Source: a virus (taxonomy: Duplodnaviria; Heunggongvirae; Uroviricota; Caudoviricetes). From it: a stretch of 64,000 nucleotides of DNA. The stretch is from IMG/VR virus record IMGVR_UViG_2737471993_000002. One strand, given 5' to 3'. The translations under genes and the position numbers were made by a program. The notes beneath the pieces are model-generated. The model was not told the DNA's origin, made no database searches, and worked only from the letters and a program-made list of their open reading frames with translations. Shown piece by piece: positions 1 through 64,000 of the stretch (positions are counted from its first letter, which is position 1; the number at the start of each line of letters is the position of its first letter).

Positions 1-1
1 C

Positions 2-3000
2 TTTGATTTCGTTGAAACGCCTAAATCCGTCAATATCCAGTTAAAAAAAACACATTATGTAACGGTTTCAATCGATAACGATGAAGCTGATCGGGTTCGT
101 GTCATCATGAAGTTTCCTTCTTTGCGAAGCATAGATAAAAAAACTGGTGACACGAACGGTACAACCGTTGAGTACAAGTTCCAGATAGCAAATGGCGACT
201 CAACATTTGTAGATGTGGTCGCGGAAGGTGAAAAAAGCGTTGGCATTAAGCTAACAGCAAAGAAGACCGGCGTTTATTACCGTAGCTACGAGCTGAAGCT
301 GCCTAAGCCTGGACGCGCATACAAGGTTCGTGTAGTCCGTATTACCGATGATAACAGTAGCCAGTATCTCTATAACGATACATGGGTGGATTCAATCGGG
401 GAAATTGTCGATACACCGATGAACTATCCAAACTCTGTTTTGGTTGGATTGAAGGTAAACTCTGAGCAATTCGGCAGCACCATGCCATCTCGCTCTTATC
501 TGGTGCGTGGCCTAAAAATTCGAGTACCTTCAAACTATAACGAGTCCAGTAACACTTACGCTGGGGTATGGGATGGCACTTTTAAGCTGTTGTCTTCTTC
601 GAACCCCGCGTGGATTCTCTTTGATTTGCTGACCAATGCTCGATATGGCCTTGGTCAGTATGTGTCGGAATCTATGATTGACCTTGGCCAGTTGTACCAG
701 ATTGGTCGATATTGTGACGAAGAGGTCGATGATGGCTTTGGTGGCAAAGAGAAACGCTTTGCAATCAATACGCAGATCACCAGTCGACAGGACGCATACC
801 GACTAATTCAGGATATTGCTGGAGCATTCCGCGGCATGGTGTTTTGGGCTGGTGGGATGGTTAACATCATGCAGGATAGCCCATCAGATCCGGTAATGAT
901 GTTTACCAACTCTAACGTCAAAGATGGATTGTTTACCTATAAAGGTTCTGCGCGTAAAGATCGCCCATCCGTTGCGCTCGTAACCTACAACAACAAGGAG
1001 GACGGTTATAAGCAAAACATCGAGTACGTTGAAGATCAGGACGCAATGCGCCGTTATGGTGAGCGTAAGACAGAAGTCGTAGCATTTGGCTGTACAAGCC
1101 GAGGGCAGGCTCACCGAGTTGGTTTATGGCTTTTATATACCGCCAGAATGGAGTCGGATGTAATTACATTTACTGCCGGCTTAGACGCGTCATTTCTGAT
1201 GCCTGGTGAAACCGTTCTGATTCAGAACAAATATCGCGCAGGCAAACGTAACTCAGGTCGAATTGTGGCGTTTACCAAAAACAGCGTCACACTCGATGCG
1301 CCTGTGTCGTTAGCCAAAGGCGGCTGCTTTATTCGAATACTGAATCAGGAAGGCAAAATCGTTGAACGCGATGTTCTTGAAACTGGCGAAAATATAACAA
1401 AAGTTACGTTTTCAAAAGCCCTGTCTTCGGCTGAAACGCCTGTTTTGAACGGCGTCTGGACTATTACAGAACCAGACCTCGAACCTATGCGCGTTCGCAT
1501 CGTTAACATCGCGCAGGGGGAAACGCCGGGTAGCTTTGACATCACCGCTGTTGAGAACAATCCGTCTAAATATGAGGCGATCGACAATGGTGCAACGCTT
1601 ATCCCGCAAAATACGACGGTATTGGACCCGACTTACTCCAAGCCGTCTAATTTGCAAATCACCGAAGGGACTTATCTCTCAAGCCCTGGCAACCTGTCAG
1701 TAAAACTGACTGCAACATGGGAAGGGAAATCTCCAGAGTATTGGATCAGTTGGCGACGTTCTGATGAAAACAATGTATCGAACTGGCAATCGGCGCGTGT
1801 AACCGAAGAGCAATACGAAATCGTTAATGTTGCGGAGAATGGACGCTACGACTTCCAGCTGTATGCGGTTTCATTCAACGGTAAAAAAACAGAGATTATC
1901 AGTACCGTTTATCAGGTGCTGGGCACAATGACACCGCCAGATGCCCCAACGTCATTAACGGCCGTTGGAGACTATCGTAATGTGATACTGAATTGGGTTA
2001 ATCCAGATTCGGTAGACCTTGATCACATTAATGTTTACGCGTCCCAGACCAATAATCTGGATACGGCGAAACTGATCGCAGAGTCTGCAAGCACCACCTT
2101 TACACATGCTGGTCTTGGGGATAGCGAAACGTGGTATTACTGGGTTCGAGCATCGAACAAGCGAGGTATGTTAAGTCCTCCGAACTCAAACTTGGGTACA
2201 GAGGCGACAACTCGCGATGTACTGTCGTTCCTGACTGGCAAAATTACATCTTCCGAGCTTGGTCAGGCTCTGCTTGAGGACATCAACAGCAAAGCCTCTC
2301 AAGAAGCCGTTGACGAGTTAAATGAGCATATCAACCAGAGCGTCGAATCTTTGGAGGGGGCGGTAAACGACGTTAAGGAAGATATAGCTGAATTAGATAA
2401 GCAGTTCAGCGATAACCTCGCGGATTTTGAAATAAAATTCAACGAGCGTAGCGATGCTTTGGAGAACGCACAAACCGAGCTTAAAGGTGAGGTTTCGGCA
2501 ACGATCGACAAGGTCAATGAAGCGTTTGAAAAAATTGATGCTACTGATGCTGCAATTGTTGAAATCGAAAATACCGTATCTGAACACGATAAAGCTCTCG
2601 CTAATACAGTCGAGGCAATAAAGGCTGCAAGAGATGAAGCGGCGGCTCTTATTGCTAAGGAAAGCGAGGCTCGTGTTGAAGGCGATGCTGCAAACGCTAA
2701 ACAACTGGAAGTGTTGCAGTCAACGGTAGAGGAAAGCTCCGCTGCCGTTGAAGAAATGAAAAAGACGGTTGCAGAGGTCGATCGTGCAAGTGCAGAACTG
2801 ACTACGAACATTGAGGCGTTAGCCAAAACAAATATTGACCTGGCTCTTCGTCAAGATGAAGACCAGCACAAGCAGATGGTCAATAACGCGAAGATCGCAA
2901 CAACACAGAAAACCTTTGCTGATGATATGTCTGCAATGGCTACGAAGGTTGAAGAAATTCGCGTAGAAATTGGCGAAGACATTAAGGCCAGTATTCTGGA

Positions 3001-4435
3001 AGAGTCCACCGCGCGTGCCGATGGCGATGAAGCGTTAGCAAAGCGTGTCACTCAGCTGCAATCTAAGTTTGAAGGAGATATCAGCGCGGCGATTAGTACA
3101 GAACAGGAGGCTCGTACATCTGCCGATGAAGCTTTGACGAAACAAATAACTCAGCTTGAGTCGAAAGTAAGCAACGATATTGTCGCAGCCATTAAGGAAG
3201 AGCAAGAAGCCCGAGCAACGGAAGATTCGGCTCTGGCAAGCCAGATCACCCAACTTCAGGCAAAAGTTGATGATGATATTTCTGCTGCAATACGCAGTGA
3301 GCAGGAGGCTCGTGCGAGCGGAGACTCTGCGTTAGCTAAACAAATAAACCAGCTTCAAGCAAAGGTTGACGGTGATATATCCGCCGCCATCACTCAGGAG
3401 CAGGAGGCCAGAGCAAGTGCTGACGAGGCGCTCTCACGAGAAATTAACAGCCTGCGGGCGCAGACCGGAACTGACATTGCCGCAGCCGTTGCTGTAGAGA
3501 CAAAGGCAAGGACTGATGCCGATAGTGCATTGTCTACCCAGATTACGTCTCTTACAGCAAAAGCTAATGATCTCGAGGCGTCTCTTGCCAGAGAAACAAC
3601 GGCTCGTGCTGATGGTGATACCGCTTTAACAAAAGAGGTTTCAAGTTTAAAAGCACAGACAGCGAAAGATATTAGTGCGGCCGTTGCAGTTGAAACGCAG
3701 GCTCGAACTGATGCTGACTCGGCGTTGTCGTCTCAGATCACCAAGCTGACCTCTCAATACAAAGAGGATATTAAAGCGGCTGTAGCAACCGAAACGAAAA
3801 CGCGTACAGAGCAAGATGCTGCATTGGCGACTCAAATCACAAACTTAGAGTCTCAAACGGCAGCCAACATTTCCGCGGCGGTAACAACTGAAACGACAGC
3901 GAGAACGCAGGCAGATAATGCTCTGAGTGGGCGAATCGATACTCTGAAAGCAGAGGTGGATGGAAATACCGCGACAATTCAACAGCAGGCAACAGCTATT
4001 GCTGATACCAACAAAAAAGTGTCAACCGCGTGGACGTTGAAAATGGAAACTTCAACGAGCGGAGGGCAGAAGTATGTTGCTGGTATTGCGCTTGGTATCG
4101 ACACCACTGGCCTTTCTCAGTTTTTGGTGCAGGCTGACAGGTTTGGTTTGGTCAACTCTGTTAACGGGAAGATCACCACGCCATTTGTTATCGAAAACAG
4201 TATCGCCTATATGAATGGTGCGTATATCAAGGATGGCACAATCACCAATGCAAAAGTAGGCGATCTGCAATCTACCAATTTTGTTAGCGGTAGATCTGGA
4301 TGGCGGTTCGGCAAAAATGGAACGCTTGAGATCAACGGTAATAGCGGGGGTAATGGGCGACTGGTCATAAATGGTCAGCGGATTGACGTTTATGACGATA
4401 ACAACGTCCTACGAGTAAGAATTGGCCTTCTGTAA
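2..4435 (+). CDS. Host-specificity / central tail tip protein (lambda gpJ-like), 5'-partial at window edge
   Basis: Reading frame is open from nt 2 with no upstream stop (first Met at 107), so the gene starts outside the window. N-terminal region resembles J-type tail tip proteins; central part carries ~30-aa tandem coiled-coil repeats (..ISAAI..EQEAR..AD.AL..QITQL..) over nt ~3060-3960. Confidence 0.75.
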   Translation, partial: FDFVETPKSVNIQLKKTHYVTVSIDNDEADRVRVIMKFPSLRSIDKKTGDTNGTTVEYKFQIANGDSTFVDVVAEGEKSVGIKLTAKKTGVYYRSYELKLPKPGRAYKVRVVRITDDNSSQYLYNDTWVDSIGEIVDTPMNYPNSVLVGLKVNSEQFGSTMPSRSYLVRGLKIRVPSNYNESSNTYAGVWDGTFKLLSSSNPAWILFDLLTNARYGLGQYVSESMIDLGQLYQIGRYCDEEVDDGFGGKEKRFAINTQITSRQDAYRLIQDIAGAFRGMVFWAGGMVNIMQDSPSDPVMMFTNSNVKDGLFTYKGSARKDRPSVALVTYNNKEDGYKQNIEYVEDQDAMRRYGERKTEVVAFGCTSRGQAHRVGLWLLYTARMESDVITFTAGLDASFLMPGETVLIQNKYRAGKRNSGRIVAFTKNSVTLDAPVSLAKGGCFIRILNQEGKIVERDVLETGENITKVTFSKALSSAETPVLNGVWTITEPDLEPMRVRIVNIAQGETPGSFDITAVENNPSKYEAIDNGATLIPQNTTVLDPTYSKPSNLQITEGTYLSSPGNLSVKLTATWEGKSPEYWISWRRSDENNVSNWQSARVTEEQYEIVNVAENGRYDFQLYAVSFNGKKTEIISTVYQVLGTMTPPDAPTSLTAVGDYRNVILNWVNPDSVDLDHINVYASQTNNLDTAKLIAESASTTFTHAGLGDSETWYYWVRASNKRGMLSPPNSNLGTEATTRDVLSFLTGKITSSELGQALLEDINSKASQEAVDELNEHINQSVESLEGAVNDVKEDIAELDKQFSDNLADFEIKFNERSDALENAQTELKGEVSATIDKVNEAFEKIDATDAAIVEIENTVSEHDKALANTVEAIKAARDEAAALIAKESEARVEGDAANAKQLEVLQSTVEESSAAVEEMKKTVAEVDRASAELTTNIEALAKTNIDLALRQDEDQHKQMVNNAKIATTQKTFADDMSAMATKVEEIRVEIGEDIKASILEESTARADGDEALAKRVTQLQSKFEGDISAAISTEQEARTSADEALTKQITQLESKVSNDIVAAIKEEQEARATEDSALASQITQLQAKVDDDISAAIRSEQEARASGDSALAKQINQLQAKVDGDISAAITQEQEARASADEALSREINSLRAQTGTDIAAAVAVETKARTDADSALSTQITSLTAKANDLEASLARETTARADGDTALTKEVSSLKAQTAKDISAAVAVETQARTDADSALSSQITKLTSQYKEDIKAAVATETKTRTEQDAALATQITNLESQTAANISAAVTTETTARTQADNALSGRIDTLKAEVDGNTATIQQQATAIADTNKKVSTAWTLKMETSTSGGQKYVAGIALGIDTTGLSQFLVQADRFGLVNSVNGKITTPFVIENSIAYMNGAYIKDGTITNAKVGDLQSTNFVSGRSGWRFGKNGTLEINGNSGGNGRLVINGQRIDVYDDNNVLRVRIGLL

Positions 4436-4527
4436 TGTAGAAAAAAATATTTATATCGGTAAAAATAAGTAGGTACATACTTAATGGTGGGCAAGGATAG
4501 CCCACCAAATCAAGGAGCATATTCAAC

Positions 4528-7500
4528 ATGTGGTACAGGGAAGGTACTATCACATTTACACAGGGCAGCAATACTCTGGTTGGGGCAGGGACAGCCTGGA
4601 ACGTAACAGCTAATGGTGTGTTGCCGGGGATGATCGTCATTGGCCCCGACAATAAGCTGTATGAGATCAAGCGCGTAACCAGTGATACGAACATTGTTCT
4701 CTCAGAACCTTATACCGGCGAAACTCAGTCTGAAGTTCCGTGCCGAATCATTACGACCTATGAAGGCGACTTAACACAGTTTAGCGCGCGCTTTACAGCA
4801 CTAATGTCGCGTATGTCGGCTGATTCCAAGTCCATGCGCAGTTGGTTGACTGCTCTGGATGAGGTGACAATCGAGCGTGAAGACGGTACAGAAGTGACCG
4901 TTAAGCCGCTAATGCAGATCGTCAACGAGCACAACGAAAACGTTGAGTGGTATAAAAATAACACTGACGCGATTGATGCTGCTGGCGACAAAGCTCGTGA
5001 GGCGGCGGCCAGTGCTGCCGCAGCAGCAGAAAGCGCCAATACCGCTGGAGAAAAAGCCTCTCAAGCGTCTCAAAGTGCATCCGCTGCAGAGTCCTCAAAA
5101 AGCGCGGCGGCCACCAGTGCCGGTGCCGCGAAAACGTCTGAAACGAATGCTGCAGCGTCACAAAAATCTGCAGCCACTTCTGCATCCACCGCGACCACGA
5201 AGGCGTCAGAAGCTGCCACCTCAGCCCGGGATGCGGCGGCCTCAAAAGAGGCAGCGAAATCATCAGAAACGAGCGCAGCCTCGAGCGCCAGTAATGCCGC
5301 TTCCTCGGCAACGGCGGCAGGAAATTCCGCGAAGGCGGCAAAAACGTCCGAGACGAACGCCAGGTCTTCTGAAACGGCAGCGGGACAGAGCGCCTCGGCT
5401 GCGGCAGGCTCAAAAACAGCGGCTGCGTCGTCTGCCAGTGCCGCGTCAACAAGTGCCGGGCAGGCCTCAGCCAGTGCCACCGCCGCCGGAAAATCGGCAG
5501 AAAGTGCCGCATCGTCTGCTTCAACAGCCACAACGAAGGCTGGCGAAGCCACTGAACAGGCCAGCGCAGCAGCGAGGTCTGCTTCCGCAGCGAAGACATC
5601 CGAAACGAACGCGAAAGCGTCGGAAACCCGTGCAGAATCCTCAAAAACGGCAGCCGCATCGTCCGCCAGTTCGGCAGCGTCATCGGCATCATCTGCGTCT
5701 GCTTCAAAAGATGAGGCGACCAGACAGGCGTCAGCAGCGAAGGGCAGCGCCACGACGGCATCCACGAAAGCAACAGAGGCGGCAGGCAGTGCGACGGCAG
5801 CATCTCAGAGCAAAACTGCTGCTGAATCCGCTGCGACCCGTGCGGAAGCTGCTGCTGATCGTGCTGAAGAGATTGCCGGTGCAGTTGCGATGGAAGACGC
5901 AAGCCTTACAACTAAAGGTGTTGTGAAACTTAGCAGTGCTGTCGACAGCACCAGTGAATCGCTGGCCGCAACGCCAAAAGCAGTTAAAGTAGTCAATGAC
6001 AATGCGAACAGCAGGGTGCCATCTAACCGAAAAATTAACGGGAAAGCACTGACTGCGGATATCACATTAACGCCGAAAGATATTGGTACTTTAAATTCAA
6101 TAACGATGTCTTTCTCTGGCGGGGCCGGGTGGTTCAAACTGGCTACTGTTACAATGCCACAAGCGAGTTCCATCGTTTACATCGCATTGATTGGTGGCGC
6201 TGGTTACAACGTCGGCTCCCCACATCAGGCAGGCATTTCAGAACTGGTTCTACGAGCAGGCAATGGAAACCCCAAAGGGATTACAGGTGCTTTGTGGAAG
6301 CGTACAGCTGTCGGATTAACGAATTTCGCCTGGATCAACACATCCGGCGATACATATGATATTTACGTTGAGATTGGCAATTATGCGACTCGTGTAAATA
6401 TCCATTGGGATTGTACTGCAAATGCGACAGTTTCTATTTATACATCGCCAACATATTCAGCGAGTAAGCCTTCCAGCGTTACCGATGGTGTTGTTTATAC
6501 GATGTATAGCACACATCAGAAACCGACGCCGTTAGATATTGGAGCACTGCCAACAACCGGAGGAACAGTTTCAGGTCAGTTGTCTGTTACTGGTGGGATC
6601 ACCGGAACATTAAATGGTAATGCAAGTACAGCAACGAAATTGCAGACGGCAAGATCTATCGGTGGAGTTGGTTTCGACGGTTCTGCAAATATCAACCTTC
6701 CAGGTGTAAATACTACGGGTAATCAGAACACCACTGGTAATGCTGCAACTGCTACAAAACTTCAGACGGCAAGAACTATCGGCGGCGTGAGCTTTGATGG
6801 TACTGCGAATATTAATTTGCCAGGTGTTAATACGGCTGGTAATCAGAATACAACGGGCAACGCGGCTACTGCTACGAAGTTGCAGACTGCGCGTACTATC
6901 AATGGGGTGTCGTTTGACGGCTCGGCAAATATTTCCTTGTCGCCAGCAAATATAGGTTGCCCGGCATCTCCTACTGGTTGGTTAACTACAGGAAGTAATG
7001 GCGGAGCAATAACAACAGCACAGTTAGTGACGTTATTGCAAAATAATGGAGCATTTAACACAAAGTCATGGATTGCTCGATGTGCGTGGGCCTATGCCAA
7101 TAGTGCAACCATACCAAATAGTGAAACTGGTTGTGGCGTTATTCCATTGGCAGGAGCTGTTATAGAGGTATTTAATAACGGTAGTAGCTCAAACAATTAT
7201 ACGATCCGTATAACAACGGCCACAACGACGAGTGTCTCTGGTGCTCTCACTAATGCGGAGTTTATCTATGTATTTAATGGCACATATTATTCTCCGGGAT
7301 GGCGAAGAGTATATAACACGAAAAACAAACCAACAGCCTCTGATGTCGGTGCATTACCTCTTACCGGTGGTACATTATCTGGAGGTTTGACATCTTCTGG
7401 CGAGATCATTTCAAAATATGCAAATGGTTTCCGCATTGCTTACGGTAGCTTTGGGTTCTTTATCCGTAATGATGGATCGAACACATATTTCATGCTAACA

Positions 7501-8556
7501 GCATCAGGAGACACATTAGGTTCATGGAACGGTTTGCGACCAATTACAATTAATAATACCAGCGGTGCTGTATCAATTGGTAATGGACTAAATGTGACTG
7601 GTGGCGTAAATGGTAGTTTGAACGGTAATGCTTCAACAGCTACGAAGTTGCAAACAGCGAGAAACATCAATGGTGTTAAGTTTGATGGCTCAGGCGATAT
7701 CAACATTAATACATTGGTATCTCGTGGCCGAGTTACGGCGTTAAGCGGCTCTACTCAAGGCACTGCTGGCATTCAAATGTACGAGGCGTACAACAATAGC
7801 TACCCGACCACGTATGGCAACGTATTGCACATGAAAGGTGCGAGTGCTGCTGGTGAGGGCGAGTTGCTTATTGGCTGGAGTGGTACGAGCGGTGCACATG
7901 CGCCAGTTTTCATTCGCTCACGAAGAGATACCACAGATGCGGCATGGTCAGCGTGGGCGCAGGTATATACTGCTAAGGATTCAATCCCTGGTGTGAATAC
8001 AACCGGTAATCAGAATACTACTGGTAATGCCGCAACAGCCACAAAATTGCAGACAGCAAGGAAAATTGCTGGTGTGGCGTTTGATGGCTCTGCCGATATT
8101 ACTTTGACTGCGGCTAACCTTAATGCCTATACGAAAACAGAGGTAACAAACCTTCTAAGTTCCTATGTGAAGAGCAGTGCTCTTCCAAGTATGACTGTGC
8201 GAACTTCCTCTGTTTCAGGTGGGGATATGGGCATGAGTTTGTCCACATTCATTAGCCACCTAAAATCAAATGGGGCGTTTAGCAAAAGTTATTGGATTGG
8301 CTTTGGCGATGCTATGGGATTCAATGCTGGCAGTATCAACAATATAACGGGATTTGGTGCTGTAGAATTAGCAGAATCTATAATCGAAGTTTTTAATCTA
8401 CCTAACGGTGATTATACAATTCGTTTAACAACGTCACATAAAGCTGACTACGGTGGAGTTACAAACGCAATCCTCGTTTATCACTACCGTAGTAATAGAA
8501 GTCCGTCAGGTCAATGGCTGAAATTTGCAGGTACTGTTGGGGCAACAAGTAACTGA
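4528..8556 (+). CDS. Side tail fibre protein (Stf-like) with Ala/Ser-rich region and C-terminal fibre repeats
   Basis: ATG at 4528 preceded by AAGGAG. Long Ala/Ser/Thr low-complexity segment with KTSETNA-type motifs typical of lambdoid side tail fibres; five copies of GNASTATKLQTAR.I.GV.FDG.ANI..PGVNTTGNQNTTGNAATATKLQTAR. Confidence 0.7.
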   Translation: MWYREGTITFTQGSNTLVGAGTAWNVTANGVLPGMIVIGPDNKLYEIKRVTSDTNIVLSEPYTGETQSEVPCRIITTYEGDLTQFSARFTALMSRMSADSKSMRSWLTALDEVTIEREDGTEVTVKPLMQIVNEHNENVEWYKNNTDAIDAAGDKAREAAASAAAAAESANTAGEKASQASQSASAAESSKSAAATSAGAAKTSETNAAASQKSAATSASTATTKASEAATSARDAAASKEAAKSSETSAASSASNAASSATAAGNSAKAAKTSETNARSSETAAGQSASAAAGSKTAAASSASAASTSAGQASASATAAGKSAESAASSASTATTKAGEATEQASAAARSASAAKTSETNAKASETRAESSKTAAASSASSAASSASSASASKDEATRQASAAKGSATTASTKATEAAGSATAASQSKTAAESAATRAEAAADRAEEIAGAVAMEDASLTTKGVVKLSSAVDSTSESLAATPKAVKVVNDNANSRVPSNRKINGKALTADITLTPKDIGTLNSITMSFSGGAGWFKLATVTMPQASSIVYIALIGGAGYNVGSPHQAGISELVLRAGNGNPKGITGALWKRTAVGLTNFAWINTSGDTYDIYVEIGNYATRVNIHWDCTANATVSIYTSPTYSASKPSSVTDGVVYTMYSTHQKPTPLDIGALPTTGGTVSGQLSVTGGITGTLNGNASTATKLQTARSIGGVGFDGSANINLPGVNTTGNQNTTGNAATATKLQTARTIGGVSFDGTANINLPGVNTAGNQNTTGNAATATKLQTARTINGVSFDGSANISLSPANIGCPASPTGWLTTGSNGGAITTAQLVTLLQNNGAFNTKSWIARCAWAYANSATIPNSETGCGVIPLAGAVIEVFNNGSSSNNYTIRITTATTTSVSGALTNAEFIYVFNGTYYSPGWRRVYNTKNKPTASDVGALPLTGGTLSGGLTSSGEIISKYANGFRIAYGSFGFFIRNDGSNTYFMLTASGDTLGSWNGLRPITINNTSGAVSIGNGLNVTGGVNGSLNGNASTATKLQTARNINGVKFDGSGDININTLVSRGRVTALSGSTQGTAGIQMYEAYNNSYPTTYGNVLHMKGASAAGEGELLIGWSGTSGAHAPVFIRSRRDTTDAAWSAWAQVYTAKDSIPGVNTTGNQNTTGNAATATKLQTARKIAGVAFDGSADITLTAANLNAYTKTEVTNLLSSYVKSSALPSMTVRTSSVSGGDMGMSLSTFISHLKSNGAFSKSYWIGFGDAMGFNAGSINNITGFGAVELAESIIEVFNLPNGDYTIRLTTSHKADYGGVTNAILVYHYRSNRSPSGQWLKFAGTVGATSN

Positions 8557-8758
8557 TTTAGACATTATTTATATGGCTGTGAGGTTTAAAATGCGATCTC
8601 ACAGCCGCAATCATAGGGATATATTAGTGAGTTACTAGATACGAATTTGAACAGCCGTTAAACGGTATATGCATAGGTAGGTAAGTATATACCTATAATT
8701 GAAAGGAGAAGTGTGATATAAATCCGCCATCCCGATTTGACTTTTCATGGAGGAAAAC

Positions 8759-9082
8759 ATGTCGAACGAGATGGCGGGCGTTACAACAGAGCAAGTTGAG
8801 CGTATTGCCGCGATCGTTGCTCGGGAGGTTGTTGGCAAATTAGGTAAAGAGCTACGTGAAGAAATTGGCCAGGAGGTCAATGATCAGCTGAAAACCTACT
8901 TTGGTGATATGACCCCGGCGCAACATAGTATTCAACACTCCAATCTGGACAAACTCCTTAACCGGTTAGATTCCATCTCAAGTGGGTTCTTTGGCGGCAT
9001 TGTTTCTAAAATAACGTCGTTCATTATTACCGCACTGCTTTTGGGGTTAGCCGCGTATGGCGTAAAAAGTGGACTGCAATAA
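8759..9082 (+). CDS. Small tail-anchored membrane protein (possible holin/antiholin)
   Basis: Internal ATG at 8759 with GGAGGA 4 nt upstream (track start 8747 also possible). Single C-terminal hydrophobic helix ITSFIITALLLGLAAYGV; sits directly upstream of the putative lysis genes. Confidence 0.25.
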   Translation: MSNEMAGVTTEQVERIAAIVAREVVGKLGKELREEIGQEVNDQLKTYFGDMTPAQHSIQHSNLDKLLNRLDSISSGFFGGIVSKITSFIITALLLGLAAYGVKSGLQ

Positions 9083-9095
9083 CAGGAGATCAAGG

Positions 9096-9788
9096 ATGAA
9101 GACTCCGAGAGGCATTCGTAATAATAACCCCGGTAATCTTGATAAAGGATCACCGTGGCAAGGTCTGGTTGCGAATCCAGACGAACCGCGCTTTTGCACG
9201 TTTAAAGACCCTGTTTGGGGGATTCGTGCGCTGGCGGTGACTCTAATTACCTACCACGACAAACGTCGCGCAAAAGACGGCTCAAGTATCGATACCATTC
9301 GTGAAGTTATTGAACGTTGGGCACCGCCGAATGAAAACAACACTGACGCCTACATTAATGAGGTGTCTAAAGCCGTTGGTGTAACCGCAGACATGATCAT
9401 CGATCTGCATGATTACGACATCCTTCGACCTTTGGTTGAGGCAATCATTCGCCACGAGAATGGTCGAGGTCCACTAAAAACGCTGAACACCTGGTATGCG
9501 GCAGAAGTTATTGAGGAAGGTCTGCGTCGAGCTGGCGTCGTTAAGCCGGTGAAAACCGTGAAGGCTGTTCCTGTAACTAAAGAAACCGCTGGCGCAACTG
9601 TTACAGCAGGTATTGGTCTGGCGCAGCTGGCCGATGTTATGCCGCAGGTTTCCGCTGCTATGGATAAAGCACAAGGTCATATCTCTAGCGGGGATACAGT
9701 ACGCATCATCTTCGGTATTGCCACTATTGTTGTGGCTGGATTTATCGCCTGGTCGCAGGTAAGAAGACACCAGAAAGGGATGGTCTAA
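9096..9788 (+). CDS. Putative cell-wall hydrolase / endolysin-like protein (uncertain)
   Basis: ATG at 9096 with AGGAG upstream (track start 9069 is GTG). N-terminal GIRNNNPGNL motif recalled from muramidase-like phage proteins; position between membrane protein and spanin-like genes. C-terminal hydrophobic segment is atypical for an endolysin. Confidence 0.3.
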   Translation: MKTPRGIRNNNPGNLDKGSPWQGLVANPDEPRFCTFKDPVWGIRALAVTLITYHDKRRAKDGSSIDTIREVIERWAPPNENNTDAYINEVSKAVGVTADMIIDLHDYDILRPLVEAIIRHENGRGPLKTLNTWYAAEVIEEGLRRAGVVKPVKTVKAVPVTKETAGATVTAGIGLAQLADVMPQVSAAMDKAQGHISSGDTVRIIFGIATIVVAGFIAWSQVRRHQKGMV

Positions 9789-9789
9789 T

Positions 9790-10041
9790 ATGCTAGGCAG
9801 CCTGATGACAAAGCTAAAAGTTGCTTTGATTACGCTGGCTGCCGTTCTTTTCGTTCTTGTCGGCGCTTACACGATGGGCGGAAATGCGGCGCGACGAGCA
9901 ATGGAAGAGAAGGCAAAACAGGAAGACAGAAAACGACTTCAAAGCACAGTGGATGTCAAAAATGAAACGGTTAATGAAGTGCGGCAAAAAGATGCCTCTG
10001 GTGTTCATCGCGAGCTGCTTGATAAATGGGTGCGTGATTAA
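9790..10041 (+). CDS. i-spanin (Rz-like) candidate
   Basis: N-terminal transmembrane helix (KVALITLAAVLFVLVGAY) followed by charged coiled-coil periplasmic region; start overlaps preceding stop (TAATATG). Confidence 0.35.
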   Translation: MLGSLMTKLKVALITLAAVLFVLVGAYTMGGNAARRAMEEKAKQEDRKRLQSTVDVKNETVNEVRQKDASGVHRELLDKWVRD

Positions 10042-10189
10042 GACGCAGGCTCCAGGCGTGCTATTCTGCGATGCTGCAAATCCTATCTATGTGAGTAGAG
10101 AGGATTTTATGACTGAGGAAACGGAGCGACAGTTGCTTATCCACAATACGATAGGTGAAAGGCTGTGTGAGTGGGGGCACCTGAACTGA
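9953..10189 (+). CDS. o-spanin (Rz1-like) lipoprotein candidate, overlapping the i-spanin in the +1 frame
   Basis: Internal Met of track ORF 9857-10189 gives MSKMKRLMKCGKKMPLVFIAS-C with lipobox-like IASC; starts inside the Rz-like gene in another frame and extends beyond it. Confidence 0.3.
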   Translation: MSKMKRLMKCGKKMPLVFIASCLINGCVIKTQAPGVLFCDAANPIYVSREDFMTEETERQLLIHNTIGERLCEWGHLN

Positions 10190-10413
10190 GGCGATGATTG
10201 ATGAGTGGTCTCAGTTTACCTTTTATCCTAAAGATGGCATCTTCACTCATATACACGCCTGTTCACTCAAGCTCATGTTGAATCATTTAGTAATTTGATG
10301 TAGATTTATTAGGCATCCACGTAAGTGGGCACATACAGGCTACGCATCCTCGTAGCCTTCAACCCCGAGAGGGGTGCCGCAATGACACTTGTGTTAACGG
10401 CTAAGGTGGACAC

Positions 10414-10797
10414 ATGCTGAACGAGAAACGTTCTATACAAACTATTCGCGATTGCACGAGTATTATCGAGACTCATGTGCTGAATCAGCACAAGCTTGAA
10501 GTACGTAAGCTCAATAATGACGCTATTGAACCGGAAGACTCACGCTTCATCGTTACCTTCAAAGACGATGTTGAGCGCGCTGGTGCAAGCGTGAAGCCAT
10601 TAGCTGAAGCAATTTACCTGAATGGTCGTGTTCGTTTTGTAGTCAAGCCAGCTAAACAGTACCCTGAGCTGTCTCGTTTTATCGAGGCTTTTTCGGAGGT
10701 TATTGAACATTCTATTCGCCGCTTCTTACGCAATCATGGTAGCATTGTCAGCACGGTTAAGGCTGATGATTCTGCTACAAAATGGCTCCTACACTAG
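10414..10797 (+). CDS. Hypothetical protein
   Basis: ATG with AAGGTGGA Shine-Dalgarno; 127 aa; no recognisable motif. Confidence 0.5.
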   Translation: MLNEKRSIQTIRDCTSIIETHVLNQHKLEVRKLNNDAIEPEDSRFIVTFKDDVERAGASVKPLAEAIYLNGRVRFVVKPAKQYPELSRFIEAFSEVIEHSIRRFLRNHGSIVSTVKADDSATKWLLH

Positions 10798-11534
10798 ATA
10801 GCGCATATTCAAAAGATCTAAGCGAGTTTCCTCATAAAGGGGAGACTCGTGTTGTTCGTTTTGGCTTTCTTATCAATGAAGCCTCCCTCTATAAAATCTC
10901 AGAAATTGAAATCATTGAACCAGAAGATGACATTTGCCTGTATGTCTCTATGGAACGTGTAGGTGCGCGCAACCAAGGCGACCTGAGCGAATTCATCTTA
11001 GATCGAGCGGATGAAGATGCCCCTGAAGAAGAGATTATCAAAGAGGTGCTCCAGTCCGGGCTTCTGGACGAAAACAAAAATACGATCGCTGGTAGGATAG
11101 CTCTGCGTGAATATAGTTTTGTTGAAGACGGTAATGAGATCGAATGTTACCAGGTAGCTGGTGTCGAAACTGTCAGAGAGCGTCGTCAGCGAGGATTGTG
11201 TCACCGTACCTATCTCTTTCTTCTTCATTGGTATGAGCATTTAGTCTGCGACGATACACAAACCATTCCTGGTGCTAAGATCTGGGCAGGGCCTCTCATG
11301 CGAACCGGCGATGTGCGTATATACAATGCCAAAACAGAAACGTTCGAAGATGTGTTAGGTGAGTACGGGATGGGGAAAGAAACCGGATTTTTGCCGTGGA
11401 ACAGAGGATTGTTGCTTGATGCAGAGTTAAGCTCTTGGCTCCCAAACAAAGTGCAAGTTAACGTTCAGAAATTTATCGTACTTATCATCTCCCGCAAAAC
11501 AAGAACTCCAGTAGGTTTATACCTAAAAGATTAA
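10782..11534 (+). CDS. Hypothetical protein
   Basis: 250-aa ORF overlapping upstream gene end; followed by a clear terminator. Confidence 0.5.
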   Translation: MAPTLDSAYSKDLSEFPHKGETRVVRFGFLINEASLYKISEIEIIEPEDDICLYVSMERVGARNQGDLSEFILDRADEDAPEEEIIKEVLQSGLLDENKNTIAGRIALREYSFVEDGNEIECYQVAGVETVRERRQRGLCHRTYLFLLHWYEHLVCDDTQTIPGAKIWAGPLMRTGDVRIYNAKTETFEDVLGEYGMGKETGFLPWNRGLLLDAELSSWLPNKVQVNVQKFIVLIISRKTRTPVGLYLKD

Positions 11535-11538
11535 AAAT

Positions 11539-11563
11539 CAGGCGACTTTGGTCGCCTTTTTTG
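11539..11563 (+). terminator. Rho-independent terminator
   Basis: GGCGAC-TTTG-GTCGCC hairpin followed by TTTTTT immediately after stop at 11534. Confidence 0.7.
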
Positions 11564-11660
11564 TTAACAGCCATTAATTCTCGCCTAAAAATTCTAAGGC
11601 AGCACCTACCATTTAACCTTTACACCACAGCCGTAGGCATTTAGGCTATATCACATATAA

Positions 11661-11678
11661 GAAAACAAGTTGTTTCAG
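11661..11678. promoter_or_regulatory. AAACAAgtTGTTT palindrome upstream of parA-like gene
   Basis: Palindrome GAAAACAAGTTGTTTCAG; same half-site (AAACAAnTTGTTTAAA) recurs upstream of genes at 15447, 43155 and 54608. Confidence 0.4.
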
Positions 11679-11710
11679 ACGATAATTATATACGCAAAGG
11701 GAACTCTCCA

Positions 11711-12379
11711 ATGACCAAGATCTTTGTGGTTGGCGGCACAAAGGGCGGGCCTGGCAAATCCACCGTTGCCCAGCAAATTGCCGTTTGCCTGAAAGTCAAA
11801 AAGAAGAAGAAGGTTTATATTACCGATATAGATATTCAGCGCACGACAACGAGCTGGTGTGAAGACCGTCGACAGAACGAAGACCTTGAGCTGATTCCTT
11901 TTGCATACGTTCAGGATGACATCATTAAGCACCTAAAATCGCTTCAGGGTAGAGCTGAGTTTGTAGTGGTAGATGCTGGTGGCTTCGACTCCGAAATTCA
12001 GCGACAAGCGATGCTGATGGCTGACGTTATCATTATCCCGCTGCGTCCTAAGCGTCGTGATTTGAAATCTTTACGTGACATCGATCCTATTATCGACAAT
12101 GTTCGCAATGTAAACGATAAAGTGAAGGTCCGCGCGGTCATGAACCAGTGCCCGGCTTTGCCATCACAAGTGTCTCGCATTCTGGCGGCTAAAGAGATTG
12201 TTGAGACGTTTGGCATCGAGTCTGCGCCAGTCAATCTATATAACCGCAACGTCTATGATGATGCGGAAGAGTCTGGTCGTTCTATCTTTGAAATGACCGG
12301 TAGCGAGCGCGACAAAAAGGCGGAAGCCGAGTTTGAAGAATTTGTAGATTATCTGTTGAGTCTGGAGGAAGAAGAATAA
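11711..12379 (+). CDS. parA: ParA-like partition ATPase (small ParA/ParF type)
   Basis: Deviant Walker A GGTKGGPGKST near N-terminus; 222 aa; followed by overlapping small basic gene (TAATG). Confidence 0.7.
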   Translation: MTKIFVVGGTKGGPGKSTVAQQIAVCLKVKKKKKVYITDIDIQRTTTSWCEDRRQNEDLELIPFAYVQDDIIKHLKSLQGRAEFVVVDAGGFDSEIQRQAMLMADVIIIPLRPKRRDLKSLRDIDPIIDNVRNVNDKVKVRAVMNQCPALPSQVSRILAAKEIVETFGIESAPVNLYNRNVYDDAEESGRSIFEMTGSERDKKAEAEFEEFVDYLLSLEEEE

Positions 12380-12738
12380 TGTCCATGAAAATGGGTGACC
12401 TAGCAAAGCGCAAAGAGCCTGATGCACCGGCTAAGAACACAACTCCTTTGCGCCAACCAGTCAGACCACAGGGACGCCCGACTCGTGGCAAAGAGAAAAT
12501 TAAAAGCCGCACAATGTCACTGGAAGACGAATACTTCGAACTGCTGGAGATGATGAAGTTCATCCCTCGCTTCGAGAAGTTCACTCGTTCTGACGTGATT
12601 CGAGCAGCCATTTTCCATCTGGCAGAGAAGTCACCGCAGGAAATCGAGGACATCGTGAAGCTTAACGAGGCGATCACAGCTGCCGACGTTACGATGCGTA
12701 CCGATGAAATTAAACGAGAGTTGATGAAGAAAGGTTGA
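12379..12738 (+). CDS. Small basic DNA-binding partner of ParA (ParG/ParB-like, ribbon-helix-helix candidate)
   Basis: 119 aa, Lys/Arg-rich disordered N-terminus, C-terminal SDVIRAAIFHLAE-type RHH-like segment; translationally coupled to the ParA-like gene. Confidence 0.4.
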   Translation: MSMKMGDLAKRKEPDAPAKNTTPLRQPVRPQGRPTRGKEKIKSRTMSLEDEYFELLEMMKFIPRFEKFTRSDVIRAAIFHLAEKSPQEIEDIVKLNEAITAADVTMRTDEIKRELMKKG

Positions 12739-12789
12739 TTATATTGGGCGTTTGTTACGCCCAATATATGAATTAAAGGATTGATACTA

Positions 12790-14484
12790 ATGGAATCGAT
12801 AGAATCATTTCTAAAAAATTTTCTAGTTTCAGATCATCGGGTTGCCGTCATAAAAGGAGATTGGGGCGTTGGTAAAACTCATTATTGGAATAGTTTTTAT
12901 ACTAAGCATTCTGAAGGATTAGATTTTAATGCATATTCGTATGTTTCTTTGTTTGGGGTTAACTCTATTGGTGATATTAAAAAAGCTCTTTATCATTGTG
13001 CCACACCAATTAATGAAAAGAAATATAAAGAACTAATTTTATCTGAAACGGATCGAACTATGATTCGTTATAGAAATGGGTTTTTGGGATGGTTGAAATA
13101 CAACTCCTTGTCAAAATTTTTAATACATTTCGGAAAGAACGATTTTTTTGGGTTCAAAACAGATAACCTGCTGTCATCTCTTGAGTATAAATTTGTTAAT
13201 AATTATTTGGTTTGTATTGATGATGTTGAAAGAAAAGGTAATTCGCTAGAAGTTAAAGAAATTATGGGGGTAATTGATGAATTGGCAAGAAGAAAAGGCT
13301 GCAAAGTTGTTCTAATTTTAAATGAAGATAATTTACATGATGAAACTGCAAAAAAACAGTTTTTAGAGTACAGAGAAAAAGTAATTGATGTCGAAATAAA
13401 ATATGATCCTACGCCTGAGAAGAACTTACGTAAAGTTTTTTATGAAACTGATTCTGATTTTCTTTTGTTAAAAGTCTTAGCAAATGACTTAGGCATTAAA
13501 AATATCCGTATATTAAATAAAATAAAAACATCTCTGGTTAATCTTAGGAATGAGCTAAGCTTGGCAGAGGATAAGGTTAGAGAAAGTTTTATCAATAGAT
13601 TGGTTCTGTTTTCAGTGGTTTACTATTCTGGTGTTCCAGGTGTTGATTATGCCTTGTTTAAAGAATCAATTAAAAACATACATGTATTTGATTACATGTT
13701 AGATGATAAAAAGGATGATTCTGTATATTCATTTATTAATAGTCTTGATATTATTTATGAACGAGCGGAAATTGCTTTCGATGATGACATAGATTTTTAT
13801 CTCAAGAATGGTTATCTTTCTACTGAAAGCAATATTCGAGGTATAATAGAAGAAAAAAATAAACAATATAAAGAACACAAGGCTTTATGTGAGGTTAACA
13901 ATGTTTGGGATATTTTTAGTGACTCATTCAAGGACAATGAATCTGAGTTTATTTCTAAGATAAAATGTGTAATTAACGACAATCTTTCACACATACCTGT
14001 TGCTCACTTCATAGGCTTGATTGATATCTTAAATAGATTGGAGATTGATTGTGATAGTTATATAGAGGCATATGCAGATGCCTTTGTTAGCCAAGATGAT
14101 GCTTATACTGCTTTTCGGAATTTGTATGTAGAGATATTTGGTAACGAAAAGTTAGGTCTGCTAATTCAAAAAAAATTGATGGATAAGAAGCCTGAAGAGA
14201 CTAATTTAGAGAATGTTTTATACAAAATAATTGAAGGCAAATTTAATCATAGTGACATAGCATATCTTAACAGTTTCTCTGAAGATGATTATTTAAAGTG
14301 GATATTATCCCGCAATCAGGATGCTTTGGATTTAGTGAGAAAGGGGTTGCTCAGATTCAAAAGTATGCAAGAACTAACAGAAGAACAGCAAAAAATCACG
14401 AATAAAGCAATAGGTGCATTAACGAAACTGGCCTCTAGATCAAGTCTTAACAAACTACGTGTGAGCAGATTGCTTAATAATTAA
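12790..14484 (+). CDS. KAP-family P-loop NTPase (accessory gene, candidate defence function)
   Basis: ATG at 12790 with AAAGGA 9 nt upstream (track start 12781 is TTG). Walker A GDWGVGKTHYW (GxWGxGKT hallmark of KAP NTPases) at aa ~24-34, Walker B-like LVCIDDVE. Very AT-rich relative to neighbours. Confidence 0.55.
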   Translation: MESIESFLKNFLVSDHRVAVIKGDWGVGKTHYWNSFYTKHSEGLDFNAYSYVSLFGVNSIGDIKKALYHCATPINEKKYKELILSETDRTMIRYRNGFLGWLKYNSLSKFLIHFGKNDFFGFKTDNLLSSLEYKFVNNYLVCIDDVERKGNSLEVKEIMGVIDELARRKGCKVVLILNEDNLHDETAKKQFLEYREKVIDVEIKYDPTPEKNLRKVFYETDSDFLLLKVLANDLGIKNIRILNKIKTSLVNLRNELSLAEDKVRESFINRLVLFSVVYYSGVPGVDYALFKESIKNIHVFDYMLDDKKDDSVYSFINSLDIIYERAEIAFDDDIDFYLKNGYLSTESNIRGIIEEKNKQYKEHKALCEVNNVWDIFSDSFKDNESEFISKIKCVINDNLSHIPVAHFIGLIDILNRLEIDCDSYIEAYADAFVSQDDAYTAFRNLYVEIFGNEKLGLLIQKKLMDKKPEETNLENVLYKIIEGKFNHSDIAYLNSFSEDDYLKWILSRNQDALDLVRKGLLRFKSMQELTEEQQKITNKAIGALTKLASRSSLNKLRVSRLLNN

Positions 14485-14494
14485 GTATTCATGA

Positions 14495-14545
14495 CCTGTT
14501 TCTGTATATAAATAATAAGTAACTTATTAAATATACGGAAGCAGG
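14495..14545. repeat. Copy A of duplicated long hairpin module (CCTGYTTCTGTATAT...ATATACGGAAGCAGG)
   Basis: 15-bp inverted arms around an AT-rich loop, directly after stop of the KAP NTPase gene; near-identical element at 62321-62385; downstream ~40 nt later a shared CCA(C/-)NAGAAC..CTCCCTTCC block. Confidence 0.6.
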
Positions 14546-14662
14546 TCTTTCAAAAGATACCCACCAGAACAACTCCCTTCCGTTTCCACTTCCAAAAACT
14601 GCCACCAATCGCTATCATCAGCTCATTGTGATAAGTAAGTAACTACCTACCAGGTGAGCCAC

Positions 14663-15403
14663 ATGAGCCAAATCTTTTTCGACACCATCGACAACGACCA
14701 GTACGACTTCATGACAGAGTGGAATACCGCTGTTATGGATAAGTGGGTTGCTGAAAACATTGGTTTGTCGCGCTGCAAAGACGAGGCTGAACTCTTCGAT
14801 ACGAAGTGGTTTGATTACCGCGACATGCATCCTCTTATGGCCACCTGTCTGTTTACGGAGGCATACAAACGTCAGTACTCAAATATCATGCTGACGCACG
14901 GTCGCGAACACTTTGAAACAGCTCCGTTCACCACCGGGTTAAAACGCCTGCCTTATCAGGAGTTGTCGACTGCCAATAAAACGTCGCTATGGAAAGCACG
15001 CCAGTTTGCTGACCGCTATTGCTGCTCATACGACTACTTTATCTCCACCGTTCTTTCCGCAGCTGCACGACGTCTGTGGGACAAGCTGCCTCGCCCACAG
15101 CATTTGTGGCAGCCAGAACTGATTGAGATATTTGAAGAGAAATTAGCCAGACGCGCAACAACCCGTCTGGATGACTCTCTGGTTAGCTTTAAGCATATAG
15201 GAGACATGCAGTTCAACCCGATCCAGGAAAGCTATTTTGAGTGGATTCTGGAGCGTTTACGCACCATCCCCCGCAGCAAGCGCATACGCGCAATTTTCTC
15301 CGCTATCTGGCTAATGGAAATCGTTCCAGAGCGCCTTATTTCCGCCCACTTTCCAGAAGAACTGGAAGAAGCACGGCGGTTTATTGATCCCCTATCTAAT
15401 TAA
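14663..15403 (+). CDS. Hypothetical protein
   Basis: ATG at 14663 with AGGTGA upstream (track start 14654 is GTG); 246 aa; immediately upstream of helicase gene. Confidence 0.5.
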   Translation: MSQIFFDTIDNDQYDFMTEWNTAVMDKWVAENIGLSRCKDEAELFDTKWFDYRDMHPLMATCLFTEAYKRQYSNIMLTHGREHFETAPFTTGLKRLPYQELSTANKTSLWKARQFADRYCCSYDYFISTVLSAAARRLWDKLPRPQHLWQPELIEIFEEKLARRATTRLDDSLVSFKHIGDMQFNPIQESYFEWILERLRTIPRSKRIRAIFSAIWLMEIVPERLISAHFPEELEEARRFIDPLSN

Positions 15404-15411
15404 CTAATACT

Positions 15412-15432
15412 AGAAAACAATTTGTTTAAAAA
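15412..15432. promoter_or_regulatory. AAACAATTTGTTTAAA palindrome upstream of helicase gene
   Basis: AGAAAACAATTTGTTTAAAAAAC; member of the recurring AAACAAnTTGTTT motif family. Confidence 0.4.
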
Positions 15433-15446
15433 ACAAAGGAAAGCAC

Positions 15447-16787
15447 ATGACCGAACTTTGCCATACAGGACGCGGGCTGTCCGAAGAGTTTGATGAAGAT
15501 TTCCAGAACAGACTGACGGCATATTTTTGTCGTGATCACGAGTTTCTTACTCGTGCGGGAGATCTGGTTGTGCCTAGCCAATTTGCCAATGCGGCCAATG
15601 CCATATTGGTTAATATGGTTTCGGGCTATTACCGTATGTACAAGAGCGCGCCCTCTTCATCTGCAATTCTGGATATGCTTAAGCGTGCGAAACGCGATAA
15701 GACTATCCGTGAGGAACTATTCGCCGATGTTGTTGCTGCGTTTAAGCGCATCCTTGCAGAAAAATTGTCCGATACCTCGTACATGGTTGACCAGGTATCA
15801 ACCTTCGCAAAAAGCGTAGCGTTTGATGATGCTCTGATTAAGGCTGCTGAACTGAAAGAGAAAGGCGACTTTCAGGGGGCGATGGCAATCATGGCCAAGG
15901 TTCAGCAGATTGGATCGAACGAAGCGACCGGAATCTATGACTACTACACCTCCGCAAGTGAGCGATTGAAAGCGCGTGAATATGAGGCTTCAGAGGAGTA
16001 TGTACCAAACAGTATTACAACAGGACTCCCTCTTCTCGATAGGTTGCTGTACCAAAAAGGCTGGGCAAAGCGCGAAATGGTGCTTTTCATGGGGTTCGCT
16101 AAATCCGGTAAATCGACCGCAATGGGTGAGTTTTCCATAAACGCAACGCTTGCTGGCTACAATGTTCTGTATCTCTCGCTGGAGGTTCACACCAACATTT
16201 TGTCCGACCGCTTTGATGCAAGATTGTCGGAGACGGAAATGTCCAAGCTGGTGGAACGGCGCGATGAAGTTCATCGTAAGTTGGCAGAGTTGGGAGCCAC
16301 TAAGGGGATTGGTAGTTTGTGGGTTGTTGAGCGTCCGTCAGGAAGTATGTCACCGGCAGATCTGGACCGTATGCTTAACAGCATGAAAGCCAATGGCATG
16401 GTGCCTGACATGCTTGTTGTCGACTACGCAGATTTGATGCGTGCCAGTTATGACCTTCGTGATGATCGCGCCAACATTCGTAGTATCTACACCGATTTAC
16501 GTGCTCTTTATGACAAACACAACGTTGCTGGTATCACAGCATCGCAAACAAACCGTGAAGGTGGCGCGTCAGAAGTTGCCACAATGATGCACGCTGCCGA
16601 CAACATCGAAAAAGTACGTATTGCTGACCTGGTAATAACGATCAACAAAACCGAAGAAGAAGAAGCGAAAGGAGAGGCTCGTCTCTACTTTGCTGGTTCG
16701 CGTAACCAGCAGGGAGGGATCAGCATTCGCGTTAAACAAAACCTCGAACAAATGCGCTTCATTGAGCGAATCTTAGACGTTACCTAA
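15447..16787 (+). CDS. Replicative DNA helicase (DnaB-like)
   Basis: Walker A GFAKSGKST, DnaB-type C-terminal RecA-fold motifs (LYLSLEV, VVDYADLM, ITASQTNRE); 446 aa. Confidence 0.8.
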   Translation: MTELCHTGRGLSEEFDEDFQNRLTAYFCRDHEFLTRAGDLVVPSQFANAANAILVNMVSGYYRMYKSAPSSSAILDMLKRAKRDKTIREELFADVVAAFKRILAEKLSDTSYMVDQVSTFAKSVAFDDALIKAAELKEKGDFQGAMAIMAKVQQIGSNEATGIYDYYTSASERLKAREYEASEEYVPNSITTGLPLLDRLLYQKGWAKREMVLFMGFAKSGKSTAMGEFSINATLAGYNVLYLSLEVHTNILSDRFDARLSETEMSKLVERRDEVHRKLAELGATKGIGSLWVVERPSGSMSPADLDRMLNSMKANGMVPDMLVVDYADLMRASYDLRDDRANIRSIYTDLRALYDKHNVAGITASQTNREGGASEVATMMHAADNIEKVRIADLVITINKTEEEEAKGEARLYFAGSRNQQGGISIRVKQNLEQMRFIERILDVT

Positions 16788-16868
16788 AAAATAAGCGTGG
16801 AGAACACCTCCACGCTTGATTCATTGGTGAAACAACTTTTCTTTTGCCAAACCACAAAAGAAAAACAC

Positions 16869-18050
16869 ATGAGCCTTTATGTTATATCAACATTTAGGTT
16901 GGTCACAATATTGCCTGTTAAAAGTGGAATTATCGTGAGCGAGCTGAAAGAGCTAATTGCCGAATTAGATTTTGAACAATGGTTGGATACTGAAGGTATC
17001 GTTTATCGACGTGGAGGCGTGAGTGCTCGCGGTCGTGAAGTGAATATCAAAGAGTGTCCGGTATGCGGCAGCTCCAACTGGAAGGTATATTTCAATCTGA
17101 CCAGTGGCGTCGGTAAATGCTTCGCTGGTGATCATCCCGAAGAGATTCAGTTCAATAAGCTGGTCTTCCTCAAGCACTACAGCGGCAAATCACGACGACA
17201 GTTCGAGGAATATGTGCAGAACGCCCTTCTTTCCCAGGGGTGGGCACCAAAGAAAGAAGAGCTAGTGCTTGCAAGCACAGTCGAGTTAGAGGGGCCAGTT
17301 GCACTCCCTCGTCATTACGAGCTTCCTATAGATGGCCGTCTTCCAGACTATCTGGTTGAACGAAACATATCACCTGAAATGGCAAAGTATTTTGACCTAC
17401 GATACTGCGTCGAAGGCAAGCACGCTTATGTAGATCCGTATACAGATCAGGTAAAAGGGCAGATATTCGATATGCGAATACTGATACCGGTTTACGATCT
17501 GGATGGGGTAATGAAGACATTTCAGGGACGAGACATTACCGGTACAGCAGAACGCCGCTACCTCTTTCCTATGCAGCTTCCAGCTTCAGGTAAGTTTCTC
17601 TACAACGGCCATAATGCAGTCGGCAAACAGACTGTAGTTGTCTGTGAGGGGGCGTTCGATGTTATGGGGGTTAAACGAGCTATTTTTGACGAAGAAACAT
17701 TACGTGATTACGTGGAACCAATAGGAACGTTCGGGATGCATCTATCTGGTAACACCACTCAGGATGCAGAAGATCAGTTAGGCGCGTTCCTGACGCTCAA
17801 GGCGCGTGGGTTACGTAATGTGATCATGATGTGGGATAGTGAAAAGCAAGCTATACGCAACACTATGGCCGCAGCCAGGCGACTGAGCAGTATTGGTCTT
17901 AATGTGAAAATTGCATGTTTGGGCGAGGAAGGACTCGACCCCGGCGATGCGACCCCGGGGCAGATTATCAAAGCCTACTATTGCGCAAAACCTTACTCAC
18001 GACAGCTTGAACTCTTAAGCAAGGTGAAAGGCATTGCAGCACTAGTTTGA
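16869..18050 (+). CDS. DNA primase (zinc-binding + TOPRIM)
   Basis: ATG at 16869 in the conserved AAAGAAAAACACATG initiation context (track start 16797 lies inside an intergenic hairpin). CPVCGSS..C zinc motif and TOPRIM-like VVCEGAFDVM. Confidence 0.65.
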   Translation: MSLYVISTFRLVTILPVKSGIIVSELKELIAELDFEQWLDTEGIVYRRGGVSARGREVNIKECPVCGSSNWKVYFNLTSGVGKCFAGDHPEEIQFNKLVFLKHYSGKSRRQFEEYVQNALLSQGWAPKKEELVLASTVELEGPVALPRHYELPIDGRLPDYLVERNISPEMAKYFDLRYCVEGKHAYVDPYTDQVKGQIFDMRILIPVYDLDGVMKTFQGRDITGTAERRYLFPMQLPASGKFLYNGHNAVGKQTVVVCEGAFDVMGVKRAIFDEETLRDYVEPIGTFGMHLSGNTTQDAEDQLGAFLTLKARGLRNVIMMWDSEKQAIRNTMAAARRLSSIGLNVKIACLGEEGLDPGDATPGQIIKAYYCAKPYSRQLELLSKVKGIAALV

Positions 18051-19187
18051 ACCAGTATTAGTCACATACACATTGACCGAAAATGATTTAACTTCTGTAT
18101 TGAAGTTGTCAGTCATTACCGCGAGGTAGGCATTCTTGGTATCTCTGAATTGCTTCAGGATGATTTGAACGTTATCGGTGCAAACAAACGAGGTAGCCAG
18201 ATTGCCTCCTTTCTCTGAAAAATCCTTCAGGAAGGTGCAGTCAACTTTGCCATCATTAGCGGTGAAGGTAGCATCATCACCCTGCCAGGTAAATGTAGCG
18301 TTAACGCCCTTATCAATGGATTTAGCAATAAGTCGCTGGGTGGCGGATTTTGTTTTGGCTTTGGAAGCCGGCGCTCGATATTTGCCGCTTTCTTTCAGTT
18401 CTGCAATGTAATCGCAGCCTCTTTTTTCTCCTTTATCGCAAGCAGTCTGATAAAGGTCGGCTGCTTTTTTATAGTCCTTTTTTACACCTTCCCCATTCTC
18501 ATACATAATGCCAAGATTGGTTATGGCGTCGGCGTTTCCAAGTTCCGCTGCCTTTTTATACCACTTAACTGCTTCTGCATCATTGCGTTTAACGCCTAAC
18601 CCATCATCGTATAGTATTCCTAATCCTATCATAGCTTCTGAACTGCCTTGGTCTGCCGCCTTTTTGTAATAAGTAAAAGCCTTTTTATAATTCTTTTTAA
18701 CGCCTTTACCATATTGGTAATACGCCCCAAGAACTGAAGTTGCTTTAACATACCCGGCATCAGAGGCTAGTTTGAAGTATTTAATGGCGAGTGCATGATC
18801 TACTTTACCAAGCATCCCCTTTTGATAAATAGCACCAAGATTGTTGTAGGCTCTACCTTCACGAGCATCCCCCGCAAGTTTGTAGTACTCAACAGCTTTA
18901 TTTAGGTCTTTATCTACACCCTCGCCAAATGTGTACATAACTCCAAGTGCATAATATGCTACTTTATCTCCCTTTTCTGCAGCTAGATCAATCCACTTCT
19001 TGGCCTCAACTACATCCTTATCAAAACCATTGACACCATCAAAATAATTTGTACCTAACTCACTTTGTGCTGCGGTATCCCCTGCGGTAGCGGCTTCTAT
19101 CAGCGTTTGTTTATTGTCTGCGTTAACGAATCCAGAGTTAAAAAGCAAAGTTAATGCCAGCAACGATGAAGATTTTATGTATTTCAT
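18042..19187 (-). CDS. Secreted Sel1-repeat (SLR/TPR-like) protein
   Basis: Start at internal Met (MKYIKSSSLLALTLLFNSGFVNA signal peptide); at least 8 tandem ~36-aa Sel1-type repeats (A..YY.KAA..G...A...LG.MY..G.GV.KD); ~110-aa non-repeat C-terminal domain. Confidence 0.7.
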   Translation of the reverse strand: MKYIKSSSLLALTLLFNSGFVNADNKQTLIEAATAGDTAAQSELGTNYFDGVNGFDKDVVEAKKWIDLAAEKGDKVAYYALGVMYTFGEGVDKDLNKAVEYYKLAGDAREGRAYNNLGAIYQKGMLGKVDHALAIKYFKLASDAGYVKATSVLGAYYQYGKGVKKNYKKAFTYYKKAADQGSSEAMIGLGILYDDGLGVKRNDAEAVKWYKKAAELGNADAITNLGIMYENGEGVKKDYKKAADLYQTACDKGEKRGCDYIAELKESGKYRAPASKAKTKSATQRLIAKSIDKGVNATFTWQGDDATFTANDGKVDCTFLKDFSEKGGNLATSFVCTDNVQIILKQFRDTKNAYLAVMTDNFNTEVKSFSVNVYVTNTGSN

Positions 19188-19419
19188 GTTTTTTTTCTGT
19201 TGATATAGGATGAACAGTTTAGACGCGGCAAGCGTCAAGTGTGCGAAAAAGGGTACTTAAATTTAGTTAATATGTCAGCTTTGTTGATTTAGTTTATGGT
19301 CGGTAAAGTTACTGGGAAACTAATAACCATAAGAAATAGTACGCCATTTAATTATTGTGGCACTGCTCGTGTTTTGATTAACTAATACCTGCGATAAATA
19401 TAAATAAAGGGAAGCCAAC

Positions 19420-19833
19420 ATGAGCAAAAATAAGCTGATTTTAACAGGAGCTTTATTGTCTTTGTTTGCTTTAGTGGGGTGTAAGCCTACAGACGAGAAG
19501 GCTATTGCTCTGGGCCAACAAGCAATTGCGGATGATATGAAAGATCCCACGTCGGTGATGTTTAGGAAAGATAAGTTTGTCAGGACTGATCATGACGATG
19601 GGAGTGTGACAGGCTTTGTGTGTGGTGAATTAAACGCCAAAAATGGCTTTGGTGCATACGTGGGCTATCACTCATATGTTGTTGAACTCGAAATGAAGCC
19701 AAAGGGCATGTTTTCAAAAGGGGTGGTATACAAAATCCTATCGAAGTCGTTGGCACCTAATGATCCTCATGATTTACAGCGTTATAAGCAGGTCTACAGA
19801 AAGATGTGCAACAGTGAGGCTGTAGCTCATTAA
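19420..19833 (+). CDS. Lipoprotein
   Basis: Signal peptide with lipobox LVG-C (MSKNKLILTGALLSLFALVGC); 137 aa. Confidence 0.55.
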   Translation: MSKNKLILTGALLSLFALVGCKPTDEKAIALGQQAIADDMKDPTSVMFRKDKFVRTDHDDGSVTGFVCGELNAKNGFGAYVGYHSYVVELEMKPKGMFSKGVVYKILSKSLAPNDPHDLQRYKQVYRKMCNSEAVAH

Positions 19834-19896
19834 AGGTGAATGCTGGGCTGAGGATATGCCCGGCATCTTAGTATAAACAACTATTGCACCTAAAAT

Positions 19897-19918
19897 GATA
19901 AGTAGATACATACTTAAG
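19897..19918. promoter_or_regulatory. Palindromic operator-like motif (GATAAGTAGATACATACTTAAG)
   Basis: TAAGTA..TACTTA inverted half-sites ~40 nt upstream of start at 19959; member of a motif family seen upstream of at least 14 genes. Confidence 0.45.
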
Positions 19919-19958
19919 TTTTTGTAAGAATACTTTCATCCGTTAGCTAGGAGTTGGT

Positions 19959-20741
19959 ATGAAAGAAGAAATTAAGAGATTAGCCTGCAACATCATTGAT
20001 AAAACTGGTTTAGAAATCAGCGAGAGCAATCGGCTAGACATCATTGAAAAAGCCGTCAATACGGCAATGGATCATATCGCCACTCGTTTGGTCGAGATCC
20101 CTCTACCGGGGCTACCTTATCTGAAGGTTAAGTTGTGCGTATGGGGCGAACCTGCACATGCACGACGTTCTGCATTAGTTGTTTTTGTACGCAAAGAAAA
20201 CTTACGAACTCTAAAAGTGCAGGTTGGGGCGTGGTTTGATGGCAGAGTCATCTATACAGATACCATTATCTGTCCTCCAGGTGACGAACATATTGAAGCC
20301 GTTATTCGAGAATCAATTCGAGCTATGCGTAGTTTAGCTTTGCTGGAAGACAAGCAAAACTTTGAAGATTACTTGCTGTCGGTAAAAGCTGAACCAACAT
20401 TGTCTCTGAAAGCCGATTTCGTCACCCCGACAAATCTGTTGGAGGTTTTGATTAATAAAGGGGCTAATGATGCTGTAAACCTAATCAGGGAGAGCGAATA
20501 TTCGACTCTTTGGGACATGTGCAAAAGCCAGTTGGATCTTGTGCATATCATTGTTGATGCGGGTAAGGCGTGTGATGGCGTAATGGCGGAATTTGCTGGG
20601 AAGATGGTCAGGATTGCTAACGAATTACCGATGATAGAGCAAGAGGCCAAATCATACGCCACCAATCATGTCACAGAGCTTCTTGCCCCCTATCGCTTAG
20701 AAAGCGATCAGCGCAAGATGATTAGCTGGGGAAGTTGGTAA
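19959..20741 (+). CDS. Hypothetical protein
   Basis: 260-aa ORF, no recognisable motif. Confidence 0.5.
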   Translation: MKEEIKRLACNIIDKTGLEISESNRLDIIEKAVNTAMDHIATRLVEIPLPGLPYLKVKLCVWGEPAHARRSALVVFVRKENLRTLKVQVGAWFDGRVIYTDTIICPPGDEHIEAVIRESIRAMRSLALLEDKQNFEDYLLSVKAEPTLSLKADFVTPTNLLEVLINKGANDAVNLIRESEYSTLWDMCKSQLDLVHIIVDAGKACDGVMAEFAGKMVRIANELPMIEQEAKSYATNHVTELLAPYRLESDQRKMISWGSW

Positions 20742-20808
20742 GCTCTCTGTGTGTCGTTTTTTACGCAAATAATGATAGGTAAGCACAAGATTATTTCTGG
20801 CGGTAATT

Positions 20809-21279
20809 GTGAAAGCTGATTTGTCAAAAGTCCCTTCTATTTCAGGAAATAACGGTTATTCACTTCGTTGTGAGGAAGTAAAGATAAACGGTGAGTCGGC
20901 ATATTGCAGCTACTCCGTTTGCCAGCACACCATTCTTGCCTTCAAAGAAAACCGTCTTCCTCGAACGTCTTTCCAGTCGTGCGCAACCGCTATTAAAGCA
21001 GGCAAATGCAAGGCGTTAAAAATGATGGTTGAAGAGATTCGTAAAGGAGAATCTCTGTATTTCGAAGATATGACCGCACTCATTAAGGAGGTTGAAGAAC
21101 GGAATAAACAAGCCAGAACTATAAAACGAAAACGTGACAGTGTAACGATTAATAGCATGGTTAAGAAGAGCGCCACATCACAAACAGCGATCACTGACGT
21201 GTATGCGGCGTTGATTGAAGAAACAACAAAAGAAACACATGAGCAAATCGATCAACATATGGAGGCAAAACAACAATGA
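20809..21279 (+). CDS. Hypothetical Cys-containing protein (start uncertain)
   Basis: 156-aa ORF ending in overlap with ligase start; track start is probably a non-ATG codon. Confidence 0.4.
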   Translation: MKADLSKVPSISGNNGYSLRCEEVKINGESAYCSYSVCQHTILAFKENRLPRTSFQSCATAIKAGKCKALKMMVEEIRKGESLYFEDMTALIKEVEERNKQARTIKRKRDSVTINSMVKKSATSQTAITDVYAALIEETTKETHEQIDQHMEAKQQ

Positions 21280-22598
21280 AAAAGTTGATCGCACTTAAGC
21301 ATAAGCTGGACGAAATGAAAGCTATGGGAACCAATGCAAAAAAAGAGGCATTGGCCAACATGGATGACTTTGAACAAAGCATGGTTTCATTGATGCTCAA
21401 CCCTTTCATCCGTTTTGGGGTAAAGAAATACAAAGTGGCAGAGCCGCTTAGTGAGTCCGTCCCAAGTGACGAAAAAGCCATTGATGTACTGAATAAGCTG
21501 GCCTCTCGCGAGCTGACGGGGAACGCAGCAATAGCTGCTGTTGAGTCTATCGTGGCGTCAATGTGCGCCGATGGGCAGGACGTGTTCCGTCGTTTCCTCT
21601 TAAAAGACCCGAAAGCGGGTGTTGGGATTAGCCTATGCAACAAGGTTTTTGAAAATCCCATTCCGAAATTCGAGGTGCAGCTGGCGTCACCGTATAAAGA
21701 AAAAGGCGACAAATACCCCTTCAAGCCAAACCCTAAAGCAAAATGGCCGATGATTGGCAGTCTTAAGCTCGATGGTTTGCGAGTAATTTGCGAGGTTATT
21801 GTTGACGAGGAAGAGGTTAACTTCCTTTCTCGTACTGGTAATCCAATCACGTCTCTCGATCACCTAAAGCCAGCAATGCTCGAATTAGGCAAACTTTCAG
21901 GCCACAAACACATCTTCTTCGATGGTGAAGGAACAGCCGGTTCATTTAACCAGTCCGTATCTGCATTGCGCAAAAAGAACGTGCAGGCAATTGGCGCTAT
22001 TTATCATGTTTTCGACTTCTTCCTACCGGAATGGCGAGCACAGGCTAAATCCAAAGAGTATGCAAAGACATGTATGAAGCTGAAAGAGCGCCTGGCTATG
22101 CTCGTGGCGTTGTTCAAAAACGATCGCAGTGAAGGCTACGCACAAGACATTCACCTGCATCCGTTCTACATCATCCATAGCCACGAAGACTTCATCGAAC
22201 GCTTCATGAAACGCCTGGACGATAACGAAGAAGGGGAGATGGGCAAAGATCCGAACTCTGTTTACGAGTTTAAACGTACCCGCAGCTGGTGGAAGTTAAA
22301 AGACGAAGATTCAGAAGATGGTGAAATTATCGATTTTGAGCCGGGCGACCCGGACTCTGGTTTTGCCAACACGCTTGGAAAAATTGTTATTCGTCTTGAA
22401 AACGGCGTCATCGTTCGTGCGAGCGGCATTAAGCATAAATATCTGGACGAGATCTGGAACAACAAAGAGAAGTACCGTGGTCGTATTGTCGAGGTTCATT
22501 GTCACGAGAAAACACCGGACGGCAGCTTACGCCACCCACGACTGAAATGGCCGCGTTGCTTACGCGATACAGAAGATCGAATCGGAGATAAAGAATGA
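21276..22598 (+). CDS. ATP-dependent DNA ligase
   Basis: Adenylation motif I KLDGLR (K-x-DG), 440 aa, nucleotidyltransferase-type layout. Confidence 0.8.
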   Translation: MKKLIALKHKLDEMKAMGTNAKKEALANMDDFEQSMVSLMLNPFIRFGVKKYKVAEPLSESVPSDEKAIDVLNKLASRELTGNAAIAAVESIVASMCADGQDVFRRFLLKDPKAGVGISLCNKVFENPIPKFEVQLASPYKEKGDKYPFKPNPKAKWPMIGSLKLDGLRVICEVIVDEEEVNFLSRTGNPITSLDHLKPAMLELGKLSGHKHIFFDGEGTAGSFNQSVSALRKKNVQAIGAIYHVFDFFLPEWRAQAKSKEYAKTCMKLKERLAMLVALFKNDRSEGYAQDIHLHPFYIIHSHEDFIERFMKRLDDNEEGEMGKDPNSVYEFKRTRSWWKLKDEDSEDGEIIDFEPGDPDSGFANTLGKIVIRLENGVIVRASGIKHKYLDEIWNNKEKYRGRIVEVHCHEKTPDGSLRHPRLKWPRCLRDTEDRIGDKE

Positions 22599-22774
22599 TG
22601 CTCGGCTGGATGATTGCATTTTTAGCGGTTGGTTTTTTAATCGGTATTGTGGTGATGTCCAGTTGCATCAATGACTACATTAAAAGCGGTGTTATAGAAC
22701 GACGCGGTCGTATTTATCGCATTGTAGAAATAACCCACACAGTGAAGGAGATTAAGGATGATCGTATTAAGTAA
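22595..22774 (+). CDS. Small membrane peptide (59 aa), paralog 1
   Basis: Not in ORF track (below 60 aa). ATG overlaps ligase stop (ATGA). N-terminal TM helix then RRGRIYRIVE motif shared with the two following small proteins. Confidence 0.4.
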   Translation: MMLGWMIAFLAVGFLIGIVVMSSCINDYIKSGVIERRGRIYRIVEITHTVKEIKDDRIK

Positions 22775-22973
22775 GCGGGAGAAGGAAACGCTTCATGAAA
22801 TCAGTAAGTGGTCAGAGTTCCCTGAGTACTGGAAGCCTAAAACGCGGGCTAAGTTAGAGCGGTTAGGGTTGGTTGCAAACGTTTCTGAAACGAAGTGTTC
22901 GGCCAACTACCAGTTAACTGATAAAGGGAAAGTATTGCTACAGCAATTAGTAGAATCAGGAGTGTTAAAATGA
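22758..22973 (+). CDS. Small protein, possible winged-helix DNA-binding
   Basis: 71 aa; YQLTDKGKVLLQQL resembles wHTH recognition regions; embedded between the small membrane peptides. Confidence 0.4.
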   Translation: MIVLSKREKETLHEISKWSEFPEYWKPKTRAKLERLGLVANVSETKCSANYQLTDKGKVLLQQLVESGVLK

Positions 22974-23122
22974 TTCCATACATCTCATTAGCTTTTATGA
23001 GTGGCTTCCTTATCGGCTTCGGCATCTGTCGTGATTTAATTAAGCAGGAACTTAAAACCAAAACACTGTGCATCGGAAAGCGTGTGTATCGGGTAGTTCA
23101 TGAAACAAAGGTTAGAAAATGA
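22970..23122 (+). CDS. Small membrane peptide (50 aa), paralog 2
   Basis: Not in ORF track. ATGA overlaps on both ends; N-terminal TM helix (FMSGFLIGFGI) and GKRVYRVVHE motif. Confidence 0.4.
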   Translation: MIPYISLAFMSGFLIGFGICRDLIKQELKTKTLCIGKRVYRVVHETKVRK

Positions 23123-23409
23123 GCAATTTAACTTCTTGGGACTGGTGGTTGGCCACCTATTGCTTAGCGGCCGGAGTCGCATTCGCCTTTTACGTAGGTC
23201 AGTTAGTCGTAAAACTGTTGCTGATTAAATTTGCTAGTCATAAACGTATCGATGATGGTCTGTGGCGTCTTGGCACCCTGGTGGAAACTCGCTACGGGCA
23301 ACTTAAGGAGAACGAAACCATTACTATCCAAGCGAAACGATTCACTGCCACCATCACAAGAACACCTAGTCGTAGAGTGGCCTTGATCAAAAAAGTCACA
23401 ACCGAATAA
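23119..23409 (+). CDS. Small membrane protein (96 aa), paralog 3
   Basis: N-terminal TM helix and LWRLGTLVETRYG motif related to the two preceding peptides. Confidence 0.5.
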   Translation: MSNLTSWDWWLATYCLAAGVAFAFYVGQLVVKLLLIKFASHKRIDDGLWRLGTLVETRYGQLKENETITIQAKRFTATITRTPSRRVALIKKVTTE

Positions 23410-23420
23410 AAACACAATAA

Positions 23421-23439
23421 TAAGTATTTACTTACTTAT
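23421..23439. promoter_or_regulatory. Palindromic operator-like motif (TAAGTATTTACTTACTTAT)
   Basis: Same half-sites as the recurring motif family; lies just after the stop at 23409. Confidence 0.35.
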
Positions 23440-24187
23440 CTTTTATGTATAAGATGACTTTGTTTTCGTTGAGACGCGACTGTTTGAACTTAAATACAAG
23501 TGCAAACGAAGAAGTCTATCTGGCAGTAGCCTAATAAGCCAAACACCAGCGAGGTCAGTTTCCAGCCTCGTTACCGAAATGGGACACACTGAGCGAGTGT
23601 GATTGCAGAACGCAGGAGGGAACATGAGTGTTCCCTCCGATGAAGTAACAGAATGGGCGGTCGGTATATTTTCAACTCCATATGACTCCCGGATTCTTAG
23701 CCTCTGACCGCCCATCCTGTTACGTCATTTTGTTCAATTATGTCGTTTATACTGGGTTAAAAAGCGGCGACGTAGCCCGGCTGGTATGGTTAGCCAGCAC
23801 ACAACGTTGAGGCCATTACATTTTTATCAATTCTAAGGTTCTATTCACAGAGATACCGGCGAGCGTTGATATGTAACATGTTGGGCAAACATTCAATCGG
23901 AGTAGTGGCCTCAACGTTGTGAAGACAGGATTGTTGTGTAGGTTTAACCACTGTTGCCATTGGTGCCTGTTTTCACAACAAATGATTCCATACATCACAT
24001 TGTATAAATTACAAAGTAGGTGCTGTCCTCAGAAACATCATCTACTTAAAGATTTTGCCTTCTACTATTGAGCGAAGTCGAAAGCGTCTGGCACTAACGA
24101 AAAGTGCAAGTAGCGGTGCGTTTCCTGGCAGAAACTAAACCGTCGCGATTGGCACTGTTGAGTAATAAATACTGGCAGTGCCGAATT

Positions 24188-24262
24188 GATGGTGTAGCTC
24201 AGCGGTAGAGCAGTTGGCTGTTAACCAACTGGTCGGTGGTTCGAATCCACCCACCATCGCCA
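24188..24262 (+). tRNA. tRNA-Asn (anticodon GTT)
   Basis: Acceptor stem GATGGTG/CACCATC, anticodon loop CTGTTAA, T-arm GGTGG-TTCGAAT-CCACC, discriminator G and encoded CCA. Confidence 0.8.
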
Positions 24263-24267
24263 ATTTA

Positions 24268-24354
24268 GGGGAGTTAGTCCGTAGAGGTAGCGGTGTAGAC
24301 TGTAAATCTACTGTCATTGCGACTCGGGTGGTTCGACTCCATCACTCCCCACCA
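24268..24354 (+). tRNA. tRNA-Tyr (anticodon GTA), long variable arm
   Basis: Acceptor GGGGAGT/ACTCCCC, anticodon loop CTGTAAA, long variable arm, T-loop GGTTCGACTCC, encoded CCA. Confidence 0.75.
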
Positions 24355-24358
24355 AATT

Positions 24359-24434
24359 GCCGGTTTAGCTCAGTTGGTAGAGCGCCTGCCTTGTAAGCAG
24401 GATGTCAGCGGTTCGAGTCCGTTAACCGGCACCA
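24359..24434 (+). tRNA. tRNA-Thr (anticodon TGT)
   Basis: Acceptor GCCGGTT/AACCGGC, D-arm GCTCAGTTGGTAGAGC, anticodon loop CTTGTAA, T-loop GGTTCGAGTCC, encoded CCA. Confidence 0.8.
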
Positions 24435-24658
24435 ATACAACGATAAGATCATTACGGTTAATCGTCGTTCATGTGCACAATGACTGGTCGAAAGGTAGTG
24501 ATCTTACCGTTGTGGTGGATTCGCAGACTGATGCGATAGCTTTCTTGGATGTTAGGGAAATGCGGCCGCAAATCTTCCCTTTCGCGAGCGGTGATCGTCC
24601 GTAGTCCTAATTGGCTGCACCGTATGCCGGAGATTCAGTACCGGCCACCACAATGGCC

Positions 24659-24745
24659 GGAGAGTAGGGAGCATGGTGCTCAAGCGGTCTTGAAAACCGT
24701 CCCATTGCGCAAGCGATGATGGTTCGATTCCATTACTCTCCGCCA
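24659..24745 (+). tRNA. tRNA-Ser (anticodon TGA), long variable arm
   Basis: Acceptor GGAGAGT/ACTCTCC, anticodon loop CTTGAAA, long variable arm, T-loop GGTTCGATTCC, discriminator G plus CCA; D-arm is atypical. Confidence 0.6.
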
Positions 24746-24747
24746 GA

Positions 24748-24825
24748 CACAGCGTTGAGCGGTTTGGCCTTTTAATCAACCAGATTAAGACTCCGCTAAC
24801 ATAAACCAGACCGCTCAACGCTGTG
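24748..24825. repeat. Long inverted repeat immediately 3' of tRNA-Ser
   Basis: 20-bp arms CACAGCGTTGAGCGGTTTGG / CCAGACCGCTCAACGCTGTG around a ~38-nt loop; arm sequence is related to the inverted repeat at 23798-23921. Confidence 0.6.
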
Positions 24826-24900
24826 ATAGACAATTACGGCAGACGTACTTAACCATAGCTTGCTAACATCCTAGCAACACTTTTTTTCAGCGCAAAATTC

Positions 24901-24924
24901 AAAGGGGCTTCGGCCCCTTTTTTG
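24901..24924. terminator. Bidirectional rho-independent terminator
   Basis: GGGGC-TTCG-GCCCC hairpin flanked by A-run upstream and T-run downstream; between tRNA cluster and convergent minus-strand gene. Confidence 0.75.
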
Positions 24925-24940
24925 AAAGCAATGGGCAAGT

Positions 24941-26275
24941 TCATGCCAAATTATCCAGATTTCTTTTCTTTTTTTCAATTATATTTCTCGCGCCAGAAAA
25001 AATTTTACTCAAAATAATTGGTTTGCTTGCTCTATTATTAAGATGTAACAACGCGCTATAAAATACATAGTTATCTATTTTACTATTTAAGGTATTCCCA
25101 AGCTTCCCGTTATATGTGCTATTAATAGTATTAAAATATACATGTTCAGGACCTATATTACAAATACCCCTATCAACTCGCTTTAAATAATGTTTAACTA
25201 AAGAAATAGCATCTTCCTTATCATTAATAACATAAAGTCCTGAGCGTTTACCTAGCTTGCTGTCCGAGAATAATTTATAACCAATAAGTTCATTTAACGT
25301 ATTATCCACTTTTGTCAACTCTTTGTTGGCAATCTCCAGATAATACTCAATCTCTTTCTCCATATTACTTATTAAAGAGTTAAATTCTGCTCGTAACAAA
25401 TCACCACCAGGTGATTTATAACTCCATAAAATTGAATTGGTAATACGTACTACGTCAGATATTTCTGGTTTCTCTGAATAGTTTTTGTATCTAGTGCAAA
25501 TAATGCTGTGCTTTATATATTCTCTAACTAATGATCGATAATCCCTTTCGAAAAGGTTTTTGACATCTAGTCTTCCATTGCTTGTTGTTATTAGGGTGGT
25601 GTTTAAAACTGGGTCGCCTTCAAAAAAATTATATTTATTTAGTAATCGTTTTAGCTTGTGTGAATTATGTGATGTTTCGCCATAATAATTTATCCCAAAA
25701 ATAGCAATTATTAGCATAACATCAGGAGTGATGAAATGTCGTAATTGCTCGGCATAAACTTTTTTCTCTTCGATTTTCGAAGATGGAGAGTAAAAACCTT
25801 TGTCTATATATTCTAATATTGAAACAATATTACTAACATAACGTATAAAAACTTGATTCATTACAACGGAATCATAAACCTGATGCAAATAATCTACTCT
25901 CAAGTTGTTTTTTATTTTTTCCCCTGTACTAGATGATAACTCTTCTTTTACCTGCCCAAGTAGCTTTTCGTGGTGCTCCAGCAATGTTTTAAACCATTGT
26001 TCAAATGATGATTTTCTTGCCTCAGTTAATGAATCTGATGTTATCTGGACAGCTTTCATAGCTGCTTTCGCACTTTTCTTTGCTTCATAAGCGTTCCATG
26101 CTGTAGCACAAAAAGCTGCCGCCGTGATGCAACTGGTAAAAATAGAAATCCTATCTGCAACATTCAAGCTCCAGAACCAATCAGACGATGAAATCAAAAC
26201 CACAGATATTACGGGAACAATGAAAATCAAAACAGGCATGTATGTACTCGCTCTAATAGTTATTAGTCGAGGCAA
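24941..26275 (-). CDS. AT-rich membrane-anchored protein of unknown function (candidate accessory/defence gene)
   Basis: 444 aa (alternative start at Met13); two N-terminal TM helices then large soluble domain; AT content far above the flanks; next to tRNA cluster and recombinase. Confidence 0.5.
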   Translation of the reverse strand: MPRLITIRASTYMPVLIFIVPVISVVLISSSDWFWSLNVADRISIFTSCITAAAFCATAWNAYEAKKSAKAAMKAVQITSDSLTEARKSSFEQWFKTLLEHHEKLLGQVKEELSSSTGEKIKNNLRVDYLHQVYDSVVMNQVFIRYVSNIVSILEYIDKGFYSPSSKIEEKKVYAEQLRHFITPDVMLIIAIFGINYYGETSHNSHKLKRLLNKYNFFEGDPVLNTTLITTSNGRLDVKNLFERDYRSLVREYIKHSIICTRYKNYSEKPEISDVVRITNSILWSYKSPGGDLLRAEFNSLISNMEKEIEYYLEIANKELTKVDNTLNELIGYKLFSDSKLGKRSGLYVINDKEDAISLVKHYLKRVDRGICNIGPEHVYFNTINSTYNGKLGNTLNSKIDNYVFYSALLHLNNRASKPIILSKIFSGARNIIEKKKRNLDNLA

Positions 26276-26332
26276 ATATTATATAAATCTCGTTATGATT
26301 TACAGACATGTATACGTATTGCTAATTATCAC

Positions 26333-26370
26333 CAACAAATGATAGGTGTGTACATATCTATCATTTGTTG
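26333..26370. promoter_or_regulatory. Perfect 13-bp inverted repeat (operator-like) upstream of glutaredoxin gene
   Basis: CAACAAATGATAG-n12-CTATCATTTGTTG; half-site shares TGATAG/CTATCA with the motif at 38448. Confidence 0.5.
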
Positions 26371-26417
26371 TAAAATTAATGTATACGCTATGAATACACT
26401 AATAATATGAGGTAATC

Positions 26418-26663
26418 ATGACTATCGTTATCTACGGACGAGATAACTGCTCATACTGCAAACGTGCGGTCGAGCTGGCGAAGCAACTAAAGGGACATGG
26501 CTACGGTGATTATGAGTACATCGACATCACTACTGCCGGTATCGATAAGGAAAAACTTAGCGAAATTGTTGGTAAACCTGTAGAGACTATCCCCCAGGTA
26601 TTGATCGATGGCCAACCGATTGGCGGATACACAGAACTGGCTGCATACGTCAGCACCCTCTGA
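26418..26663 (+). CDS. Glutaredoxin (NrdC/NrdH-like redoxin)
   Basis: 81 aa with CSYC active-site motif near N-terminus and glutaredoxin-like fold signature (TIPQVLIDGQPIGGY). Confidence 0.8.
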   Translation: MTIVIYGRDNCSYCKRAVELAKQLKGHGYGDYEYIDITTAGIDKEKLSEIVGKPVETIPQVLIDGQPIGGYTELAAYVSTL

Positions 26664-26667
26664 TTTT

Positions 26668-26692
26668 AACGGCTCACAGGAGCCGTTTTTTA
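26668..26692 (+). terminator. Rho-independent terminator
   Basis: AACGGCTC-ACAG-GAGCCGTT hairpin followed by TTTTT directly after the glutaredoxin stop. Confidence 0.7.
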
Positions 26693-26874
26693 TTCCCACC
26701 AAACTCACTCCTGTTTCCCTTAAAATTCAAAAAACAACAGCTAAATGATTCCATACCTACTATGTATGGAATCATTGCTGAAAATGAGTTACTTTTACTC
26801 TTGATCCTATAAGAATCTATGCCTAATATACTGTTTACTTATACAGTGAATCGGCGTAACTCGGTGATTGTCAT

Positions 26875-27978
26875 ATGAAAAATAGCTTTGACAGAGCACG
26901 CGCTGCGGAGAACACCTCAAAAGAGGCGATTGAGTATCTCGAAAGAGCATCTCAAATGCAGGCCGTTATGATCTCGCAGGTTAGCAATGATATGAGATTC
27001 TCGGACGCATTCATGTTATTCACTCGCTTATCTCTGCTGATAACCAGACGTCGGCCAGAGATCGCTGTTCATTGTATTTTGATACATGTTTTGCCGCACA
27101 TTGCTGATGTAAAAGTAAGTGACATTAATAGGTTCATGGTGAACCAACTGGTCAACCCTCTAATATTGGATGGCAAAATTGTTATGGGCCGCCGCGTTTT
27201 CTCTCTGATGAAGCAGTTCCTTAGCTGGTGCGCCTTCCAGGGGATGATAGACGTGTCACCGCTAAACGATATGTCACTAAACAAAGTTGCCGGTGGCGCA
27301 AAGCCCACACCTCGCGAGCGGAAGCTGACCGACGCAGAGGTATGGGTGTTCTGGAATATATGGGACTACTTCAATGTGTGTGCTGGTACAAAATGGGCGG
27401 CCAGGCTATGTCTTGTATCCGCAAGACGACCTGACGAAGTACTGCGGGCTAAAAAAAGTGAGTTCAATCTTAAGCGTGGGGTTTGGAATCAAGGCAAGAG
27501 GAACAAATCTGCCCGTGAGCATTCTCTGCCTTTAAGCTCATTAATGCGCACTTGTATTGAAGAGTTGTTCGAATATGGTAAAGACAGCCAGTGGCTCGTG
27601 CCTTCGAATAAAAAAATCGGGAAAGACCTTCCTATGTCTAAAGTGGCAATAGCCCAGGCATTACGTCGTATTCTGGAACGACCAGAACTGATGGAGCTTG
27701 AGCCATTTACACCCCGAGATTTGCGCCGTACTGCGCGTAGTTACTTCCCAGCATTAGGCATAAGCCAGGAGGTATCACGTAAAATCATGAACCACAGTCT
27801 TGAGGGGATAGATCGGGTCTACGACCGGCACGATTATATGGACGAGATGCGAGACGCCTTAGAAAGTTTCTCGACGTACATCGCATCAATCGTAGAGCAA
27901 CCGGATTTAGACGAAATTGACCACAAATTTAAGGGAGATCGTCTATCAACAGAGCTTATTCGTGTAAATTTTTCATAG
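26875..27978 (+). CDS. Tyrosine recombinase / integrase
   Basis: Conserved boxes ARRPDEVLRA (R..E), RDLRRTARSYF (box II R), MNHSLEGIDRVYDRHDY (H...Y catalytic region); 367 aa. Confidence 0.7.
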   Translation: MKNSFDRARAAENTSKEAIEYLERASQMQAVMISQVSNDMRFSDAFMLFTRLSLLITRRRPEIAVHCILIHVLPHIADVKVSDINRFMVNQLVNPLILDGKIVMGRRVFSLMKQFLSWCAFQGMIDVSPLNDMSLNKVAGGAKPTPRERKLTDAEVWVFWNIWDYFNVCAGTKWAARLCLVSARRPDEVLRAKKSEFNLKRGVWNQGKRNKSAREHSLPLSSLMRTCIEELFEYGKDSQWLVPSNKKIGKDLPMSKVAIAQALRRILERPELMELEPFTPRDLRRTARSYFPALGISQEVSRKIMNHSLEGIDRVYDRHDYMDEMRDALESFSTYIASIVEQPDLDEIDHKFKGDRLSTELIRVNFS

Positions 27979-28359
27979 AGACTTTATGGCCTCAACAACC
28001 TTTTGTGATGCGCCTTTCTCTTTACCGAATCGCTCGTTATATGCAGCAAGAACCTGTTTTTCGTCCTCGTTAAGAGGAGCAGTGCCTTCTTTGTATAAAA
28101 ATGCTGCGAGTTCGGGTTGGCGTTCTTCCAGCACCATCATCATAAGACGACTTGGCTCAATGCCCAGTGCCAGCGCCAGCGGACGAACCTTATCGATAGG
28201 CAAAGGAATTTTGCCGCTTTTAATTAAAGAAAGGTTGTTGGCGTTTTTATACCCAATTGTTTTGGCTATCTGGGCCTGGCTCATAGGTGAGGATTCAATC
28301 AACCCTGCGATAAAAGCAGCGTAGCGACTTTCTATAAATTCAATCTTGTTATCAGACAT
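27973..28359 (-). CDS. HTH transcriptional regulator (Cro/CI-XRE type)
   Basis: MSQAQIAKTIGYKNANNLSLIKSGK helix-turn-helix; convergent with recombinase; divergent AT-rich promoter region at 28360-28610. Confidence 0.6.
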   Translation of the reverse strand: MSDNKIEFIESRYAAFIAGLIESSPMSQAQIAKTIGYKNANNLSLIKSGKIPLPIDKVRPLALALGIEPSRLMMMVLEERQPELAAFLYKEGTAPLNEDEKQVLAAYNERFGKEKGASQKVVEAIKSL

Positions 28360-28610
28360 GGTTACAACCTTTGCGCGTTCAATTCTCTCTGGTAAGTGCT
28401 TACCGATATTACATCAAAGGTTAGGGTTGTAAAGCTATTATCATTTTTTTCGATAGGCACTTAAAAGACCGGTTAAAGGCCATTGCACGGAGAAAAATTA
28501 GCCCAAAACAGGTAAGAAAATCAACTTGCATATGATATGAATGTATTCAGTATTGATACAAATTTTAGTAGTATTCCTTACCATAGTATAAGTTAGAATG
28601 GATTGATTGA

Positions 28611-28823
28611 ATGAACACCACTATTTCCAGCCTAATCGCTCTTGAGATCGGACACGTACAGAAATTAGCTGATGAGTGTGTAGCTGACATCCTCACCGAT
28701 CTACCGAATGAGCAGATTCAGGTTGGTGTGAATGACACAACTGGCTTTATATTCGAACTTAACAACAAACGCTTCACGCTTCTCAATACCGGCTCCTGGT
28801 CTTTAGCCGTCAGAATCTGTTAA
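28611..28823 (+). CDS. Hypothetical small protein
   Basis: 70-aa ORF in divergent region; weak support. Confidence 0.3.
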   Translation: MNTTISSLIALEIGHVQKLADECVADILTDLPNEQIQVGVNDTTGFIFELNNKRFTLLNTGSWSLAVRIC

Positions 28824-28921
28824 CCCCTCTTCTCCCTGCGCGAATGGCTTAGTTCCCTGTTCGCGCAGTGCTACATTAAACACACTAGTAAATAATTTGT
28901 TTTCATAACAAAGGATTAGCC

Positions 28922-31030
28922 ATGTCTAAAAAACGTTCCATCAAAGAGGTTCAGGACTTCCGTGACAGTGTAAAACGAGTAGTCGCTCTCCTTTCAGGTA
29001 AAAACATCCCTGTTGCAGAACGAGGGGACGACGCTTATGTACGCTATAACGATGATGGAGAGCCAATTCTCGTAAACATCCCATCAATCCCGGATAACGC
29101 AACACCGGCATTGATGAATGCTGTGCGCGGATTTCTCGATCATGAGGTTGCTCACATTTTGTTTACCGATATTCGTGTGTCCAACAAAATGAGAGAAAAA
29201 GGACGCGTTCCTTCCTGGTCGCTATGGAATGCCTTAGAAGACGTGTTCATCGAGCGAAAAATGGGTCAGGTCTTTAACGGAACAAGACGTAATCTGATGG
29301 CAACTCAGCGCCTTATAATCGAAAAAGTCTTTAAACCAAAGGCTTCAGAGGCTATTGCTTATTGTGGCAAAGATCAGCGCGCGCTTTTTCTAAACTTCTT
29401 TCTCTGTCCGGTTGTAAGAGCCTGGGATGGCCAAGCACCGTTCGTAGATTTCATGGATGAATATTGGCCTGTCATTGAGAAACCAATTTCATTATTAAAA
29501 GAACATGGTATCGATGTGGCCGTGCGTAACATGTCTTGCACCGAGGATTGTGTAAAGGTGGCTGCGACCATAGCTAAGATCCTCAAAGACACTGAAAGTG
29601 AAAGCAAAGGTAAGGAGTCAGCTCCGGGAAAAACTTCCGATCCTTCAGACGCTGACCAGACGGATGCCTCTGGAGAAAACAATGAAGACAACGAAGATCA
29701 TGAGACACCCTCAGCGTTAGATAATCACAAATCTATCAAATCAGAATCACACAGTAAGCACAAACATGATAATAACGACAGTGATGATTCAGATAATTCT
29801 GAATCATCAGAAACAATATTCGATGATACAGAAAATGATAAAGAGGTATCAGATTCTGGTGCTTCTGATAACGCGGCGTCAGAATCATTTACCACTGACC
29901 ACGAAAAAAGAAAATCGACAGAAGACGGCTCTTCAGACATTCCAACTCCGTCAAAAATGAGTCTGGAAGAGGCTTTAGAGGAGTTGGATAGCATGGAAGA
30001 TGAAGTCGGAGGCATGACAGAAGATGCGCTATCCGAAACGATTAAAAGCGAGTTAACAGAAAGCTCGAAAAGCGAATACAGGCCATACAATCGCTCATAC
30101 GACTTCATCGGCTCGATTGATCAGGCAGAAGCCCATATCAAACGGCTTATTAAAACATTCTCCGATATTGATTTAGGTGGATATCCAATCAGCCGTTATC
30201 GCATCGTTCCTGAAGGCAACCAACTCTTCGACAAATATATTGAAAAGCACCTTTCGTCAGGTGTTTCGTCGACGCTGGCAAAAGACCTGGAACGTGCAAT
30301 AGCAAGCAGAAACAGAGTTCAGTTTATACCTGGCCAGCGTCGGGGGCGCATTCATGGTTCAAGTATCTACAGATTAACAATGAATGATGATCGCGTGTTT
30401 CGTAAAAAAGAAGAATCTAAAGCCGTTAACGCCTGTGTTCAACAAGTGATTGATTTATCGGGTTCAATGAGTGGCGAAACGATAAAACTAGCTCTTGCAA
30501 GTGCATATACCATCGCCGATGCACTTGATCGAATAAATGTTCCCAACATTATCACCGGCTTCACTACATTTGGTAGTCATATGGCGGCAGGAGAACTTAA
30601 GGCTGTCAAGTATGAGTTCTCTCGCTTTGAATCTTTAATGCTACCTATCATCAAAAATTGGAATGAAAAGGTAAATTCTCGCGAAGTTCGCTCACGTATG
30701 GGGTGCGTAGGCTACACATTCCCACTTCTTAATAACGTGGATGGTGAAAGCATAGCCAGCCTTGCATCGTTATTTTCCGGTCGCATGGAGGACAGGAAGA
30801 TCATGCTTGTTCTGAGTGATGGCGCGCCGTGGGCTGTTGGGAGAGGTTTTGACGCTCATTTGCGTTCAGTTGCGAAGCAAATTGAAACGCAGACTGATAT
30901 TGATTTGATGGCAATTGGCATCATGACTGACGCACCGGAGAGATTTTACTCAAATCATGCCCTGGTAACGAGCGTTGATAGTCTTGGTTCATCTGTAGTT
31001 ACTGAACTATCTCGTATCATTTTAAAGTGA
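28922..31030 (+). CDS. vWA-domain protein (CobT-like) with acidic Ser/Asp-rich disordered insert
   Basis: C-terminal von Willebrand A MIDAS motif DLSGSMSG; central ~150-aa highly acidic S/D/E-rich region; paired with downstream AAA ATPase. Confidence 0.65.
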   Translation: MSKKRSIKEVQDFRDSVKRVVALLSGKNIPVAERGDDAYVRYNDDGEPILVNIPSIPDNATPALMNAVRGFLDHEVAHILFTDIRVSNKMREKGRVPSWSLWNALEDVFIERKMGQVFNGTRRNLMATQRLIIEKVFKPKASEAIAYCGKDQRALFLNFFLCPVVRAWDGQAPFVDFMDEYWPVIEKPISLLKEHGIDVAVRNMSCTEDCVKVAATIAKILKDTESESKGKESAPGKTSDPSDADQTDASGENNEDNEDHETPSALDNHKSIKSESHSKHKHDNNDSDDSDNSESSETIFDDTENDKEVSDSGASDNAASESFTTDHEKRKSTEDGSSDIPTPSKMSLEEALEELDSMEDEVGGMTEDALSETIKSELTESSKSEYRPYNRSYDFIGSIDQAEAHIKRLIKTFSDIDLGGYPISRYRIVPEGNQLFDKYIEKHLSSGVSSTLAKDLERAIASRNRVQFIPGQRRGRIHGSSIYRLTMNDDRVFRKKEESKAVNACVQQVIDLSGSMSGETIKLALASAYTIADALDRINVPNIITGFTTFGSHMAAGELKAVKYEFSRFESLMLPIIKNWNEKVNSREVRSRMGCVGYTFPLLNNVDGESIASLASLFSGRMEDRKIMLVLSDGAPWAVGRGFDAHLRSVAKQIETQTDIDLMAIGIMTDAPERFYSNHALVTSVDSLGSSVVTELSRIILK

Positions 31031-31045
31031 ACAAAACAGCCTTAA

Positions 31046-31068
31046 CGATAAGTAACCACTTACGATAG
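31046..31068. promoter_or_regulatory. Palindromic operator-like motif (CGATAAGTAACCACTTACGATAG)
   Basis: Motif-family member ~57 nt upstream of start at 31126. Confidence 0.4.
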
Positions 31069-31125
31069 ATAATGATATATTTATATAAGAAGTTGAACGC
31101 TCATTAGAAAACAAAGGAAAAACGC

Positions 31126-32361
31126 ATGACTACTACTGCACTGCAAAATGAAAAAAATCCTTCTGATTACCTTGTTTGCAAGTGGTGCGGAAAATCATTT
31201 CACTATTTTAAGTCCCATGTAGCCAATGGTAATTGCGAGGGCATTCCTGAGTCAGTAAAAGATGCCGATCCTGACACCGTACTGAAAATGTACACAACAC
31301 AGTTTCCAGATGAGCCAACGCTATCGAAAAAGGCACTTGATGCAATTCAAGCTAAACGTGCCGAGCAAAAAAGCGAAATGGCCAAATCATCTGGCGTGAC
31401 CAGTAGCCCAGGCTACACAGGCACAGTTGAGTACAAGACAGATCTGGTCGCAGCTCACGAACTGCTAAATGTAACGGTGAAAGAACTCGGAACAAAACGT
31501 GGGACGCCGCTCATGGTTAGCGTCAACGTCAATACGCCGTTTCCAGAGTTCGTTCCAGAAGTGAAGAAGGGATACGTATATGGCGACTTCGAACTGATCA
31601 AAGACATTTTCATGATGCTTGAACTTGGCATACCTGGCTATTTGTGGGGTCATGCAGGAACAGGCAAATCTTCATTGCCTACACAACTATGTGCTTTGCT
31701 CAATCGTCCGTTAATCCGTGCCCAACATACAGCATCAATGGAAGAGGCTCATGTTACGGGACAAATTCTGGCGCGTGATGGCTCTACGTATTTCGAGCCT
31801 GGCTTGCTTGCGCTCGCAATGAAGCATGGCTGGGTTTACCTCGCGGATGAATACGACTTTGCGTTTCCACAGATTCTTGGCGTGTATCAGCCAGTGCTGG
31901 AAGGTGAAGCGTTGGTCATCAAAGAGGCGACTCCAGAATGGCGTCGCATTACTCCGCATGAACGGTTTGCTTTCATTGGCACTGGCAACACGAACGGATC
32001 TGGTGATGAAACCGGCTTGTACCAGGGTACAAACATCCAGAACGCCGCGAACTTTTCGCGTTTTGGCATCGTTTCGAATGTGAAATACATGAGCAAAGAG
32101 GCAGAGATCAACATGTTGATAAATGCCGGTATCGTGGATGAATACGCAGAAAAGATGGTTAAGTTTGCCGGTATCGTTCGCGATGGATACGAAGAACACC
32201 TTATCAGTCAGCCAATTGGCCCTCGTGAACTTTTGTTGTCGGCCAAGATTGGAATGATGCGAGGCGACTTTGTGACAGGTATTGAGCGTTCTTTCATTAA
32301 CAAACTCCCTTCAGCTTCTGCACAAGCGGCTCGTGAAGTTGTTCAAAAAATATTTGGTTAA
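31126..32361 (+). CDS. AAA+ ATPase (CobS/MoxR-like) with N-terminal Cys-rich zinc-ribbon-like extension
   Basis: Walker A GHAGTGKSS, Walker B VYLADEYDF; N-terminal CKWCGKSFHYFKSHVANGNC. Confidence 0.65.
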   Translation: MTTTALQNEKNPSDYLVCKWCGKSFHYFKSHVANGNCEGIPESVKDADPDTVLKMYTTQFPDEPTLSKKALDAIQAKRAEQKSEMAKSSGVTSSPGYTGTVEYKTDLVAAHELLNVTVKELGTKRGTPLMVSVNVNTPFPEFVPEVKKGYVYGDFELIKDIFMMLELGIPGYLWGHAGTGKSSLPTQLCALLNRPLIRAQHTASMEEAHVTGQILARDGSTYFEPGLLALAMKHGWVYLADEYDFAFPQILGVYQPVLEGEALVIKEATPEWRRITPHERFAFIGTGNTNGSGDETGLYQGTNIQNAANFSRFGIVSNVKYMSKEAEINMLINAGIVDEYAEKMVKFAGIVRDGYEEHLISQPIGPRELLLSAKIGMMRGDFVTGIERSFINKLPSASAQAAREVVQKIFG

Positions 32362-32541
32362 TCGTGCGTAAAGGATGTTTCGGCTCTCTTATCGCTGCTT
32401 CTGAAACTGGTAAGGCTTGTCTGGTGTGTCCAGACAAGCCCGATTGTCACCAATCAGCAAAAGAAGTTGCGATTTCGATGCATGGGAAGTTCGTAGGCTT
32501 CCCCAATGACAAAATCAAAAAAACCAGAAAGGTAAAAACAC

Positions 32542-35500
32542 ATGAAGGCACTGATGGTTCGAACTGACTTCTCACTTGGGGAGTCGGCTCTAAAAGCAGA
32601 AAACGCGGTGAAGATTGCCAGAGAAGCTGGCTACACCGCTGTAATTTCAGCAGATAGCATGAATATTGCGAGCGTTATTCCACTACAACGTGCCGCTGGT
32701 GACGACATGGCGGTTATTTGTGGTGTGAAACTAAACATTGTTGATGATCCCACATACGAGCACCGGGCTAAACTTGCTAAAGAATCTATGAGATGTATGG
32801 AATCATTAGAGCGGGGACGTAACTACTCGTTTACCGCTCTAATTAAAAATGAGCAAGGATATCGCGACATCTGCGAACTAATGACGGCGGCCAACACACG
32901 AGAACAGTTCTACTTTGTACCGCGTCTCTCGCTCGAACAGTTGGTTTCTACATATGCCAAAGGCAACATCATCCTGCTTACTTCCGACATCGGTAGCGTG
33001 TTCCAACGCAACGATTTTGCAAAAATCATAAGCACACTGATTACAGCGGGTGGAAAAGACAACTTCTATAGTGTGGTTTATCCGCACCCTACCCCATTCT
33101 ACGACCAGATTAACGTCCGGGCGATGAAAGTCGCCAGCGCATTGAAAATAGAGCCAGTGGCGTTCTATCCCGCTTATTACGAATCGATCGACGATGCAGA
33201 CATTAAAGACATTGCGCACATGGTTACGAACAACATCAAAATCGACCAGCCGCATCGTCTGCGTATCCCCCACCAGCGAGATAACGCCGTCAATGGTCGC
33301 CGCCATCTCCTTGAGGCGCTTAAAGCCTTCTCCGTTCGCATGGATGTGCCGGTAACAGCTGCAATGGCCTCAACAACGCAGGATACCATTATCGATGCCT
33401 GCACATGGCGCTGGCATGAATTGCCGCCAGCACTGCCAAAGATGGCAGACGACGAGCCTGCAACGCTTATGAAACTGGCTGTTGCAGGGCTGCGTAAACG
33501 TCTTACCACAAAAGAGTTTGGCTACACACCACCTGCTTCTGAGAACAGGGTTTATGTTGAGCGGCTAAAGTACGAAATGGACACGCTGACTCGCCTGGGA
33601 TTTTGTGGTTACTTCCTGATGGTACGCGATCTGATGAATCATAGTCGTGAAACTGGCATTCCCGTTGGGCCTGGTCGTGGTTCCTCTGCCGGTTCTCTGG
33701 TGGCGTGGTGCATAGGCATAACCAACGTCGACCCAATCCGTCACGGTCTTCTGTTTGAGCGTTTCATCAACCCTGAGCGTCTCGACTTGCCGGATGCGGA
33801 CTTGGACTTCAGCCAGGCACGTCGCCATGAGGTGATCGAGTATCTGAATGAACGCTACGGCGAAGATTACGTTGCGGGTATTCCGAACTTCACCTACCTG
33901 GGCGCAGCCTCTGCACTACGTGATACCGCTCGTATTTATGGTGTGGAGTCCGCAGATATGGCGGTATCAAAAGAACTGAAGAACGTCGAGGATGATAGCC
34001 TTCCATTGGAAGAGCTGCGCGAACAACTGGCAAGTCTCGACAAATACGCAACAAAATATCCTGATGCATTCAATGCAGCCTGCAAGTTACAAAGCCTTAT
34101 GCGTGGCTTTGGTAGACATGCGGCAGGGATGATCGTAGCAGGTGTTCCTCTGACAGAACGTACACCGGTTGAGCGCCGTGGTGACGCGCGTTGTATCGCA
34201 TTTGACAAGCGTTACTGCGAGGCTATGGGCCTAATTAAGCTGGACGTGCTTGGCCTGGCAACTCTCGATTTGCTCGATAGTGCAAAACGCTACATAAAAG
34301 AGAACACAGGTGAAGATATCAATCTTGATGCCATTTCTCTTGAAGATCGCAAGGTGCTGGATGGTTTTGCTGCTGGGTACACTCAAGGTGTTTTCCAGCT
34401 TGAATCAGGCCCAATGCGCAAGCTGCTTAAAGATTTAGGTGGTGGAATTGAGCCAATGAGCTTTAAAACGGTCGTCGCTACAACTGCGCTCTTCCGGCCG
34501 GGGCCAATTCAATCAGGCATGTTGGATGACTATGTTTCTGTCGCCAAAGGCTTTATGACGCCGGAATCATTACACCCCGTTCTTGATGAACTTACCGCGG
34601 AAACAAATGGCGTGATTCTCTATCAGGAACAGACGATGAACGCGACTCGATTGCTTGCCGGCTTCACAATGGCTGAAGCTGACGCTGTGCGTTCCGCAAT
34701 CGGTAAGAAGAACATGGAAAAAATGAAGAGCATGGGCGAGAAGTTCATCGTTCAGGCTCAAGCTGGCTGGATAGACGTTGAGCTGGAAGATGGCACTACA
34801 CAGCGCATTCACCGTGCGGAACATTTTAAATGCGAAGACGGAACTCTGAAAACTGTCGAAGAGGCACTTGAGCACGGCGCAAAACTACCTATAAACGCAG
34901 TACGCGTTACAGCGTCACATCCAGGGCTATCAGAGATGAAAGCGAAGGAGATCTGGACCGCATTTGAGAAAAACGGAGCCTATCAGTTCAATAAATCACA
35001 CTCCGTTGCTTATTCTTTAATCAGTTATCAGTCTATGTGGCTAAAGACGCACTACCCTGCTGAGTTCTTCGCAGCTGCGCTCACCATTCTGGGCGAGGAT
35101 AAGCATCAGGGGCTGGTGAAGGATGCGCTGACCTATGGCATTCGCGTATTGCCACCAGACGTTAATGTGTCATCTAACCGAATTGAGATCCGCACACTCG
35201 AAGACGGCAGTCAGGCACTGTATGCGCCATTCTCTGCTGTGAAAGGCTGTTCTGAAAATGGTTGTCAGGCAATTATGCGTGCGCGTGAGAAAGTTGGTGG
35301 CAAATTCGAGTCAGTGGCACAATTCGATGAAGCGGTCGAGAAGCGTGCATGTAACAGTCGTGTACGCGAGTCGCTTCATAAAGTAGGGGCTTTTGCGTCA
35401 ATTGAGCCAGGCAGTCTGCCAGCAACTGATCCTGAACGACTGCGCGACCAGGCTGAGCTGATGGGCAATCTCATCATTGACGCTGTTAAAGCATCACGTC

Positions 35501-36060
35501 CGTTCGAAATGAATCCTAAGCGTTCTGCCGAAATCAACGTACTTATGACACGTATGGCGGCTGAAATGGGCTTGGGTGAGGAGTTGATACGCCCGACTAT
35601 TGGTATTAAACCCAAAATCATGATCATTCTGGACAATGCGAACGGCAATGACGCTCGTACCGGCTACTTCATGGAGAACGGATACGACGACTTTAAGGCA
35701 AAACTACTGACAGTTGGAGATCTGCGCATGGGCGATCTTTATGTCACGGGTGTTTGTAAGAAGGTTAAGGACAAAGAGAAAGACTATACCAAAGACGAGA
35801 TAGGCCAGTTCACAGACTTTATGCGGGAAGAAATTAATCTTGTACGACCAACCTACATTTTGACGTGTGGTAGTCGTTCAACCGCACTATTTAACAATAA
35901 GAGTAAACCATCAGATCTGATTGGTCGTAAGGAGTACTTCCCAGAGCTTGATGCAACCGTCTTCTACGGATTTAACCCGAATATCCTGTACTTCCGACCG
36001 GAAGAAGGAGAGCGACTGGAGGCCATTCTGGCTGATATCGCGGAGACAATAAATAAGTAA
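32542..36060 (+). CDS. dnaE: DNA polymerase III alpha-type replicative polymerase (DnaE-like, with PHP domain)
   Basis: 1172 aa; Pol-beta-like palm motifs GPGRGSSAGSLVAWCIGITNVDP and LPDADLDF; N-terminal PHP-like region. Confidence 0.85.
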   Translation: MKALMVRTDFSLGESALKAENAVKIAREAGYTAVISADSMNIASVIPLQRAAGDDMAVICGVKLNIVDDPTYEHRAKLAKESMRCMESLERGRNYSFTALIKNEQGYRDICELMTAANTREQFYFVPRLSLEQLVSTYAKGNIILLTSDIGSVFQRNDFAKIISTLITAGGKDNFYSVVYPHPTPFYDQINVRAMKVASALKIEPVAFYPAYYESIDDADIKDIAHMVTNNIKIDQPHRLRIPHQRDNAVNGRRHLLEALKAFSVRMDVPVTAAMASTTQDTIIDACTWRWHELPPALPKMADDEPATLMKLAVAGLRKRLTTKEFGYTPPASENRVYVERLKYEMDTLTRLGFCGYFLMVRDLMNHSRETGIPVGPGRGSSAGSLVAWCIGITNVDPIRHGLLFERFINPERLDLPDADLDFSQARRHEVIEYLNERYGEDYVAGIPNFTYLGAASALRDTARIYGVESADMAVSKELKNVEDDSLPLEELREQLASLDKYATKYPDAFNAACKLQSLMRGFGRHAAGMIVAGVPLTERTPVERRGDARCIAFDKRYCEAMGLIKLDVLGLATLDLLDSAKRYIKENTGEDINLDAISLEDRKVLDGFAAGYTQGVFQLESGPMRKLLKDLGGGIEPMSFKTVVATTALFRPGPIQSGMLDDYVSVAKGFMTPESLHPVLDELTAETNGVILYQEQTMNATRLLAGFTMAEADAVRSAIGKKNMEKMKSMGEKFIVQAQAGWIDVELEDGTTQRIHRAEHFKCEDGTLKTVEEALEHGAKLPINAVRVTASHPGLSEMKAKEIWTAFEKNGAYQFNKSHSVAYSLISYQSMWLKTHYPAEFFAAALTILGEDKHQGLVKDALTYGIRVLPPDVNVSSNRIEIRTLEDGSQALYAPFSAVKGCSENGCQAIMRAREKVGGKFESVAQFDEAVEKRACNSRVRESLHKVGAFASIEPGSLPATDPERLRDQAELMGNLIIDAVKASRPFEMNPKRSAEINVLMTRMAAEMGLGEELIRPTIGIKPKIMIILDNANGNDARTGYFMENGYDDFKAKLLTVGDLRMGDLYVTGVCKKVKDKEKDYTKDEIGQFTDFMREEINLVRPTYILTCGSRSTALFNNKSKPSDLIGRKEYFPELDATVFYGFNPNILYFRPEEGERLEAILADIAETINK

Positions 36061-36066
36061 TAAAGA

Positions 36067-36090
36067 AAACCCGCCTGTTGGCGGGTTTAT
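36067..36090 (+). terminator. Rho-independent terminator
   Basis: AAACCCGCC-TGTT-GGCGGGTTT immediately after the polymerase stop. Confidence 0.7.
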
Positions 36091-36363
36091 AAAGAATTAT
36101 GGCGCTTGTTGAGGAAGTCACTCCTCTTACGCACTTTGTTTTGCCATGCCGGCAGTTAGCTTCTGCCTTTGACTATTCATGCGGCAACCCCGCATTTCGC
36201 CACAATGGGCAATTCACTTTTATGGAATAAACTGGCCGTTGTGTCGATTTAATTAGCATGGCCTTACCATGCTAATTTATTCAACTTGTACAATCCTACA
36301 AATCTATCCACTCAGGCTTACACCGTCTTCGTTATTGTAGAAATGAGGATCATCAGCGTTGAA

Positions 36364-36579
36364 TCAGCTTAGAGCAACGACATTTGCTGCTGCTGGGCCT
36401 TTAGCCCCATTCTCGATAGAGAATTCGACCTGCTGGCCTTCTTCCAAAGTGCGGAAATTATTACTCTGAATTGCCGAAAAATGTACAAAAACATCTTTAC
36501 TGCCATCAGCAGGAGAAATAAAGCCAAAGCCTTTATCAGAGTTAAACCATTTTACTAAACCAGTCATTTTATTAGACAT
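36364..36579 (-). CDS. Cold-shock protein (CspA family)
   Basis: Start at internal Met ([23 protein letters not shown]..); RNP1/RNP2 motifs KGFGFI and VFVHF; 71 aa; ~270-bp upstream noncoding leader. Confidence 0.85.
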
Positions 36580-36908
36580 AGATATTACCTTCTTAATTTT
36601 GTGAGCCACATAGTGCGGCGAGAATTTGATCTGTATAGATTGGGACTTACTTAGGCACTTAAGGAGGAGACTCACGAAGAAGGGAAATCAGAAGATAACA
36701 CTGAACTGAGACTGCTTTACTAAAACTGCTTACATAAGGTCTGTCTTGCAAACCAACGATGCTATTAACGCATACCCCTTCTTTTCATGCAACCTTTATT
36801 TTTCAAAGATAACTAATTTTTGTCACCATTGGTTTAGTAAACGTTAACGAACCAGACGATGCCAGACACCTTTACAGAGAACAGATGCCCGCCAATTGGC
36901 GGGCATCA

Positions 36909-37472
36909 TTATGCGCATTTCGCAATATCTTTGCGGCGTTTAATCAGTTTCTCCGCAATTTGCTCTATTTCGTTGAAATCTTTCGAGACGCTGTTTCGAA
37001 GCGCCAGATTCCATTTACTCAAAGTTCGGGCATTTTGGACAATTTGATCGCCCTCTTTAAGTCGTCCGTTATTCATGAGCCATTCAGCCACATCAGCCCA
37101 ATCCCAGAGAGGAGACTGGCCTTTTATGCGTTGTACAGGGCAAGGGAAGTCGCCGCTTCCGCGCTTACCGTCTTTGAGCAACGCCACCGCCTGGCGAGAC
37201 AGGTCTGTCAGTTCCGCGATATCGCTTAAGCCCACAAGAGCCGAGTCGACGGATTCAACAATTGCACCGATACCGGCTGATTCAATATTGTCGACCGCAG
37301 ATGCGATAGCTGCATCAAGTGATTGTGCTTCGCGGTCAAATTCTACATAGACGGAGTTTCCATATGCGCAAATTAGCGCATCGTCACAGCCGTTTTGGTA
37401 CAGCGCGTCTTCCAGTCCTTCCGTCTCATACGATACGCCTGAGAGCGTCAGAGTGAAGTTATAAAGCGCCAT
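36909..37472 (-). CDS. Two-domain protein with C-terminal AlpA-like HTH (candidate antitoxin/regulator)
   Basis: C-terminal LTDLSRQAVALLKDGKRGSGDFPCPVQRIKGQSPLWDWADVAEWL resembles AlpA-type HTH; sits directly downstream of a small HicA-like ORF on the same strand. Confidence 0.4.
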   Translation of the reverse strand: MALYNFTLTLSGVSYETEGLEDALYQNGCDDALICAYGNSVYVEFDREAQSLDAAIASAVDNIESAGIGAIVESVDSALVGLSDIAELTDLSRQAVALLKDGKRGSGDFPCPVQRIKGQSPLWDWADVAEWLMNNGRLKEGDQIVQNARTLSKWNLALRNSVSKDFNEIEQIAEKLIKRRKDIAKCA

Positions 37473-37532
37473 AGTTTTCCTTTGAAGATAGTTGGACAGT
37501 TTCTGCAAAAGGCGGCTAATGCCGCCTTGAAA

Positions 37533-37757
37533 TCATTTACAACGATCAACCATTCGTTTGATCTGTTTGGCATGGTTTTCGGGATTACCCGGAGTCGACC
37601 ATACGCTCATTTGGTGAGTTTTGTGTTCACCTTCTGGATTACCGCATCGCAGTCTGCAAAAACAATGTGCAGCACCACCAGCTGCTACCCAGATCCAGCC
37701 TTTACTTAATGCATAGTCAATGGCTGCTTGAATATGCTTATTCGGATGTTGCTTCAT
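37533..37757 (-). CDS. Small HicA-like protein (candidate toxin)
   Basis: 74 aa; KGWIWVAAGGAAH and HKTHQMSVWSTP..ENHAKQIKRMV loosely match HicA/YcfA pattern (GW...GSHH ... vP.H). Weak. Confidence 0.3.
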   Translation of the reverse strand: MKQHPNKHIQAAIDYALSKGWIWVAAGGAAHCFCRLRCGNPEGEHKTHQMSVWSTPGNPENHAKQIKRMVDRCK

Positions 37758-37967
37758 TCGCCTCCGATAATAGTATTCTATTCACAGTGTTGACATCTGT
37801 CAACGGCGACTGAATTTCATCCGTTCATGCCACACCCCCATCCATCTCATGTATGTGACCTAAAGATGGTCAGCACAGCTTACCAAAATAAGACAACTAA
37901 TTATCTTCGGTGATCTCAATATTTTCCCCTGAACAAAGTTGACATGACGCCATAAACCCGTTCTCTG

Positions 37968-37980
37968 TTTGATATAATTG
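37968..37980 (+). promoter_or_regulatory. Extended -10 promoter element (TGaTATAAT)
   Basis: Perfect TGnTATAAT ~35 nt upstream of start at 38012; palindromic motif TATAAGTAGGAACCTATTA (37991-38009) lies between. Confidence 0.4.
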
Positions 37981-38011
37981 ATACAGATTTTATAAGTAGG
38001 AACCTATTAGA

Positions 38012-38443
38012 GTGAACACTGATATTTTTTCTAAAATCATGGCCGATCTGGAGTTCGACCGCGACAACCTTGAGGAAGTATGGCGTAAACAGCCACGGCT
38101 TTTAATGGAGTATGGGTCAAAACTAGCGCAGGCAGATCGAGATGTCGCAGAGGCAAAACTTAACCTTGAAGCTGTTGAAGCAAAGCTATACGACACAGAG
38201 CGTAAGAACTTGAGTATGAACGGCATTAAGTTCAACGAGTCTGTACTGGACGCTAAGGTTAAAACAAACCCACAGTATCTGTCTAAACGGCAGAAGTTGG
38301 ATGAAGCACGGCACATCGCAGACATATACAAACATGCTGTCGCCGCCTTTTCGCATCGCCGAGACATGATCGTTCAGGCGTCAAAGATGGCCATCGTTGA
38401 ATTAGAGCGATTAGGCTCTGAACGCTTTATTACTCCCCGTTGA
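38012..38443 (+). CDS. Hypothetical coiled-coil protein
   Basis: 143 aa (GTG start per track; ATG alternative at 38039). Confidence 0.45.
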   Translation: MNTDIFSKIMADLEFDRDNLEEVWRKQPRLLMEYGSKLAQADRDVAEAKLNLEAVEAKLYDTERKNLSMNGIKFNESVLDAKVKTNPQYLSKRQKLDEARHIADIYKHAVAAFSHRRDMIVQASKMAIVELERLGSERFITPR

Positions 38444-38447
38444 TTTT

Positions 38448-38478
38448 TGATAGATAATAAGTAAGTACTGATCTATCA
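38448..38478. promoter_or_regulatory. Palindromic operator-like motif (TGATAGATAATAAGTAAGTACTGATCTATCA)
   Basis: Outer arms TGATAGAT/ATCTATCA enclosing TAAGTA..TACT core; upstream of SSB gene. Confidence 0.45.
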
Positions 38479-38560
38479 TTTAACAGCTCGAAAGAGCCAC
38501 GAATGAACGAAAGCCCAACGCGCATAGCGCCATCGGCCAAATCACAACAAGGAGAAACAC

Positions 38561-39589
38561 ATGTCTAAGACATTACTTGATTTGCTTAACAAAACTCGTG
38601 AAGACATTGCCGCCAAACGTGGCAACAACGTTGATCTGACTCGCTTAAAAGACGGCGTCAACTATATCCGCATCTTCCCGAATAAAGACGACCCAAACGG
38701 TAAGTTCTTCCAGACTTTCGGTATGCACTACGTTAAGTATCAGAACGAGGAAGGTAAAGAAGCAACCAACGCTTATATTTGTGAGCAACATACTCACGGT
38801 CGCGCTTGTCAGCTATGCGAAATGGTTATGGAAGGTCGCGCTCGTCACAAGGGTAACAAAGCAATGGAAGAACGCATCGGTCAAATGCGTGCCACTCCTC
38901 GCTACCTGGTCAACGGCATTCTTTCTGCTCGTGAGGATTTCGCAGATGCTGAGAAATGCCAGTTAATCGAGCTGCCGTCTACTGTATTCGATGATATCTG
39001 CAAAGCAATCACCGAAGACATCGCTGATGATATCGGCAATCCACTGAGCAAAGAGGAAGGCTACGCATTCCTGATTAAACGTACTGGCTCTGGTCGCGAT
39101 ACCAAATATGACGTCTCGCCTAAGCGTAAAGTCTACAAAGGCGATATCGAAGATAAATTCTGGAACACCCAGCATGATCTGATCGCATACGCAAATCAGG
39201 CTGATGAAACTCGTCTTCTGTCGACAGTTCGCACTATGGGTCGTCTGATTGGCATCGCTGCACCAACTGCCGCAGCATCTGCACCAGCAATTTCCTCAAC
39301 CGCGAAAACATCGGCTGCGGCACTACCTGGATTTGGCTCTGTCACTGGTCATACAGAAGGAGCGACGGCTGTAGCAACCGCGCACACACCGGCTTCTGAA
39401 CCAACCAGTCTGGTTGATGAAGAAATCCTCCGTGCCGTTGAAACTGAATTTAAACCAGAGGCAAGTTCCGCTGCCGTTGCCGTATCAGTCAAAGAGTCTG
39501 AAGCAGTCGCAGCGACATCTGTAGCAACCGCATCTGCGACGGAAGATGAAGGTCTGGATGACCTACTGAGAGAGCTGGACTCTCTGTAA
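38561..39589 (+). CDS. Single-stranded DNA-binding protein (T4 gp32-like) with acidic C-terminal tail
   Basis: N-terminal basic region, IRIFPNKDDPNGKFF, zinc-ligand pattern C-x2-H-x4-C-x2-C (CEQHTHGRACQLC), Ala/Ser linker and acidic C-terminus EDEGLDDLLRELDSL. Confidence 0.6.
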   Translation: MSKTLLDLLNKTREDIAAKRGNNVDLTRLKDGVNYIRIFPNKDDPNGKFFQTFGMHYVKYQNEEGKEATNAYICEQHTHGRACQLCEMVMEGRARHKGNKAMEERIGQMRATPRYLVNGILSAREDFADAEKCQLIELPSTVFDDICKAITEDIADDIGNPLSKEEGYAFLIKRTGSGRDTKYDVSPKRKVYKGDIEDKFWNTQHDLIAYANQADETRLLSTVRTMGRLIGIAAPTAAASAPAISSTAKTSAAALPGFGSVTGHTEGATAVATAHTPASEPTSLVDEEILRAVETEFKPEASSAAVAVSVKESEAVAATSVATASATEDEGLDDLLRELDSL

Positions 39590-39605
39590 TCCCATTACGT
39601 GACCA

Positions 39606-39635
39606 GTAAGGCGTCTACGGACGCCTTACTTTTTG
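39606..39635 (+). terminator. Rho-independent terminator after SSB gene
   Basis: GTAAGGCGTC-TACG-GACGCCTTAC followed by TTTTT. Confidence 0.65.
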
Positions 39636-39649
39636 GAAGGAATGTACCG

Positions 39650-40594
39650 GTGAATTATCTCTTCGTAGATGGCAATAGCCTGGGTTATTACCATCAACAA
39701 TCTGACAAATTGCACAACGGCGAAATGGAAGTACAGGCTGCTTTCGGCTTTGTTAAGAACGTCCGTCGTTATGCCTCCATCCTCCATGCCCGACCTATGA
39801 TTCTTTGGGATGGATTTAGTGACAAGCGTCGCGACTTTTACCCGGACTACAAAGCAAATCGCGACGACGATCCTGATATGAAAAAGATGAAGGAAGGCTT
39901 TGCTATCCAGAAGCCATACATCCTCAAAATGATGACCGCGCTTGGAGTTACCCAACTCATTGCAAAAGATGCAGAAGCGGATGATCTGGCCGGGCTGCTG
40001 GTATCCCGCATGGCACCGCAGCCAACCGTTGAACACATCTATCTGTTAACAGGCGATAGCGACTGGCTTCAGTTAGTTCGTGAAAACGTAAGCTGGGTAA
40101 GCCTGCGTGAAGACGCCAAAAACAAGCAGGTTAATTTTGAGCAATTTGCGGAGCTGACAGGATTCGCCACGCCTCGCGCATTTTTGGAAGCAAAAGCATT
40201 ACAAGGCGATAACTCGGACAACATTAGCGGTGTTGGTGGCATTGGTGCTGGCGGTGCGAAAGAGCTGCTGCATGAATGGGGAAGTGTCGCAACGATGGTA
40301 CGCGGCATCAACGACGGCTCAATCGTGGTTAATAAAGGGCGTCATAAGACCGCCTTCAACAAACTAGCGAAGAATGCCTTCAACGAGAAAACAGGCTGTC
40401 GAATGCTCGAAGCGTTCAAGAGAAACATCACGCTAATGAACCTGATTGAGACGAAGTTTCCGCCTACCGAAATCGAAACAATCAAAGGCAATCGTGACGT
40501 GAAAGCATTCGAGCAACTGTGCTACGAGCTGAATTTCCGTTCGTTCCTTGAAGACCTTGAAGTGTTTGTTCTTCCATTCGAAAGGTATTTCTAA
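39650..40594 (+). CDS. 5'-3' exonuclease / flap endonuclease (FEN, RNase H-like)
   Basis: Start moved to in-frame GTG at 39650 because the track start lies inside the terminator hairpin. N-terminal LFVDGNSLGYY, acidic clusters, H3TH motif GDNSDNISGVGGIGAGGAKELL. Confidence 0.7.
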   Translation: MNYLFVDGNSLGYYHQQSDKLHNGEMEVQAAFGFVKNVRRYASILHARPMILWDGFSDKRRDFYPDYKANRDDDPDMKKMKEGFAIQKPYILKMMTALGVTQLIAKDAEADDLAGLLVSRMAPQPTVEHIYLLTGDSDWLQLVRENVSWVSLREDAKNKQVNFEQFAELTGFATPRAFLEAKALQGDNSDNISGVGGIGAGGAKELLHEWGSVATMVRGINDGSIVVNKGRHKTAFNKLAKNAFNEKTGCRMLEAFKRNITLMNLIETKFPPTEIETIKGNRDVKAFEQLCYELNFRSFLEDLEVFVLPFERYF

Positions 40595-40860
40595 TGCTTA
40601 AATCGATTATCAATGGCGCTACAACCACCCCTGCCCAACTGGCAAAAGAGATTGTCTTTTATCACGGTGAGTACGCTGTCATCGCACTGCCGTCAATTCT
40701 AGGCGCTGCCGGAATGAAAGCGACAGATCGCGAGTTTGGATTAGTCAGCGAGCAGGTCGTAAAAATCCTCGCTCGTGTATCCAGACTCCTTAACCACGAT
40801 GCGATTGTATTCGATGAATCCGCCGCTTTAAAACGAATCAACGAAACAAAAGGAGCCTGA
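40594..40860 (+). CDS. Hypothetical protein
   Basis: 88-aa ORF coupled to neighbours. Confidence 0.4.
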   Translation: MLKSIINGATTTPAQLAKEIVFYHGEYAVIALPSILGAAGMKATDREFGLVSEQVVKILARVSRLLNHDAIVFDESAALKRINETKGA

Positions 40861-40862
40861 TC

Positions 40863-41936
40863 ATGGCAAAAGGAAAATCCGCACTGGCACTTGCTCTGAA
40901 AAAGAAAATCGGTAGCAACGACGAAATTCAGAAAGTAACTCATTGGATTGATACAGGCTTTCCACCGTTAAACAAAGCTATTTCTGGTCGTTACGATGGC
41001 GGCTTCCCATGTGGTCGTATCGTCGAAGTATTCGGTCCTCCAAGTGCAGGGAAAACGTTCCTTGCAACAGCAGCGATGATCTCCGCTCAAAAACAAGATG
41101 GTCTGGCGGTATTCCTCGATCATGAAAACAGTTTTGACGTTGGCCTGGCTGTCGCCAATGGCCTGAACGCAGATGAGGATGACGGTCAGTGGGTATACAA
41201 GCAGCCAGATACCTTCGAAGACTCTGTAGAGTTGATCGGCACAATACTTAAATTGGTTCGTGATGAAGAGCTTATCCCCGAATCAGCACCAATCTGTATC
41301 GTGGCTGACTCTCTTGCGTCTATGGTTCCGAACTCCAAAGCCGAGAAGTTCGAAAAGATGGCTGAAGGCACTGCCAAAGACAAAGATCAGCTAAACATGA
41401 ACGACAATACGGCACTGGCTCGTGCGACGAGTGCGAACTTCCCTACTCTGGCTTTGTGGGCACGCAAATACAACGCCTGCATCATCTTCTTGAATCAGGT
41501 TCGCACAAAAATCGGTGTAATGTTTGGCGACCCTACTACGTCGCCAGGTGGAGATTCACCGAAGTTCTACGCTTCTGTACGTATCCGTCTTGGTGCATCG
41601 GTGATGAAGGATGGTAAAGAGAAGATCGGCCAGGACGTAGGCGCAGAATGCATCAAAAACAAAGTTGCACCACCGTATGGCAAATGCACCTGGAAATTCT
41701 ACTTCGATCCTACTCGTGGCCTCGACGTTATCGAATCGCTCGTCGAGTACATGCTGGAAGAAGGATACCTGCCAAAGAACGCCAGCGGGCGAGTTGAAAT
41801 TGGTGACAAGAAATACACCAAATCGCAGATCGTCGAGATGTATCGGGAGAAGCCACTGGCTGAAATCATTGCGGCTTTGCAGGCAATCGACGACCGAAGA
41901 GCAAAAGACAACCCCACCGAGTCAGTAGAAGAGTAA
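40863..41936 (+). CDS. RecA-like recombinase
   Basis: Walker A GPPSAGKT in RecA context (GRIVEVFGPPSAGKTFLATAAMISAQKQDGLAVFLDHENSFD), Walker B ICIVADSLASM; 357 aa. Confidence 0.8.
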   Translation: MAKGKSALALALKKKIGSNDEIQKVTHWIDTGFPPLNKAISGRYDGGFPCGRIVEVFGPPSAGKTFLATAAMISAQKQDGLAVFLDHENSFDVGLAVANGLNADEDDGQWVYKQPDTFEDSVELIGTILKLVRDEELIPESAPICIVADSLASMVPNSKAEKFEKMAEGTAKDKDQLNMNDNTALARATSANFPTLALWARKYNACIIFLNQVRTKIGVMFGDPTTSPGGDSPKFYASVRIRLGASVMKDGKEKIGQDVGAECIKNKVAPPYGKCTWKFYFDPTRGLDVIESLVEYMLEEGYLPKNASGRVEIGDKKYTKSQIVEMYREKPLAEIIAALQAIDDRRAKDNPTESVEE

Positions 41937-41941
41937 ACACA

Positions 41942-41966
41942 AGGCGTCCACAGGACGCCTTTTTTA
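41942..41966 (+). terminator. Rho-independent terminator
   Basis: AGGCGTCC-ACAG-GACGCCT followed by TTTTTT. Confidence 0.7.
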
Positions 41967-42028
41967 TCTCTTGAAAATATATAAGCACTTACTTATTATT
42001 TTCGCATAACAACCACATAGGAAAACAC

Positions 42029-42229
42029 ATGATCAAAATCTATCTATTGGCAGTAGCCACAGGCCTTTCAGTGGCTCTCATCTACGGTTTACTGGTTCCG
42101 TCGCTGATTTCTACCAAGAGTGATTTAGCCGTCATGTTTGGAGTTATCGTTGGTTTTGGTGCTCCTGTAATCGGTCTTATTGCTGGTCGTAAGTTTATCA
42201 ACTCATTAATCAAAGCAAAGGGGAAATAA
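42029..42229 (+). CDS. Small two-TM membrane protein
   Basis: 66 aa, two hydrophobic helices; directly upstream of SPFH lipoprotein gene. Confidence 0.5.
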   Translation: MIKIYLLAVATGLSVALIYGLLVPSLISTKSDLAVMFGVIVGFGAPVIGLIAGRKFINSLIKAKGK

Positions 42230-42232
42230 GTA

Positions 42233-43063
42233 ATGAAGAAAGGTTTACTTGCAGTTGCTCTGGCGGCTATTTGCACAATGGGTCTTACTGGCTGTGATCG
42301 CGTGGAGCCTGGATACGTTGGCATCAAAGTAAACAAATTAGGTGAAGACAAAGGGATTGGTGAAGTGGTTGGCGTTGGTCGCCAATGGACAGGTCTTAAC
42401 ACCGAACTTTACGTATTCCCGACCTTCAAACAAATGAAGACCTACGACGAGCCGTTCACATTCCAGATGAGTGACGGTACTGCTATTGGTCACAAAATTG
42501 GCGTTGCGTATCTGGTTAATCGTGACAAGGTAACGACGGTGTTCCAGACCTATCGCAAAGGCGTAGACGATATCACCGAATCAGATCTGCGTCAGAAAAT
42601 TGCCGACTCTCTAAACCGTTTGGCCAGCCGTATGACCACTGACTCATTTATCGACGGTGGTAAGGCACAATTGCTGGACAACGCACTGAAAGATATTCAG
42701 AAAGAGATGTCTCCGGTTGGTATTGAGGTACTGAGCCTGTCATGGGTTGGAAAGCCTGATTACCCAAAAACTGTCATTGAATCTATTAACGCCAAAGTAA
42801 CGGCTAACCAGCGTACTCTGCAACGTCAGCAGGAAGTTGAACAACGTAAAGCTGAGGCGAATATGCTACGTGAACAGGCTAATGGTGAAGCTGATGCTAT
42901 CCGTGCTCGTGCGCAAGCAGAAGCAGACGCCATTCGTCTGCGCGGTGAAGCTCTGCGTCAAAACCCGAACGTTATGGAACTGGAAGCCATCAATAAATGG
43001 AATGGCCAGTTACCGCAGTACATGACTCAAGGGGCTAACACTCCTTTCATTACAGTGAAATAA
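42233..43063 (+). CDS. SPFH/band-7 (prohibitin-like) lipoprotein
   Basis: Lipobox LTG-C signal; SPFH-like core followed by Ala/Glu/Arg-rich coiled coil (QRKAEANMLREQANGEADAIRARAQAEADAIRLRGEALRQ). Confidence 0.6.
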   Translation: MKKGLLAVALAAICTMGLTGCDRVEPGYVGIKVNKLGEDKGIGEVVGVGRQWTGLNTELYVFPTFKQMKTYDEPFTFQMSDGTAIGHKIGVAYLVNRDKVTTVFQTYRKGVDDITESDLRQKIADSLNRLASRMTTDSFIDGGKAQLLDNALKDIQKEMSPVGIEVLSLSWVGKPDYPKTVIESINAKVTANQRTLQRQQEVEQRKAEANMLREQANGEADAIRARAQAEADAIRLRGEALRQNPNVMELEAINKWNGQLPQYMTQGANTPFITVK

Positions 43064-43079
43064 CTCCCCTAAAAAGTTC

Positions 43080-43105
43080 AGGCGTCCAGTTGGACGCCTT
43101 TTTTA
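43080..43105 (+). terminator. Rho-independent terminator
   Basis: AGGCGTCC-AGTT-GGACGCCT followed by TTTTT. Confidence 0.7.
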
Positions 43106-43154
43106 TCGCAATTATCTTATTAAGAAAACAATTTGTTTAAAAGGATAAGAAAAC

Positions 43155-43580
43155 ATGACAGCTATTAAGAAACTCTACGATGCCGCAAACGTGGCTCTGG
43201 ATGTTATTGATGATGAAGCAGCAAAAGGCTTTCCTGAACCTGATTGGGCGCATCAGCTACGAAACGCTATCGCCGAAATGAATCCACCAGATCCGACCAC
43301 CGACGAGACAGACTGGCAGCGATTTATCCGTATGTACGCTCAGGAAATAGGTCCAACGCCAACGGCAGAGCAAGCAATGCTGCTGAAATACTTCAAAGAG
43401 GCGGGAGAGGATTTACCAATTGATGACTCAGCATATTGGTTCCACTGCGCATGGCGTAAGTATGACGTGATATTCACACAAGGCATGGGGAGCAAAGATA
43501 TGGTTGTGTGGCATCTACTCCATATAGACACAGCCGTTGACAGAGTTATTGAACAGTTTTTCCCTAAACAAGAAGATTGA
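43155..43580 (+). CDS. Hypothetical protein
   Basis: 141 aa; preceded by the AAACAATTTGTTTAAA palindrome (43122-43141). Confidence 0.5.
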   Translation: MTAIKKLYDAANVALDVIDDEAAKGFPEPDWAHQLRNAIAEMNPPDPTTDETDWQRFIRMYAQEIGPTPTAEQAMLLKYFKEAGEDLPIDDSAYWFHCAWRKYDVIFTQGMGSKDMVVWHLLHIDTAVDRVIEQFFPKQED

Positions 43581-43635
43581 TCGCCTATTCATAACTAACA
43601 AAATAAGTAAACACTAACCACAAAAGGAAAAACAC

Positions 43636-43911
43636 ATGAGAGTTTTAGTTCGAATCGTTACCAGCACTGTCTATGACGTGTTTCCGCTTTTTATGGTCAA
43701 AGCCGATGGCCTTAACGACGAAGAAACTGACGCGCTGATCCAGCGTATTCTCGTTGAATATACAGGTCATGACGCTGATTCAGTGATGGTTGATGATGAT
43801 GGTGTTTGTTGGCATAACGGCAACTGTTGGTACGTAGAAGAGACTCAACAAATCAGTGATGAAGATGCCGCACATCTTGAGCGTATTTTAAGCATCAGCA
43901 CTTTTGAGTGA
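43636..43911 (+). CDS. Hypothetical protein
   Basis: 91 aa; conserved AAAGGAAAAACACATG initiation context. Confidence 0.45.
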   Translation: MRVLVRIVTSTVYDVFPLFMVKADGLNDEETDALIQRILVEYTGHDADSVMVDDDGVCWHNGNCWYVEETQQISDEDAAHLERILSISTFE

Positions 43912-43950
43912 GTTTACAGTAAAATTTATATAAGTTAGTGTCTACCTATC

Positions 43951-44130
43951 ATGAAGATTTTTATTGAATACTTGTTACTCATCGTTTCAATAGCTTTTGT
44001 CATCGACTGCATTTTCACCGGTGTCATTCGTAAAGTCTTTTCCCCGGTGAACGACGTAGTCATAAACGCTTTGGCTATCGTGCTCGTATTTAATTCAGCA
44101 TTTGATGTAATCAAAGAGGTGGCAGCATGA
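43951..44130 (+). CDS. Small membrane protein (59 aa), not in ORF track
   Basis: ATG at 43951; two hydrophobic segments; stop overlaps next ATG (ATGA). Confidence 0.4.
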   Translation: MKIFIEYLLLIVSIAFVIDCIFTGVIRKVFSPVNDVVINALAIVLVFNSAFDVIKEVAA

Positions 44131-44462
44131 AGGCCATCCCATTCGCGCTGTTGTTCCTTTCTTCGATCGTTGTGGCCGACACCACTGTTTATCAGTGTGA
44201 AATGTCTGTAGCCGACGTTAAGAATGGCGCTCTTACCGACGTCATAAAAGCACCATATGGAGCGATGGTCGTAGACAGCGGCGACCAGTTCTATGTTGTG
44301 CGTGACGATCGAGTGTTGTCATCCCCATATCTCACAAATCGTAATGGCAAATTAACCGGCGTCGGAGAAGACCACTTCGTATACAACAAATACAAGGGCT
44401 TCTATGGTGTTCACGCTTCTCAGCAAAGCTACCTTTTCGATGACTGCAAGGAGGTTGGATAA
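44127..44462 (+). CDS. Secreted small protein
   Basis: Signal peptide MKAIPFALLFLSSIVVA; 111 aa. Confidence 0.5.
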   Translation: MKAIPFALLFLSSIVVADTTVYQCEMSVADVKNGALTDVIKAPYGAMVVDSGDQFYVVRDDRVLSSPYLTNRNGKLTGVGEDHFVYNKYKGFYGVHASQQSYLFDDCKEVG

Positions 44463-44674
44463 TGGCATTAACACTGGCAGGTCTGGAAATCGAGAAAACA
44501 AGCGGCTACTGGCGTGCTAAGGGTTTCAAGCAGCCTGGCATTCTTGAGCGTCTGGAACGTGAAGATGGGTATATCGTCCACCAGCGGCGTGAATGGCGTA
44601 TGTACGATCCAGAAACAGGAAAACTGACTACAAAAGCCGGAACACTTTGGGGTCTGTTAAAGAAAATACACTAA
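44462..44674 (+). CDS. Hypothetical small protein
   Basis: 70 aa, translationally coupled to upstream gene. Confidence 0.4.
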   Translation: MALTLAGLEIEKTSGYWRAKGFKQPGILERLEREDGYIVHQRREWRMYDPETGKLTTKAGTLWGLLKKIH

Positions 44675-44721
44675 ATGCAAACTGACTGCGGCACGTTCCG
44701 CAGTCATATTTCATAGTCGTC

Positions 44722-45254
44722 ACCGCTGACAGCATACACAATCAACTACCGCTGATAGCATATCGAGAGTCTATCTCACCGCTCACAGCATACTTTACTC
44801 GATTTTTTACCGCTGACAGCATACTTAAGACATTGCATGAATAATGTGTACCGGTATGGGTATAACCAGAACAAAATTACCGCTGGCAGCATACGAAGGT
44901 CTGACATATACCATTAATTACCGCTGATAGCATATCCAAACAAAAATTCCTCAATAAAACACCGCTGACAGCATACGTTCTATCAGGGAGCAGCAGGCAA
45001 TAAATGCCTTTCACTACAAGCAATCAGCGCAATAGCAATAGAATGTTAGTGAGCGCAAACCTATATGGAATGCACTCTTCGAGGTTAGTAACCACTGGGG
45101 AGGTATGACAGAGCATTGAGTGGTGATAGATGATTTACCGCCCACAGCATACGTTCATCTCACTATACCGCTGGTAGCATATATTTAACCGTTTACAGCA
45201 TACTTTTCAGAAAAATAGCCGCTGATAGCATACATTTCACCGCTGACAGCATAT
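44722..45254. repeat. Iteron array (12 copies of ~16-bp ACCGCTGACAGCATAC) downstream of repA
   Basis: Copies at ~44722, 44748, 44778, 44809, 44879, 44920, 44961, then 45137, 45167, 45188, 45218, 45239; minor variants (GATAGCATAT, CACAGCATAC). Two clusters separated by ~160 bp. Confidence 0.85.
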
Positions 45255-46348
45255 CAAAGCAGTTTGAGACTATTGGAAAGGATCTCAATCATCTTGATAT
45301 TTTCAGGCGTCAAATTCTGCGAAAGTTCGGTTATCTTGTTGATAATGTTCTGTTTGGCATCAATTTCCCCAGCTTTCTCATCTAGTTTTTTGGGTTCGAT
45401 GTCTTCAGGTTTTGGCGGTGCGACTTTGAGTTTTGGATTGCGGCTGTGAATCTGGATATAGATCGACCGCCCTCGCTTAATCTCGCTGTATTCGAGATAA
45501 CCCAAATCTTGGAGAGCTTTTAAGCCGTTGCGTATAGTCTGATTCTGCGAGCTGACATTCCTGCTACTCAAATTGAGTCGCGCACGCAATCGAGCAAGCG
45601 ATACCGGCGCAGGCTTGGTTGGAAGACTTTCGATGAAGGTGTACAGAGCCTGTGCTGTTTCTTTGCGTGGTAGCTTATTGATAACCTTTAACTGCAAAAG
45701 AACCTTATGGTCAAAGCGATATAGTTCGGCCAGCTTCGGTTCTGCATAGAACACCACCGTATCTTTCTGCTCGTTGTAGTCCACGCTATTGATGAGGTGC
45801 ACCATCAGAAGCGAGATCTTGTTAGAGCCGTCGACGTTCTTTTCTTCATACGTTCTCTGGAAAGACAGAGTTGTACGCATGATCTTCAAAAGACTGTTTG
45901 TAAGCCGGTCGCGGAGTGTTTTGCGGATCTGTGACGATGGATAGCCACAAAACTTCGCAAATTTCGTGATGCTTAACTCGACACGACCGTTAGGTTCGCC
46001 GTATTCTGCCAGCGAACGCACAACGCCCACCCACGTTTTGAAATCATGATCCATGTCGAGACGAGGACCGGTTATCTTGATATCGGAATAGCCTTCAGAA
46101 CGGGCTACTTCGAGCTGAACAAGCTCCTTTGAAGCATCGATCTCATTTGGCTTGTTACGCTTGCTGTATTTTGTCCCCTTGAGCGTGGGCACGAACAATC
46201 CCAGCCGCATCAACGCAATTGGTTGGACTGTATTGTTGCTATTAGGGACAAGTTCCCCTGTGTACAATTCAAGGGAACCTTCTTCAAAGTTGTCGAGATT
46301 ATCTTCTACTTCTTTGTTATTTTTACCTTTTTTATTTTTTGTGGACAT
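45254..46348 (-). CDS. repA: Plasmid replication initiator RepA (RepFIB / P1 RepA-like)
   Basis: Start at internal ATG 46348 with AAGGTG SD (the longer track ORF would run through the upstream iterons). Motifs NTVQPIALMRLGLFVPTLK, ITGPRLDMDHDFKTWVG, QALYTFIESLP, PVSLARLRARLNL recalled as RepFIB-type signatures. Confidence 0.85.
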   Translation of the reverse strand: MSTKNKKGKNNKEVEDNLDNFEEGSLELYTGELVPNSNNTVQPIALMRLGLFVPTLKGTKYSKRNKPNEIDASKELVQLEVARSEGYSDIKITGPRLDMDHDFKTWVGVVRSLAEYGEPNGRVELSITKFAKFCGYPSSQIRKTLRDRLTNSLLKIMRTTLSFQRTYEEKNVDGSNKISLLMVHLINSVDYNEQKDTVVFYAEPKLAELYRFDHKVLLQLKVINKLPRKETAQALYTFIESLPTKPAPVSLARLRARLNLSSRNVSSQNQTIRNGLKALQDLGYLEYSEIKRGRSIYIQIHSRNPKLKVAPPKPEDIEPKKLDEKAGEIDAKQNIINKITELSQNLTPENIKMIEILSNSLKLL

Positions 46349-46368
46349 GTGGACACCTTTGTCATTCA

Positions 46369-46470
46369 ACCGCTGACAGCATACTTGATTTGCCGCTGAC
46401 AGAATACCAAAAACAGTTGGCAGCATACGGTGAACCGCTGACAGACTATCAATTACCGCTGACAGCATAC
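46369..46470. repeat. Iteron array upstream of repA (origin-side, ~5 copies)
   Basis: ACCGCTGACAGCATAC-type repeats at ~46369, 46392, 46417 (partial), 46434, 46455. Confidence 0.8.
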
Positions 46471-46669
46471 ATGAACATGGCTTCAGACCAGTCGTGGCGC
46501 GGCTTACAGCGATCGGGGATCTTATTTGATCTATACAAGGATCTATCTATGGATCTCTTTATTAGGATCTATCCTGTGGATATGTGAATAATTAAAACAG
46601 GCATTTACTACCTTCGGCGCACCTGGTGGGTTATCGTTGCCTCGGCTAACAATCACAGAAAAATGACAT

Positions 46670-47314
46670 ATGGATCTAAAACGTACGCGCTGGGTTCGTC
46701 GTCTTGAAGACGGCTCCTACACTATCGAATCAAATTCCAACCTGAATAAGCAGAAGTTGCTTTGTGACATCTGCGGTATAGCGGCGAAGTGCCCGATCTA
46801 CGAAACCAGAATTAAACTTGATAAGGCTGGTGTGAATTTTCATTTAAACAGTTGCATCAGGTACGTTCCATTACTCGCATTTCGTAAACCGATCATCGGA
46901 TTGGATGCTCCCTACTTCAACACACTCCGTTCAGGTGTGACGTGGCGAGATCGTTTATCACCAGACAAGCTGATTTGCCTCGTATCCGCAGACACAGGGA
47001 AAATCATCCGTTTTGGGAAAGTAGACAAGGTTTACTCAGGCCCAGTAGACGAAATGTTGCGGAAACACAGCCGGTTTAATCATCTCTGTATGGGTGGTGA
47101 GAAAATCGAGAAAGTAGAAGAAGTGATCCGCAAATCCTACGGACACTTTCTGACCAAAGATAGCCTGCTCACCGCAATCTACATCAGACATGTAAAACGT
47201 GAGTTCGACCTCGAATACCACAGCGAAGAAGAGCTTAACCTTGTTGACCCACGTCCAAAAGCTGGCGTCATAAGCATAAACGCAGCGCGTAAAAAGCCCA
47301 CTGACGCGCTGTAA
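46670..47314 (+). CDS. Hypothetical protein
   Basis: 214-aa ORF. Confidence 0.5.
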   Translation: MDLKRTRWVRRLEDGSYTIESNSNLNKQKLLCDICGIAAKCPIYETRIKLDKAGVNFHLNSCIRYVPLLAFRKPIIGLDAPYFNTLRSGVTWRDRLSPDKLICLVSADTGKIIRFGKVDKVYSGPVDEMLRKHSRFNHLCMGGEKIEKVEEVIRKSYGHFLTKDSLLTAIYIRHVKREFDLEYHSEEELNLVDPRPKAGVISINAARKKPTDAL

Positions 47315-47432
47315 CCCTCCAGATCGTATATTGGCGTAGATAGAATCTACGCCCCCTCAAAATAGCTCTCATAGCGTTCTACAGTGATCCTGTCTTATTT
47401 TTAGTCATACAGACAAGCAAAGTTGCGCCACG

Positions 47433-47456
47433 ATAAATAGGTATATACTTACTTAT
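47433..47456. promoter_or_regulatory. Palindromic operator-like motif (ATAAATAGGTATATACTTACTTAT)
   Basis: Motif-family member upstream of the Mre11-like gene. Confidence 0.4.
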
Positions 47457-47568
47457 AAATTTTGTATATTAAGGCGCTCGTTTCATTCCTAACATACCGT
47501 TATGCATAGTTGTTTACCTCCTCATTGCTCTTAGAATTTGTATCAAAATAACCACAAAGGAAAAATAC

Positions 47569-48654
47569 ATGACTTTGCCATACGGCGTCATTTCTGACTG
47601 CCACTACCACAAATGGGATGCGTTCTCCACGACGAACGCTGAGGGGCTTAACTCCAGACTTGAAATACAGTTGGAAGCAACGAAAGAAGCAGCCATCGCC
47701 ATGAAGAAGGCCGGTTGTAAGTACATGTTGGTTGCCGGTGATACATTTCACGTCCGAGGAACTGTGTCCCCTTCTGTTTTGCATTACGTAACTGAAACGT
47801 ACAAGTGGATTATCAACGAGCTTGATCTGACAGTAGTAATGCTGGCCGGTAATCACGATCTTGAAACCAACGATTCAGTATATAGCGCCAACGCAGCAGC
47901 ATCGCTGAGTTCTATCGGCGTGGTAATCGTATGTGGCAAGCGCCCACACTCAATAAAAATTGGTGATGTGACTGTCCACCTGATTAGCTGGCGTAACAAT
48001 CATGCGGAGCTTATCAGCGATCTGAAAGCATTACGTAAGAGCGTAGAAGGTGATAATCATGACGTTGTTATCCATACATCCATTAACAAAGCCATTCCAA
48101 CAATGCCTGACGTCGGTATCGATGCGCAGGAGTTAAAGGATATCGGCTTTCGTCTCGTGCTTAGTGGGCATTACCACAACCACAAAGAGGTCATTCCTGG
48201 AGTTATCAGTGTCGGTGCACTGACTCATCAAAATTGGGGAGATGTTGGATCTCTGGCTGGCTACATGATCGTAAACCCGGACGGCAGTTTCAGTCACTAC
48301 GAAACCAGTGCGCCTAAATTCATTAACCTGGAAGATGATGTTGCTGATGACCAAATTCGCGGCAACTACGTGCGTTTCCGCGCCGTAATTGAGAACGATG
48401 AAGAAGGCATTAAGTACCAGAACATCCTCAAAACAATGGGTGCAAAAGGTGTCGTGTGCAACTTCATCCGTAAGTCATCAATGATGGAAGGGACAGCCAG
48501 CACAACTGAAACCAGCAAAATCGATAGCCTGGGAGAGTCGGTATCTGCTTATTGCAAGATTGTCCACGATACTGACGGCGGATTTGATCTGAGCAAATTG
48601 GATATTTTGTGTCAGGAAATCCTCACCGAAGCGGAGAGTTCGGAGGCTGTGTGA
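47569..48654 (+). CDS. Mre11/SbcD-like nuclease (calcineurin-like phosphoesterase)
   Basis: Metallophosphatase motifs VISDCHYH, VAGDTFH, LAGNHD, GHYH. Confidence 0.75.
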   Translation: MTLPYGVISDCHYHKWDAFSTTNAEGLNSRLEIQLEATKEAAIAMKKAGCKYMLVAGDTFHVRGTVSPSVLHYVTETYKWIINELDLTVVMLAGNHDLETNDSVYSANAAASLSSIGVVIVCGKRPHSIKIGDVTVHLISWRNNHAELISDLKALRKSVEGDNHDVVIHTSINKAIPTMPDVGIDAQELKDIGFRLVLSGHYHNHKEVIPGVISVGALTHQNWGDVGSLAGYMIVNPDGSFSHYETSAPKFINLEDDVADDQIRGNYVRFRAVIENDEEGIKYQNILKTMGAKGVVCNFIRKSSMMEGTASTTETSKIDSLGESVSAYCKIVHDTDGGFDLSKLDILCQEILTEAESSEAV

Positions 48655-48695
48655 AGCAAAGTCGTTATGGGAGCTTTCGAGACTTTGCCATCACG

Positions 48696-48887
48696 ATGAA
48701 AAGACTTGAACGAGGCCAGACGGTGATGTTTCACAAGCCCTACCCGCCACAAGGAAATCCCGTAGCGTTTTATCTTGGAAGGTTAACAAGAAAAGGCGTA
48801 TTGAGGCGCAGATCCTTCCCGGCGCATACGGAGTTCAGATTGAAAGAAGGCCAAAAGCTAACACACGGTATCAGAGGTGTTATATGA
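48696..48887 (+). CDS. Small basic protein between nuclease and ATPase genes (uncertain)
   Basis: Internal Met of track ORF 48609-48887; stop overlaps sbcC-like start (ATGA). Confidence 0.25.
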   Translation: MKRLERGQTVMFHKPYPPQGNPVAFYLGRLTRKGVLRRRSFPAHTEFRLKEGQKLTHGIRGVI

Positions 48888-50800
48888 AGTTTTTAAAGCT
48901 CCAGGTTGAGAATTTTATGGCTATCGCCAGCGCGGAGGTCGAGTTAGATCAGCGTGGTTTAGTGCTTATTCAGGGTGTTAATAGTGATGATAGTTCCGCA
49001 TCAAGTAATGGCTCTGGAAAGTCAACTCTAATGAATAGCCTGATGTGGTGTCTTTATGGCGAAACAGCTCATGGTGTGAAGGGTGACGATGTGTTGTCTA
49101 CCGACCATGAAAAGAACTGTCGTGTTGCAGTAACCATCGAGGATGAAGGCAAGAGATACGCAATCATTCGTCACCGTAAACACAAAGAGTTCAAAAATCG
49201 TCTTATCGTTCGTGGTGAAGATGGCGATATGACGAAAGGCAAAGATGCGCTGACGCAGGAGTTCGTCGAGCGTCTGATCGGTGCATCTAAAGAGGTTTTC
49301 ATGGCTTCCATCTATGCGAGCCAAGAAGCTATGCCAGATTTACCTGGAATGTCCGACAAAAACCTCAAAACCATCGTAGAAGAAGCCGCTGGCGTTGACA
49401 GACTGACACGCGCCTACGCTATTGCTCGTGAGCGAGCTAATGCAGCTGCCGCACGTATGGATGTGGTTAAAACCAAATTGGAGTCGACAATCTCGACCAT
49501 TGAGGCAACACAGTCAGAAATTGAGTCAGCGAAAGCCTCCTCTGAATCATGGGAGCAAGAGCGTTCTAAACGTTATGACGATGCCCTGGCTGGGCTGGCC
49601 AGTGCCGAAGTTGAGTTAACGGAAGTTGAACTTGAGATCCGCACTCTTCCCGAACAGATACGTGATACCGAGAAGGCAATCGAAAGTGAGCGCAAAAAGT
49701 TAGCCTCAAAAGAAGAACATGACGCCAAGTTGCTCAAAGTTCGTGGTGCGATAACTGATATTCGGGCAAGCATCAAAGCTACAGAAAATAGTCAGGCTGA
49801 TGCAATGAGCCGCGCGCGCAATTTTAAGACCAAAGCAGAAGAGGTTGGTACTAAAGTAGGATCACCATGCCCTACTTGTGGCAAAGCCTACTGCGAAGAA
49901 GATCTATCAACGGTGAAGGAGAATTTCATTGAACAAGCACGTCAGGAAATTGGTCAGGCGAAGACACTTGCAGAGGCAATGGCTAAACACAAAACGAATC
50001 TTGAGAAAGCGTTAAGCATTGAGTCTGCCCTTGTTAAAACGACACCTGATGTAACGGCTATCATTGCCCGGATTGAAGAGCTTACGAAACAACTCTCATC
50101 TTTGCGTCATCGTGAGAAGGAGGTTGTTGCTATTGAGTCTCTTGTGACTCGTGCTCGTACTGAGGTCGATCGTATATCAAAAGAGATTAATCCGTTTATT
50201 GCTCTTATCGCCAGACACGAAGATAACTTGGTATCCAGTAAGTCTACCTTCAAGTCCTTAAAAGATGAGTTGAAGGCTATTCAGGAACAAACGTTGCTAT
50301 TGGAAAAAGCTCGTCAGGTCTACTCTCCTGCCGGGGTGCGTTCTCATATTTTGACGTCTGTTACGCCTTTCCTGAATACACGCACTGCCGAGTATCTCAA
50401 TACGTTGTCTGACGGGAATATTACTGCTGAGTGGTCGACGATGGATGTCACTAAAAAAGGTGAGTATCGCGACAAATTCAACATTAGTGTGCAGAAGAAA
50501 GGTTCAAGTAAGTCGTTCCAGACCCTCTCTGGTGGTGAGAAGCGGAAGGTTCGCATTGCGTGTTCTTTGGCATTGCAGGATCTGGTTAGTAACCGGGCGA
50601 GTAAAAACATCGATTTGTTTATCGGCGACGAAATTGACGATGCACTCGATACAGCCGGTCTTGAACGCCTCATGGGTATTCTGGAGTCCAAAGCTCGCGA
50701 GCGAGGTACTGTGCTGATTATCTCCCATAAAGAGATGAAGTCATGGTTCCGGGAAACTATTACGCTGGAAGTTAAAGAGGGGCGCAGCTATGTCGTTTAA
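48884..50800 (+). CDS. Rad50/SbcC-like ATPase
   Basis: N-terminal Walker A GSGKSTLMNS, long coiled coil with zinc hook CPTCGK, C-terminal ABC signature LSGGEKRK and Walker B/D-loop LFIGDEIDDALD. Confidence 0.8.
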   Translation: MKFLKLQVENFMAIASAEVELDQRGLVLIQGVNSDDSSASSNGSGKSTLMNSLMWCLYGETAHGVKGDDVLSTDHEKNCRVAVTIEDEGKRYAIIRHRKHKEFKNRLIVRGEDGDMTKGKDALTQEFVERLIGASKEVFMASIYASQEAMPDLPGMSDKNLKTIVEEAAGVDRLTRAYAIARERANAAAARMDVVKTKLESTISTIEATQSEIESAKASSESWEQERSKRYDDALAGLASAEVELTEVELEIRTLPEQIRDTEKAIESERKKLASKEEHDAKLLKVRGAITDIRASIKATENSQADAMSRARNFKTKAEEVGTKVGSPCPTCGKAYCEEDLSTVKENFIEQARQEIGQAKTLAEAMAKHKTNLEKALSIESALVKTTPDVTAIIARIEELTKQLSSLRHREKEVVAIESLVTRARTEVDRISKEINPFIALIARHEDNLVSSKSTFKSLKDELKAIQEQTLLLEKARQVYSPAGVRSHILTSVTPFLNTRTAEYLNTLSDGNITAEWSTMDVTKKGEYRDKFNISVQKKGSSKSFQTLSGGEKRKVRIACSLALQDLVSNRASKNIDLFIGDEIDDALDTAGLERLMGILESKARERGTVLIISHKEMKSWFRETITLEVKEGRSYVV

Positions 50801-51533
50801 ATTAAGCCGCTCGCAGTTTTTGCAGGTATTTGCAGTGATGCAGTCGATAAAACTGATCAATGGGCATACTTCCAATGGTGCGGCTCCACGTATTCTGTGG
50901 GGCAGCAACAATATTGACGGAGTACAATTCGCCGCGTTGCTTGGTCTAATATCCGAGACGCCATTGATGCAAAGTTTGAAATCACTACCACCTGGATGTA
51001 TTGCGCCGATCCTGATTAATCCTTTTGTTGAGGGGGGATATCTTCCCAACGTCGGGCCTGGGTTTATTGCATCCCATGAAACTGAAGATCTTAACATTAA
51101 TAGCGAAGGGTTCTTTGGGGGAATGGGTGCGCATCACTGTATGGCTTTCACGAACCTTATTCGACTTGCCAATAAGCGGGTGGATAGTTTGGCATCGCCA
51201 GGTGATGCTTTTACTGGTTTCCTTATCCAAAGGAGGGATAAAAAGTACAGTGCGGACAAACTACAGTTTGTTGGTAAGTATGGAGAAATGGTAGAAATCG
51301 AACTTCAGCTCCCTCATGTTTTAGCAAACGATAGTGCAGACAGTCGGAGGCTATTGGGCATCATGCGTCATTTCATAGCAAGTGGTGTTAAACATGCCGC
51401 AGATAAACGTGTCACGCAGGAAAATGAGTATTCAGACTTTGCAAACTATCCCCAACCAACGTTGCAAACGGCAATAGTAGCCAATTCGTTGGAGGCGAGA
51501 TTATTGGAAAACCCTATATGGGGAACATGGTAA
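50790..51533 (+). CDS. Hypothetical protein
   Basis: 247-aa ORF. Confidence 0.45.
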   Translation: MSFKLSRSQFLQVFAVMQSIKLINGHTSNGAAPRILWGSNNIDGVQFAALLGLISETPLMQSLKSLPPGCIAPILINPFVEGGYLPNVGPGFIASHETEDLNINSEGFFGGMGAHHCMAFTNLIRLANKRVDSLASPGDAFTGFLIQRRDKKYSADKLQFVGKYGEMVEIELQLPHVLANDSADSRRLLGIMRHFIASGVKHAADKRVTQENEYSDFANYPQPTLQTAIVANSLEARLLENPIWGTW

Positions 51534-51542
51534 GGAGACTAT

Positions 51543-52112
51543 ATGAGTAAAAAAATCAGCGTAGTTGGTGTTGATCCCTCAATGAGCAACTTTGGGCTTG
51601 CTGTGGGCACTTTAGACCTTGAGACGGACGAACTTGAGATTCACGGCCTTACTATTGTTGAGACTAAAGCGGGGAGTAACAAAAAGACCGTTCGTGTGAA
51701 CAGTGACGATCTGCGCCGCGCCAGTGAAATATGGCGTGTTGCGAAGCCAATCATTGATAAGGCAAATATGGTTTTTTGTGAGCTACCGGTTGGGAGCCAA
51801 AACTCTCGTTCGCAGACGTCTTACGGTATTTGTATCGGTGTACTTGCGTGTGTGGATAAGCCATTGATCCAGGTTACTCCAAACGAAATCAAGCATTTTG
51901 TCGGCAATAAACTTACTACATCGAAAGAAGAGATTATCCAGTGGGCTACGAAAAAACACCCTAAAGCACCGTGGCTGCGTCGTAAGCAATCTGGACAGGA
52001 TGTTCTCGTGAACAAAAACGAACATTTGGCTGATGCGGTGGCTGCCATCCATACCGGTATGCAAACAGATCAGTTCCGCCAGGTGCGCGATGTTCTTAAG
52101 TCTCTCATTTGA
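51543..52112 (+). CDS. RuvC-like Holliday junction resolvase
   Basis: N-terminal VVGVDPSMSNFGLAV matches RuvC-fold first catalytic motif; 189 aa. Confidence 0.55.
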   Translation: MSKKISVVGVDPSMSNFGLAVGTLDLETDELEIHGLTIVETKAGSNKKTVRVNSDDLRRASEIWRVAKPIIDKANMVFCELPVGSQNSRSQTSYGICIGVLACVDKPLIQVTPNEIKHFVGNKLTTSKEEIIQWATKKHPKAPWLRRKQSGQDVLVNKNEHLADAVAAIHTGMQTDQFRQVRDVLKSLI

Positions 52113-52118
52113 TTTCAT

Positions 52119-52139
52119 TGATAGGTAAGTGCTTATCTA
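52119..52139. promoter_or_regulatory. Palindromic operator-like motif (TGATAGGTAAGTGCTTATCTA)
   Basis: Motif-family member ~45 nt upstream of nrdA; followed by hairpin/terminator. Confidence 0.45.
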
Positions 52140-52146
52140 TTAACAT

Positions 52147-52177
52147 GGGCCACTATATTTAGTGGCCCTCTTTATTT
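52147..52177 (+). terminator. Rho-independent terminator / attenuator upstream of nrdA
   Basis: GGGCCACT-ATATTT-AGTGGCCC followed by T-rich tract. Confidence 0.6.
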
Positions 52178-52185
52178 GGTGATAC

Positions 52186-54501
52186 ATGATAAGCATCGTA
52201 AAACGTAACGGCCAAACAGAGCCGTTATCCGAAGAAAAATACAACCGCGTCGTAATGTATGGCGTAGAAGGCATTCGTGGTGTAAGCGCATCCGCTGTAG
52301 CAATGGGAGCTGCGGCCAGCATTTTTGATGGGATTACCACCAGCCAGTTGCATGAGGCTTTGGTTAAATCTGCCGCTGATTTGATCTCACCAGAAGCACC
52401 AAATTACTCACAGGTGGCTGCCCGCCTGAACATTTTTAAAATCCGCAAAGATGCCTTCGGTCGTTACGACTATCCGAACTTCTACCAACACATTGTCAAG
52501 AACGTTAACAAGGGCGTTTATGACAAGGATTTGCTGACACATTATTCGTTTGAAGAGATCGAAGAACTCGGCAATTACATTAAGCCGAAACGTGACGATC
52601 TTTTTGGCTATGCAGCTACGGTGCAGTTGCAAAGCAAATACCTCGTTCAAAACCGTGTTACTGGTGAGATTCATGAGGGGCCGCAACATATCTATATGCT
52701 GGTAGGCATGTGTCTGTTCCAGAATTGGGAAGACGACTGCGCTGGCAAAACACGTATGGAGATGGTCAAAGGTTTCTATGACGTTACAAGTACGTTCAAA
52801 CTGTCTCTGCCCACACCAATCATGGCCGGCGTCCGTACTCCAACCCGTCAGTTCTCCAGTTGTGTGCTGATTGAGTCTGGCGATAGTCTGAAAGGGATTA
52901 GTGCAGCTTCAGCCGCAATTATCGACTACGTTTCACGTCGTGCTGGAATTGGTATTGGTTTTGGCCGTATCCGTGCGCTGGGCAGCGAGATCCGCAATGG
53001 TGAAGCCACCCATACCGGAGTTATTCCATTCCTGAAGCATTTCCAGACGGCTGTTAAATCTTGTTCGCAAGGTGGTGTTCGTGGTGGCGCAGCAACAGCG
53101 TTTTACCCGATCTGGCATCTTGAAGTTGAAAGTCTGCTGGTGGTGAAAAATAACCGTGGTATTGATGAAAACCGCGTTCGCCATCTTGATTACGGCGTCA
53201 TGAGTAACCGTCTAATGTACCGTCGACTCGTCAGAAGCGAGAACATCACTCTGTTCAGCCCGCATGATGTGCCTGATATGTACGAAGCCTTCTTCACAGA
53301 CCAGGAGCTGTTTGAAAAGCTGTACCATAAATACGAAGCCGATGATTCAATTCGCAAGAAGCCAGTACCTGCCATTGAGCTGTTCTCATCTCTGATGCAG
53401 GAACGAGCGTCCACGGGCCGAATTTATATTGCGAACGTAGATCATATTAACGAGCATGGCGCTTTCATTCCTGCTCTTGCACCTGTTCGCCAGTCAAACC
53501 TGTGCATGGAGATCACTCTACCCACTCGTCCACTGGCATTTACCGACGACCCGAACGGTGAGATCGCGCTATGCACTTTATCCGCTTTTAACCTCGGAGC
53601 CATCCGTTCACTGGAGTCTCTTAAAGAGGTGGCGTTCTATGCCGTTGCTGCACTGGATTCGTTACTGGATTATCAAGACTATCCGATGGAGGCAGCCGAA
53701 GTGCCTGCCAAAGCTCGTCGTAGCTTGGGAATTGGTGTAACCAACTTTGCTTATTACCTGGCAAAGAATGGCGTTCGTTATTCTGATACCGCTGGCAATA
53801 AACTGGTGCATGAAACGTTCGAAGCTATCCAGTATTACCTTCTTGATGCCAGCTGCCGACTTGCTGAAGCAAAAGGTGAGTGTGACTGGTTTGAGCAGAC
53901 CAAGTACGCAATTGGTCAGTTGCCGATCGACCATTACCGTTCTTCATTAGACGAAAGTGGCGAAACCAACTTTGAGTTAAAGATGCCGTGGGAAGAACTG
54001 CGTGAACGTATTGCAAAATACGGCCTTCGCAACTCCACACTGACGGCACAAATGCCATGCGAGACTTCCAGCCAGATCACTAATTCCACCAACGGCATCG
54101 AACCGCCTCGTGGCCCGGTGTCGGTGAAATCTTCTAAGGACGGCATCGTTAAGATGGTCGTGCCTGAGTTTGAAAAACTGAAGGAACAGTATGAATACCT
54201 GTGGGATATGCCGGACAACCGCGGCTATCTGACAAAGGTGGCGATCATCCAGAAGTTCTTTGACCAGGCTATTTCAGCCAATACCAACTATGACCCTTCT
54301 CGCTTTGAAGGCGATAAAGTCCCAATGATGACGCTACTGTCAGATTTGCTTCTCGCCTACAAGATGGGAGTTAAAACGCTTTACTACCACAACACCAGAG
54401 ATGGGGCAGGAAAGCGTGATGACGACGAACCGCAGAATCCACTGACGCAAGCTGTAGCCGTCGAGCCAGAAGATGAGTGCGACGGAGCCTGCAAAATCTG
54501 A
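52186..54501 (+). CDS. nrdA: Ribonucleotide reductase class Ia large subunit
   Basis: 771 aa, N-terminal ATP-cone, active-site region SNLCMEITLP, C-terminal Cys pair (CDGACKI). Confidence 0.9.
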   Translation: MISIVKRNGQTEPLSEEKYNRVVMYGVEGIRGVSASAVAMGAAASIFDGITTSQLHEALVKSAADLISPEAPNYSQVAARLNIFKIRKDAFGRYDYPNFYQHIVKNVNKGVYDKDLLTHYSFEEIEELGNYIKPKRDDLFGYAATVQLQSKYLVQNRVTGEIHEGPQHIYMLVGMCLFQNWEDDCAGKTRMEMVKGFYDVTSTFKLSLPTPIMAGVRTPTRQFSSCVLIESGDSLKGISAASAAIIDYVSRRAGIGIGFGRIRALGSEIRNGEATHTGVIPFLKHFQTAVKSCSQGGVRGGAATAFYPIWHLEVESLLVVKNNRGIDENRVRHLDYGVMSNRLMYRRLVRSENITLFSPHDVPDMYEAFFTDQELFEKLYHKYEADDSIRKKPVPAIELFSSLMQERASTGRIYIANVDHINEHGAFIPALAPVRQSNLCMEITLPTRPLAFTDDPNGEIALCTLSAFNLGAIRSLESLKEVAFYAVAALDSLLDYQDYPMEAAEVPAKARRSLGIGVTNFAYYLAKNGVRYSDTAGNKLVHETFEAIQYYLLDASCRLAEAKGECDWFEQTKYAIGQLPIDHYRSSLDESGETNFELKMPWEELRERIAKYGLRNSTLTAQMPCETSSQITNSTNGIEPPRGPVSVKSSKDGIVKMVVPEFEKLKEQYEYLWDMPDNRGYLTKVAIIQKFFDQAISANTNYDPSRFEGDKVPMMTLLSDLLLAYKMGVKTLYYHNTRDGAGKRDDDEPQNPLTQAVAVEPEDECDGACKI

Positions 54502-54607
54502 CATATGGTGGGGGATATCCCCACCTTCTCTTTGATTTGTAAGCCTTGTTTAAACACATAAGATAACAACTTGTTTAAACGCACCAAAAAAGAAAAAGGA
54601 AAAACAC

Positions 54608-55750
54608 ATGTCATATTCAACGTTCCGTTTGGGTGCTAATGATGCAACCAAAGAGCCTATGTTCCTCGGACAATCTGTCAACGTGGCACGTTACGATCAG
54701 CAAAAATACCGTGATTTTGAAAAGTTGATTGAACGTCAATTGTCTTTCTTCTGGCGGCCGGAAGAAGTTGATATTTCGAGCGATCGTATCGACTTCAACA
54801 CGAAGCTGCGGGACCACGAACGTCACATTTTTCTGAGCAATCTCCGTTATCAAACGTTACTCGATTCAGTTCAGGGACGTAGCCCAAATGCAACGCTGCT
54901 GCCGCTTATCTCTATTCCTGAACTGGAAACGTGGGTTGAAACATGGTCTTTCTCTGAGACTATCCATAGCCGCAGCTACACCCACATTATTCGTGGCATG
55001 GTGGACGATCCGAGCATTGTTTTTGACGGTATTGTTACGGATGAAGAAATCATCAACCGAGCGATCAGTATCTCTGCTGAATATGACAGGCTTTATGGGA
55101 TGACCTGCGAGCGCCAGTCGTTAGGTGAGAAAGAGTTTGAACGTCTGTACGTAAATGAATATGGCTGGGAGCCATACCCTTTGCATCGTCAGCTTTTCCG
55201 CACGTTGGTGTCCATTAATGCGCTTGAGGCGATCCGTTTCTATGTAAGTTTTGCATGTACGTTTGCCTTTGGCGAACGGAAGTTGCTTGAGGGTAACACC
55301 AAAATTATGCGCTTTATTGCCCGTGATGAAGCTCTGCATTGCGAAGGAACTGAACGCATGATCCGCTTCATGCGTACCGGTCGCGAAGGTTTATTGTGGA
55401 AAGAGATTGCTGCTGATGAAGAAAACGTCATTTACGACACCATGAAATCAGTCGCCGAACAAGAAATGAACTGGGCAGACTATCTCTTCAAAGACGGTTC
55501 GATGATTGGTTTAAACGCGGATATTCTGAAGACCTATGTAAAATACCGAACCAATCTGGCTATGAATCGTCTTGGCCTGAAGGCTTTATTTCCAGAAGTT
55601 ACCACTGATCCGCTGGTCTGGATGAACAAGTGGTTGTTAACCGACACACTGCAAATTGCACCACAAGAGGCAGAGCAAAGCACATATCTGGTAGGTCAGA
55701 TCGATTCTACCGTGGATAAGGCTTCTCTAAGCCAGTTTGCAGACCTGTAA
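54608..55750 (+). CDS. nrdB: Ribonucleotide reductase class Ia small subunit
   Basis: 380 aa; di-iron ligand motifs ([17 protein letters not shown]) and C-terminal tail typical of NrdB. Confidence 0.9.
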
Positions 55751-55827
55751 ACCGATACAAAGCATTATGTGGCCTGGCAACGCTGGGCCACAATGGATCA
55801 CAAGAATTAAGAAGGAACAAAACTAGC

Positions 55828-56697
55828 ATGAACTTTACCAAACTGACTGACCACCTGAAACTTGCCACCGATCGACTCATTGGATTTAAGCCAGAACCAT
55901 ATGAGTTGCATGAAGGCCATGGTGTAGCCACTGAAAGTATTTACAAGATGGTCGATCAGTTTCATGAACTCTTCCAGCATCCGAGACGCGTTATGCCGAC
56001 ACCAGAGCTGCTTCGTCTCCGTGCAAGCCTGATTCATGAAGAAGCTGTAGTGGAAGGTATTCCAGCTGCAATGAATGGGGATATTGAGCAACTGCTGGAT
56101 GCAATGGCCGACTTTTTATACGTTGGTGTTGGTACGATGGTCGCCATCAAAGGTGGTATTTCTACCGGCATGACCTATTACACGCAGGAACAGAGCATTG
56201 ATCGCTTTATGCAGACAATTTTTGTGCCCGGTAACACTGTTTTCGATGATATGGCAATGCCATTTCAGGAAGCTCGTGAGGCGTCATGTATGCTCGAAGA
56301 GCTGGCAGATAAACTTGAGAACAAGACTGTTAAGGATTCTGAGCTGATTCAGGAACTGCGCCGTGTCATGAACAAAATCTATGTGGCGTGCATGATGACC
56401 TATCGACTGGCTGATTTCCTCGGTATCAATGTAGTCGAGCTGGTTGGCGAAATTCATCGGTCTAACATGACAAAATTATGGCCTGCTGATGTAGAGGAAC
56501 GTCGCCAGGCTGTGGCCAACTGCAAATACGACTCTTCAGACCTGGGATTTCGCCATGCTGATGGTACCGATAAGATGATCGGTTTTCGAATTTCCGATGG
56601 AAAGATTCTGAAGTCTCCAACCTATAGTGATGTCGATTTATCCTCCTTTGTTGAGCAAGCTAAAGCCTCAGCAATGTACGGAATGATCAAAAAATAA
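55828..56697 (+). CDS. MazG-like / all-alpha NTP pyrophosphohydrolase-like protein (uncertain)
   Basis: EEAVVEGIPAAMNGDIEQLLDAMADFLYV resembles the EExxE...E..D MazG metal-binding helices; lies in nucleotide-metabolism block. Confidence 0.4.
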   Translation: MNFTKLTDHLKLATDRLIGFKPEPYELHEGHGVATESIYKMVDQFHELFQHPRRVMPTPELLRLRASLIHEEAVVEGIPAAMNGDIEQLLDAMADFLYVGVGTMVAIKGGISTGMTYYTQEQSIDRFMQTIFVPGNTVFDDMAMPFQEAREASCMLEELADKLENKTVKDSELIQELRRVMNKIYVACMMTYRLADFLGINVVELVGEIHRSNMTKLWPADVEERRQAVANCKYDSSDLGFRHADGTDKMIGFRISDGKILKSPTYSDVDLSSFVEQAKASAMYGMIKK

Positions 56698-56836
56698 TTG
56701 TAGGTAGTTATCTATCTATGTATATTGTGTTGGCGCGTTAAATTCCTGAAACAACTATTCGTTTTTGGTGGCCTATGGCCACCATTTTTTTATCTATCTG
56801 GCCTTGTTCTCTCAATAAATGTAAACTCACGTAATG

Positions 56837-56854
56837 AATAAGTGGTTACTTATC
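56837..56854. promoter_or_regulatory. Palindromic operator-like motif (AATAAGTGGTTACTTATC)
   Basis: Motif-family member immediately upstream of thyA; track's GTG start at 56842 falls inside it. Confidence 0.4.
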
Positions 56855-56868
56855 TTTGTGAGGTTTTT

Positions 56869-57972
56869 GTGTCACTCCTTTTGAATCGTGAGCATACGAA
56901 CGGTCAGGTAACAAACGCATCGTATGCAAAAGTTATTGAGACGGTGCTTAAAAGCGGCGTGCAGGCTGATGATCGCACAGGCACTGGTACTTTAAGCACC
57001 TGCTACGTTCCCTCTTACTACATGCTTACTGGTGGGACTGTGCCGCTTATTTCTGGAAAGGCGGTAAATCTTAAGCCACTGCTTGTCGAACTTGAGTGGT
57101 ATCTGAAAGGCACGGGCAACATCCAATTTCTCAAGGATAACGGCGTTAAGATTTGGGATGCATGGGCCGATGAGAATGGCGATTTGGGGCCGGTTTACGG
57201 TAAGCAGTGGCGTCGATGGGAAGATACCCGCATCGTGAGCCATAGTGAATATCTGAGCAAGATCGCTACTTTCCGTGAACGCGGGTACAAAGTCGAGGGA
57301 TACCTGGGTATCAGTGAAGATCGCGTAGTGCTGTCCCGTGAAATCGATCAGCTACAGCGTATTGTCGATACACTGCGCACGAACCCTACCGATCGTCGCA
57401 TCATGCTTAACGCATGGAACGTAGGCGAGCTTGAGGATATGAAACTGCCACCTTGCCACTTTGTCTTCTCTTTGTGGAGTCGTGAGCTGGATTTTGAAAC
57501 CCGTTTAACGATGGCAACTGACATTGGTCTTCAACACAGTCGCCTCGGTTACGAGTCTATCTACACCAAGATGCTATACGATCTGGAGATGGACGGCAGT
57601 GTTACTGAAGCTGAACTGGATGAACTTGGAATCCCCAAACGCATCCTCAACTCCTGCCTCGTACAGCGTAGCGTAGACACTTTTGTTGGTATGCCATTCA
57701 ATATTGCTGGCTATGGCATTCTCACTCATTTTCTCGCGAAGATTACGGGTCACATGGCCGGTGCATTTGTGCATTTTGGCTTTGACGTGCATTTGTACAA
57801 CAACCACATGGAAGGTGTGTGTGAGCTAATGAAACGACAGGCTCCAGAGCATTCAGATCCGGTCGTTATTTTCCCTCATGAATGGTCAGAGTTGGATGAT
57901 TTCAAATGGGACGAGGTTTTAATTCTTGGCTATGACCCTCTATCGTGGATCAAGGTTCCAGTGGCGGTGTGA
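56869..57972 (+). CDS. thyA: Thymidylate synthase (ThyA) with two in-frame insertions
   Basis: Start set at GTG 56869 (GAGG SD 5 nt upstream). Motifs DRTGTGT, GDLGPVYGKQWRRW, LPPCH, MPFNIA; insertions after QWRRW and after PPCH compared with E. coli ThyA as recalled. Confidence 0.85.
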   Translation: MSLLLNREHTNGQVTNASYAKVIETVLKSGVQADDRTGTGTLSTCYVPSYYMLTGGTVPLISGKAVNLKPLLVELEWYLKGTGNIQFLKDNGVKIWDAWADENGDLGPVYGKQWRRWEDTRIVSHSEYLSKIATFRERGYKVEGYLGISEDRVVLSREIDQLQRIVDTLRTNPTDRRIMLNAWNVGELEDMKLPPCHFVFSLWSRELDFETRLTMATDIGLQHSRLGYESIYTKMLYDLEMDGSVTEAELDELGIPKRILNSCLVQRSVDTFVGMPFNIAGYGILTHFLAKITGHMAGAFVHFGFDVHLYNNHMEGVCELMKRQAPEHSDPVVIFPHEWSELDDFKWDEVLILGYDPLSWIKVPVAV

Positions 57973-57973
57973 T

Positions 57974-58387
57974 ATGGCAAGAGGTATGTATGTCTTATGC
58001 GAAATTGAAGGTGTGCTGGCAAATGCCAGCCATCGTAAATCAGTATCTGACGCGGATGCAGGCCAGCTCATTGCCGGTGATGAACTCATTTTCCCCACCA
58101 GCCGTATGTTGCGTGGTTTTGCTCGCTCAGGGGCTGAAGTGGTGCTTATCAGTAGCCGCTCTGAAACTCTTGAAGCGCCAACTAAACGATGGCTGAAAGA
58201 TTTTGGCGTTGATTATGACTGGCTTCATCTCGTACCGAATGGCACCAGTTATGAGAAGCATATTAAGCGCACATTAGCGGAGCATAAAGGCGATCTGCTT
58301 ATCGCTGCGCTGGTGCACGATCCTCGACTCCGTGCCGCTTTAGCCGACTCTCACCATCGACCGGTCATCTATGAGGTGAGCAAATGA
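57974..58387 (+). CDS. Hypothetical protein, possible HAD-type 5'(3')-deoxyribonucleotidase-like
   Basis: ATG at 57974 immediately after thyA stop; N-terminal VLCEIEGVLAN loosely resembles the DMDGVL motif of NT5C-type nucleotidases with Asp replaced by Glu. Confidence 0.3.
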   Translation: MARGMYVLCEIEGVLANASHRKSVSDADAGQLIAGDELIFPTSRMLRGFARSGAEVVLISSRSETLEAPTKRWLKDFGVDYDWLHLVPNGTSYEKHIKRTLAEHKGDLLIAALVHDPRLRAALADSHHRPVIYEVSK

Positions 58388-58860
58388 AGATGATCGCTGC
58401 TGTTGGCCGTAACTATGAGATCGGCATAGCGAATGAACTCCCCTGGCGTTGTTCTACCGATCTGAAGCTATTTAAGAGACTCACCAAAAACGCCACTGTC
58501 GTTATGGGGCGTAAAACGATGGAAAGTCTCAAACGCCCTCTTCCAGAGCGTCATAACCTCGTTTTGACGCGCTCTCATGGCTTTGTACCAAATGGATTCT
58601 ACCCTGCTGGTGTGGATGATGTGTTGCGATTACCAGAGCCTGTGTGGGTGATTGGCGGGGAACAAATTTACTCGCTATTCATGCCGCATGTTGAAGAGAT
58701 TTGGCTCTCCCACATCGGCGTTGATGTGCCAAACGCCGATGCATTCTTCCCGGCAAGCATGATGCGTAATTTAGGCTTTGTGCCTGTTGAAACAGCTTAT
58801 ACCCAACGAGCCAGCGAGGAAGAGCCTGGCTTTTCGCAGATCGTATACAGAAGGTCGTAA
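58384..58860 (+). CDS. folA: Dihydrofolate reductase
   Basis: MIAAVGRNYEIGIANELPW...VVMGRKT..S...PLP.R.N.VLT matches DHFR N-terminal signature; 158 aa. Confidence 0.8.
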   Translation: MKMIAAVGRNYEIGIANELPWRCSTDLKLFKRLTKNATVVMGRKTMESLKRPLPERHNLVLTRSHGFVPNGFYPAGVDDVLRLPEPVWVIGGEQIYSLFMPHVEEIWLSHIGVDVPNADAFFPASMMRNLGFVPVETAYTQRASEEEPGFSQIVYRRS

Positions 58861-59504
58861 TGGATTACCGGATTGGGATCACTGGTGCTCAGGGCAGTGG
58901 GAAAACAACCCTGGCTAAATATATCGACAAACATTACGGAATCCCTTACGTGGATGCTGGTGTCGGAAGTTTGATGAGCCGCCTCGGTGTTCGAGTAGGT
59001 GATTCTATGCCTCTATATGAGCGGCTTCAGATTCAAATGGAAATAGCAAAGCATATAGAGCTACTTACGCGTGGTGTTGAAGGCTTTGTTATCGATCGCA
59101 CACCTGCTGATGTTATGGCCTACACGTTGGATTTGGTCGGCCATACAAATGAAGATCGGTGTATTGAGTTAGCCCTCGATATCGAAAAGTTTTGCCACAA
59201 AACTGCTATTTCAAACTTTAACGCCATTGCTGGCTTACGCCCGGGAGTCGCTCTCTCAGAGCGAGATTACTTGCGATCACAACGAGCATCATTAGACCGT
59301 CTGTATGTCGCTCGTATTGATGCGTTGATGTGCGGGGAACTGACAAAAATTCACCTGCATCCGCAAAGGGGAGATCTGCAAACCTTCGTCGTTTCCAACC
59401 GATATCGCACGGTTGAAGCAAGAGCCAGATCAGTGATGAGAATGCTAGATAACGCTGTAGAAAAGATAGAAAACCGGTTCTGTGGCCGAGTGACCGTTCA
59501 TTAG
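58860..59504 (+). CDS. P-loop nucleotide kinase (deoxynucleoside monophosphate kinase-like)
   Basis: Walker A GITGAQGSGKTT at N-terminus; 214 aa; in nucleotide-metabolism block. Confidence 0.45.
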   Translation: MDYRIGITGAQGSGKTTLAKYIDKHYGIPYVDAGVGSLMSRLGVRVGDSMPLYERLQIQMEIAKHIELLTRGVEGFVIDRTPADVMAYTLDLVGHTNEDRCIELALDIEKFCHKTAISNFNAIAGLRPGVALSERDYLRSQRASLDRLYVARIDALMCGELTKIHLHPQRGDLQTFVVSNRYRTVEARARSVMRMLDNAVEKIENRFCGRVTVH

Positions 59505-59565
59505 AAATTGTTCGCCTCTTCGACATTGCGACAATAAAACTCTCAAAATGGGTTAAGGATAAAAA

Positions 59566-59985
59566 ATGTTTAGTGAAATGTTGCTTGAAGATGAACTGGA
59601 TCGGAAAACAACAGAGGCTTTGATTCGTGTAGCGGACGAACATTCCCGGTCGCTTATGAGCGATCGAGAGGCTCGTCTGGCTATTCGTGCCATATTCGAA
59701 ACTGCGCAGGGGCTTGTTGGTACACAAGTGGGTGAAGCCATTAACATCGCCATGTCTCAGTTCAGTGAAGGCAGTAAAAAGCCTCTGTTTCCTATGCATT
59801 TGATGCTGGCTGGTGGCACGGTGCTTTATATCTCTGTTTGTCTGGATAGCAACCAAATCAATATTCTCAACACTGTGTCAGGTAAGTGGAAAGATCCGAT
59901 TGTCTGTGAAACCAGTGAAGAAACTTTGAAAAAAGCGGCTCAATTTGTACGTAGCGCACTACTTAAGGGCGCTAAGAAGTTGTAA
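59566..59985 (+). CDS. Hypothetical protein
   Basis: 139-aa ORF. Confidence 0.45.
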   Translation: MFSEMLLEDELDRKTTEALIRVADEHSRSLMSDREARLAIRAIFETAQGLVGTQVGEAINIAMSQFSEGSKKPLFPMHLMLAGGTVLYISVCLDSNQINILNTVSGKWKDPIVCETSEETLKKAAQFVRSALLKGAKKL

Positions 59986-59994
59986 GGAGTTCTG

Positions 59995-60552
59995 ATGACA
60001 ACGATTGTTGCAGGCATCGATATCGAGTCTACGGGACTGGATTTCCTTGCTGGTCATAAAATTATTGAAATCGCAATTACCCGCTATGAACTGGAGACAC
60101 AGAGACATATTGATAGTCTGGAGATGCGTTTTAACCCTCGCAGAAACATAGATCCGAAAGCTCAAGCCGTTCATGGCATTTCATTGGAACAGCTCGCAGC
60201 TGAACCTTTGTTGTCAAATCATGCCAGCGAAATTGGCGCTTATATGGGGGCATGTAGTGTGTGGGTTGCTCATAACGGCGAAGCATTTGATATACCATTT
60301 ATTCGACACGAGTTTTCAGGGTATGGAGTAAGACTGCCAGAAGTTCCTGTTATAGATACTATGTTATCGGGATTGTGGGCCACAGAAGACGGTAAACGTC
60401 CCCGCCTTGAAGAGTTGGCCTTCTCTCTTGGCTTTATATACGATCATGCCAAAGCACATAGTGCCTTATATGACACAAACTTAATGATGCAATGCTTCTT
60501 TAAGGCACGTAATAAGTACGGATTTTTTAAATTACCCTCTGAAATTGTGTAA
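59995..60552 (+). CDS. DnaQ-like 3'-5' exonuclease (DEDDh, epsilon-like)
   Basis: Exo I GIDIESTG, Exo II HNGEAFDIPF, Exo III HSALYDTNL; 185 aa. Confidence 0.75.
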   Translation: MTTIVAGIDIESTGLDFLAGHKIIEIAITRYELETQRHIDSLEMRFNPRRNIDPKAQAVHGISLEQLAAEPLLSNHASEIGAYMGACSVWVAHNGEAFDIPFIRHEFSGYGVRLPEVPVIDTMLSGLWATEDGKRPRLEELAFSLGFIYDHAKAHSALYDTNLMMQCFFKARNKYGFFKLPSEIV

Positions 60553-60556
60553 AACA

Positions 60557-60595
60557 AAAGCCTACTTTAAAAAGTTTAAAGTAGGCTTTCTTTTA
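60557..60595. terminator. Bidirectional hairpin terminator
   Basis: AGCCTACTTTA-n7-TAAAGTAGGCT with A-run before and T-run after. Confidence 0.65.
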
Positions 60596-60710
60596 AAGAA
60601 CAGTCGCCTTTCAATCATTTCCTGCCTGTATTTAATACTTTTCCGCCTGATAGGTTTAGTCAAAATGTAGCCATCGAAACGCAAATGTAACCAAACAGAA
60701 GGAGACTTAC

Positions 60711-61520
60711 ATGAGTTCGGTTGAAAATGTAATGACAAATGATGATCTGGACGAGCTGGCAGCCATGTTGCAATCACTTGATGAACCAGTAAAAAAAGCT
60801 GCACAGGTTGAAAATACTGATGATATTGACGATCTGCTGCTCGGCCTAGATGCTGGCGTAGCCATGAGTTCTGATGATGTTGCCGAAGAACTGTTCAATG
60901 AAGAAAAAGCAGGTGATTTCAGCTCAGCTTTAAATGAGTTGGAGTTAGCGCATGAGCCTATAAACGTAATTAACGCTGAAAGTGGTGAAGCTGCCGAAAA
61001 CGAACCAGAACAGTTGGGGATCATCGAGGTTGAAGGGTGTGTTGAGATTAATGATGAATTAAAAGTTCAACAGTCAAATGATAGCAACACAAATAAAAAA
61101 GCGCGTACTGCAAGAGGTCCTCGTTTTGCTCTAAGTGATAAAGATGATGCGTTTTTCAATAAAGCGGGTTTAGAGAAAGATATTTTTTTAGACGCTTACG
61201 ATAACGCGCCTGTCAAAGCAAAGGATAAGATATTAAACCTTCTTAATTGGTTTAGCGGAGGTCCAGATATTAGTGTTTACACGGTAATTTCCATGAGACA
61301 CCTTCTCACAGAAAAGAAGGCTACAAGTAATAGTATTAAGATTGCTTTAATGAGCAATCCAGAAAAACCGTATCCGCTTAACACTGCGTCAACTCAGGCT
61401 GGGCAAATGATGGCTGTATTTCCAGCGACAGGAATTGCCGTTAGAGACGGTGGAAATCTAACATTGAACGAAGAATCACCGATCGTTAAGAAGTTTGTCG
61501 CGGAGTACACTATTGGATGA
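60711..61520 (+). CDS. Acidic hypothetical protein
   Basis: 269 aa, Asp/Glu-rich N-terminal half; preceded by direct repeats AAATGTARCCA. Confidence 0.5.
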   Translation: MSSVENVMTNDDLDELAAMLQSLDEPVKKAAQVENTDDIDDLLLGLDAGVAMSSDDVAEELFNEEKAGDFSSALNELELAHEPINVINAESGEAAENEPEQLGIIEVEGCVEINDELKVQQSNDSNTNKKARTARGPRFALSDKDDAFFNKAGLEKDIFLDAYDNAPVKAKDKILNLLNWFSGGPDISVYTVISMRHLLTEKKATSNSIKIALMSNPEKPYPLNTASTQAGQMMAVFPATGIAVRDGGNLTLNEESPIVKKFVAEYTIG

Positions 61521-61560
61521 CGTTCCCCTACTGAAAATAAAGCCCATAGAGAGCTTTATA

Positions 61561-61645
61561 GTGCTGGGTAAGCCAATCACATACCCAGCACCACAAAAAC
61601 GCGCCAGAGAGCTTCTCGTTTGCATTTCTGGCGCGTTTTATTTGA
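61561..61645. terminator. Two consecutive hairpins after the 60711 gene
   Basis: GTGCTGGGTA...TACCCAGCAC (61561-61591) and AAAACGCGCCAGA-n19-TCTGGCGCGTTTT followed by T-rich tract (61598-61645). Confidence 0.55.
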
Positions 61646-61671
61646 TTGCCAGACATAAAATCAAATGCAAA

Positions 61672-61694
61672 AATAGGTATTTACTTACCTATCG
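61672..61694. promoter_or_regulatory. Palindromic operator-like motif (AATAGGTATTTACTTACCTATCG)
   Basis: ATAGGTA..TACCTAT arms, 10 nt upstream of methyltransferase start. Confidence 0.45.
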
Positions 61695-61703
61695 AGAAAG
61701 AAG

Positions 61704-62297
61704 ATGATTGCAGCCGAAAAAATCAAACAGCGAAAGCGCGACAACTCTCTTCGTGACCTCTGGAGAACACCTGACTGGCTGTTTTCTGCCATTCAACGTT
61801 ATCTTGGAGTGACATTTGATGTTGACGTTGCCTGCAACAAGGACAATGCAAAGCTGCCTAATTTCATAGGCGTTGAGCGTGATGCTTTGAAATCTGAATG
61901 GGGACAGCCAGGTACAATTGCCTTCCTCAATCCACCCTACTCCAAAATCTCCCCCTGGATTGATGCGGCTATACGTGAGCAGGCTCGCGGAGTTACAACA
62001 GTGATGCTAATTCCTCAATCCCTAGATACAAAGTGGTATGAGCGTGCAACAGAGTGTGCGAATGAGACGATTATTCTGTCTGGTGGCCGCGTAGCGTTTG
62101 TCGAGCCTGACGTCAATCTGGGTCAGGTAGAAGTAAACATCAACCCAGGTGGCAGTATGCTCGTTGTTTTTCGAGGATTCTGTCAGGACGCTGGGCACTC
62201 TATAAGCAAGATCCCTTTGGACGTCATGAAAAGTCTGGGAGGGTATGATCCTGCGAATGTGATCAGGAAAAAAAGACCATCAAAGAAGGCTGCTTAG
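61704..62297 (+). CDS. DNA N6-adenine methyltransferase (phage Dam-like)
   Basis: RTPDWLFSAIQRYLGVTFDVDVA and catalytic FLNPPYS motif; 197 aa. Confidence 0.75.
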   Translation: MIAAEKIKQRKRDNSLRDLWRTPDWLFSAIQRYLGVTFDVDVACNKDNAKLPNFIGVERDALKSEWGQPGTIAFLNPPYSKISPWIDAAIREQARGVTTVMLIPQSLDTKWYERATECANETIILSGGRVAFVEPDVNLGQVEVNINPGGSMLVVFRGFCQDAGHSISKIPLDVMKSLGGYDPANVIRKKRPSKKAA

Positions 62298-62320
62298 TTT
62301 GTTCTGGCGTCTGTAATTAG

Positions 62321-62385
62321 CCTGCTTCTGTATATATAAATAACTACATATTAATTATTAATATACGGAAGCAGGCTGTTTTGTA
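62321..62385. repeat. Copy B of duplicated long hairpin module
   Basis: CCTGCTTCTGTATAT...ATATACGGAAGCAGG directly after methyltransferase stop; 3' arm identical to copy A, 5' arm differs by one base that converts a G-U wobble into a Watson-Crick pair. Confidence 0.6.
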
Positions 62386-62482
62386 TCAGAGACTCCAGAC
62401 CTGAACATCACTACAGAATCCACTAGAACCCCTTCCCAGACGCTTTAAAATCGATTTTATGAACCACTTTAAGGAAACCAAC

Positions 62483-62713
62483 ATGTCATACCCGACTAAT
62501 GTCGTTGCGCTCGTAGAGAGCGATTTTCTGGCCCAGGCTCGTGAAATGATGAAAGATCGTGAGCAGGCTTTCAACTTGTACGAATGGGCAATTAAGTGCT
62601 TGCATCTTGGCGAGCATCGCGAACTTGTTGAACAGCTTTTAGGTGAGTTGATCAATGAGGTGTTTGCCTTGAATGTTCAACTACATGGTAGAGAAAATAA
62701 TCAATCACAATGA
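62483..62713 (+). CDS. Hypothetical small protein
   Basis: ATG at 62483 with AGGAA SD; 76 aa. Confidence 0.45.
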   Translation: MSYPTNVVALVESDFLAQAREMMKDREQAFNLYEWAIKCLHLGEHRELVEQLLGELINEVFALNVQLHGRENNQSQ

Positions 62714-63298
62714 TAGATAAGTACAAACTATTCATAAGGTGAATTGTAAGTGCTAAGATCTGATAGTTTCCAGTCGTAGACTGGAGACTCGACCTGATGG
62801 GTGGGGGTAAGCGTCACTGGCGTCAGGTTTAAAAAAGCTCACTACCAGCGTAGAACTGGTGCCGTTTAGGTGTCGGGGAAGGGGGAACCAAAGTGAGCGG
62901 AGACAAGGGTCACTTTATGATTGTCGAGTCTGGGGTGTTTCGAGAGGTTGAATCCAGTACTCCCCTTCATAAAGTGTGGGAAGATCTCGGTTCTGGGGTG
63001 CTGTCATCCATAACTTCCCAAGTCTAAGCTGGCAGTAGACTTAGACCATAACTTTTCAGGTTATGAAACGACCAGGTTGGTGAGGGATTTTTATACTCAC
63101 CTCCCTGGGAGAGTATTACCTGAAAAGACAACCTCTCACTTCGTTCGAGGTGAACTTCACTCACTTCGTTCGTTCAGTTCAGGTTTATAAAAACCTGTTC
63201 TGGGAAGTAATTTGTTTATTTTAATAATTATTAACACGCACGCGTGTGCGCACGCGCGAGGAAAAAAAATCGGCGCGGCGCTTGATTCAGGAGTTTAT

Positions 63299-63892
63299 AT
63301 GACGACGAAGACACCAGCCCGATCGCAAGAAAAAACTCGCAAAAAAGCCAAAAACAAAAATTCTCCCCGCACCAATTCCACAACGCCTGTCGTAGAGTTC
63401 AATCCCCAGCTTAAAACCGTGAAAATCTTCAGTGATGGCTCTTGCCTTAAAAATCCGGGTGGCCCGGGCGGTTACGGTATAGTTCTCCAGTATCGTGGTG
63501 AGGAACGCGAGTTCTCAGATGGTTTTCATAGCACCACCAATAACCGCATGGAGATGATGGGGGCACTTATCGGGCTGGAGCGTTTGAAATATCCATGCAA
63601 CGTTATTTTGCACTCTGATAGCCAGTATCTGAAAAACGGCATGACACAGTGGATGAAATGGTGGAAACGCAATGGATGGGTGACTTCTGACAAAAAACCG
63701 GTAAAGAATGTTGATCTGTGGAAGCGTCTGGATGAGGCTGCAAGTCGACATAATGTTCGCTGGAAGTGGGTTAAAGGTCACGCCGGGCATCGTGAAAATG
63801 AAATATGTGATCGACTCGCGAAGATCGCAGCTTTTTCCGCAGCAGATATGCCTCACAAGAAAGATATTGGTTTTGTTTACAACAAGCAGTAA
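63299..63892 (+). CDS. rnhA: Ribonuclease HI
   Basis: ATG at 63299 with CAGGAG SD (track start upstream is unlikely). Basic N-terminal extension then RNase H motifs [40 protein letters not shown]. Confidence 0.85.
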
Positions 63893-64000
63893 GTAAGTGT
63901 TTACCTATCATTTTAAATCATGTATCTTATCGGCGTCAGGATGACAATGTGTCGGTAAGACACAGTTCCAGGATGGAACGAGAAAGGCGGCTGGCAATCG

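Follow-up and report, generated by a model that had tools for sequence, protein, structure and literature searches.

What do the four small genes that directly follow the DNA ligase gene of this phage-plasmid encode, and what could their products do? The window, i.e. the whole stretch of 64,000 nt that was analysed, is a phage-plasmid of the SSU5/pHCM2/pMT1 type. It is 100% identical to the E. coli plasmid CP099286.1, 98.6% identical to phage Cyrano and 79% identical to SSU5. The carrier lineage is clinically widespread, with pHCM2 of S. Typhi, pMT1 of Y. pestis and many Klebsiella and E. coli plasmids among its members.

Gene content and coupling of the cluster

The original prediction placed four small genes, referred to here as A59, H71, B50 and C96, immediately after the ligase, and the open reading frame list bears out their coordinates (Table 1). 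The operon order is two genes without assigned function, the ligase, A59, H71, B50 and C96. A 156-aa gene upstream of the ligase overlaps the ligase start at 21276 through an ATGA, and in relatives the ligase is assigned to PF01068. The cluster lies after helicase, primase and ligase genes. It also adjoins a variable region that carries tRNAs and an AbiC-like gene. It is tentatively proposed that the four small genes are the 3' tail of a lytic DNA-replication operon of the SSU5/pHCM2-type phage-plasmids.

Table 1. Features of the ligase-proximal region and positions of the 15-nt motif in the window
Feature	Positions	Strand	Description	Basis
ATP-dependent DNA ligase	21276..22598	+	440 aa	ORF list; NCBIfam/Pfam ligase matches; dN/dS 0.035
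A59	22595..22774	+	Bitopic mini-protein, 59 aa, PHROG 4381; GxxxG TM helix, then tail RRGRIYRIVEIT	ORF list, PHROGs, hydropathy, dN/dS
H71	22758..22973	+	Soluble basic protein, 71 aa, winged-helix-like (weak fold compatibility), PHROG 4054	Profiles, AF2, Foldseek, dN/dS
B50	22970..23122	+	Bitopic mini-protein, 50 aa, A59 paralogue, PHROG 6302; GxxxG TM helix, tail GKRVYRVVHET	Profiles, alignment, dN/dS
C96	23119..23409	+	Bitopic protein, 96 aa, PHROG 4507	AF2, hhalign, dN/dS
Motif copy 1	22969..22984	+	15/16 nt, (A)ATGATTCCATACATC; spans H71 stop and B50 codons 1-5 (MIPYI)	
Conserved structured RNA	23460-24180		Nominally non-coding DNA after C96, next to tRNA genes	
Tag frame in the RNA	23502-23537		ANEEVYLAVA and two stops	
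Motif copy 2	23981..23996	+	Non-coding DNA, 1012 nt downstream of copy 1	
Motif copy 3, inverted	32792..32807	-	Codons 84-89 of dnaE-like polymerase gene	

Each of the four proteins matches its PHROGs family over the full length (E 1e-36 to 1e-58). All four families carry the label 'unknown function', and the counterparts in relatives are called 'hypothetical'. Searches of Pfam, NCBIfam, PADLOC and PDB sequences with the four proteins returned sub-threshold noise and no significant family match. A59 and B50 each fall below 60 aa, and these two genes, shorter than the usual gene-calling length, are annotated inconsistently between records; A59, for instance, is not annotated in phage Cyrano. 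All four genes are annotated in SSU5 (SSU5_045-048), pHCM2 (STY_RS26055, RS25030, RS25580 and RS25025) and pMT1 (YP_RS25435, RS22050, RS24980 and RS22045), in the same order and with the same overlaps.

Every junction had been described as an ATGA start/stop overlap. This is true of three of the four, namely ligase/A59, H71/B50 and B50/C96. The letters ATGA are also found at A59/H71, but there A59 continues in another frame to a TAA at 22772-22774, and the two genes share an out-of-frame overlap of 17 nt that is seen in 51 of 65 related viral loci. Because the first ATG of A59 reads TTG in SSU5, pHCM2, pMT1 and Cronobacter, the conserved A59 start is taken to be the second ATG (22598), which yields 58 aa and a TGATG with a 1-nt overlap with the ligase stop. 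In relatives the coupling is kept as ATGA or TGATG, plus the 17-nt A59/H71 overlap. Neither a promoter-like site nor a convincing terminator was found within the cluster. The small genes are co-directional and translationally coupled.

Lack of conservation in related genomes had been named as a sign against the small frames; what is found is the reverse. The cluster is matched in 822 PLSDB plasmids, pHCM2 and pMT1 among them, and 40 of 77 informative IMG/VR contigs carry it intact. Frames, starts, stops and overlaps are preserved in Escherichia, Salmonella, Yersinia, Cronobacter and Klebsiella. The dN/dS ratios, read against a near-saturated dS, are 0.15 for A59, 0.06 for H71, 0.16 for B50 and 0.11 for C96. 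By these sequence comparisons the small genes are real, conserved and under purifying selection. Being real, conserved and coupled start-to-stop, they should therefore be made together with the ligase.

Distant relatives retain part of the arrangement. At this position, L132 has a ligase, a MIPYI peptide and a C96-like protein, and L134 a ligase, an A-type peptide and H71-like and C96-like proteins. What all three lineages examined retain is a TM mini-peptide together with a C96-like protein. Natural variants split the cluster in two. Klebsiella plasmids of the L008 type have lost ligase, A59 and H71 together, and B50 and C96 are present without any ligase in these plasmids and in seven IMG/VR contigs. 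In L007, a 138-aa gene disrupts B50 and C96. Since the L008-type and L007 variants each lose one half, neither pair (A59/H71 or B50/C96) is essential for plasmid carriage.

The related mini-proteins A59 and B50, and C96 and H71

A59, B50 and C96 had each been said to have an N-terminal TM helix followed by a basic motif, and hydropathy and charge predict such a helix, with a basic flank on its C-terminal side, in all three. The strongest 19-mer on the Kyte-Doolittle scale scores 2.60 in A59, 1.82 in B50 and 2.00 in C96, and only 0.21 in H71. In the three membrane families the N-flank carries 0-0.1 K+R, against 2.8-4.2 in the 15 residues that follow the helix. Hydropathy and this asymmetry therefore support one N-terminal TM helix in an N-out/C-in orientation, the topology call being made by the positive-inside rule only. 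A59, B50 and C96 are accordingly predicted to be single-pass proteins whose conserved part is cytoplasmic. A lipoprotein nature of A59, suggested by a lipobox-like '...MSSC', was considered and rejected, since not all family members have this Cys and a basic n-region is missing. P0025, Cronobacter L005 and K. oxytoca L006 have another residue in place of A59 Cys24; in B50, Cys20 varies and position -1 is Ile, and the family alignments of A59 and B50 reveal no conserved lipobox. No K or R precedes the TM helix in A59, B50 or C96, hence the absence of a basic n-region.

The three proteins had been regarded as paralogues with a common basic motif. This view stands for A59 and B50. Their Smith-Waterman comparison gives z = 8.0 (0 of 2000 shuffles), and z = 5.3 (1-2 of 5000) when TM helix and tail are shuffled separately. 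Profile comparison by hhalign assigns a probability of 84.6% and an E of 6.7e-6 over 49 ungapped columns. The two families can be jointly aligned without gaps, share G12, G16, R38, Y40, R41 and T46, and carry GxxxG and R-x-Y-R at identical spacing. PHROGs splits them into two families, but the profile comparison and bridging sequences (P0109, P0115, P0119 and P0121) join them. By these comparisons A59 and B50 are paralogues and form one family. Its conservation lies in the tails, which bear the signature G-[KR]-R-[IV]-Y-R-[IV]-V-x-x-T; the TM helices vary. The tail is conserved and basic and is probably a beta-hairpin. The family is narrow, with 23 cluster representatives at E ≤ 1e-3 among 1.84 billion. 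The definition of this family, together with the lytic-phase look of the genes described below, offers a concrete starting point for genetics.

C96, in contrast, is ruled out as a third paralogue and shows no tail similarity. Against A59 or B50 its Smith-Waterman z is about 0, for whole proteins and tails alike, and the hhalign probability is 0.3-0.4%. It comprises a TM helix, a conserved juxtamembrane helix FASHKRIDDGLWRLG and a basic beta-hairpin. The AF2 model, of low confidence (pLDDT 62.8), places the TM helix at residues 6-40, the second helix at 42-59 and the hairpin at 67-80. The name 'C-type natriuretic protein' that C96 bears in public records is a baseless, propagated misnomer.

H71 had been described as wHTH-like. 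Its single-sequence AF2 model, again of low confidence (pLDDT 67), contains helices 6-17 and 27-36, strands 39-45 and 48-53, and helix 55-67, a topology also given as H-H-H-beta-beta-H. In a Foldseek search of the PDB nearly all of the top 50 matches are winged helices (E 0.08-0.5, TM about 0.5), the best of them being those of MarR, PadR or Rio2. Weak matches to wHTH profiles point the same way (HTH_45, E 0.063; EarA, 0.055; SSO5209, 0.0066), as does one to the Csa3 C-terminal domain in PADLOC (E 5e-4). All Pfam and NCBIfam matches stay under the curated cut-offs. The description thus survives as a weak, model-based compatibility with a winged helix, but not as a profile match above a family threshold.

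Possible roles of the small proteins

In RNA-seq of a Cyrano lysogen, CYRAN_36-39 are at 5.0-7.6 units, a range that CYRAN_37-39 also span and in which the ligase lies at 5.9, while the readings are 50 for the integrase, 96 for the repressor and 7084 for the moron CYRAN_43 (PMC9928086, S1 table). In this one data set, from an uninduced lysogen of the 98.6%-identical relative, the homologous small genes are silent, at background together with the ligase. Such background-level reads therefore make the genes look like lytic-phase membrane-anchored factors and not like prophage exclusion genes. The best explanation as a whole, to which we lean without great assurance, is that the tail of a replication operon encodes lytic-phase membrane mini-proteins and H71. 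In lytic growth A59, B50 and C96 would act at the inner membrane, on its cytoplasmic side, and would probably form homo- or hetero-oligomers there.

Their most likely role, though one that we still consider rather unlikely to be correct, would be that the basic tails hold or arrange phage DNA, or replication/repair proteins, at the membrane. The model for such tethering is p16.7 of the Bacillus phage phi29, which organises phage DNA replication from the membrane; it is a small early protein anchored by an N-terminal TM helix, and its C-terminal part is cytoplasmic and basic and oligomerises. Like it, A59, B50 and C96 have an N-terminal TM helix and a predicted cytoplasmic basic part and are encoded beside replication genes. 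They differ in that A59 and B50 count 50-59 aa vs about 130 aa, and in that the present host is Gram-negative. The comparison is one of analogy, since no sequence homology to p16.7 was found for A59, B50 or C96 (no Pfam match at E ≤ 1 and no PDB sequence match).

The small proteins could instead serve lytic host take-over, as toxic mini-proteins whose tails inhibit a host inner-membrane process during phage replication. Divisome assembly, envelope synthesis and membrane energisation are candidate targets (compare Kil- or E-type proteins). Small single-pass proteins made with early or replication genes are a common inhibitor format, and both the silence of the genes in the Cyrano lysogen and the profile of a narrow family with a fast-evolving TM helix and a conserved tail agree with it. 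We rate this explanation as unlikely, if worth keeping in sight, given that Pfam, PHROGs and PADLOC searches revealed no likeness to known inhibitor or toxin families, that neither a cognate antitoxin nor an antisense signal is apparent, and that the tight coupling to the ligase argues for stoichiometric co-production with replication/repair proteins. The type I toxins Hok/Gef, TisB and Ldr are likewise hydrophobic peptides of ~50 aa found on plasmids or prophages, but they are stand-alone genes with an antisense RNA, whereas the genes considered here are coupled inside a long operon and the conserved part of A59 and B50 is a hydrophilic tail of 25-35 aa; no type I toxin family was matched in Pfam at E ≤ 1. 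The same coupling could mean that the proteins belong to the ligase as accessory or regulatory subunits; the mini-peptide that starts at the ligase stop would then bind, localise or modulate the enzyme. A TM mini-peptide of the family indeed starts 1-4 nt from the ligase stop in all loci compared (the window, SSU5, pHCM2, pMT1, Cronobacter, K. oxytoca, L132 and L134), and the joint loss of ligase, A59 and H71 in L008-type plasmids agrees with such a partnership. The persistence of B50 and C96 in these plasmids and in the seven contigs that are ligase-free makes it improbable.

A host-interaction or superinfection-exclusion function of the resident phage-plasmid, as originally proposed, has an equally slim chance of being right. 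Small membrane proteins are frequent among exclusion proteins, phages are known to carry tandem duplicates of such genes, and the adjoining variable region with its tRNAs and AbiC-like gene would suit such a function. However, the background expression in the Cyrano lysogen, the coupling to the ligase with no promoter of their own, and conserved parts predicted to be cytoplasmic and not surface-exposed all speak against it, as do the absence of a PADLOC match and of a conserved lipobox. The exclusion proteins Imm and Sp of T4, gp15 of HK97, Llp of T5 and Cor share with A59, B50 and C96 a small size and a membrane location, but their expression, driven by signals of their own, comes from the prophage or sets in very early, and they act on the periplasmic side or are lipoproteins. 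The present proteins differ from them in showing no lysogen expression, no lipobox and no PADLOC or PHROG link, and in their predicted cytoplasmic tails. It is very improbable, finally, that the small frames are untranslated and owe their conservation to overlapping nucleic-acid elements. The first 15 nt of B50 are constrained at the nucleotide level and a conserved RNA gene begins about 50 nt past C96 (see below), but the dN/dS of 0.06-0.16 holds over whole frames (dS about 1 or saturated), the reading frames and their overlaps are kept across five genera, and the nucleotide-level constraint spans only 15 nt.

A recurrent 15-nt motif and a tmRNA-like RNA

The constraint on the start of B50 belongs to a motif that is found three times in the window (Table 1). 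In copy 1 all 15 nt, four synonymous sites included, are invariant in orthologues and in the distant L132. Copy 2 recurs at the corresponding position in SSU5, pHCM2 and plasmids of Cronobacter and Klebsiella. Copy 3 is found at the same place and with the same 15 nt in SSU5, where flanking synonymous sites differ. One 15-nt motif is thus conserved at the nucleotide level in three unrelated contexts, and the first five codons of B50, judging from this conservation, serve a second purpose as a copy of it. Two explanations of copy 2 were discarded. It does not mark the boundary of a variable island, as homology to SSU5 runs on to tRNA-Asn (23416-24263) and resumes at 28824. Nor is it the start of a degenerate B50 paralogue, as the frame past MIPYI is not conserved; in SSU5, pHCM2 and Cronobacter it reads MIPYIQ followed by a stop. 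Upstream of the gene for a 367-aa tyrosine recombinase, the motif makes up a 13-7-13 palindrome. The duplex AATGATTCCATACATC and, likewise, this palindrome are candidate DNA-binding targets for the tails and H71. A bioRxiv paper on a different phage-plasmid family contains nothing on the recombinase site.

The conserved structured RNA that follows C96 contains a frame without a start codon, GCA AAC GAA GAA GTC TAT CTG GCA GTA GCC TAA TAA. Its consensus is AN[DE]xxYLAVA, then one or two stops. Six variants of the tag occur among 119 viral contigs, with no frame-shifting indel; directly upstream of the frame there are indels of 0-2 nt. In SSU5 an in-frame stop lies six codons upstream of the tag, with no start codon between. 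The tag of E. coli tmRNA is ANDENYALAA. The start-less frame beginning GCA AAC GA within a conserved structured RNA is reminiscent of tmRNA (ssrA), and a resume codon GCA, a hydrophobic Ala-rich C-terminus and the stop codon(s) are all found as in a tmRNA tag.

The RNA differs from tmRNA in having no recognisable tRNA-like domain. Neither such a domain nor a T-arm or CCA end was detectable in the window RNA, and a T-arm pattern scan of 22900-24300 found only the T-arm of tRNA-Asn. ARAGORN at default settings reports no tmRNA in the window and calls the RNA as one only at the 70% threshold (-ps70), with an unconvincing TLD. An Rfam search with the window RNA gave nothing at E ≤ 10. Relatives score 34.3 bits (E 8e-5) and 19.4 bits against tmRNA_permuted (RF04321), for which the gathering score is 47. 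A comparison with E. coli ssrA gave no nucleotide similarity beyond 8 nt. The T-arm-like GCGGGTTCGATTCCCGC of L134 was dismissed as evidence for a TLD since its stretch has no BLAST match in the window RNA. No conserved anti-motif occurs within the RNA, and its GUAUGG hairpin loop is variable. In a tmRNA census of 2014, mycobacteriophages and Bacillus phage G are the only phages recorded with ssrA (PMC4131195). In the literature searched, no link was found between tmRNA and SSU5, pHCM2 or pMT1.

Motif, B50, C96, a promoter, the tmRNA-like RNA and the second motif might together be one functional module whose parts the motif links, a proposal that we regard as a long shot. The phage-plasmid would then encode a tag-encoding RNA that lacks the tRNA domain and is used or delivered unconventionally. 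The motif lies at the start codon of B50 and close to the 3' end of the conserved core of the RNA, and the dnaE copy, being antisense, is perfectly complementary as RNA. Either by pairing between RNAs or through a shared binding protein, it would couple membrane-protein translation, the RNA and the replicative polymerase.

The operon itself is of modest weight, a conserved set of membrane mini-proteins with two genes below the usual gene-calling lengths. The motif and the RNA could matter more. Plasmids whose sequences have been known for 25 years carry a conserved structured RNA that has a tmRNA-type tag frame but in which no tRNA-like domain is recognisable. If this RNA is functional, it would give a mobile element a hitherto unrecognised means of interfering with ribosome rescue or of exploiting it.

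The small genes and their neighbourhood

The small-gene cluster is part of the replication module, in which a DnaB-like helicase and a primase are followed by two unknown genes, a 440-aa ATP-dependent ligase and then the genes A59, H71, B50 and C96. On their 3' side lie about 780 nt without an annotated gene and four tRNA genes. Over 21276-23900 the window shares 98.6% identity with Escherichia phage Cyrano (the pLF82 phage-plasmid) and 79% with Salmonella phage SSU5. The segment 22400-24190 occurs at 100% identity in an E. coli plasmid (CP099286.1, 110,387 bp) and is matched in 822 PLSDB plasmids, pHCM2 of S. Typhi and pMT1 of Y. pestis among them, that come from Klebsiella, Escherichia, Enterobacter, Yersinia, Salmonella, Citrobacter and Cronobacter. 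The window and Cyrano, near-identical relatives, differ in their tRNA genes, Cyrano carrying Asn, Thr and Ser (L001 5914-6161). The variable region between the tRNAs and a glutaredoxin gene holds a 444-aa ORF with two hydrophobic stretches at its N-terminus and a weak match, below the cut-off (E 3.6e-4), to putAbiC (PF16872), a putative abortive-infection family.

The ORFs are all found where the original prediction placed them, and the small frames are conserved: SSU5, pHCM2, pMT1, Cronobacter pCS1 and K. oxytoca P2 have annotations for all four, while the Cyrano annotation lacks A59. Against the annotated relatives, dN/dS is 0.15 for A59, 0.06 for H71, 0.16 for B50 and 0.11 for C96 (0.035 for the ligase), at a dS close to 1 or saturated for the small genes versus the SSU5, pHCM2, pMT1, Cronobacter and K. 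oxytoca relatives. That the frames are a non-coding artefact is hardly credible; A59, H71, B50 and C96 are real, conserved, coupled genes. They match PHROGs 4381, 4054, 6302 and 4507, respectively, over their full length, all four of 'unknown function', and have no significant match in Pfam, NCBIfam, PADLOC or PDB. The name 'C-type natriuretic protein', borne by C96 homologues such as SSU5_048 and those in many NCBI records, has no Pfam or NCBIfam support and appears to be a propagated annotation error.

An ATGA overlap had been proposed for every junction. This holds for ligase/A59, H71/B50 and B50/C96, and also for the upstream 156-aa gene and the ligase, but not for A59/H71, where the letters ATGA are present while A59 reads on for 17 nt in another frame. 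The 17-nt overlap is itself conserved, being present in 51 of 65 related viral loci. Since the first 'ATG' of A59 is TTG in SSU5, pHCM2, pMT1 and Cronobacter, the conserved start is the second ATG (22598), one base of which is shared with the stop codon of the ligase (TGATG). Junctions of the H71/B50 type read ATGA in 42 loci and TGATG in 18. As these junctions and the 17-nt overlap are kept in relatives, translational coupling is a conserved property, although such coupling is the commonest arrangement in phage operons and by itself not unusual.

IMG/VR provides 77 contigs that extend far enough upstream. The complete series from ligase to C96 is present in 40 of them, seven have B50 and C96 without A59 and H71, and 15 have none of these genes; of the 16 such loci listed, all but one come from another type of phage, about 47 kb in size. 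K. pneumoniae pKPS11 (L007 2031-2760) keeps A59 and H71, but a 138-aa gene, without significant Pfam match, is inserted in place of the B50/C96 junction, leaving the first 34 codons of B50 and the last 24 of C96; the RNA downstream remains intact. The position after the ligase is kept even in two distant relatives (contigs of 106-110 kb). In L132 the ligase is followed by one MIPYI-type peptide and an 84-aa C96-like protein (hhalign 68%, E 5e-5), in L134 by an A-type peptide, an H71-like protein and an 80-aa C96-like protein (32%, E 5e-4). The smallest combination that recurs pairs a C96-like protein with a TM mini-peptide whose start lies on the stop codon of the ligase, and H71 goes together with the A-type peptide.

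Features of the window discussed in the text
Feature	Coordinates	Strand	Remarks
Ligase	21276-22598		440 aa
A59	22595-22774		
H71	22758-22973		
Motif (A)ATGATTCCATACATC, copy 1	22969-22984	+	B50 start codon
B50	22970-23122		
C96	23119-23409		
Conserved structured RNA with promoter	23427-24180		between C96 and tRNA-Asn; conservation, compensatory changes
Candidate promoter	23427-23455		TTTACT (23427-23432), 17-nt spacer, TAAGAT or TATGAT (23450-23455)
Tag frame	23502-23537		ten codons, start-less
Motif, copy 2	23981-23996	+	non-coding DNA after the RNA's conserved core, 1012 nt downstream of copy 1
Element (C)GTCTGGCACTAACGAAAAGTGCAAGT	24086-24111		26-27 nt; between motif copy 2 and tRNA-Asn
tRNA genes	24188-24745		Asn, Tyr, Thr, Ser
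444-aa ORF	24941-26275	-	
Palindrome of the motif 13-mer	26744-26776		perfect, 13-7-13
Tyrosine recombinase	26875-27978		367 aa, PF00589
Motif, copy 3	32792-32807	-	inverted, inside codons 84-89 of a dnaE-like gene

Relationships among the small proteins

A59, B50 and C96 were predicted to have one N-terminal TM helix each, and indeed each has one strongly hydrophobic 19-residue segment; H71 has none. In the three families K and R are essentially missing before the helix and number 2.8-4.2 in the 15 residues after it, so the positive-inside rule predicts an N-out/C-in orientation. By prediction, the three are single-pass proteins.

The claim that these three are paralogues stands for A59 and B50 but not for C96. 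A59 and B50 align with a Smith-Waterman z of 8.0 against plain shuffles and 5.3 when TM part and tail are shuffled separately (score reached by 1-2 of 5000 shuffles), and their family profiles match (probability 84.6%, E 6.7e-6) along 49 columns that are collinear and free of gaps. The joint alignment is gap-free, with a common signature at equal distance: the start Met, G12 and G16 (GxxxG, a helix-packing motif), R38-x-Y40-R41 and T46. An exhaustive profile search of 1.84 billion representatives yields only 23 family members at E<=1e-3, some of which bridge the two subfamilies; one of them, P0115 (MMIPYI...RRRVYRVVEIT), joins a B-type N-terminus to an A-type tail. C96, compared with A59 or B50 as whole proteins or tails, gives a z of about 0 and an hhalign probability below 1%. 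As C96 is unrelated to the other two, the basic motif thought to be shared by all three is limited to A59 and B50, whose tails are nearly invariant while their TM residues vary.

The conserved core of C96 is a juxtamembrane stretch, FASHKRIDDGLWRLG, and its AF2 model (pLDDT 62.8) predicts a TM helix, a second helix and a beta-hairpin. A protein of 106 aa, P0098, is a natural chimera, C96-like over its N-terminal 58 residues and matching PF13876 (Phage_gp49_66) at its C-terminus, which suggests recombination inside C96. A wHTH-like nature of H71 is plausible. Its weak profile matches are all to winged helices (HTH_45, EarA, the Csa3 C-terminal domain), and a single-sequence AF2 model (pLDDT 67) has the order H-H-H-beta-beta-H; the model's best PDB matches, almost all MarR, PadR or Rio2-type winged helices, reach only E 0.08-0.5.

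A conserved RNA and a repeated motif

Conservation of the stretch after C96 exceeds that of the genes (mean column identity 80% over eight lineages, with long invariant runs), and the stretch begins with a conserved candidate sigma-70 promoter. In its consensus fold the RNA forms 130 pairs, and 97.8% of cells are paired. Both sides have changed in nine of these pairs, whereas slid controls yield 0-4 such cases; the observed values were not reached in any of 500 shuffles. The tag frame, GCA AAC GAA GAA GTC TAT CTG GCA GTA GCC TAA TAA, reads ANEEVYLAVA followed by two stops. SSU5, pHCM2 and pMT1 have ANEDTYLAVA instead, Klebsiella and Cronobacter ANDNQYLAVA, and the distant L134 ANDDVVLMAA with two stops; ANEEMYLAVA occurs in the unrelated 47-kb phages, whose similarity to the window is limited to some 65 nt. 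The E. coli tmRNA tag is ANDENYALAA. Changes in the frame are in-frame and partly synonymous, with indels of 0-2 nt just upstream, and SSU5 has an in-frame stop six codons before the tag with no start codon in between. Judged from the sequence, this pattern is the signature of a tmRNA tag.

In the window, ARAGORN calls no tmRNA by default and one only at the 70% threshold, Rfam gives nothing at E<=10, and a search of the RNA for a T-arm, CCA end or tRNA-like domain found none. Two relatives score below threshold against tmRNA_permuted (RF04321): L134 with 34.3 bits (E 8e-5) and L032 with 19.4 bits. A census from 2014, which covered the tmRNA genes of RefSeq plasmids and phages, reports none for this lineage (PMC4131195), and our literature search found no paper linking the two. 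We record the RNA as tmRNA-like, without a recognised tRNA-like domain.

The 47-kb phage type (L018, L022, L031, L032 and about 12 more IMG/VR loci, on contigs of 46-49 kb) is homologous to the window only over 65 nt, 23492-23556, comprising the resume region and the tag; in L032 this stretch lies just after two tRNA genes. The small genes and the motif described below are absent from these loci. In pMT1 (L004 3039-3944), homology ends inside the RNA, motif copy 2 is absent, and about 500 nt separate the C96 homologue from the start of the caf operon and the F1 capsule regulator caf1R. The element (C)GTCTGGCACTAACGAAAAGTGCAAGT, single-copy in the window, is 96% identical in L134, where most of the surrounding region has no BLAST match.

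The first 15 nt of B50, ATGATTCCATACATC (encoding MIPYI), are identical in all seven diverged orthologues, four synonymous sites included, in contrast to a dS of about 1 elsewhere in the gene. The motif is also exact in L132, where the peptide directly follows the ligase. SSU5 has three copies at the same places; copy 2 carries one A-to-G change, and in dnaE the 15 nt are unchanged although the synonymous sites around them differ. Among IMG/VR relatives, 76 of 78 first-site and 82 of 85 second-site copies are exact. The window and Cyrano also hold the palindrome AATGATTCCATAC-CTACTAT-GTATGGAATCATT, about 100 nt upstream of the tyrosine recombinase; the palindrome looks like a simple recombination core site or operator. 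Beyond these sites, no copy with up to two mismatches occurs in the whole 110-kb plasmid. Palindrome and recombinase belong to a variable region absent from SSU5, so that this recombinase alone cannot account for the single copies. The simplest explanation for copies in both orientations would be a DNA-binding protein. Alternatively, the motif may act by RNA pairing: in the dnaE mRNA the motif is the complement of copies 1 and 2, and the change in SSU5 copy 2 would keep a G-U pair.

Expression and possible role

In RNA-seq of the Cyrano lysogen (E. coli LF82), the mean normalised values are 5.9 for the ligase and 6.4, 5.0 and 7.6 for the three annotated small genes (together CYRAN_36-39), the floor of a table in which the integrase, the putative repressor and the moron CYRAN_43 reach 50, 96 and 7084, respectively; the small genes are absent from that paper's list of lysogen-expressed 'morons' (PMC9928086, S1 table). 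The homologous genes are thus silent in the lysogen of this 98.6%-identical phage. The original prediction saw in these proteins a possible sign of host-interaction or exclusion functions; with the homologues at the floor and not among the 'morons', prophage exclusion is not supported and we consider it improbable. One listed moron, CYRAN_40, lies across the genes for tRNA-Thr and tRNA-Ser but on the other strand, and its signal may therefore come from the tRNAs. No sigma-70-like promoter was predicted on the plus strand of 21000-24400, and the cluster contains only one terminator-like site, a weak one.

It appears that the small proteins would be made with the ligase during lytic growth, and that the membrane proteins among them would function on the cytoplasmic side of the inner membrane. 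It is probable that they form oligomers, because A59 and B50 have GxxxG and the mini-peptide co-occurs with a C96-like protein. In the role that we favour, their basic, hairpin-like tails would tether or organise phage DNA or replication and repair proteins at the membrane. For such a role of A59, B50 and C96, phi29 p16.7 offers an analogy, not a family membership. This tethering step is doubtful; the broader proposal around it is held tentatively, at somewhat less than an even chance. A part in host take-over or toxicity during the lytic phase is unlikely. It is quite improbable that the small proteins are accessory subunits of the ligase; K. pneumoniae p2_hvKp18 keeps B50 and C96 at a locus where ligase, A59 and H71 are absent.

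The cluster is a conserved, already annotated, function-unknown tail of the phage-plasmid replication operon, and mostly ordinary. Its genuine small novelty is that A59 and B50 form one family.

Follow-up and report, generated by a model that had tools for sequence, protein, structure and literature searches.

Within the window, a 64-kb stretch of phage DNA, the + strand carries what reads as a non-coding operon, in which a possible promoter is followed by a leader resembling a tmRNA tag module, hairpins Z and A, three tRNA genes, hairpin B, a tRNA-like element, tRNA-Ser, hairpin C and terminators (Table 1). These modules would be transcribed as a single unit. The putative promoter was not called by a consensus scan, and its position matches that of a near-consensus promoter, TTGACA-17-TAGATT, that Klebsiella phage KlebP_265 and Salmonella phage STGO-35-1 carry just 5' of their homologous leaders. 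In promoter-less prophages, a hairpin of the family described below ends at, or 12-14 nt before, the leader RNA start of the promoter-bearing phages. At the far end of the operon, a terminator-like stem is all that Rfam aligns to 24860-24924, and a convergent ORF ends just past the terminators. A Y RNA was considered and rejected, the sole Rfam YrlA match being weak and falling on the T-arm of tRNA-Tyr.

Table 1 Features of the non-coding operon and its borders, in positions of the window.
Feature	Position	Strand	Description	Basis
Possible sigma-70 promoter	23427..23453	+	weak; TTTACT, 15 nt, TATAAG	putative; read from sequence
Leader resembling messenger part of tmRNA	23462..23537	+	tag ANEEVYLAVA, GCA 23502 to GCC 23531, then TAA TAA 23532-23537
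Hairpin Z	23640..23728	+	divergent relative upstream of A; arms GTAACAGAATGGGCGG.../...CCGCCCATCCTGTTAC
Small hairpin adjoining hairpin A	23780..23798	+	GCTGG-9 nt-CCAGC	read from sequence; predicted in whole-leader fold
Hairpin A	23800..23921	+	arms 23800-23819 / 23902-23921; 20-bp stem with one U·G pair, at stem position 17; structured 82-nt loop
Small element	23916..23979	+	closed by 14-bp stem GTTGTGAAGACAGG / CCTGTTTTCACAAC	inverted repeat search
tRNA-Asn(GTT)	24188-24262	+		ARAGORN, Rfam
tRNA-Tyr(GTA)	24268-24354	+		ARAGORN, Rfam
tRNA-Thr(TGT)	24359-24434	+		ARAGORN, Rfam
Hairpin B	24432..24518	+	inside tRNA block, between tRNA-Thr and tRNA-Ser; arms ACAACGATAAG.../...CTTACCGTTGTG
tRNA-like element	24510..24653	+	closing stem UUGUGGUG/CACCACAA, D-like hairpin TCGCAgactgaTGCGA, variable middle, T-like hairpin
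tRNA-Ser(TGA)	24659..24745	+		ARAGORN, Rfam
Hairpin C	24748..24825	+	arms 24748-24767 / 24806-24825; 20-bp stem with one U·G pair, at stem position 17; 38 nt between arms
Terminator-like hairpin	24860-24887		weak, followed by T7; probable operon end	read from sequence
Terminator	24901-24924		strong, probably bidirectional; GGGGCttcgGCCCC between A/T runs	read from sequence
Convergent ORF	24941-26275	-

In common with two-piece (permuted) tmRNA, the leader has a 10-codon frame without a start codon, beginning at GCA, whose translation reads AN(D/E)xx(L/M)x(A/V)A ahead of stops; a resume codon and an SsrA-like C-terminus are both present. The 21 distinct tags of this phage type are each exactly 10 codons long and vary most at third codon positions; the P1 tag reads ANDDLMMVAA. 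Rfam models tmRNA_permuted and beta_tmRNA gave weak matches (15-24 bits at best, against gathering scores of 47-84), and ARAGORN reported the tag only at relaxed thresholds, 70% of default in the window and 80% in four of six related regions. Unlike in tmRNA, a tRNA-like domain with G3·U70 and CCA was not found: ARAGORN predicted none at default, its relaxed-threshold predictions were inconsistent between homologues, and no conserved candidate emerged when an acceptor stem plus CCA was sought directly. A full tmRNA was therefore dropped as an assignment.

A conserved family of long-stem hairpins

The initial annotation had described two related inverted repeats flanking the tRNA block. Both exist, at 23800-23921 (A) and 24748-24825 (C), with arms slightly longer than first stated. 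Their kinship is also borne out, since the likeness covers the entire arm (consensus CACAACGnTrAG-nnC-AYTkG) and the shared motif is enriched: CACARCGKTRAG has five exact matches in the window, every one within 23800-24825, and seven when one mismatch is permitted, against 1.9 expected, a count reached by none of 100 shuffles. Among stems in the 64 kb with loops of up to 200 nt, only A and C reach 20 bp, the longest other stem having 18 bp. They fold with z-scores of -6.7 and -10.9, respectively, none of 200 shuffles being equally stable; the values for Z and B are -5.8 and -3.8. The extended stem of B, made of 12+7+3 bp with single-base interruptions, begins inside the CCA of tRNA-Thr, while Z is the first hairpin 3' of the tag leader, with a stem of about 24 bp, and is homologous, by sequence as well as by location, to the P1-type leader hairpin CACAACAGGTAAGGGCGC. 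C begins 2 nt past the CCA of tRNA-Ser, and tRNA-Asn lies 266 nt downstream of A. Hence the proposed arrangement holds insofar as A is upstream and C downstream of the tRNA block, but simple bracketing does not, with B inside the block and Z further upstream.

We built a covariance model, R1, from 29 diverse hairpin copies. In the window it found four sites only, Z, A, B, and C, with higher scores on the + than on the - strand (55.8 versus 39.5 bits for A, 51.4 versus 30.4 for B, 50.1 versus 39.2 for C, and 19.3 versus 16.5 for Z). A, B, C, and Z are the window's four copies of a conserved family of long-stem RNA hairpins, characterized by an almost perfect stem of about 20 bp, a conserved base (CACAACGUUGAG/CUCAACGUUGUG), a covarying upper stem, and a loop of 25-100 nt. 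Across 70 related phage loci, R1 identified 181 sites representing 102 distinct sequences of 48-134 nt. When applied to 100 viral loci picked by an unrelated criterion, the tag 16-mer, the model matched 31 of the 59 tag-bearing loci and none of the 41 loci with chance matches; the first hairpin typically lies +110 to +121 nt from the resume codon.

The stem covaries strongly. In the 29-copy alignment, 91.7% of cells are paired versus 78.3% in shuffles, a value that none of 500 shuffles attained, and sliding the partners by 1-3 columns lowered the paired fraction to 37-61%. Compensatory changes affect 15 of the 20 stem pairs (80 cells), and are visible among orthologues of hairpin A from Klebsiella phage-plasmids and SSU5, with GGCCATTAC/GTAGTGGCC versus GACCACTGG/CCAGTGGTC. 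At stem position 17, the commonest state is U·G (15 U·G, 8 C-G and 3 U-A in 29 copies). G·U pairs in the stems are present on the + strand only, and fold energies are better on that strand for A, B, and most other copies. C is an exception, its - strand folding marginally better (-43.2 versus -41.2 kcal/mol), although stem G·U pairs and model score favour the + strand. Where a tRNA lies within 1.5 kb (139 sites), all such tRNAs are on the better-scoring strand in 138 cases. Such strand asymmetry, together with an orientation strictly matching that of the tRNAs, points to an RNA on the + strand.

Hairpin positions relative to neighbouring RNA genes are precise as well: 20 distinct hairpins begin within 2 nt of a tRNA CCA end on either side (-2 to +2), the usual order being CCA-N-hairpin, and the signature of a tRNA-like element stands directly 3' of 59 of the 102 distinct hairpins. 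Loops mostly share no sequence between copies. Ten of the 102, however, contain a canonical T-arm (4-bp stem plus TTCRANY loop), compared with none on the reverse strand and 0.065 expected from shuffled loops, and six of these ten sit 1-4 nt ahead of the 3' arm, a tRNA-like placing; the loops of B and C in the window have no T-arm. The presence of T-arms suggests that some hairpins are themselves tRNA-like RNAs rather than simply cleavage sites. We discarded the possibility that the hairpin represents the acceptor stem of a circularly permuted tRNA-like domain, as no CCA follows the 5' arm. A T-arm just before the 3' arm corresponds to normal rather than permuted topology, and the conserved U·G is therefore not equivalent to G3·U70.

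The tRNA-like element that follows hairpin B has a T-like hairpin (GCCGG-10 nt-CCGGC) adjoining its closing strand and is 95.6% identical to its counterpart in phage P7. In the closing stem of such elements, U-A is replaced by C-G in five sequences and G-C by A-U in one; RNAalifold recovers this stem alone because the variable middle does not align. The hairpin and the element compete for the same strand, CGUUGUGGUG, which can pair either with the 5' base of its own hairpin or with the end of the tRNA-like element. All three segments are altered together in P7 (GCGCAACG / CAUUGCGGUG / CACCGCAA). In the minimum-energy fold of 24430-24660, the hairpin pairing wins over the closing stem. Next to hairpin A, the 14-bp stem of the small element similarly re-uses the hairpin's 3' base, and the small hairpin on the other side holds, when compared by eye, the position of the T-like hairpin of tRNA-like elements.

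The elements found after hairpins share their architecture with the prophage small RNA STnc100 (Rfam RF02076), to which the PasD prophage small RNAs are related. STnc100 is a prophage-encoded, expressed and stable RNA, and in Klebsiella phage P01 a copy scoring above the Rfam gathering threshold is directly followed by a family hairpin. The Rfam model of STnc100 excludes the hairpins, and the window's element escapes it: a search of 24495-24665 gave no match even at E up to 10, short of the RF02076 gathering score. More broadly, no Rfam family matched the hairpins or this element with E up to 10. The STnc100 and PasD literature that we found mentions neither the hairpins nor a likeness to tRNA, and searches on P1 ban-operon hairpins, phage tmRNA-like RNAs and tRNA-like prophage small RNAs returned nothing else of relevance.

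Module content and mosaic breakpoints in related phages

The hairpin family and the operon occur in P1-like, SSU5-like, and lambdoid phages. Phages belonging to very different families, an Ackermannviridae phage among them, carry the hairpins as well, and the ban operon of P1 and P7 has them in its leader, ahead of protein genes. Close relatives differ in tRNA content yet keep hairpin A. Phage Cyrano has Asn-Thr-Ser, lacking Tyr, hairpin B, and the tRNA-like element after it; Klebsiella relatives have Asn-B-Ser; and SSU5 has only Z, A, and Asn, without C, which accompanies tRNA-Ser in all SSU5-like relatives having that gene. tRNA-Tyr is gained or lost between Asn and Thr with no hairpin involved. 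Two segments of the window are shared with other phages, 24184-24453 with the P1-like Ro157c2YLVW (91.5% identity) and 24497-24768 with P7 (95.6%), with no similarity outside them, and the mosaic breakpoints between P1-like and SSU5-like phages are located in hairpin arms.

Beyond phage genomes, a megablast search of E. coli genomes with a lambdoid-type hairpin returned no match. The sensitive mode gave only short matches, in 387 of 5426 genomes; one inspected region is a prophage, and among the 25 records listed the matched positions are unannotated. An exact A-type pattern had only four matches in species-representative genomes, in Pantoea and metagenome-assembled genomes, which says little beyond the family being rare outside Enterobacterales phages and prophages.

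These comparisons bear on the suggestion that A and C are the termini of a mobile cassette carrying the whole tRNA block, whose flanks would move with it. This idea is not supported: the window has four family members, one of them inside the block, tRNA content changes while A is kept, C follows tRNA-Ser and not the block, and the same hairpins are found in lambdoid prophages with no tRNA nearby. Target-site duplications are absent, and in a scan of five flanking proteins the only recombinase near the operon was a tyrosine integrase of the generic phage family PF00589, encoded 2 kb away beyond an AbiC-like gene. What remains of the cassette idea is the shuffling of single modules at the repeats, supported by the breakpoints in hairpin arms. 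Since the hairpins are the only sequences common to the modules, they probably serve also as incidental recombination points, which would account for the mosaic of modules seen in related phages.

Proposed RNA punctuation and competing readings

We conclude that A and C are probably RNA processing signals rather than the ends of a mobile tRNA cassette. Among the roles first proposed, RNA processing is the most plausible, given the location on the tRNA strand, the covariation, the start 1-2 nt past CCA, and the lack of a U-tract. Our preferred explanation, which we consider to have about an even chance of being correct, is that the hairpins act as RNA punctuation in a co-directional phage non-coding operon, folding during transcription and being cut by RNase III. 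Each hairpin would fold co-transcriptionally, insulating the adjacent tRNA or tRNA-like module as that module folds, and with roughly two turns of perfect double-stranded RNA it would offer an entry site for the host RNase III. E. coli RNase III cuts perfect double-stranded RNA of about 20 bp; the polycistronic transcripts of phage T7 are processed by it at related hairpins that form a family, and it also produces the prophage small RNA DicF. The stems described here provide the required length, at least about 20 bp of largely uninterrupted double strand. Mid-stem cleavage would split the precursor into modules, the upstream tRNA keeping a short 3' trailer for exonuclease trimming. It may also release the 3' basal strand (CGUUGUGGUG), which could then pair with CACCACAA, the matching terminal segment of the tRNA-like element that follows, and close its acceptor-like stem. 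Cleavage and these consequences are what we infer from the arrangement. What the analysis does show is a family of covarying hairpins on the tRNA strand, placed precisely with respect to tRNAs and tRNA-like elements, whose 3' basal strand is contested by two alternative pairings.

This arrangement resembles known systems. Like the RNase III hairpins of T7 and T3 (R0.3, R0.5, R1.1 and others) and the rrn stems flanking rRNAs and spacer tRNAs, the hairpins span about two helical turns, and, as in T7 and T3, they are related in sequence, are repeated along one transcript between functional units, and are not terminators. Unlike the T7 sites, which have internal loops and stand between mRNAs, they have nearly perfect stems and large variable loops, adjoin tRNA CCA ends or tRNA-like RNAs, and possess a basal strand able to pair with the next module. 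The tRNA cluster of phage T4 (species 1 and 2, rnaC/rnaD) likewise combines tRNAs and small structured RNAs in one non-coding operon. There, small structured RNAs are cut from a common precursor, with processing that relies on RNase P and RNase E and is not known to involve long hairpins. Several features sit less comfortably with RNA punctuation: the T-arms in ten hairpin loops, the marginally better - strand fold of C, the weak promoter of the window with its 15-nt spacer, and the strong conservation of the basal 12 bp, which recognition of double-stranded RNA by itself leaves unexplained. For hairpins preceding a tRNA-like element, this conservation would follow from the three-way pairing constraint. 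The constraint does not obviously apply to C, which has no tRNA-like element, and applies weakly to A, through the small element that re-uses its 3' base.

The loop T-arms also lend themselves to another explanation, possible though unlikely in our view, in which the hairpins work as stable small RNAs of their own: derived from tRNAs, these miniature tRNA-like molecules would have a very long acceptor-like stem and might serve, for example, as decoys or ligands for tRNA-binding enzymes or tRNA-targeting defence nucleases, RNase P and RNase E releasing their neighbours. The conservation of the U·G at stem position 17 and of the stem-base sequence, the overall size of the hairpins, and their place among tRNAs and tRNA-like elements, including the expressed and stable STnc100, fit such molecules. 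Most loops, however, B and C included, have neither a T-arm nor a common sequence, the sequences encode neither a 3' CCA nor a single-stranded end of acceptor type, and a perfect 20-bp duplex is unlikely to outlast RNase III in E. coli. We regard it as less probable still that the hairpins are DNA-level recombination sites bounding exchangeable single-module cassettes, through short-homology or site-specific exchange, possibly on extruded or single-stranded DNA hairpins as in integron attC sites. Blocks common to unrelated phage families do end in hairpin arms (P7, 95.6%; P1-like, 91.5%), close relatives differ in module content at hairpins, and a tyrosine integrase gene is at hand, but the breakpoint evidence is weak because breakpoints must fall in the sole sequences common to the modules. 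Integron attC sites are likewise imperfect palindromes (57-141 bp) with variable centres, conserved outer AAC...GTT boxes, and a location at cassette boundaries, and the outer CACAAC...GTTGTG loosely recalls the R''/R' boxes RYYYAAC/GTTRRRY. When the core was compared directly, the outer bases (C)ACACAAC / GTTGTG(A) retained AAC/GTT, and RYYY/RRRY did not fit. The stems are perfect and continuous, without the extrahelical bases that define attC or its unpaired central spacer, and the payload consists of RNA genes transcribed through the hairpins. Moreover, strand asymmetry and strict tRNA co-orientation indicate RNA, the integrase matches only the generic phage integrase family, neither an integron integrase nor attI or Pc was seen, hairpins occur in families as distant as Ackermannviridae, and tRNA-Tyr comes and goes without one.

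Termination, another role put forward at the outset, is very unlikely, even though strong hairpins stand at the edges of the tRNA block. The sequences following A, B, and C, AAGACAGG, GGATTCGC, and ATAGACAA, contain no U-tract, a terminator scan made no call at the hairpins, B lies within the block, and hairpins with terminator-like T-runs are found downstream (Table 1); transcription of the ban-operon protein genes in P1 and P7 must pass through the hairpins. The scenario with the least credibility is that MITEs inserted by chance around the tRNAs. It would account for terminal inverted repeats with a common outer sequence, a length of 70-130 bp, and several copies. Yet no target-site duplications surround Z, A, B, or C, whose flanks have no common direct repeat, the copies all stand in one operon and share an orientation, the rest of the 64 kb being free of them, and no relative has an empty site missing the hairpin alone. 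Internal sequences are unrelated and the stems covary, which argues for selection on pairing and not on a transposase-binding sequence.

A possible conserved organizer of phage RNA operons

The hairpins are listed neither in annotated phage records nor in Rfam. Annotation of phage non-coding regions, where spurious small ORFs abound, such as CYRAN_40 in phage Cyrano and a 'C-type natriuretic protein' in SSU5, would gain from covariance models for the hairpin and the tRNA-like element. RNA punctuation would offer a concrete route for the maturation of phage tRNAs and STnc100-type small RNAs, as well as a possible explanation for the shuffling of tRNA and small-RNA modules between unrelated phage-plasmid families. 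Given a tag leader with no recognizable tRNA-like domain, one may ask whether host trans-translation is disturbed or replaced by these phages. A more speculative proposal, which we hold to be rather doubtful, is that the hairpins are integral to an unrecognized phage non-coding RNA system, spanning P1-like, SSU5-like, lambdoid, and other enterobacterial phages, in which a tmRNA-like tag module, STnc100-type RNAs, and tRNAs would manipulate host ribosome rescue and tagging or counter tRNA-targeting defences. If so, the hairpins would be required assembly or processing switches that choose between acceptor-like helices, and not simple spacers. If RNA punctuation proves correct, temperate phages that rank among the most intensively studied would turn out to have their tRNA and small-RNA operons organized by a conserved signal of this kind.

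Inverted repeats around the tRNA genes

The window is part of an SSU5-like phage-plasmid of E. coli. Its bases 23400-25100 match Escherichia phage CMS-2020a (99.3% identity, 90% of the length covered) and, in pieces, phage Cyrano (~97-98% identity). The initial annotation had described two related inverted repeats, here hairpins A and C, bracketing the tRNA cluster. Both are present, their arms could be located, and they constitute the longest two local stems of the whole window, with RNA fold energies of -47.8 (A) and -41.2 kcal/mol (C) and z-scores of -6.7 and -10.9, respectively, against dinucleotide shuffles. The motif CACARCGKTRAG has five exact matches in the window, every one within 23800-24825, and seven matches with at most one mismatch, against 1.9 expected. 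The bracketing itself stood only in part: A and C are real, but two relatives had been overlooked, B inside the tRNA block and Z upstream. B starts inside the CCA of tRNA-Thr, and C 2 nt past tRNA-Ser. Two tight hairpins that do not belong to this family also lie in the non-coding stretch, at 23615-23638 (GGAGGGAACAtgagTGTTCCCTCC) and, immediately 5' of tRNA-Asn, at 24151-24182 (GGCACTG...CAGTGCC).

Features of the tRNA region (window positions unless a related phage locus, L, is named)
Feature	Position	Strand	Description
Small ORF	end 23409		left border of non-coding stretch; downstream of ATP-dependent DNA ligase gene
Leader	23462-23537		tmRNA-tag-like
Leader tag frame	23502-23531; stops 23532-23537		GCA start, no start codon; 10 codons, ANEEVYLAVA, two stops
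Leader tag, other loci	L008 (P7) ~2046; L028 ~2280; L030 ~2281; L006 ~4088		
Hairpin Z	23640-23728		upstream, more divergent
Hairpin A	23800-23819 / 23902-23921		20-nt arms, 95% complementary; sole exception U·G on + strand
tRNA-Asn	24188-24262	+	ARAGORN
tRNA-Tyr	24268-24354	+	ARAGORN
tRNA-Thr	24359-24434	+	ARAGORN
Hairpin B	24432-24518		ACAACGATAAG.../...CTTACCGTTGTG; between tRNA-Thr and tRNA-Ser
tRNA-like element	24510-24653		
tRNA-like element, other loci	L008 3246-3363; L029 3524-3738; many others		
tRNA-Ser	24659-24745	+	ARAGORN
Hairpin C	24748-24767 / 24806-24825		20-nt arms, 95% complementary; sole exception U·G on + strand
Operon end	24860-24887 and 24901-24924		two terminator-like hairpins with T-runs
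AbiC-like ORF	24941-26275	-	444 aa; right border, convergent on tRNA operon

The relatedness of A and C was borne out by the alignment of 29 diverse copies, which form one family with stem covariation. When pairs were scored over the 20-bp stem, 91.7% of the cells were paired, compared to 78.3% in shuffles, none of 500 shuffles being as high; two-sided changes occurred at 15 of the 20 stem pairs (80 cells), and sliding the partners by 1-3 columns, as a control, left 37-61% paired. The basal 12 bp are conserved in sequence, positions 13-15 are free to vary, and U·G wobble is the most frequent state of position 17 (15 U·G, 8 C-G, 3 U-A). Among the orthologues of A, found at the same position in relatives, compensatory changes are located in the upper stem, which reads GGCCATTAC/GTAGTGGCC in the window, GACCACTGG/CCAGTGGTC in Klebsiella phage-plasmids and GGTCACTG/CAGTGGCC in SSU5. 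R1, the covariance model built on the 29 copies, has no match in the window other than Z, A, B and C, the + strand scoring higher every time. In an independent set of 100 viral loci fetched by a 16-mer of the leader, a pattern unrelated to the hairpins, R1 matched 31 of the 59 loci with the 16-mer inside a tag-like frame, versus 0 of 41 chance 16-mer matches. Across all loci compared, it identified 181 sites (102 distinct sequences). Family hairpins adjoin tRNAs in unrelated phages, namely P1-like P7, D6 and Ro157c2YLVW, Klebsiella siphovirus KlebP_265, Salmonella STGO-35-1 and Ackermannviridae phage Klebsiella P01, and lie in the immunity region, without tRNAs, in lambdoid prophages (mEp460, E. 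coli JJ1887).

The ~1.5 kb holding A and C contains no credible protein gene. Small protein ORFs annotated over the RNA region in related phages (CYRAN_40 in OV696614, 'C-type natriuretic protein' in NC_018843, mEp460_037 in JQ182728), which overlap tRNAs or family hairpins, are probably spurious. The ORF on the right border gives a weak match to putAbiC, a putative abortive-infection domain (21.4 bits, just below the cut-off of 22). Genes downstream of the tRNAs vary, being different in Cyrano, Klebsiella phage-plasmids and SSU5; the site is possibly a variable slot for defence or accessory genes.

Proposed cassette termini and apparent module exchange

A and C had also been suggested as possible termini of a mobile tRNA cassette. 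Cyrano carries Asn-Thr-Ser, without Tyr, B or the tRNA-like element; in CMS-2020a (strain SCU-175), Thr and Ser are separated by a 490-nt insert carrying P1-type hairpins; Klebsiella relatives display Asn-B-Ser, and SSU5 only Z, A and Asn. Across all relatives compared, A is kept despite the differing tRNA content, the presence of C tracks that of tRNA-Ser exactly, and tRNA-Tyr is gained or lost with no hairpin taking part. We conclude that A and C do not delimit a single mobile unit as its two ends. The tRNA complement differs among close relatives and P1-like phages, with Tyr present or absent and Arg(TCT) in Asn's place (24268-24354 versus Cyrano, L001, and loci L009, L010 and L012); selection by tRNA-targeting host nucleases is a candidate that would fit this variation.

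Exchange at a smaller scale is a different matter. The segment 24497-24768, comprising the tRNA-like element and tRNA-Ser, shares 95.6% identity with P7, and the Asn-Tyr-Thr stretch (24184-24453) shares 91.5% with P1-like Ro157c2YLVW; the surrounding DNA of P1-like and SSU5-like phages showed no further match in this comparison. These identities indicate a recent swap of RNA modules between the two lineages and, since both blocks end in hairpin arms, the modules seem to have been exchanged at the hairpins. As hairpins are the only sequence common to the modules, the block ends are weak evidence for a dedicated exchange mechanism. No target-site duplications are present at the hairpins, and the only recombinase nearby is one generic tyrosine integrase, 2 kb off.

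A leader with a tag-like frame upstream of the hairpins

The sequence 5' of Z is homologous to a leader that strong promoters precede in KlebP_265 and STGO-35-1, and that in P7 lies behind the C1-controlled ban promoter region. Its tag, ANEEVYLAVA, compares with the E. coli SsrA tag ANDENYALAA. Each of the 21 distinct phage-type variants is exactly 10 codons long and closes with a hydrophobic residue followed by (A/V)A; third codon positions vary most, and an overlapping ATG frame is unsteady in length (5 to 12 codons). Other tags read ANDDLMM(A/V)AA in P1-like phages and ANEEMYLAVA or ANDDVVLMAA elsewhere. Rfam tmRNA models gave weak matches to the leader, under gathering scores, and a search for a tRNA-like domain with G3·U70 and CCA found none; the leader is therefore not called a tmRNA. 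No report of the tag frame was found in the literature searched.

In tag-bearing loci, family hairpins typically start 110-121 nt past the resume codon. In some prophages, a family hairpin stands in the promoter's place, and its end corresponds to the leader RNA start of promoter-bearing phages or lies 12-14 nt before it, which is where a hairpin marking a processing site would be expected.

Strand, tRNA-like elements and proposed RNA processing

At 138 of the 139 sites with a tRNA within 1.5 kb, every such tRNA is on the better-scoring strand. Twenty distinct hairpins start -2 to +2 nt from a tRNA CCA end, mostly as CCA-N-hairpin, and 59 of the 102 are directly followed by the signature G(G/A)TG(A/G)A(A/T/G) and a small hairpin. 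This signature is the start of a second RNA family, the tRNA-like element. An 8-bp stem with compensatory changes (UUGYGRUG/CAYCRCAA) closes the element and is followed by 2-3 unpaired bases and a D-like hairpin; the middle is variable, and beyond it a T-like hairpin directly adjoins the closing strand. One copy bears a canonical GGTGGTTCGACTCCAC T-arm. Rfam STnc100 has the same architecture and is included in this family: in phage P01, it is a genuine Rfam match with a family hairpin directly 3'. The STnc100 model did not detect the window's own element.

The 3' basal strand of the hairpin, CGUUGUGGUG, doubles as the 5' strand of the next element's closing stem, and thus has two alternative pairing partners, the hairpin 5' base and CACCACAA, which lies ~130 nt downstream. 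All three of these segments are altered in concert in P7 (GCGCAACG, CAUUGCGGUG and CACCGCAA), and the downstream partner is retained even without a further hairpin 3', a case seen in the window ahead of tRNA-Ser. Folded at minimum energy, 24430-24660 forms the hairpin and not the closing stem. This three-way pairing constraint would account for the conserved hairpin base with no need for a sequence-specific protein.

We commit to the view that the hairpins act at the RNA level; the present data describe anatomy, from which we infer transcription, cleavage and effects. E. coli RNase III is established as cleaving nearly perfect double-stranded RNA of about two turns, which would make the hairpins natural substrates of this enzyme. 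Their co-transcriptional folding would insulate adjacent modules, and a cut at mid-stem would separate these modules, leave a short trailer past the CCA to 3' exonucleases, and free the 3' strand of the stem base, which could then close the tRNA-like element that comes next. Under the main rival reading, the hairpins are themselves stable RNAs derived from tRNAs. This reading is favoured by a canonical tRNA T-arm (4-bp stem and TTCRANY loop) within the loop of 10 of the 102 distinct hairpins, often 1-4 nt 5' of the 3' arm (for example L007 2605-2694, GGGTTCGAATCCC; L029 3342-3428; L071 7964-8067), compared with 0 for the opposite strand and a chance expectation of 0.065, which suggests a tRNA origin of the hairpins.

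Rfam has no family for the hairpins, annotated phage records hold nothing or spurious small ORFs at their positions, and no description was found in the searchable literature, although older subscription-journal papers could still hold one. In functional terms, the hairpins look like a new version of a known theme, the punctuation of polycistronic phage RNAs by RNase III, and the system that surrounds them, a tag-coding leader and tRNA-like elements, is more unusual than the hairpins themselves.

Follow-up and report, generated by a model that had tools for sequence, protein, structure and literature searches.

An AT-rich gene next to the tRNA cluster of an SSU5-type phage-plasmid is probably best explained as a defense moron of the putAbiC type, sitting in a polymorphic slot among neighbors that belong to the backbone. 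The DNA analyzed (the window, 64,000 nt) represents an E. coli phage-plasmid of the SSU5 type. Escherichia phages CMS-2020a and Cyrano match the region at 98% identity, and a survey of 5426 complete E. coli genomes turned up the backbone in 340, with a plasmid location for 395 of the 397 places. The features of the region, in window coordinates, are:

24188-24745, plus strand: tRNA cluster, four tRNAs (ARAGORN and Rfam)
24188-24262, plus strand: tRNA-Asn
24268-24354, plus strand: tRNA-Tyr
24359-24434, plus strand: tRNA-Thr
24659-24745, plus strand: tRNA-Ser
24748-24825, no strand: inverted repeat with 20-nt arms and a 38-nt loop, directly 3' of tRNA-Ser
24901-24923: bidirectional intrinsic-terminator-like hairpin AAA-GGGGC-TTCG-GCCCC-TTTTTT (sequence and folding of both strands)
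24941-26239, minus strand: AbiC/AbiP-like (putAbiC family) membrane-anchored protein, 432 aa
26278-26354, minus strand: candidate promoters of the AbiC-like gene (consensus scan matches)
26339-26364: 26-bp operator-like palindrome ATGATAGGTgtGTACatATCTATCAT, centered on the -35 of a candidate glutaredoxin promoter
26418-26663, plus strand: GrxA-family glutaredoxin, CSYC active site (NF008401, 109 bits against a cutoff of 84)
26668-26693: the glutaredoxin's own terminator
26744-26776: 33-bp palindrome AATGATTCCATAC-ctactat-GTATGGAATCATT, about 100 bp upstream of the integrase start
26875-27978, plus strand: tyrosine recombinase, 367 aa, P4-type central and catalytic domains (PF00589, E 2.9e-10)
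27973-28359, minus strand: XRE-type helix-turn-helix (HTH) regulator, 128 aa, convergent with the recombinase gene (6-nt overlap)
28611-28823, plus strand: conserved 70-aa ORF (phrog_2627)

What, among these genes, is replaceable? The left edge of the slot is sharp. The tRNA cluster is backbone, is kept in E. coli relatives and is the slot's left neighbor, and the inverted repeat beyond it lies inside a backbone block conserved up to 24924. The initial annotation placed a bidirectional terminator after tRNA-Ser, correctly as it turns out: the hairpin, whose core GGGGC-TTCG-GCCCC (24904-24917) has an A-run on one side and a T-run on the other, folds on either strand (-14.1 and -13.2 kcal/mol), and appears to end both the plus-strand tRNA transcript and the minus-strand transcript of the AbiC-like gene. 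Blastn homology to relatives breaks off at 24924-24927, 1-4 nt past the hairpin. On the right it is back at 26406-26418 (relatives L005 and L006) or at 26742-26744 (L001-L004), where the 33-bp palindrome forms the mosaic junction. Among close relatives the unit replaced is the 1.4-kb gene only. In sister plasmids whose flanks are 97% identical, the slot holds alleles 30-50% identical to ours, or unrelated genes; pG749_2, for example, has an equally AT-rich allele of 420 aa that is 30% identical, and in p4_0.2 a Gp49-family gene occupies the slot instead. Cyrano, an isolated phage, is among the viable relatives in which an unrelated gene replaces the AbiC-like gene. Homologues lie at the same position in phage-plasmids of Salmonella, Klebsiella, Enterobacter and E. 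albertii, and 133 PLSDB plasmids carry one, whereas the integrase is in about 790 at 60% identity or more. Such a polymorphic slot is consistent with an arms race over specificity. Elsewhere, one homologue adjoins int-xis at a lambdoid prophage end, another lies in a mobile-element cargo region with Phd/Fic and a HEPN-Toprim protein, and a further one is beside UmuDC, an HNH nuclease and recombinases.

Could the whole 3.4-kb block from 24941 to 28359 be a nested integrative island or accessory module, which its own tyrosine recombinase brought to the tRNA locus, the regulator serving as a switch and the membrane protein and glutaredoxin being carried along as cargo? The initial annotation proposed a nested mobile module of this kind, and we consider it highly improbable. 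Glutaredoxin, recombinase, HTH regulator and 70-aa ORF keep their order in every E. coli, E. albertii and Klebsiella-type locus read, and in sister plasmids with a different slot gene the first three and the next genes are contiguous at 97-98% nucleotide identity; the glutaredoxin gene is likewise contiguous with the integrase in L005, L006 and L011, and the HTH regulator is beside the recombinase in every relative whose locus was read. The integrase is present in 934 PLSDB plasmids, with amino-acid identity of 82-100% from E. coli to Klebsiella. Phage SSU5 itself lends the island some appeal, as an integrase homologue is absent and everything from tRNA-Tyr through the 70-aa ORF is missing. 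Nothing stands there between tRNA-Asn and CobT, so that 24264-28823 of the window, of which the 70-aa ORF is the last gene, has no counterpart; the tRNA-Asn-to-CobT interval is thus an indel at deep divergence. Two further points in the island's favor are the P4-type domains of the recombinase, from a family that often targets tRNA genes, and the 13-7-13 palindrome adjoining its gene. But a search downstream of the block for a direct repeat of any of the tRNA 3' ends found none (the best local alignment had about 11 matches), and the glutaredoxin gene shares a regulon-type operator with the element's ribonucleotide reductase and single-strand binding protein (SSB) genes. The AT-richness first ascribed to the block as a whole is limited to the AbiC-like gene and its promoter region: GC is 0.324 for 24925-26330 against 0.45 for the window (z = -3.4; the lowest 1.4% of 1299-nt windows), whereas it is 0.48 for the glutaredoxin, 0.47 for the integrase and 0.44 for the HTH gene, and normal for the 70-aa ORF. 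Because these genes are contiguous, typical in GC and without a flanking tRNA repeat, the island reading fails; the four are ordinary backbone genes, and the comparison with relatives shows a variable slot beside a syntenic remainder.

The preferred reading centers on one gene. Its ORF ends at 24941, as originally called, but the 444-aa start proposed with it does not hold up: the TTG at 26275 lacks a ribosome-binding site and overlaps a TATAAT box. The start is most likely the ATG at 26239, giving 432 aa, a length shared by P0001, a 99%-identical protein in the database, and by RefSeq's annotation of this gene. Upstream are two candidate promoters, one with a perfect TATAAT (26283-26278) and a weak -35, the other reading TGTACA-18-GATAAT (26354-26325); the TATAAT region is conserved in L011, whose allele is 50% identical. 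Phage morons are autonomous genes with their own promoter and terminator, deviant composition, an orientation against the flanking operons and patchy presence. The AbiC-like gene resembles them in its candidate promoters, terminator, GC, orientation and patchy presence, and it appears to be a single-gene moron filling the slot from 24925 to about 26330, transcribed against the backbone from its own candidate promoters and sharing the bidirectional terminator. It departs from simple presence or absence in that its place in the slot is often taken by homologues that belong to the same family but have diverged greatly.

To what family does the 432-aa protein belong? It appears to be a divergent member of putAbiC (Pfam PF16872), a distant relative of lactococcal AbiC and AbiP. 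Its own PF16872 score, 21.4-21.5 bits, lies just under the Pfam cutoff of 22, and PADLOC gave no match even at E ≤ 1. Its relatives do better: 48 of 61 match PF16872 at E ≤ 0.01 (best E 1.4e-11), and at E ≤ 0.1 the PADLOC AbiC and AbiP models are matched by 12 and 6 of them, respectively. One carrier of PF16872 (P0006) is 36% identical to the 432-aa protein over 97% of its length. A close-family profile searched against 1.84 billion proteins, where the whole profile drew only 82 clusters at 50% identity, reached P0035 at E 2.6e-32 (profile positions 4-318 on residues 23-341); P0035 in turn matches PADLOC AbiC at 1.3e-6 and AbiP at 2e-4, and "putative phage abortive infection protein" is the name given to its relatives in Serratia, Yersinia, Pectobacterium, Enterobacter and others. 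Given the sub-cutoff Pfam score and the lack of a PADLOC match, the link to AbiC/AbiP is transitive and lies mainly in a putAbiC core of 60-80 residues. The enterobacterial proteins so named are, like ours, about 430 aa long. They score above the Pfam threshold and, to judge by the 4.6-4.9 Mb contigs on which several lie, are often chromosomal, whereas the phage-plasmid slot subfamily is more divergent and labeled "hypothetical". To our knowledge no enterobacterial PF16872 "abortive infection" protein has been characterized experimentally, and our literature search found no phenotype for any, the 432-aa protein included.

The regions of the protein are:

residues 1-23: TM1
residues 31-51: probable TM2
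residues 52-100: conserved juxtamembrane helix
residues about 131-207: putAbiC domain
residues 208-432: variable C-terminal half
residues 299-326: hypervariable patch

Two N-terminal membrane helices had been claimed for the protein. TM1 exceeds the Kyte-Doolittle threshold of 1.6; TM2, which has no charged residue, reaches only about 1.3 (hand sum over residues 31-49), though it passes the threshold in 4 of 11 homologues. We therefore accept one firm helix and a second as probable. The AlphaFold model is confident (pLDDT 81.8, pTM 0.71) and makes residues 30-102 one long helix. TM2 and the juxtamembrane helix, which is alanine- and lysine-rich and strongly conserved, stand at about 55% conservation, against 24-26% for the C-terminal half. 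With 6 K/R in the 29 residues after TM2, the large domain is predicted to be cytoplasmic. We looked for an OB-like or nucleic-acid-binding fold in the protein and detected none.

Is the gene in use? That it is a decaying or silenced passenger without current function seems to us hardly credible, even though, with a GC of 0.32, it would be exposed to H-NS silencing in enterobacteria and its only database label is "hypothetical protein". The ORFs are intact and full-length in all alleles, invariant residues are kept across alleles 30% identical, and the protein has the confident model just described. Moreover, dN/dS is 0.32-0.37, and 13 of 20 replacements relative to L025 fall within residues 299-326; on these values and the regional conservation we count the gene as apparently functional.

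If the protein is a defense effector, how might it act? It would be anchored in the inner membrane, the large domain facing the cytoplasm, where the variable C-terminal half might recognize some part of a competitor phage during infection; in the case of AbiP, the part recognized would be the major tail protein or nucleic acid. The membrane-proximal module, which is conserved, might then damage membrane function, or otherwise block a step after DNA entry, so that the infection aborts and clonal hosts carrying the phage-plasmid are protected. The initial guess of an abortive-infection or exclusion effector gains homology support from the putAbiC relationship, and is favored also by the AbiC-type architecture and by the accessory, self-contained and compositionally foreign character of the gene. 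AbiC reduces production of the major capsid protein. Lactococcal AbiC (Prf, plasmid pTN20, of the "AbiC/P" group) is, like the 432-aa protein, single-gene and mobile-element-borne, and the putAbiC core is common to both, relatives of the 432-aa protein matching PADLOC AbiC (best E 1.3e-6) and PF16872. AbiC begins with two transmembrane helices, and a helical domain outside the membrane comes after them, an arrangement to which our protein may be likened; AbiP has one such helix, and the two mechanisms seem to differ (PMC13064643). The 432-aa protein differs from AbiC in its Gram-negative host and phage-plasmid carrier, in falling below both the AbiC model and the Pfam cutoff, and in its variable half, the PADLOC AbiC model having only 306 positions. 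AbiP is likewise a single membrane-anchored protein and of AbiC's structural group; its anchor is required, it binds nucleic acid, and the major tail protein is its trigger (PMC13064643; PMC12184496). Its single helix, nucleic-acid-binding domain and tail-protein trigger set it apart, but both could plausibly work by a sensor-plus-anchor logic. For an AbiC/P-like gene on a temperate element, the best functional parallel would be PdpSau of Staphylococcus aureus prophages, which is prophage-encoded, membrane-anchored and AbiP-like in predicted structure, and which protects lysogens from lytic phages by abortive infection, with depolarization of the membrane (PMC10127798). PdpSau differs in its 278 aa, its one transmembrane helix, its host clade and its phage targets. 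Counting against this reading, AbiC was not among the systems that a DefenseFinder survey reported from SSU5-group elements (10.1101/2025.09.12.675607). The 432-aa protein appears to add a divergent phage-plasmid member to the known putAbiC family.

A membrane-anchored protein on a temperate element might instead act by superinfection exclusion, blocking phage DNA entry at the inner membrane without killing the host, as T4 Imm, P22 SieA and lactococcal Sie2009 block it. We think this rather unlikely, as AbiC/AbiP, the only proteins to which homology could be detected, act once the DNA has entered, and a cytoplasmic domain suits intracellular sensing better than a block to injection. Known Sie proteins, moreover, are mostly much smaller than 432 aa. 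Allelic diversity would, on the other hand, fit specificity for particular incoming phages, and the homologue beside a lambdoid prophage integrase is at a moron position. An SSU5-like plasmid in Klebsiella lowers lytic-phage plating by 1-2 logs by an unknown mechanism (PMC8969562), an effect that exclusion could account for.

Might the protein serve the phage-plasmid itself, as a membrane toxin of an addiction module or a factor for lysis or for a replication compartment? Besides its anchor, the operator adjoining its gene, and YafO toxin-antitoxin genes in the same variable region of Klebsiella-type relatives, speak for a role of this sort. That role is nevertheless quite doubtful: homologues occur in only about one-sixth as many plasmids as does the integrase at 60% identity or more, viable relatives such as Cyrano do without the gene, the slot holds no partner antitoxin ORF, and family members are solitary in other mobile-element cargo regions.

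The operator in question, the 26-bp palindrome, occurs at four sites in the window (5 matches, 0.02 expected), the others lying upstream of the gp32-like SSB gene, upstream of NrdA, and in an intergenic position 476 nt upstream of the RNase H gene; a similar motif is found in L005 and L011. The glutaredoxin is a backbone nucleotide-metabolism gene, belonging with the element's ribonucleotide reductase. If the operator also controls the AbiC-like promoter, co-regulation with the lytic DNA-metabolism genes, rather than lysogenic expression, would be possible, a point against the defense reading.

The glutaredoxin, tyrosine recombinase and convergent HTH regulator were rightly named at the outset, by the profile matches and 6-nt overlap listed above. 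The recombinase appears to be a persistent gene of the SSU5 supergroup, tyrosine recombinases being listed among the persistent genes there, and phage-plasmids are expected to need dimer resolution (PMC7969092). The recombinase and the adjacent 33-bp palindrome most likely serve plasmid multimer resolution or similar maintenance, the palindrome being a candidate recombinase core site or operator. Its folding energy is -21.1 kcal/mol (z -7.9). The genome has further copies of a single half-site, which would suit a regulator binding site equally well. P1, with Cre/loxP, is likewise a plasmid-prophage with a tyrosine recombinase gene, although the recombinase here is P4-type rather than Cre-like and its site is a candidate. 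Two 13-bp inverted arms around an asymmetric 7-bp spacer recall the 13-8-13 arrangement of loxP, and the likeness extends to variation among relatives: the 12-nt arm core ATGATTCCATAC is invariant in every relative holding the palindrome, and the spacer varies and flips.

What is the unit of variation beside the tRNA cluster of this element, an island or a single gene? The window region shares 98% identity with Escherichia phages CMS-2020a and Cyrano, and Salmonella phage SSU5 is a more distant relation. Of 5426 complete E. coli genomes, 340 contain the same backbone, with 395 of the 397 matching places on plasmids. It follows from these matches, and from the plasmid location, that the window comes from an SSU5-type phage-plasmid. 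The initial annotation had described an AT-rich block directly after tRNA-Ser and read it as a nested island targeted to a tRNA gene. The genes of the block are present as described, but the first product is most likely 432 rather than 444 aa long, beginning at the ATG at 26239, and the AT-richness belongs to that one gene. The features are:

24188-24745, tRNA-Asn, tRNA-Tyr, tRNA-Thr and tRNA-Ser (ARAGORN)
24901-24923, GC hairpin set between a leading A-run and a trailing T-run, folding on both strands
24941-26239, minus strand, AbiC-like gene of 432 codons, from the ORF listing as a long minus-strand ORF ending at 24941
26418-26663, plus strand, glutaredoxin gene (grx)
26875-27978, plus strand, tyrosine recombinase (integrase) gene
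27973-28359, minus strand, convergent helix-turn-helix regulator gene, overlapping the recombinase gene by 6 nt
28611-28823, plus strand, orf70

An Rfam scan of 23300-29000 found the tRNAs and nothing else. The recombinase matches PF00589, and the glutaredoxin is of the GrxA family (NF008401, 109.4 bits against an NCBIfam cutoff of 84), with its CxxC active site, CSYC, at residues 11-14 of the translation.

Comparison with relatives gives the limits of the variable segment. In blastn alignments to E. coli relatives, homology continues through the tRNAs and ends at 24924-24927, just past the terminator hairpin. It resumes at 26406-26418, the start of grx, in plasmids pG749_2 and p4_0.2, and at 26742-26744 in Cyrano, the two CMS-2020a records and PhiR41_1. 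What fills the intervening slot differs: pG749_2, with flanks 97% identical, has a gene for a 420-aa protein of 30% identity, in the same orientation and with a GC content of 0.32, while p4_0.2 has a Gp49-family gene instead, and Cyrano has other small genes. Phage-plasmids of Salmonella, Klebsiella, Enterobacter and E. albertii have, at the corresponding place, homologues with 30-50% identity to the window protein, and in PLSDB a homologue of the 432-aa protein is encoded by 133 plasmids. The slot is thus a polymorphic one on a common phage-plasmid.

Is there nonetheless a larger island, of which the slot gene is one part? Three lines of evidence are contrary to that reading. First, the direct repeat of a tRNA 3' end that a tRNA-targeted insertion should leave at its far border was sought, and the best local alignments score at most 22, with about 11 matches; no repeat family links the tRNA 3' ends to 24750-24945, 26640-26880 or 28350-28930. 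Second, the block does not come and go as a unit, as close relatives retain grx, the integrase, the regulator and orf70, and vary in the 1.4-kb gene or in the interval up to a palindrome upstream of the integrase. The recombinase is encoded by 934 plasmids in PLSDB, about 790 of them at 60% identity or more; over the range from E. coli to Klebsiella its identity is 82-100%, and the regulator adjoins it in the loci read. Third, atypical composition does not extend across the block: the GC content of 24925-26330 is 0.324 (z = -3.4, against a window mean of 0.454), and the neighbours grx, int and the regulator have values of 0.48, 0.466 and 0.444. From the break points and the conserved neighbours we conclude that the replaceable unit is one gene, and that the remainder is backbone. 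For the scan of this DNA the outcome is a correction, an apparent island becoming one accessory gene within a conserved backbone.

One fact in favour of an island comes from SSU5 itself (JQ965645), where nothing lies between tRNA-Asn and CobT, so that window 24264-28823 has no counterpart, and where no integrase homologue is present anywhere in the genome. Absent from SSU5 are tRNA-Tyr, tRNA-Thr and tRNA-Ser, the slot, grx, the integrase, the regulator and orf70. At deep divergence, then, the interval from tRNA-Asn to CobT is an indel. The SSU5 gap is, however, equally explicable as a loss in SSU5, which may have discarded a module for maintenance or lysogeny, one retained by almost all of its plasmid relatives. 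Reading the whole interval as an accessory island at a tRNA locus is not supported, and we retain the single replaceable gene.

Some further observations concern the wider locus. A stretch of 1.86 kb in plasmid pEc631_2 (NZ_CP040265.1; 74 kb), at 3853-5712 between IS66-family and IS2 remnants, matches window 24452-26311 at 99.8% identity and contains tRNA-Ser and the AbiC-like gene; its place among IS remnants indicates that intact phage-plasmids are not the only setting in which the gene has moved or persisted. In two Klebsiella-type relatives (L009 and L020) the interval from the AbiC-like gene to the integrase is larger, with genes for PhoH, a Sequestin-domain protein, Gp49, the glutaredoxin and a YafO-family toxin, and L009 has in addition a colicin-E1-type immunity gene. 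The tRNA-to-integrase interval is thus a general hotspot for accessory genes in the supergroup. Directly after tRNA-Ser there is an inverted repeat at 24748-24825, whose arms are 20 nt long and 95% complementary and whose loop is 38 nt; the string GCTGAACGGTTTGG, which resembles part of this repeat, follows tRNA-Asn in SSU5. Apart from the slot gene, a single stretch of the 64 kb is strongly AT-rich, at 12781-14484 (plus strand; GC about 0.29). Its product is a KAP-family P-loop NTPase of 567 aa (PF07693, E 1.6e-5), and it may be a further gene of accessory or defence type.

What sort of protein does the slot gene encode? The Pfam model PF16872, putAbiC ('putative phage abortive infection protein'), matches residues 132-207 of the window protein at 21.4-21.5 bits, against a gathering cutoff of 22. 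Among its relatives, 48 of the 61 full-length members match PF16872 at E≤0.01 (best E 1.4e-11). P0006, which is 36% identical to the window protein, carries PF16872. The PADLOC models for the lactococcal proteins AbiC and AbiP do not match the window protein at E ≤ 1; at E≤0.1, 12 of the 61 members match AbiC and 6 match AbiP, and ten of the most distant relatives give one weak AbiP match and no others. A profile of the close family, searched against 1.84 billion proteins, reaches the database relative P0035 at E 2.6e-32 over profile positions 4-318. P0035 in turn matches the PADLOC models for AbiC (1.3e-6) and AbiP (2e-4), and its relatives in many Enterobacterales bear the name 'putative phage abortive infection protein'. 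The profiles thus point to the 432-aa gene being a divergent new member of the known, mechanistically obscure putAbiC (AbiC/AbiP) family.

The family of the 432-aa protein is small, with 13 clusters in a set of 5.8 billion proteins, and 82 clusters at 50% identity by the profile search of 1.84 billion. A profile search of the larger set with a wide alignment added little among the best 8000 candidates, and a scan of genome contigs with the close alignment gave loci in Lelliottia and Pantoea and no others. With the window protein as query, NCBIfam gave nothing useful, PHROGs gave the unnamed family phrog_18168 and nothing else, and tblastn against the phage collection gave no match, so that the AbiC-like gene is absent from the deposited phage genomes of the SSU5 group. 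A literature search under the name 'putAbiC' found nothing, and the S. aureus literature on 'Abi_C' was set aside, that name denoting a different, HEPN domain.

The anatomy of the protein depends on its start. The listed TTG at 26275 lies inside a TATAAT box, without a ribosome-binding site, and a GAG precedes the ATG at 26239 by 7 nt. The 432-aa product has the length of a 99%-identical database cluster (P0001), and of the same gene's RefSeq annotation. Residues 1-23 form a strongly hydrophobic first membrane segment (mean hydropathy up to 2.36), and are followed by a short, net-negative loop (residues 20-30) and an uncharged, moderately hydrophobic segment, residues 31-51 (about 1.3, by hand sum over 31-49), the equivalent of which exceeds a hydropathy of 1.6 in 4 of 11 homologues. 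Residues 31-51 are a probable second membrane helix. An N-terminal membrane anchor is therefore present, to be compared with the two helices of AbiC and the one of AbiP. By the positive-inside rule, the six Lys/Arg of residues 52-80 place the large domain in the cytoplasm. The AlphaFold model, a confident one (pLDDT 81.8, pTM 0.71), is almost entirely helical, with helices at 2-18 and 30-102; structural searches with it gave no informative neighbour, and no sequence relatives were found in the PDB.

Conservation is uneven along the protein. Among eight diverse alleles, the second membrane segment and the juxtamembrane helix are about 55% identical, the highest of all regions, followed by the putAbiC domain at 45% and the C-terminal half at 24-26%. 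The dN/dS values of 0.32-0.37 between close alleles indicate that the gene is under purifying selection. In the comparison with p1107-111K, 13 of 20 replacements are concentrated in residues 299-326, where the codon differences are 13 non-synonymous and 3 synonymous.

The genomic behaviour of the gene is that of single-gene cargo. There is no second gene in the slot, and the carrier is a mobile element, the phage-plasmid. Several features of a moron are present: candidate promoter sites, as sequence matches; the terminator hairpin; the GC deviation (z = -3.4); and patchy presence, the slot gene being replaced by Gp49-family or other genes in relatives. Of the homologues elsewhere, one adjoins int-xis where a lambdoid prophage ends, one is in the cargo region of a mobile element with Phd/Fic and a HEPN-Toprim protein, and one is next to UmuDC, an HNH nuclease and recombinases. 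The initial guess that the membrane protein is an effector of the abortive infection type has fared better than the island, being supported, at the level of sequence, by family-level homology, architecture and genomic behaviour.

How might such a protein act? Two characterized proteins serve as guides by analogy: lactococcal AbiP, which depends on its anchor, binds nucleic acid and has the major tail protein as its trigger, and the prophage protein PdpSau, which depolarises the membrane on infection. The 432-aa protein would be a membrane-anchored sensor and effector, whose variable cytoplasmic half would recognise a product of the infecting phage, and whose conserved membrane-proximal module would then abort the infection. 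Tentatively, and as something we hold to be possible rather than probable, we propose that the slot is a polymorphic anti-phage specificity locus, at which AbiC/AbiP-like alleles of deep divergence (at least five, 30-50% identical) have been exchanged between plasmids of near-identical backbone. Each allele would join a conserved killing module near the membrane to a cytoplasmic sensor that evolves fast and has a hypervariable patch at 299-326. An SSU5-like plasmid in Klebsiella reduces the plating of lytic phages, by a mechanism that is not known (PMC8969562). If the specificity-locus reading is true, Gram-negative bacteria would have their first functional AbiC/P-type system, one missed by current defence finders. 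SSU5-type phage-plasmids commonly occur in E. coli, Shigella, Salmonella and Klebsiella, and an active slot gene would give allele-specific host protection against other phages, with relevance to phage therapy and to plasmid persistence, and would widen the AbiC/AbiP class, itself poorly understood, to include Gram-negative bacteria. The natural series of alleles would then help to map the sensor and effector parts. Unless experiments reveal allele-specific defence, the interest is modest.

Two repeated motifs flank grx. Between the AbiC-like gene and grx lies a 26-bp palindrome, ATGATAGGTnnGTACnnATCTATCAT, with five matches at four sites in the window against 0.02 expected, all intergenic:

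26339-26364, copy of the 26-bp palindrome
38454-38479, copy of the 26-bp palindrome
52118-52143, copy of the 26-bp palindrome
62710-62735, copy of the 26-bp palindrome

Three of the sites lie upstream of grx, of a gp32-like SSB gene and of the gene for NrdA, the large subunit of ribonucleotide reductase; another is 476 nt upstream of an RNase H gene. A similar motif is found in the same intergenic region of pG749_2 and a second relative (L011), beside different AbiC-like alleles. As the motif is common to grx and the DNA-metabolism genes, the glutaredoxin is part of the element's DNA-metabolism set, and the sites look like a putative DNA-metabolism regulon of the phage-plasmid.

The second motif is built from half-sites, as follows:

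26744-26776, 33-bp palindrome (arms of 13 bp, spacer of 7 bp), about 100 bp before the recombinase gene begins
22968, 23980 and 26743 (plus strand) and 26777 and 32808 (minus strand), five copies of the 17-20-nt motif AATGATTCCATACAT(C/A)(T/A)CAT

Two of these copies build the palindrome upstream of the integrase, which is the sole 13-7-13 palindrome of its kind in the window; the single half-sites at 22968, 23980 and 32808 are conserved even in SSU5. The 12-mer is conserved at the corresponding places in relatives, including SSU5 and plasmids of Klebsiella, Enterobacter and Salmonella, and the 12-nt arm core is invariant in every relative with the palindrome. The spacer varies between lineages (CTACTAT, ATAGTAG, TCTTTAG, TTGGTAG, CTATTAA), and its orientation relative to the integrase is reversed in the relatives L003, L004 and L009.

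Is this palindrome a recombination site or an operator? Two inverted arms of 11-13 bp, an asymmetric spacer of 6-8 bp and an adjacent tyrosine recombinase gene make up the layout of a lox/dif-type core site, and by analogy the palindrome fits such a site for the resolving of multimers, a function that phage-plasmids are expected to require (PMC7969092). Judged by the single half-sites elsewhere, it would fit an operator equally well. The palindrome is also a mosaic junction in four relatives. By our reasoning, conservative recombination at the palindrome should not invert the spacer with respect to one flank, so template switching within the palindrome may explain the flips. One possibility is that the invariant-arm palindrome is a predicted lox-like site of the conserved recombinase, and also a place where the accessory region is shuffled. 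Integron-like capture of cassettes at the palindrome was rejected, as cassette borders show no repeated attC-like sites, and it is also disfavoured by the spacer flips against the integrase flank, which by the same reasoning conservative recombination does not predict. An inversion ending at the palindrome in PhiR41_1 was likewise discarded, the ligase-tRNA segment being simply not among the high-identity matches listed for that record.

There are some minor observations on this region. The palindrome of L004 is 5 nt longer on each side, and one copy of the half-site motif falls on the start codon of a conserved ORF of 50 aa (MIPYI...). In the integrase, inspected by eye and without an alignment, the HxxR box reads RDLRRT, with Arg where His is usual, and the other catalytic positions, the Arg of ARRPDE, the His of NHS and the Tyr of VYDRH, seem intact.
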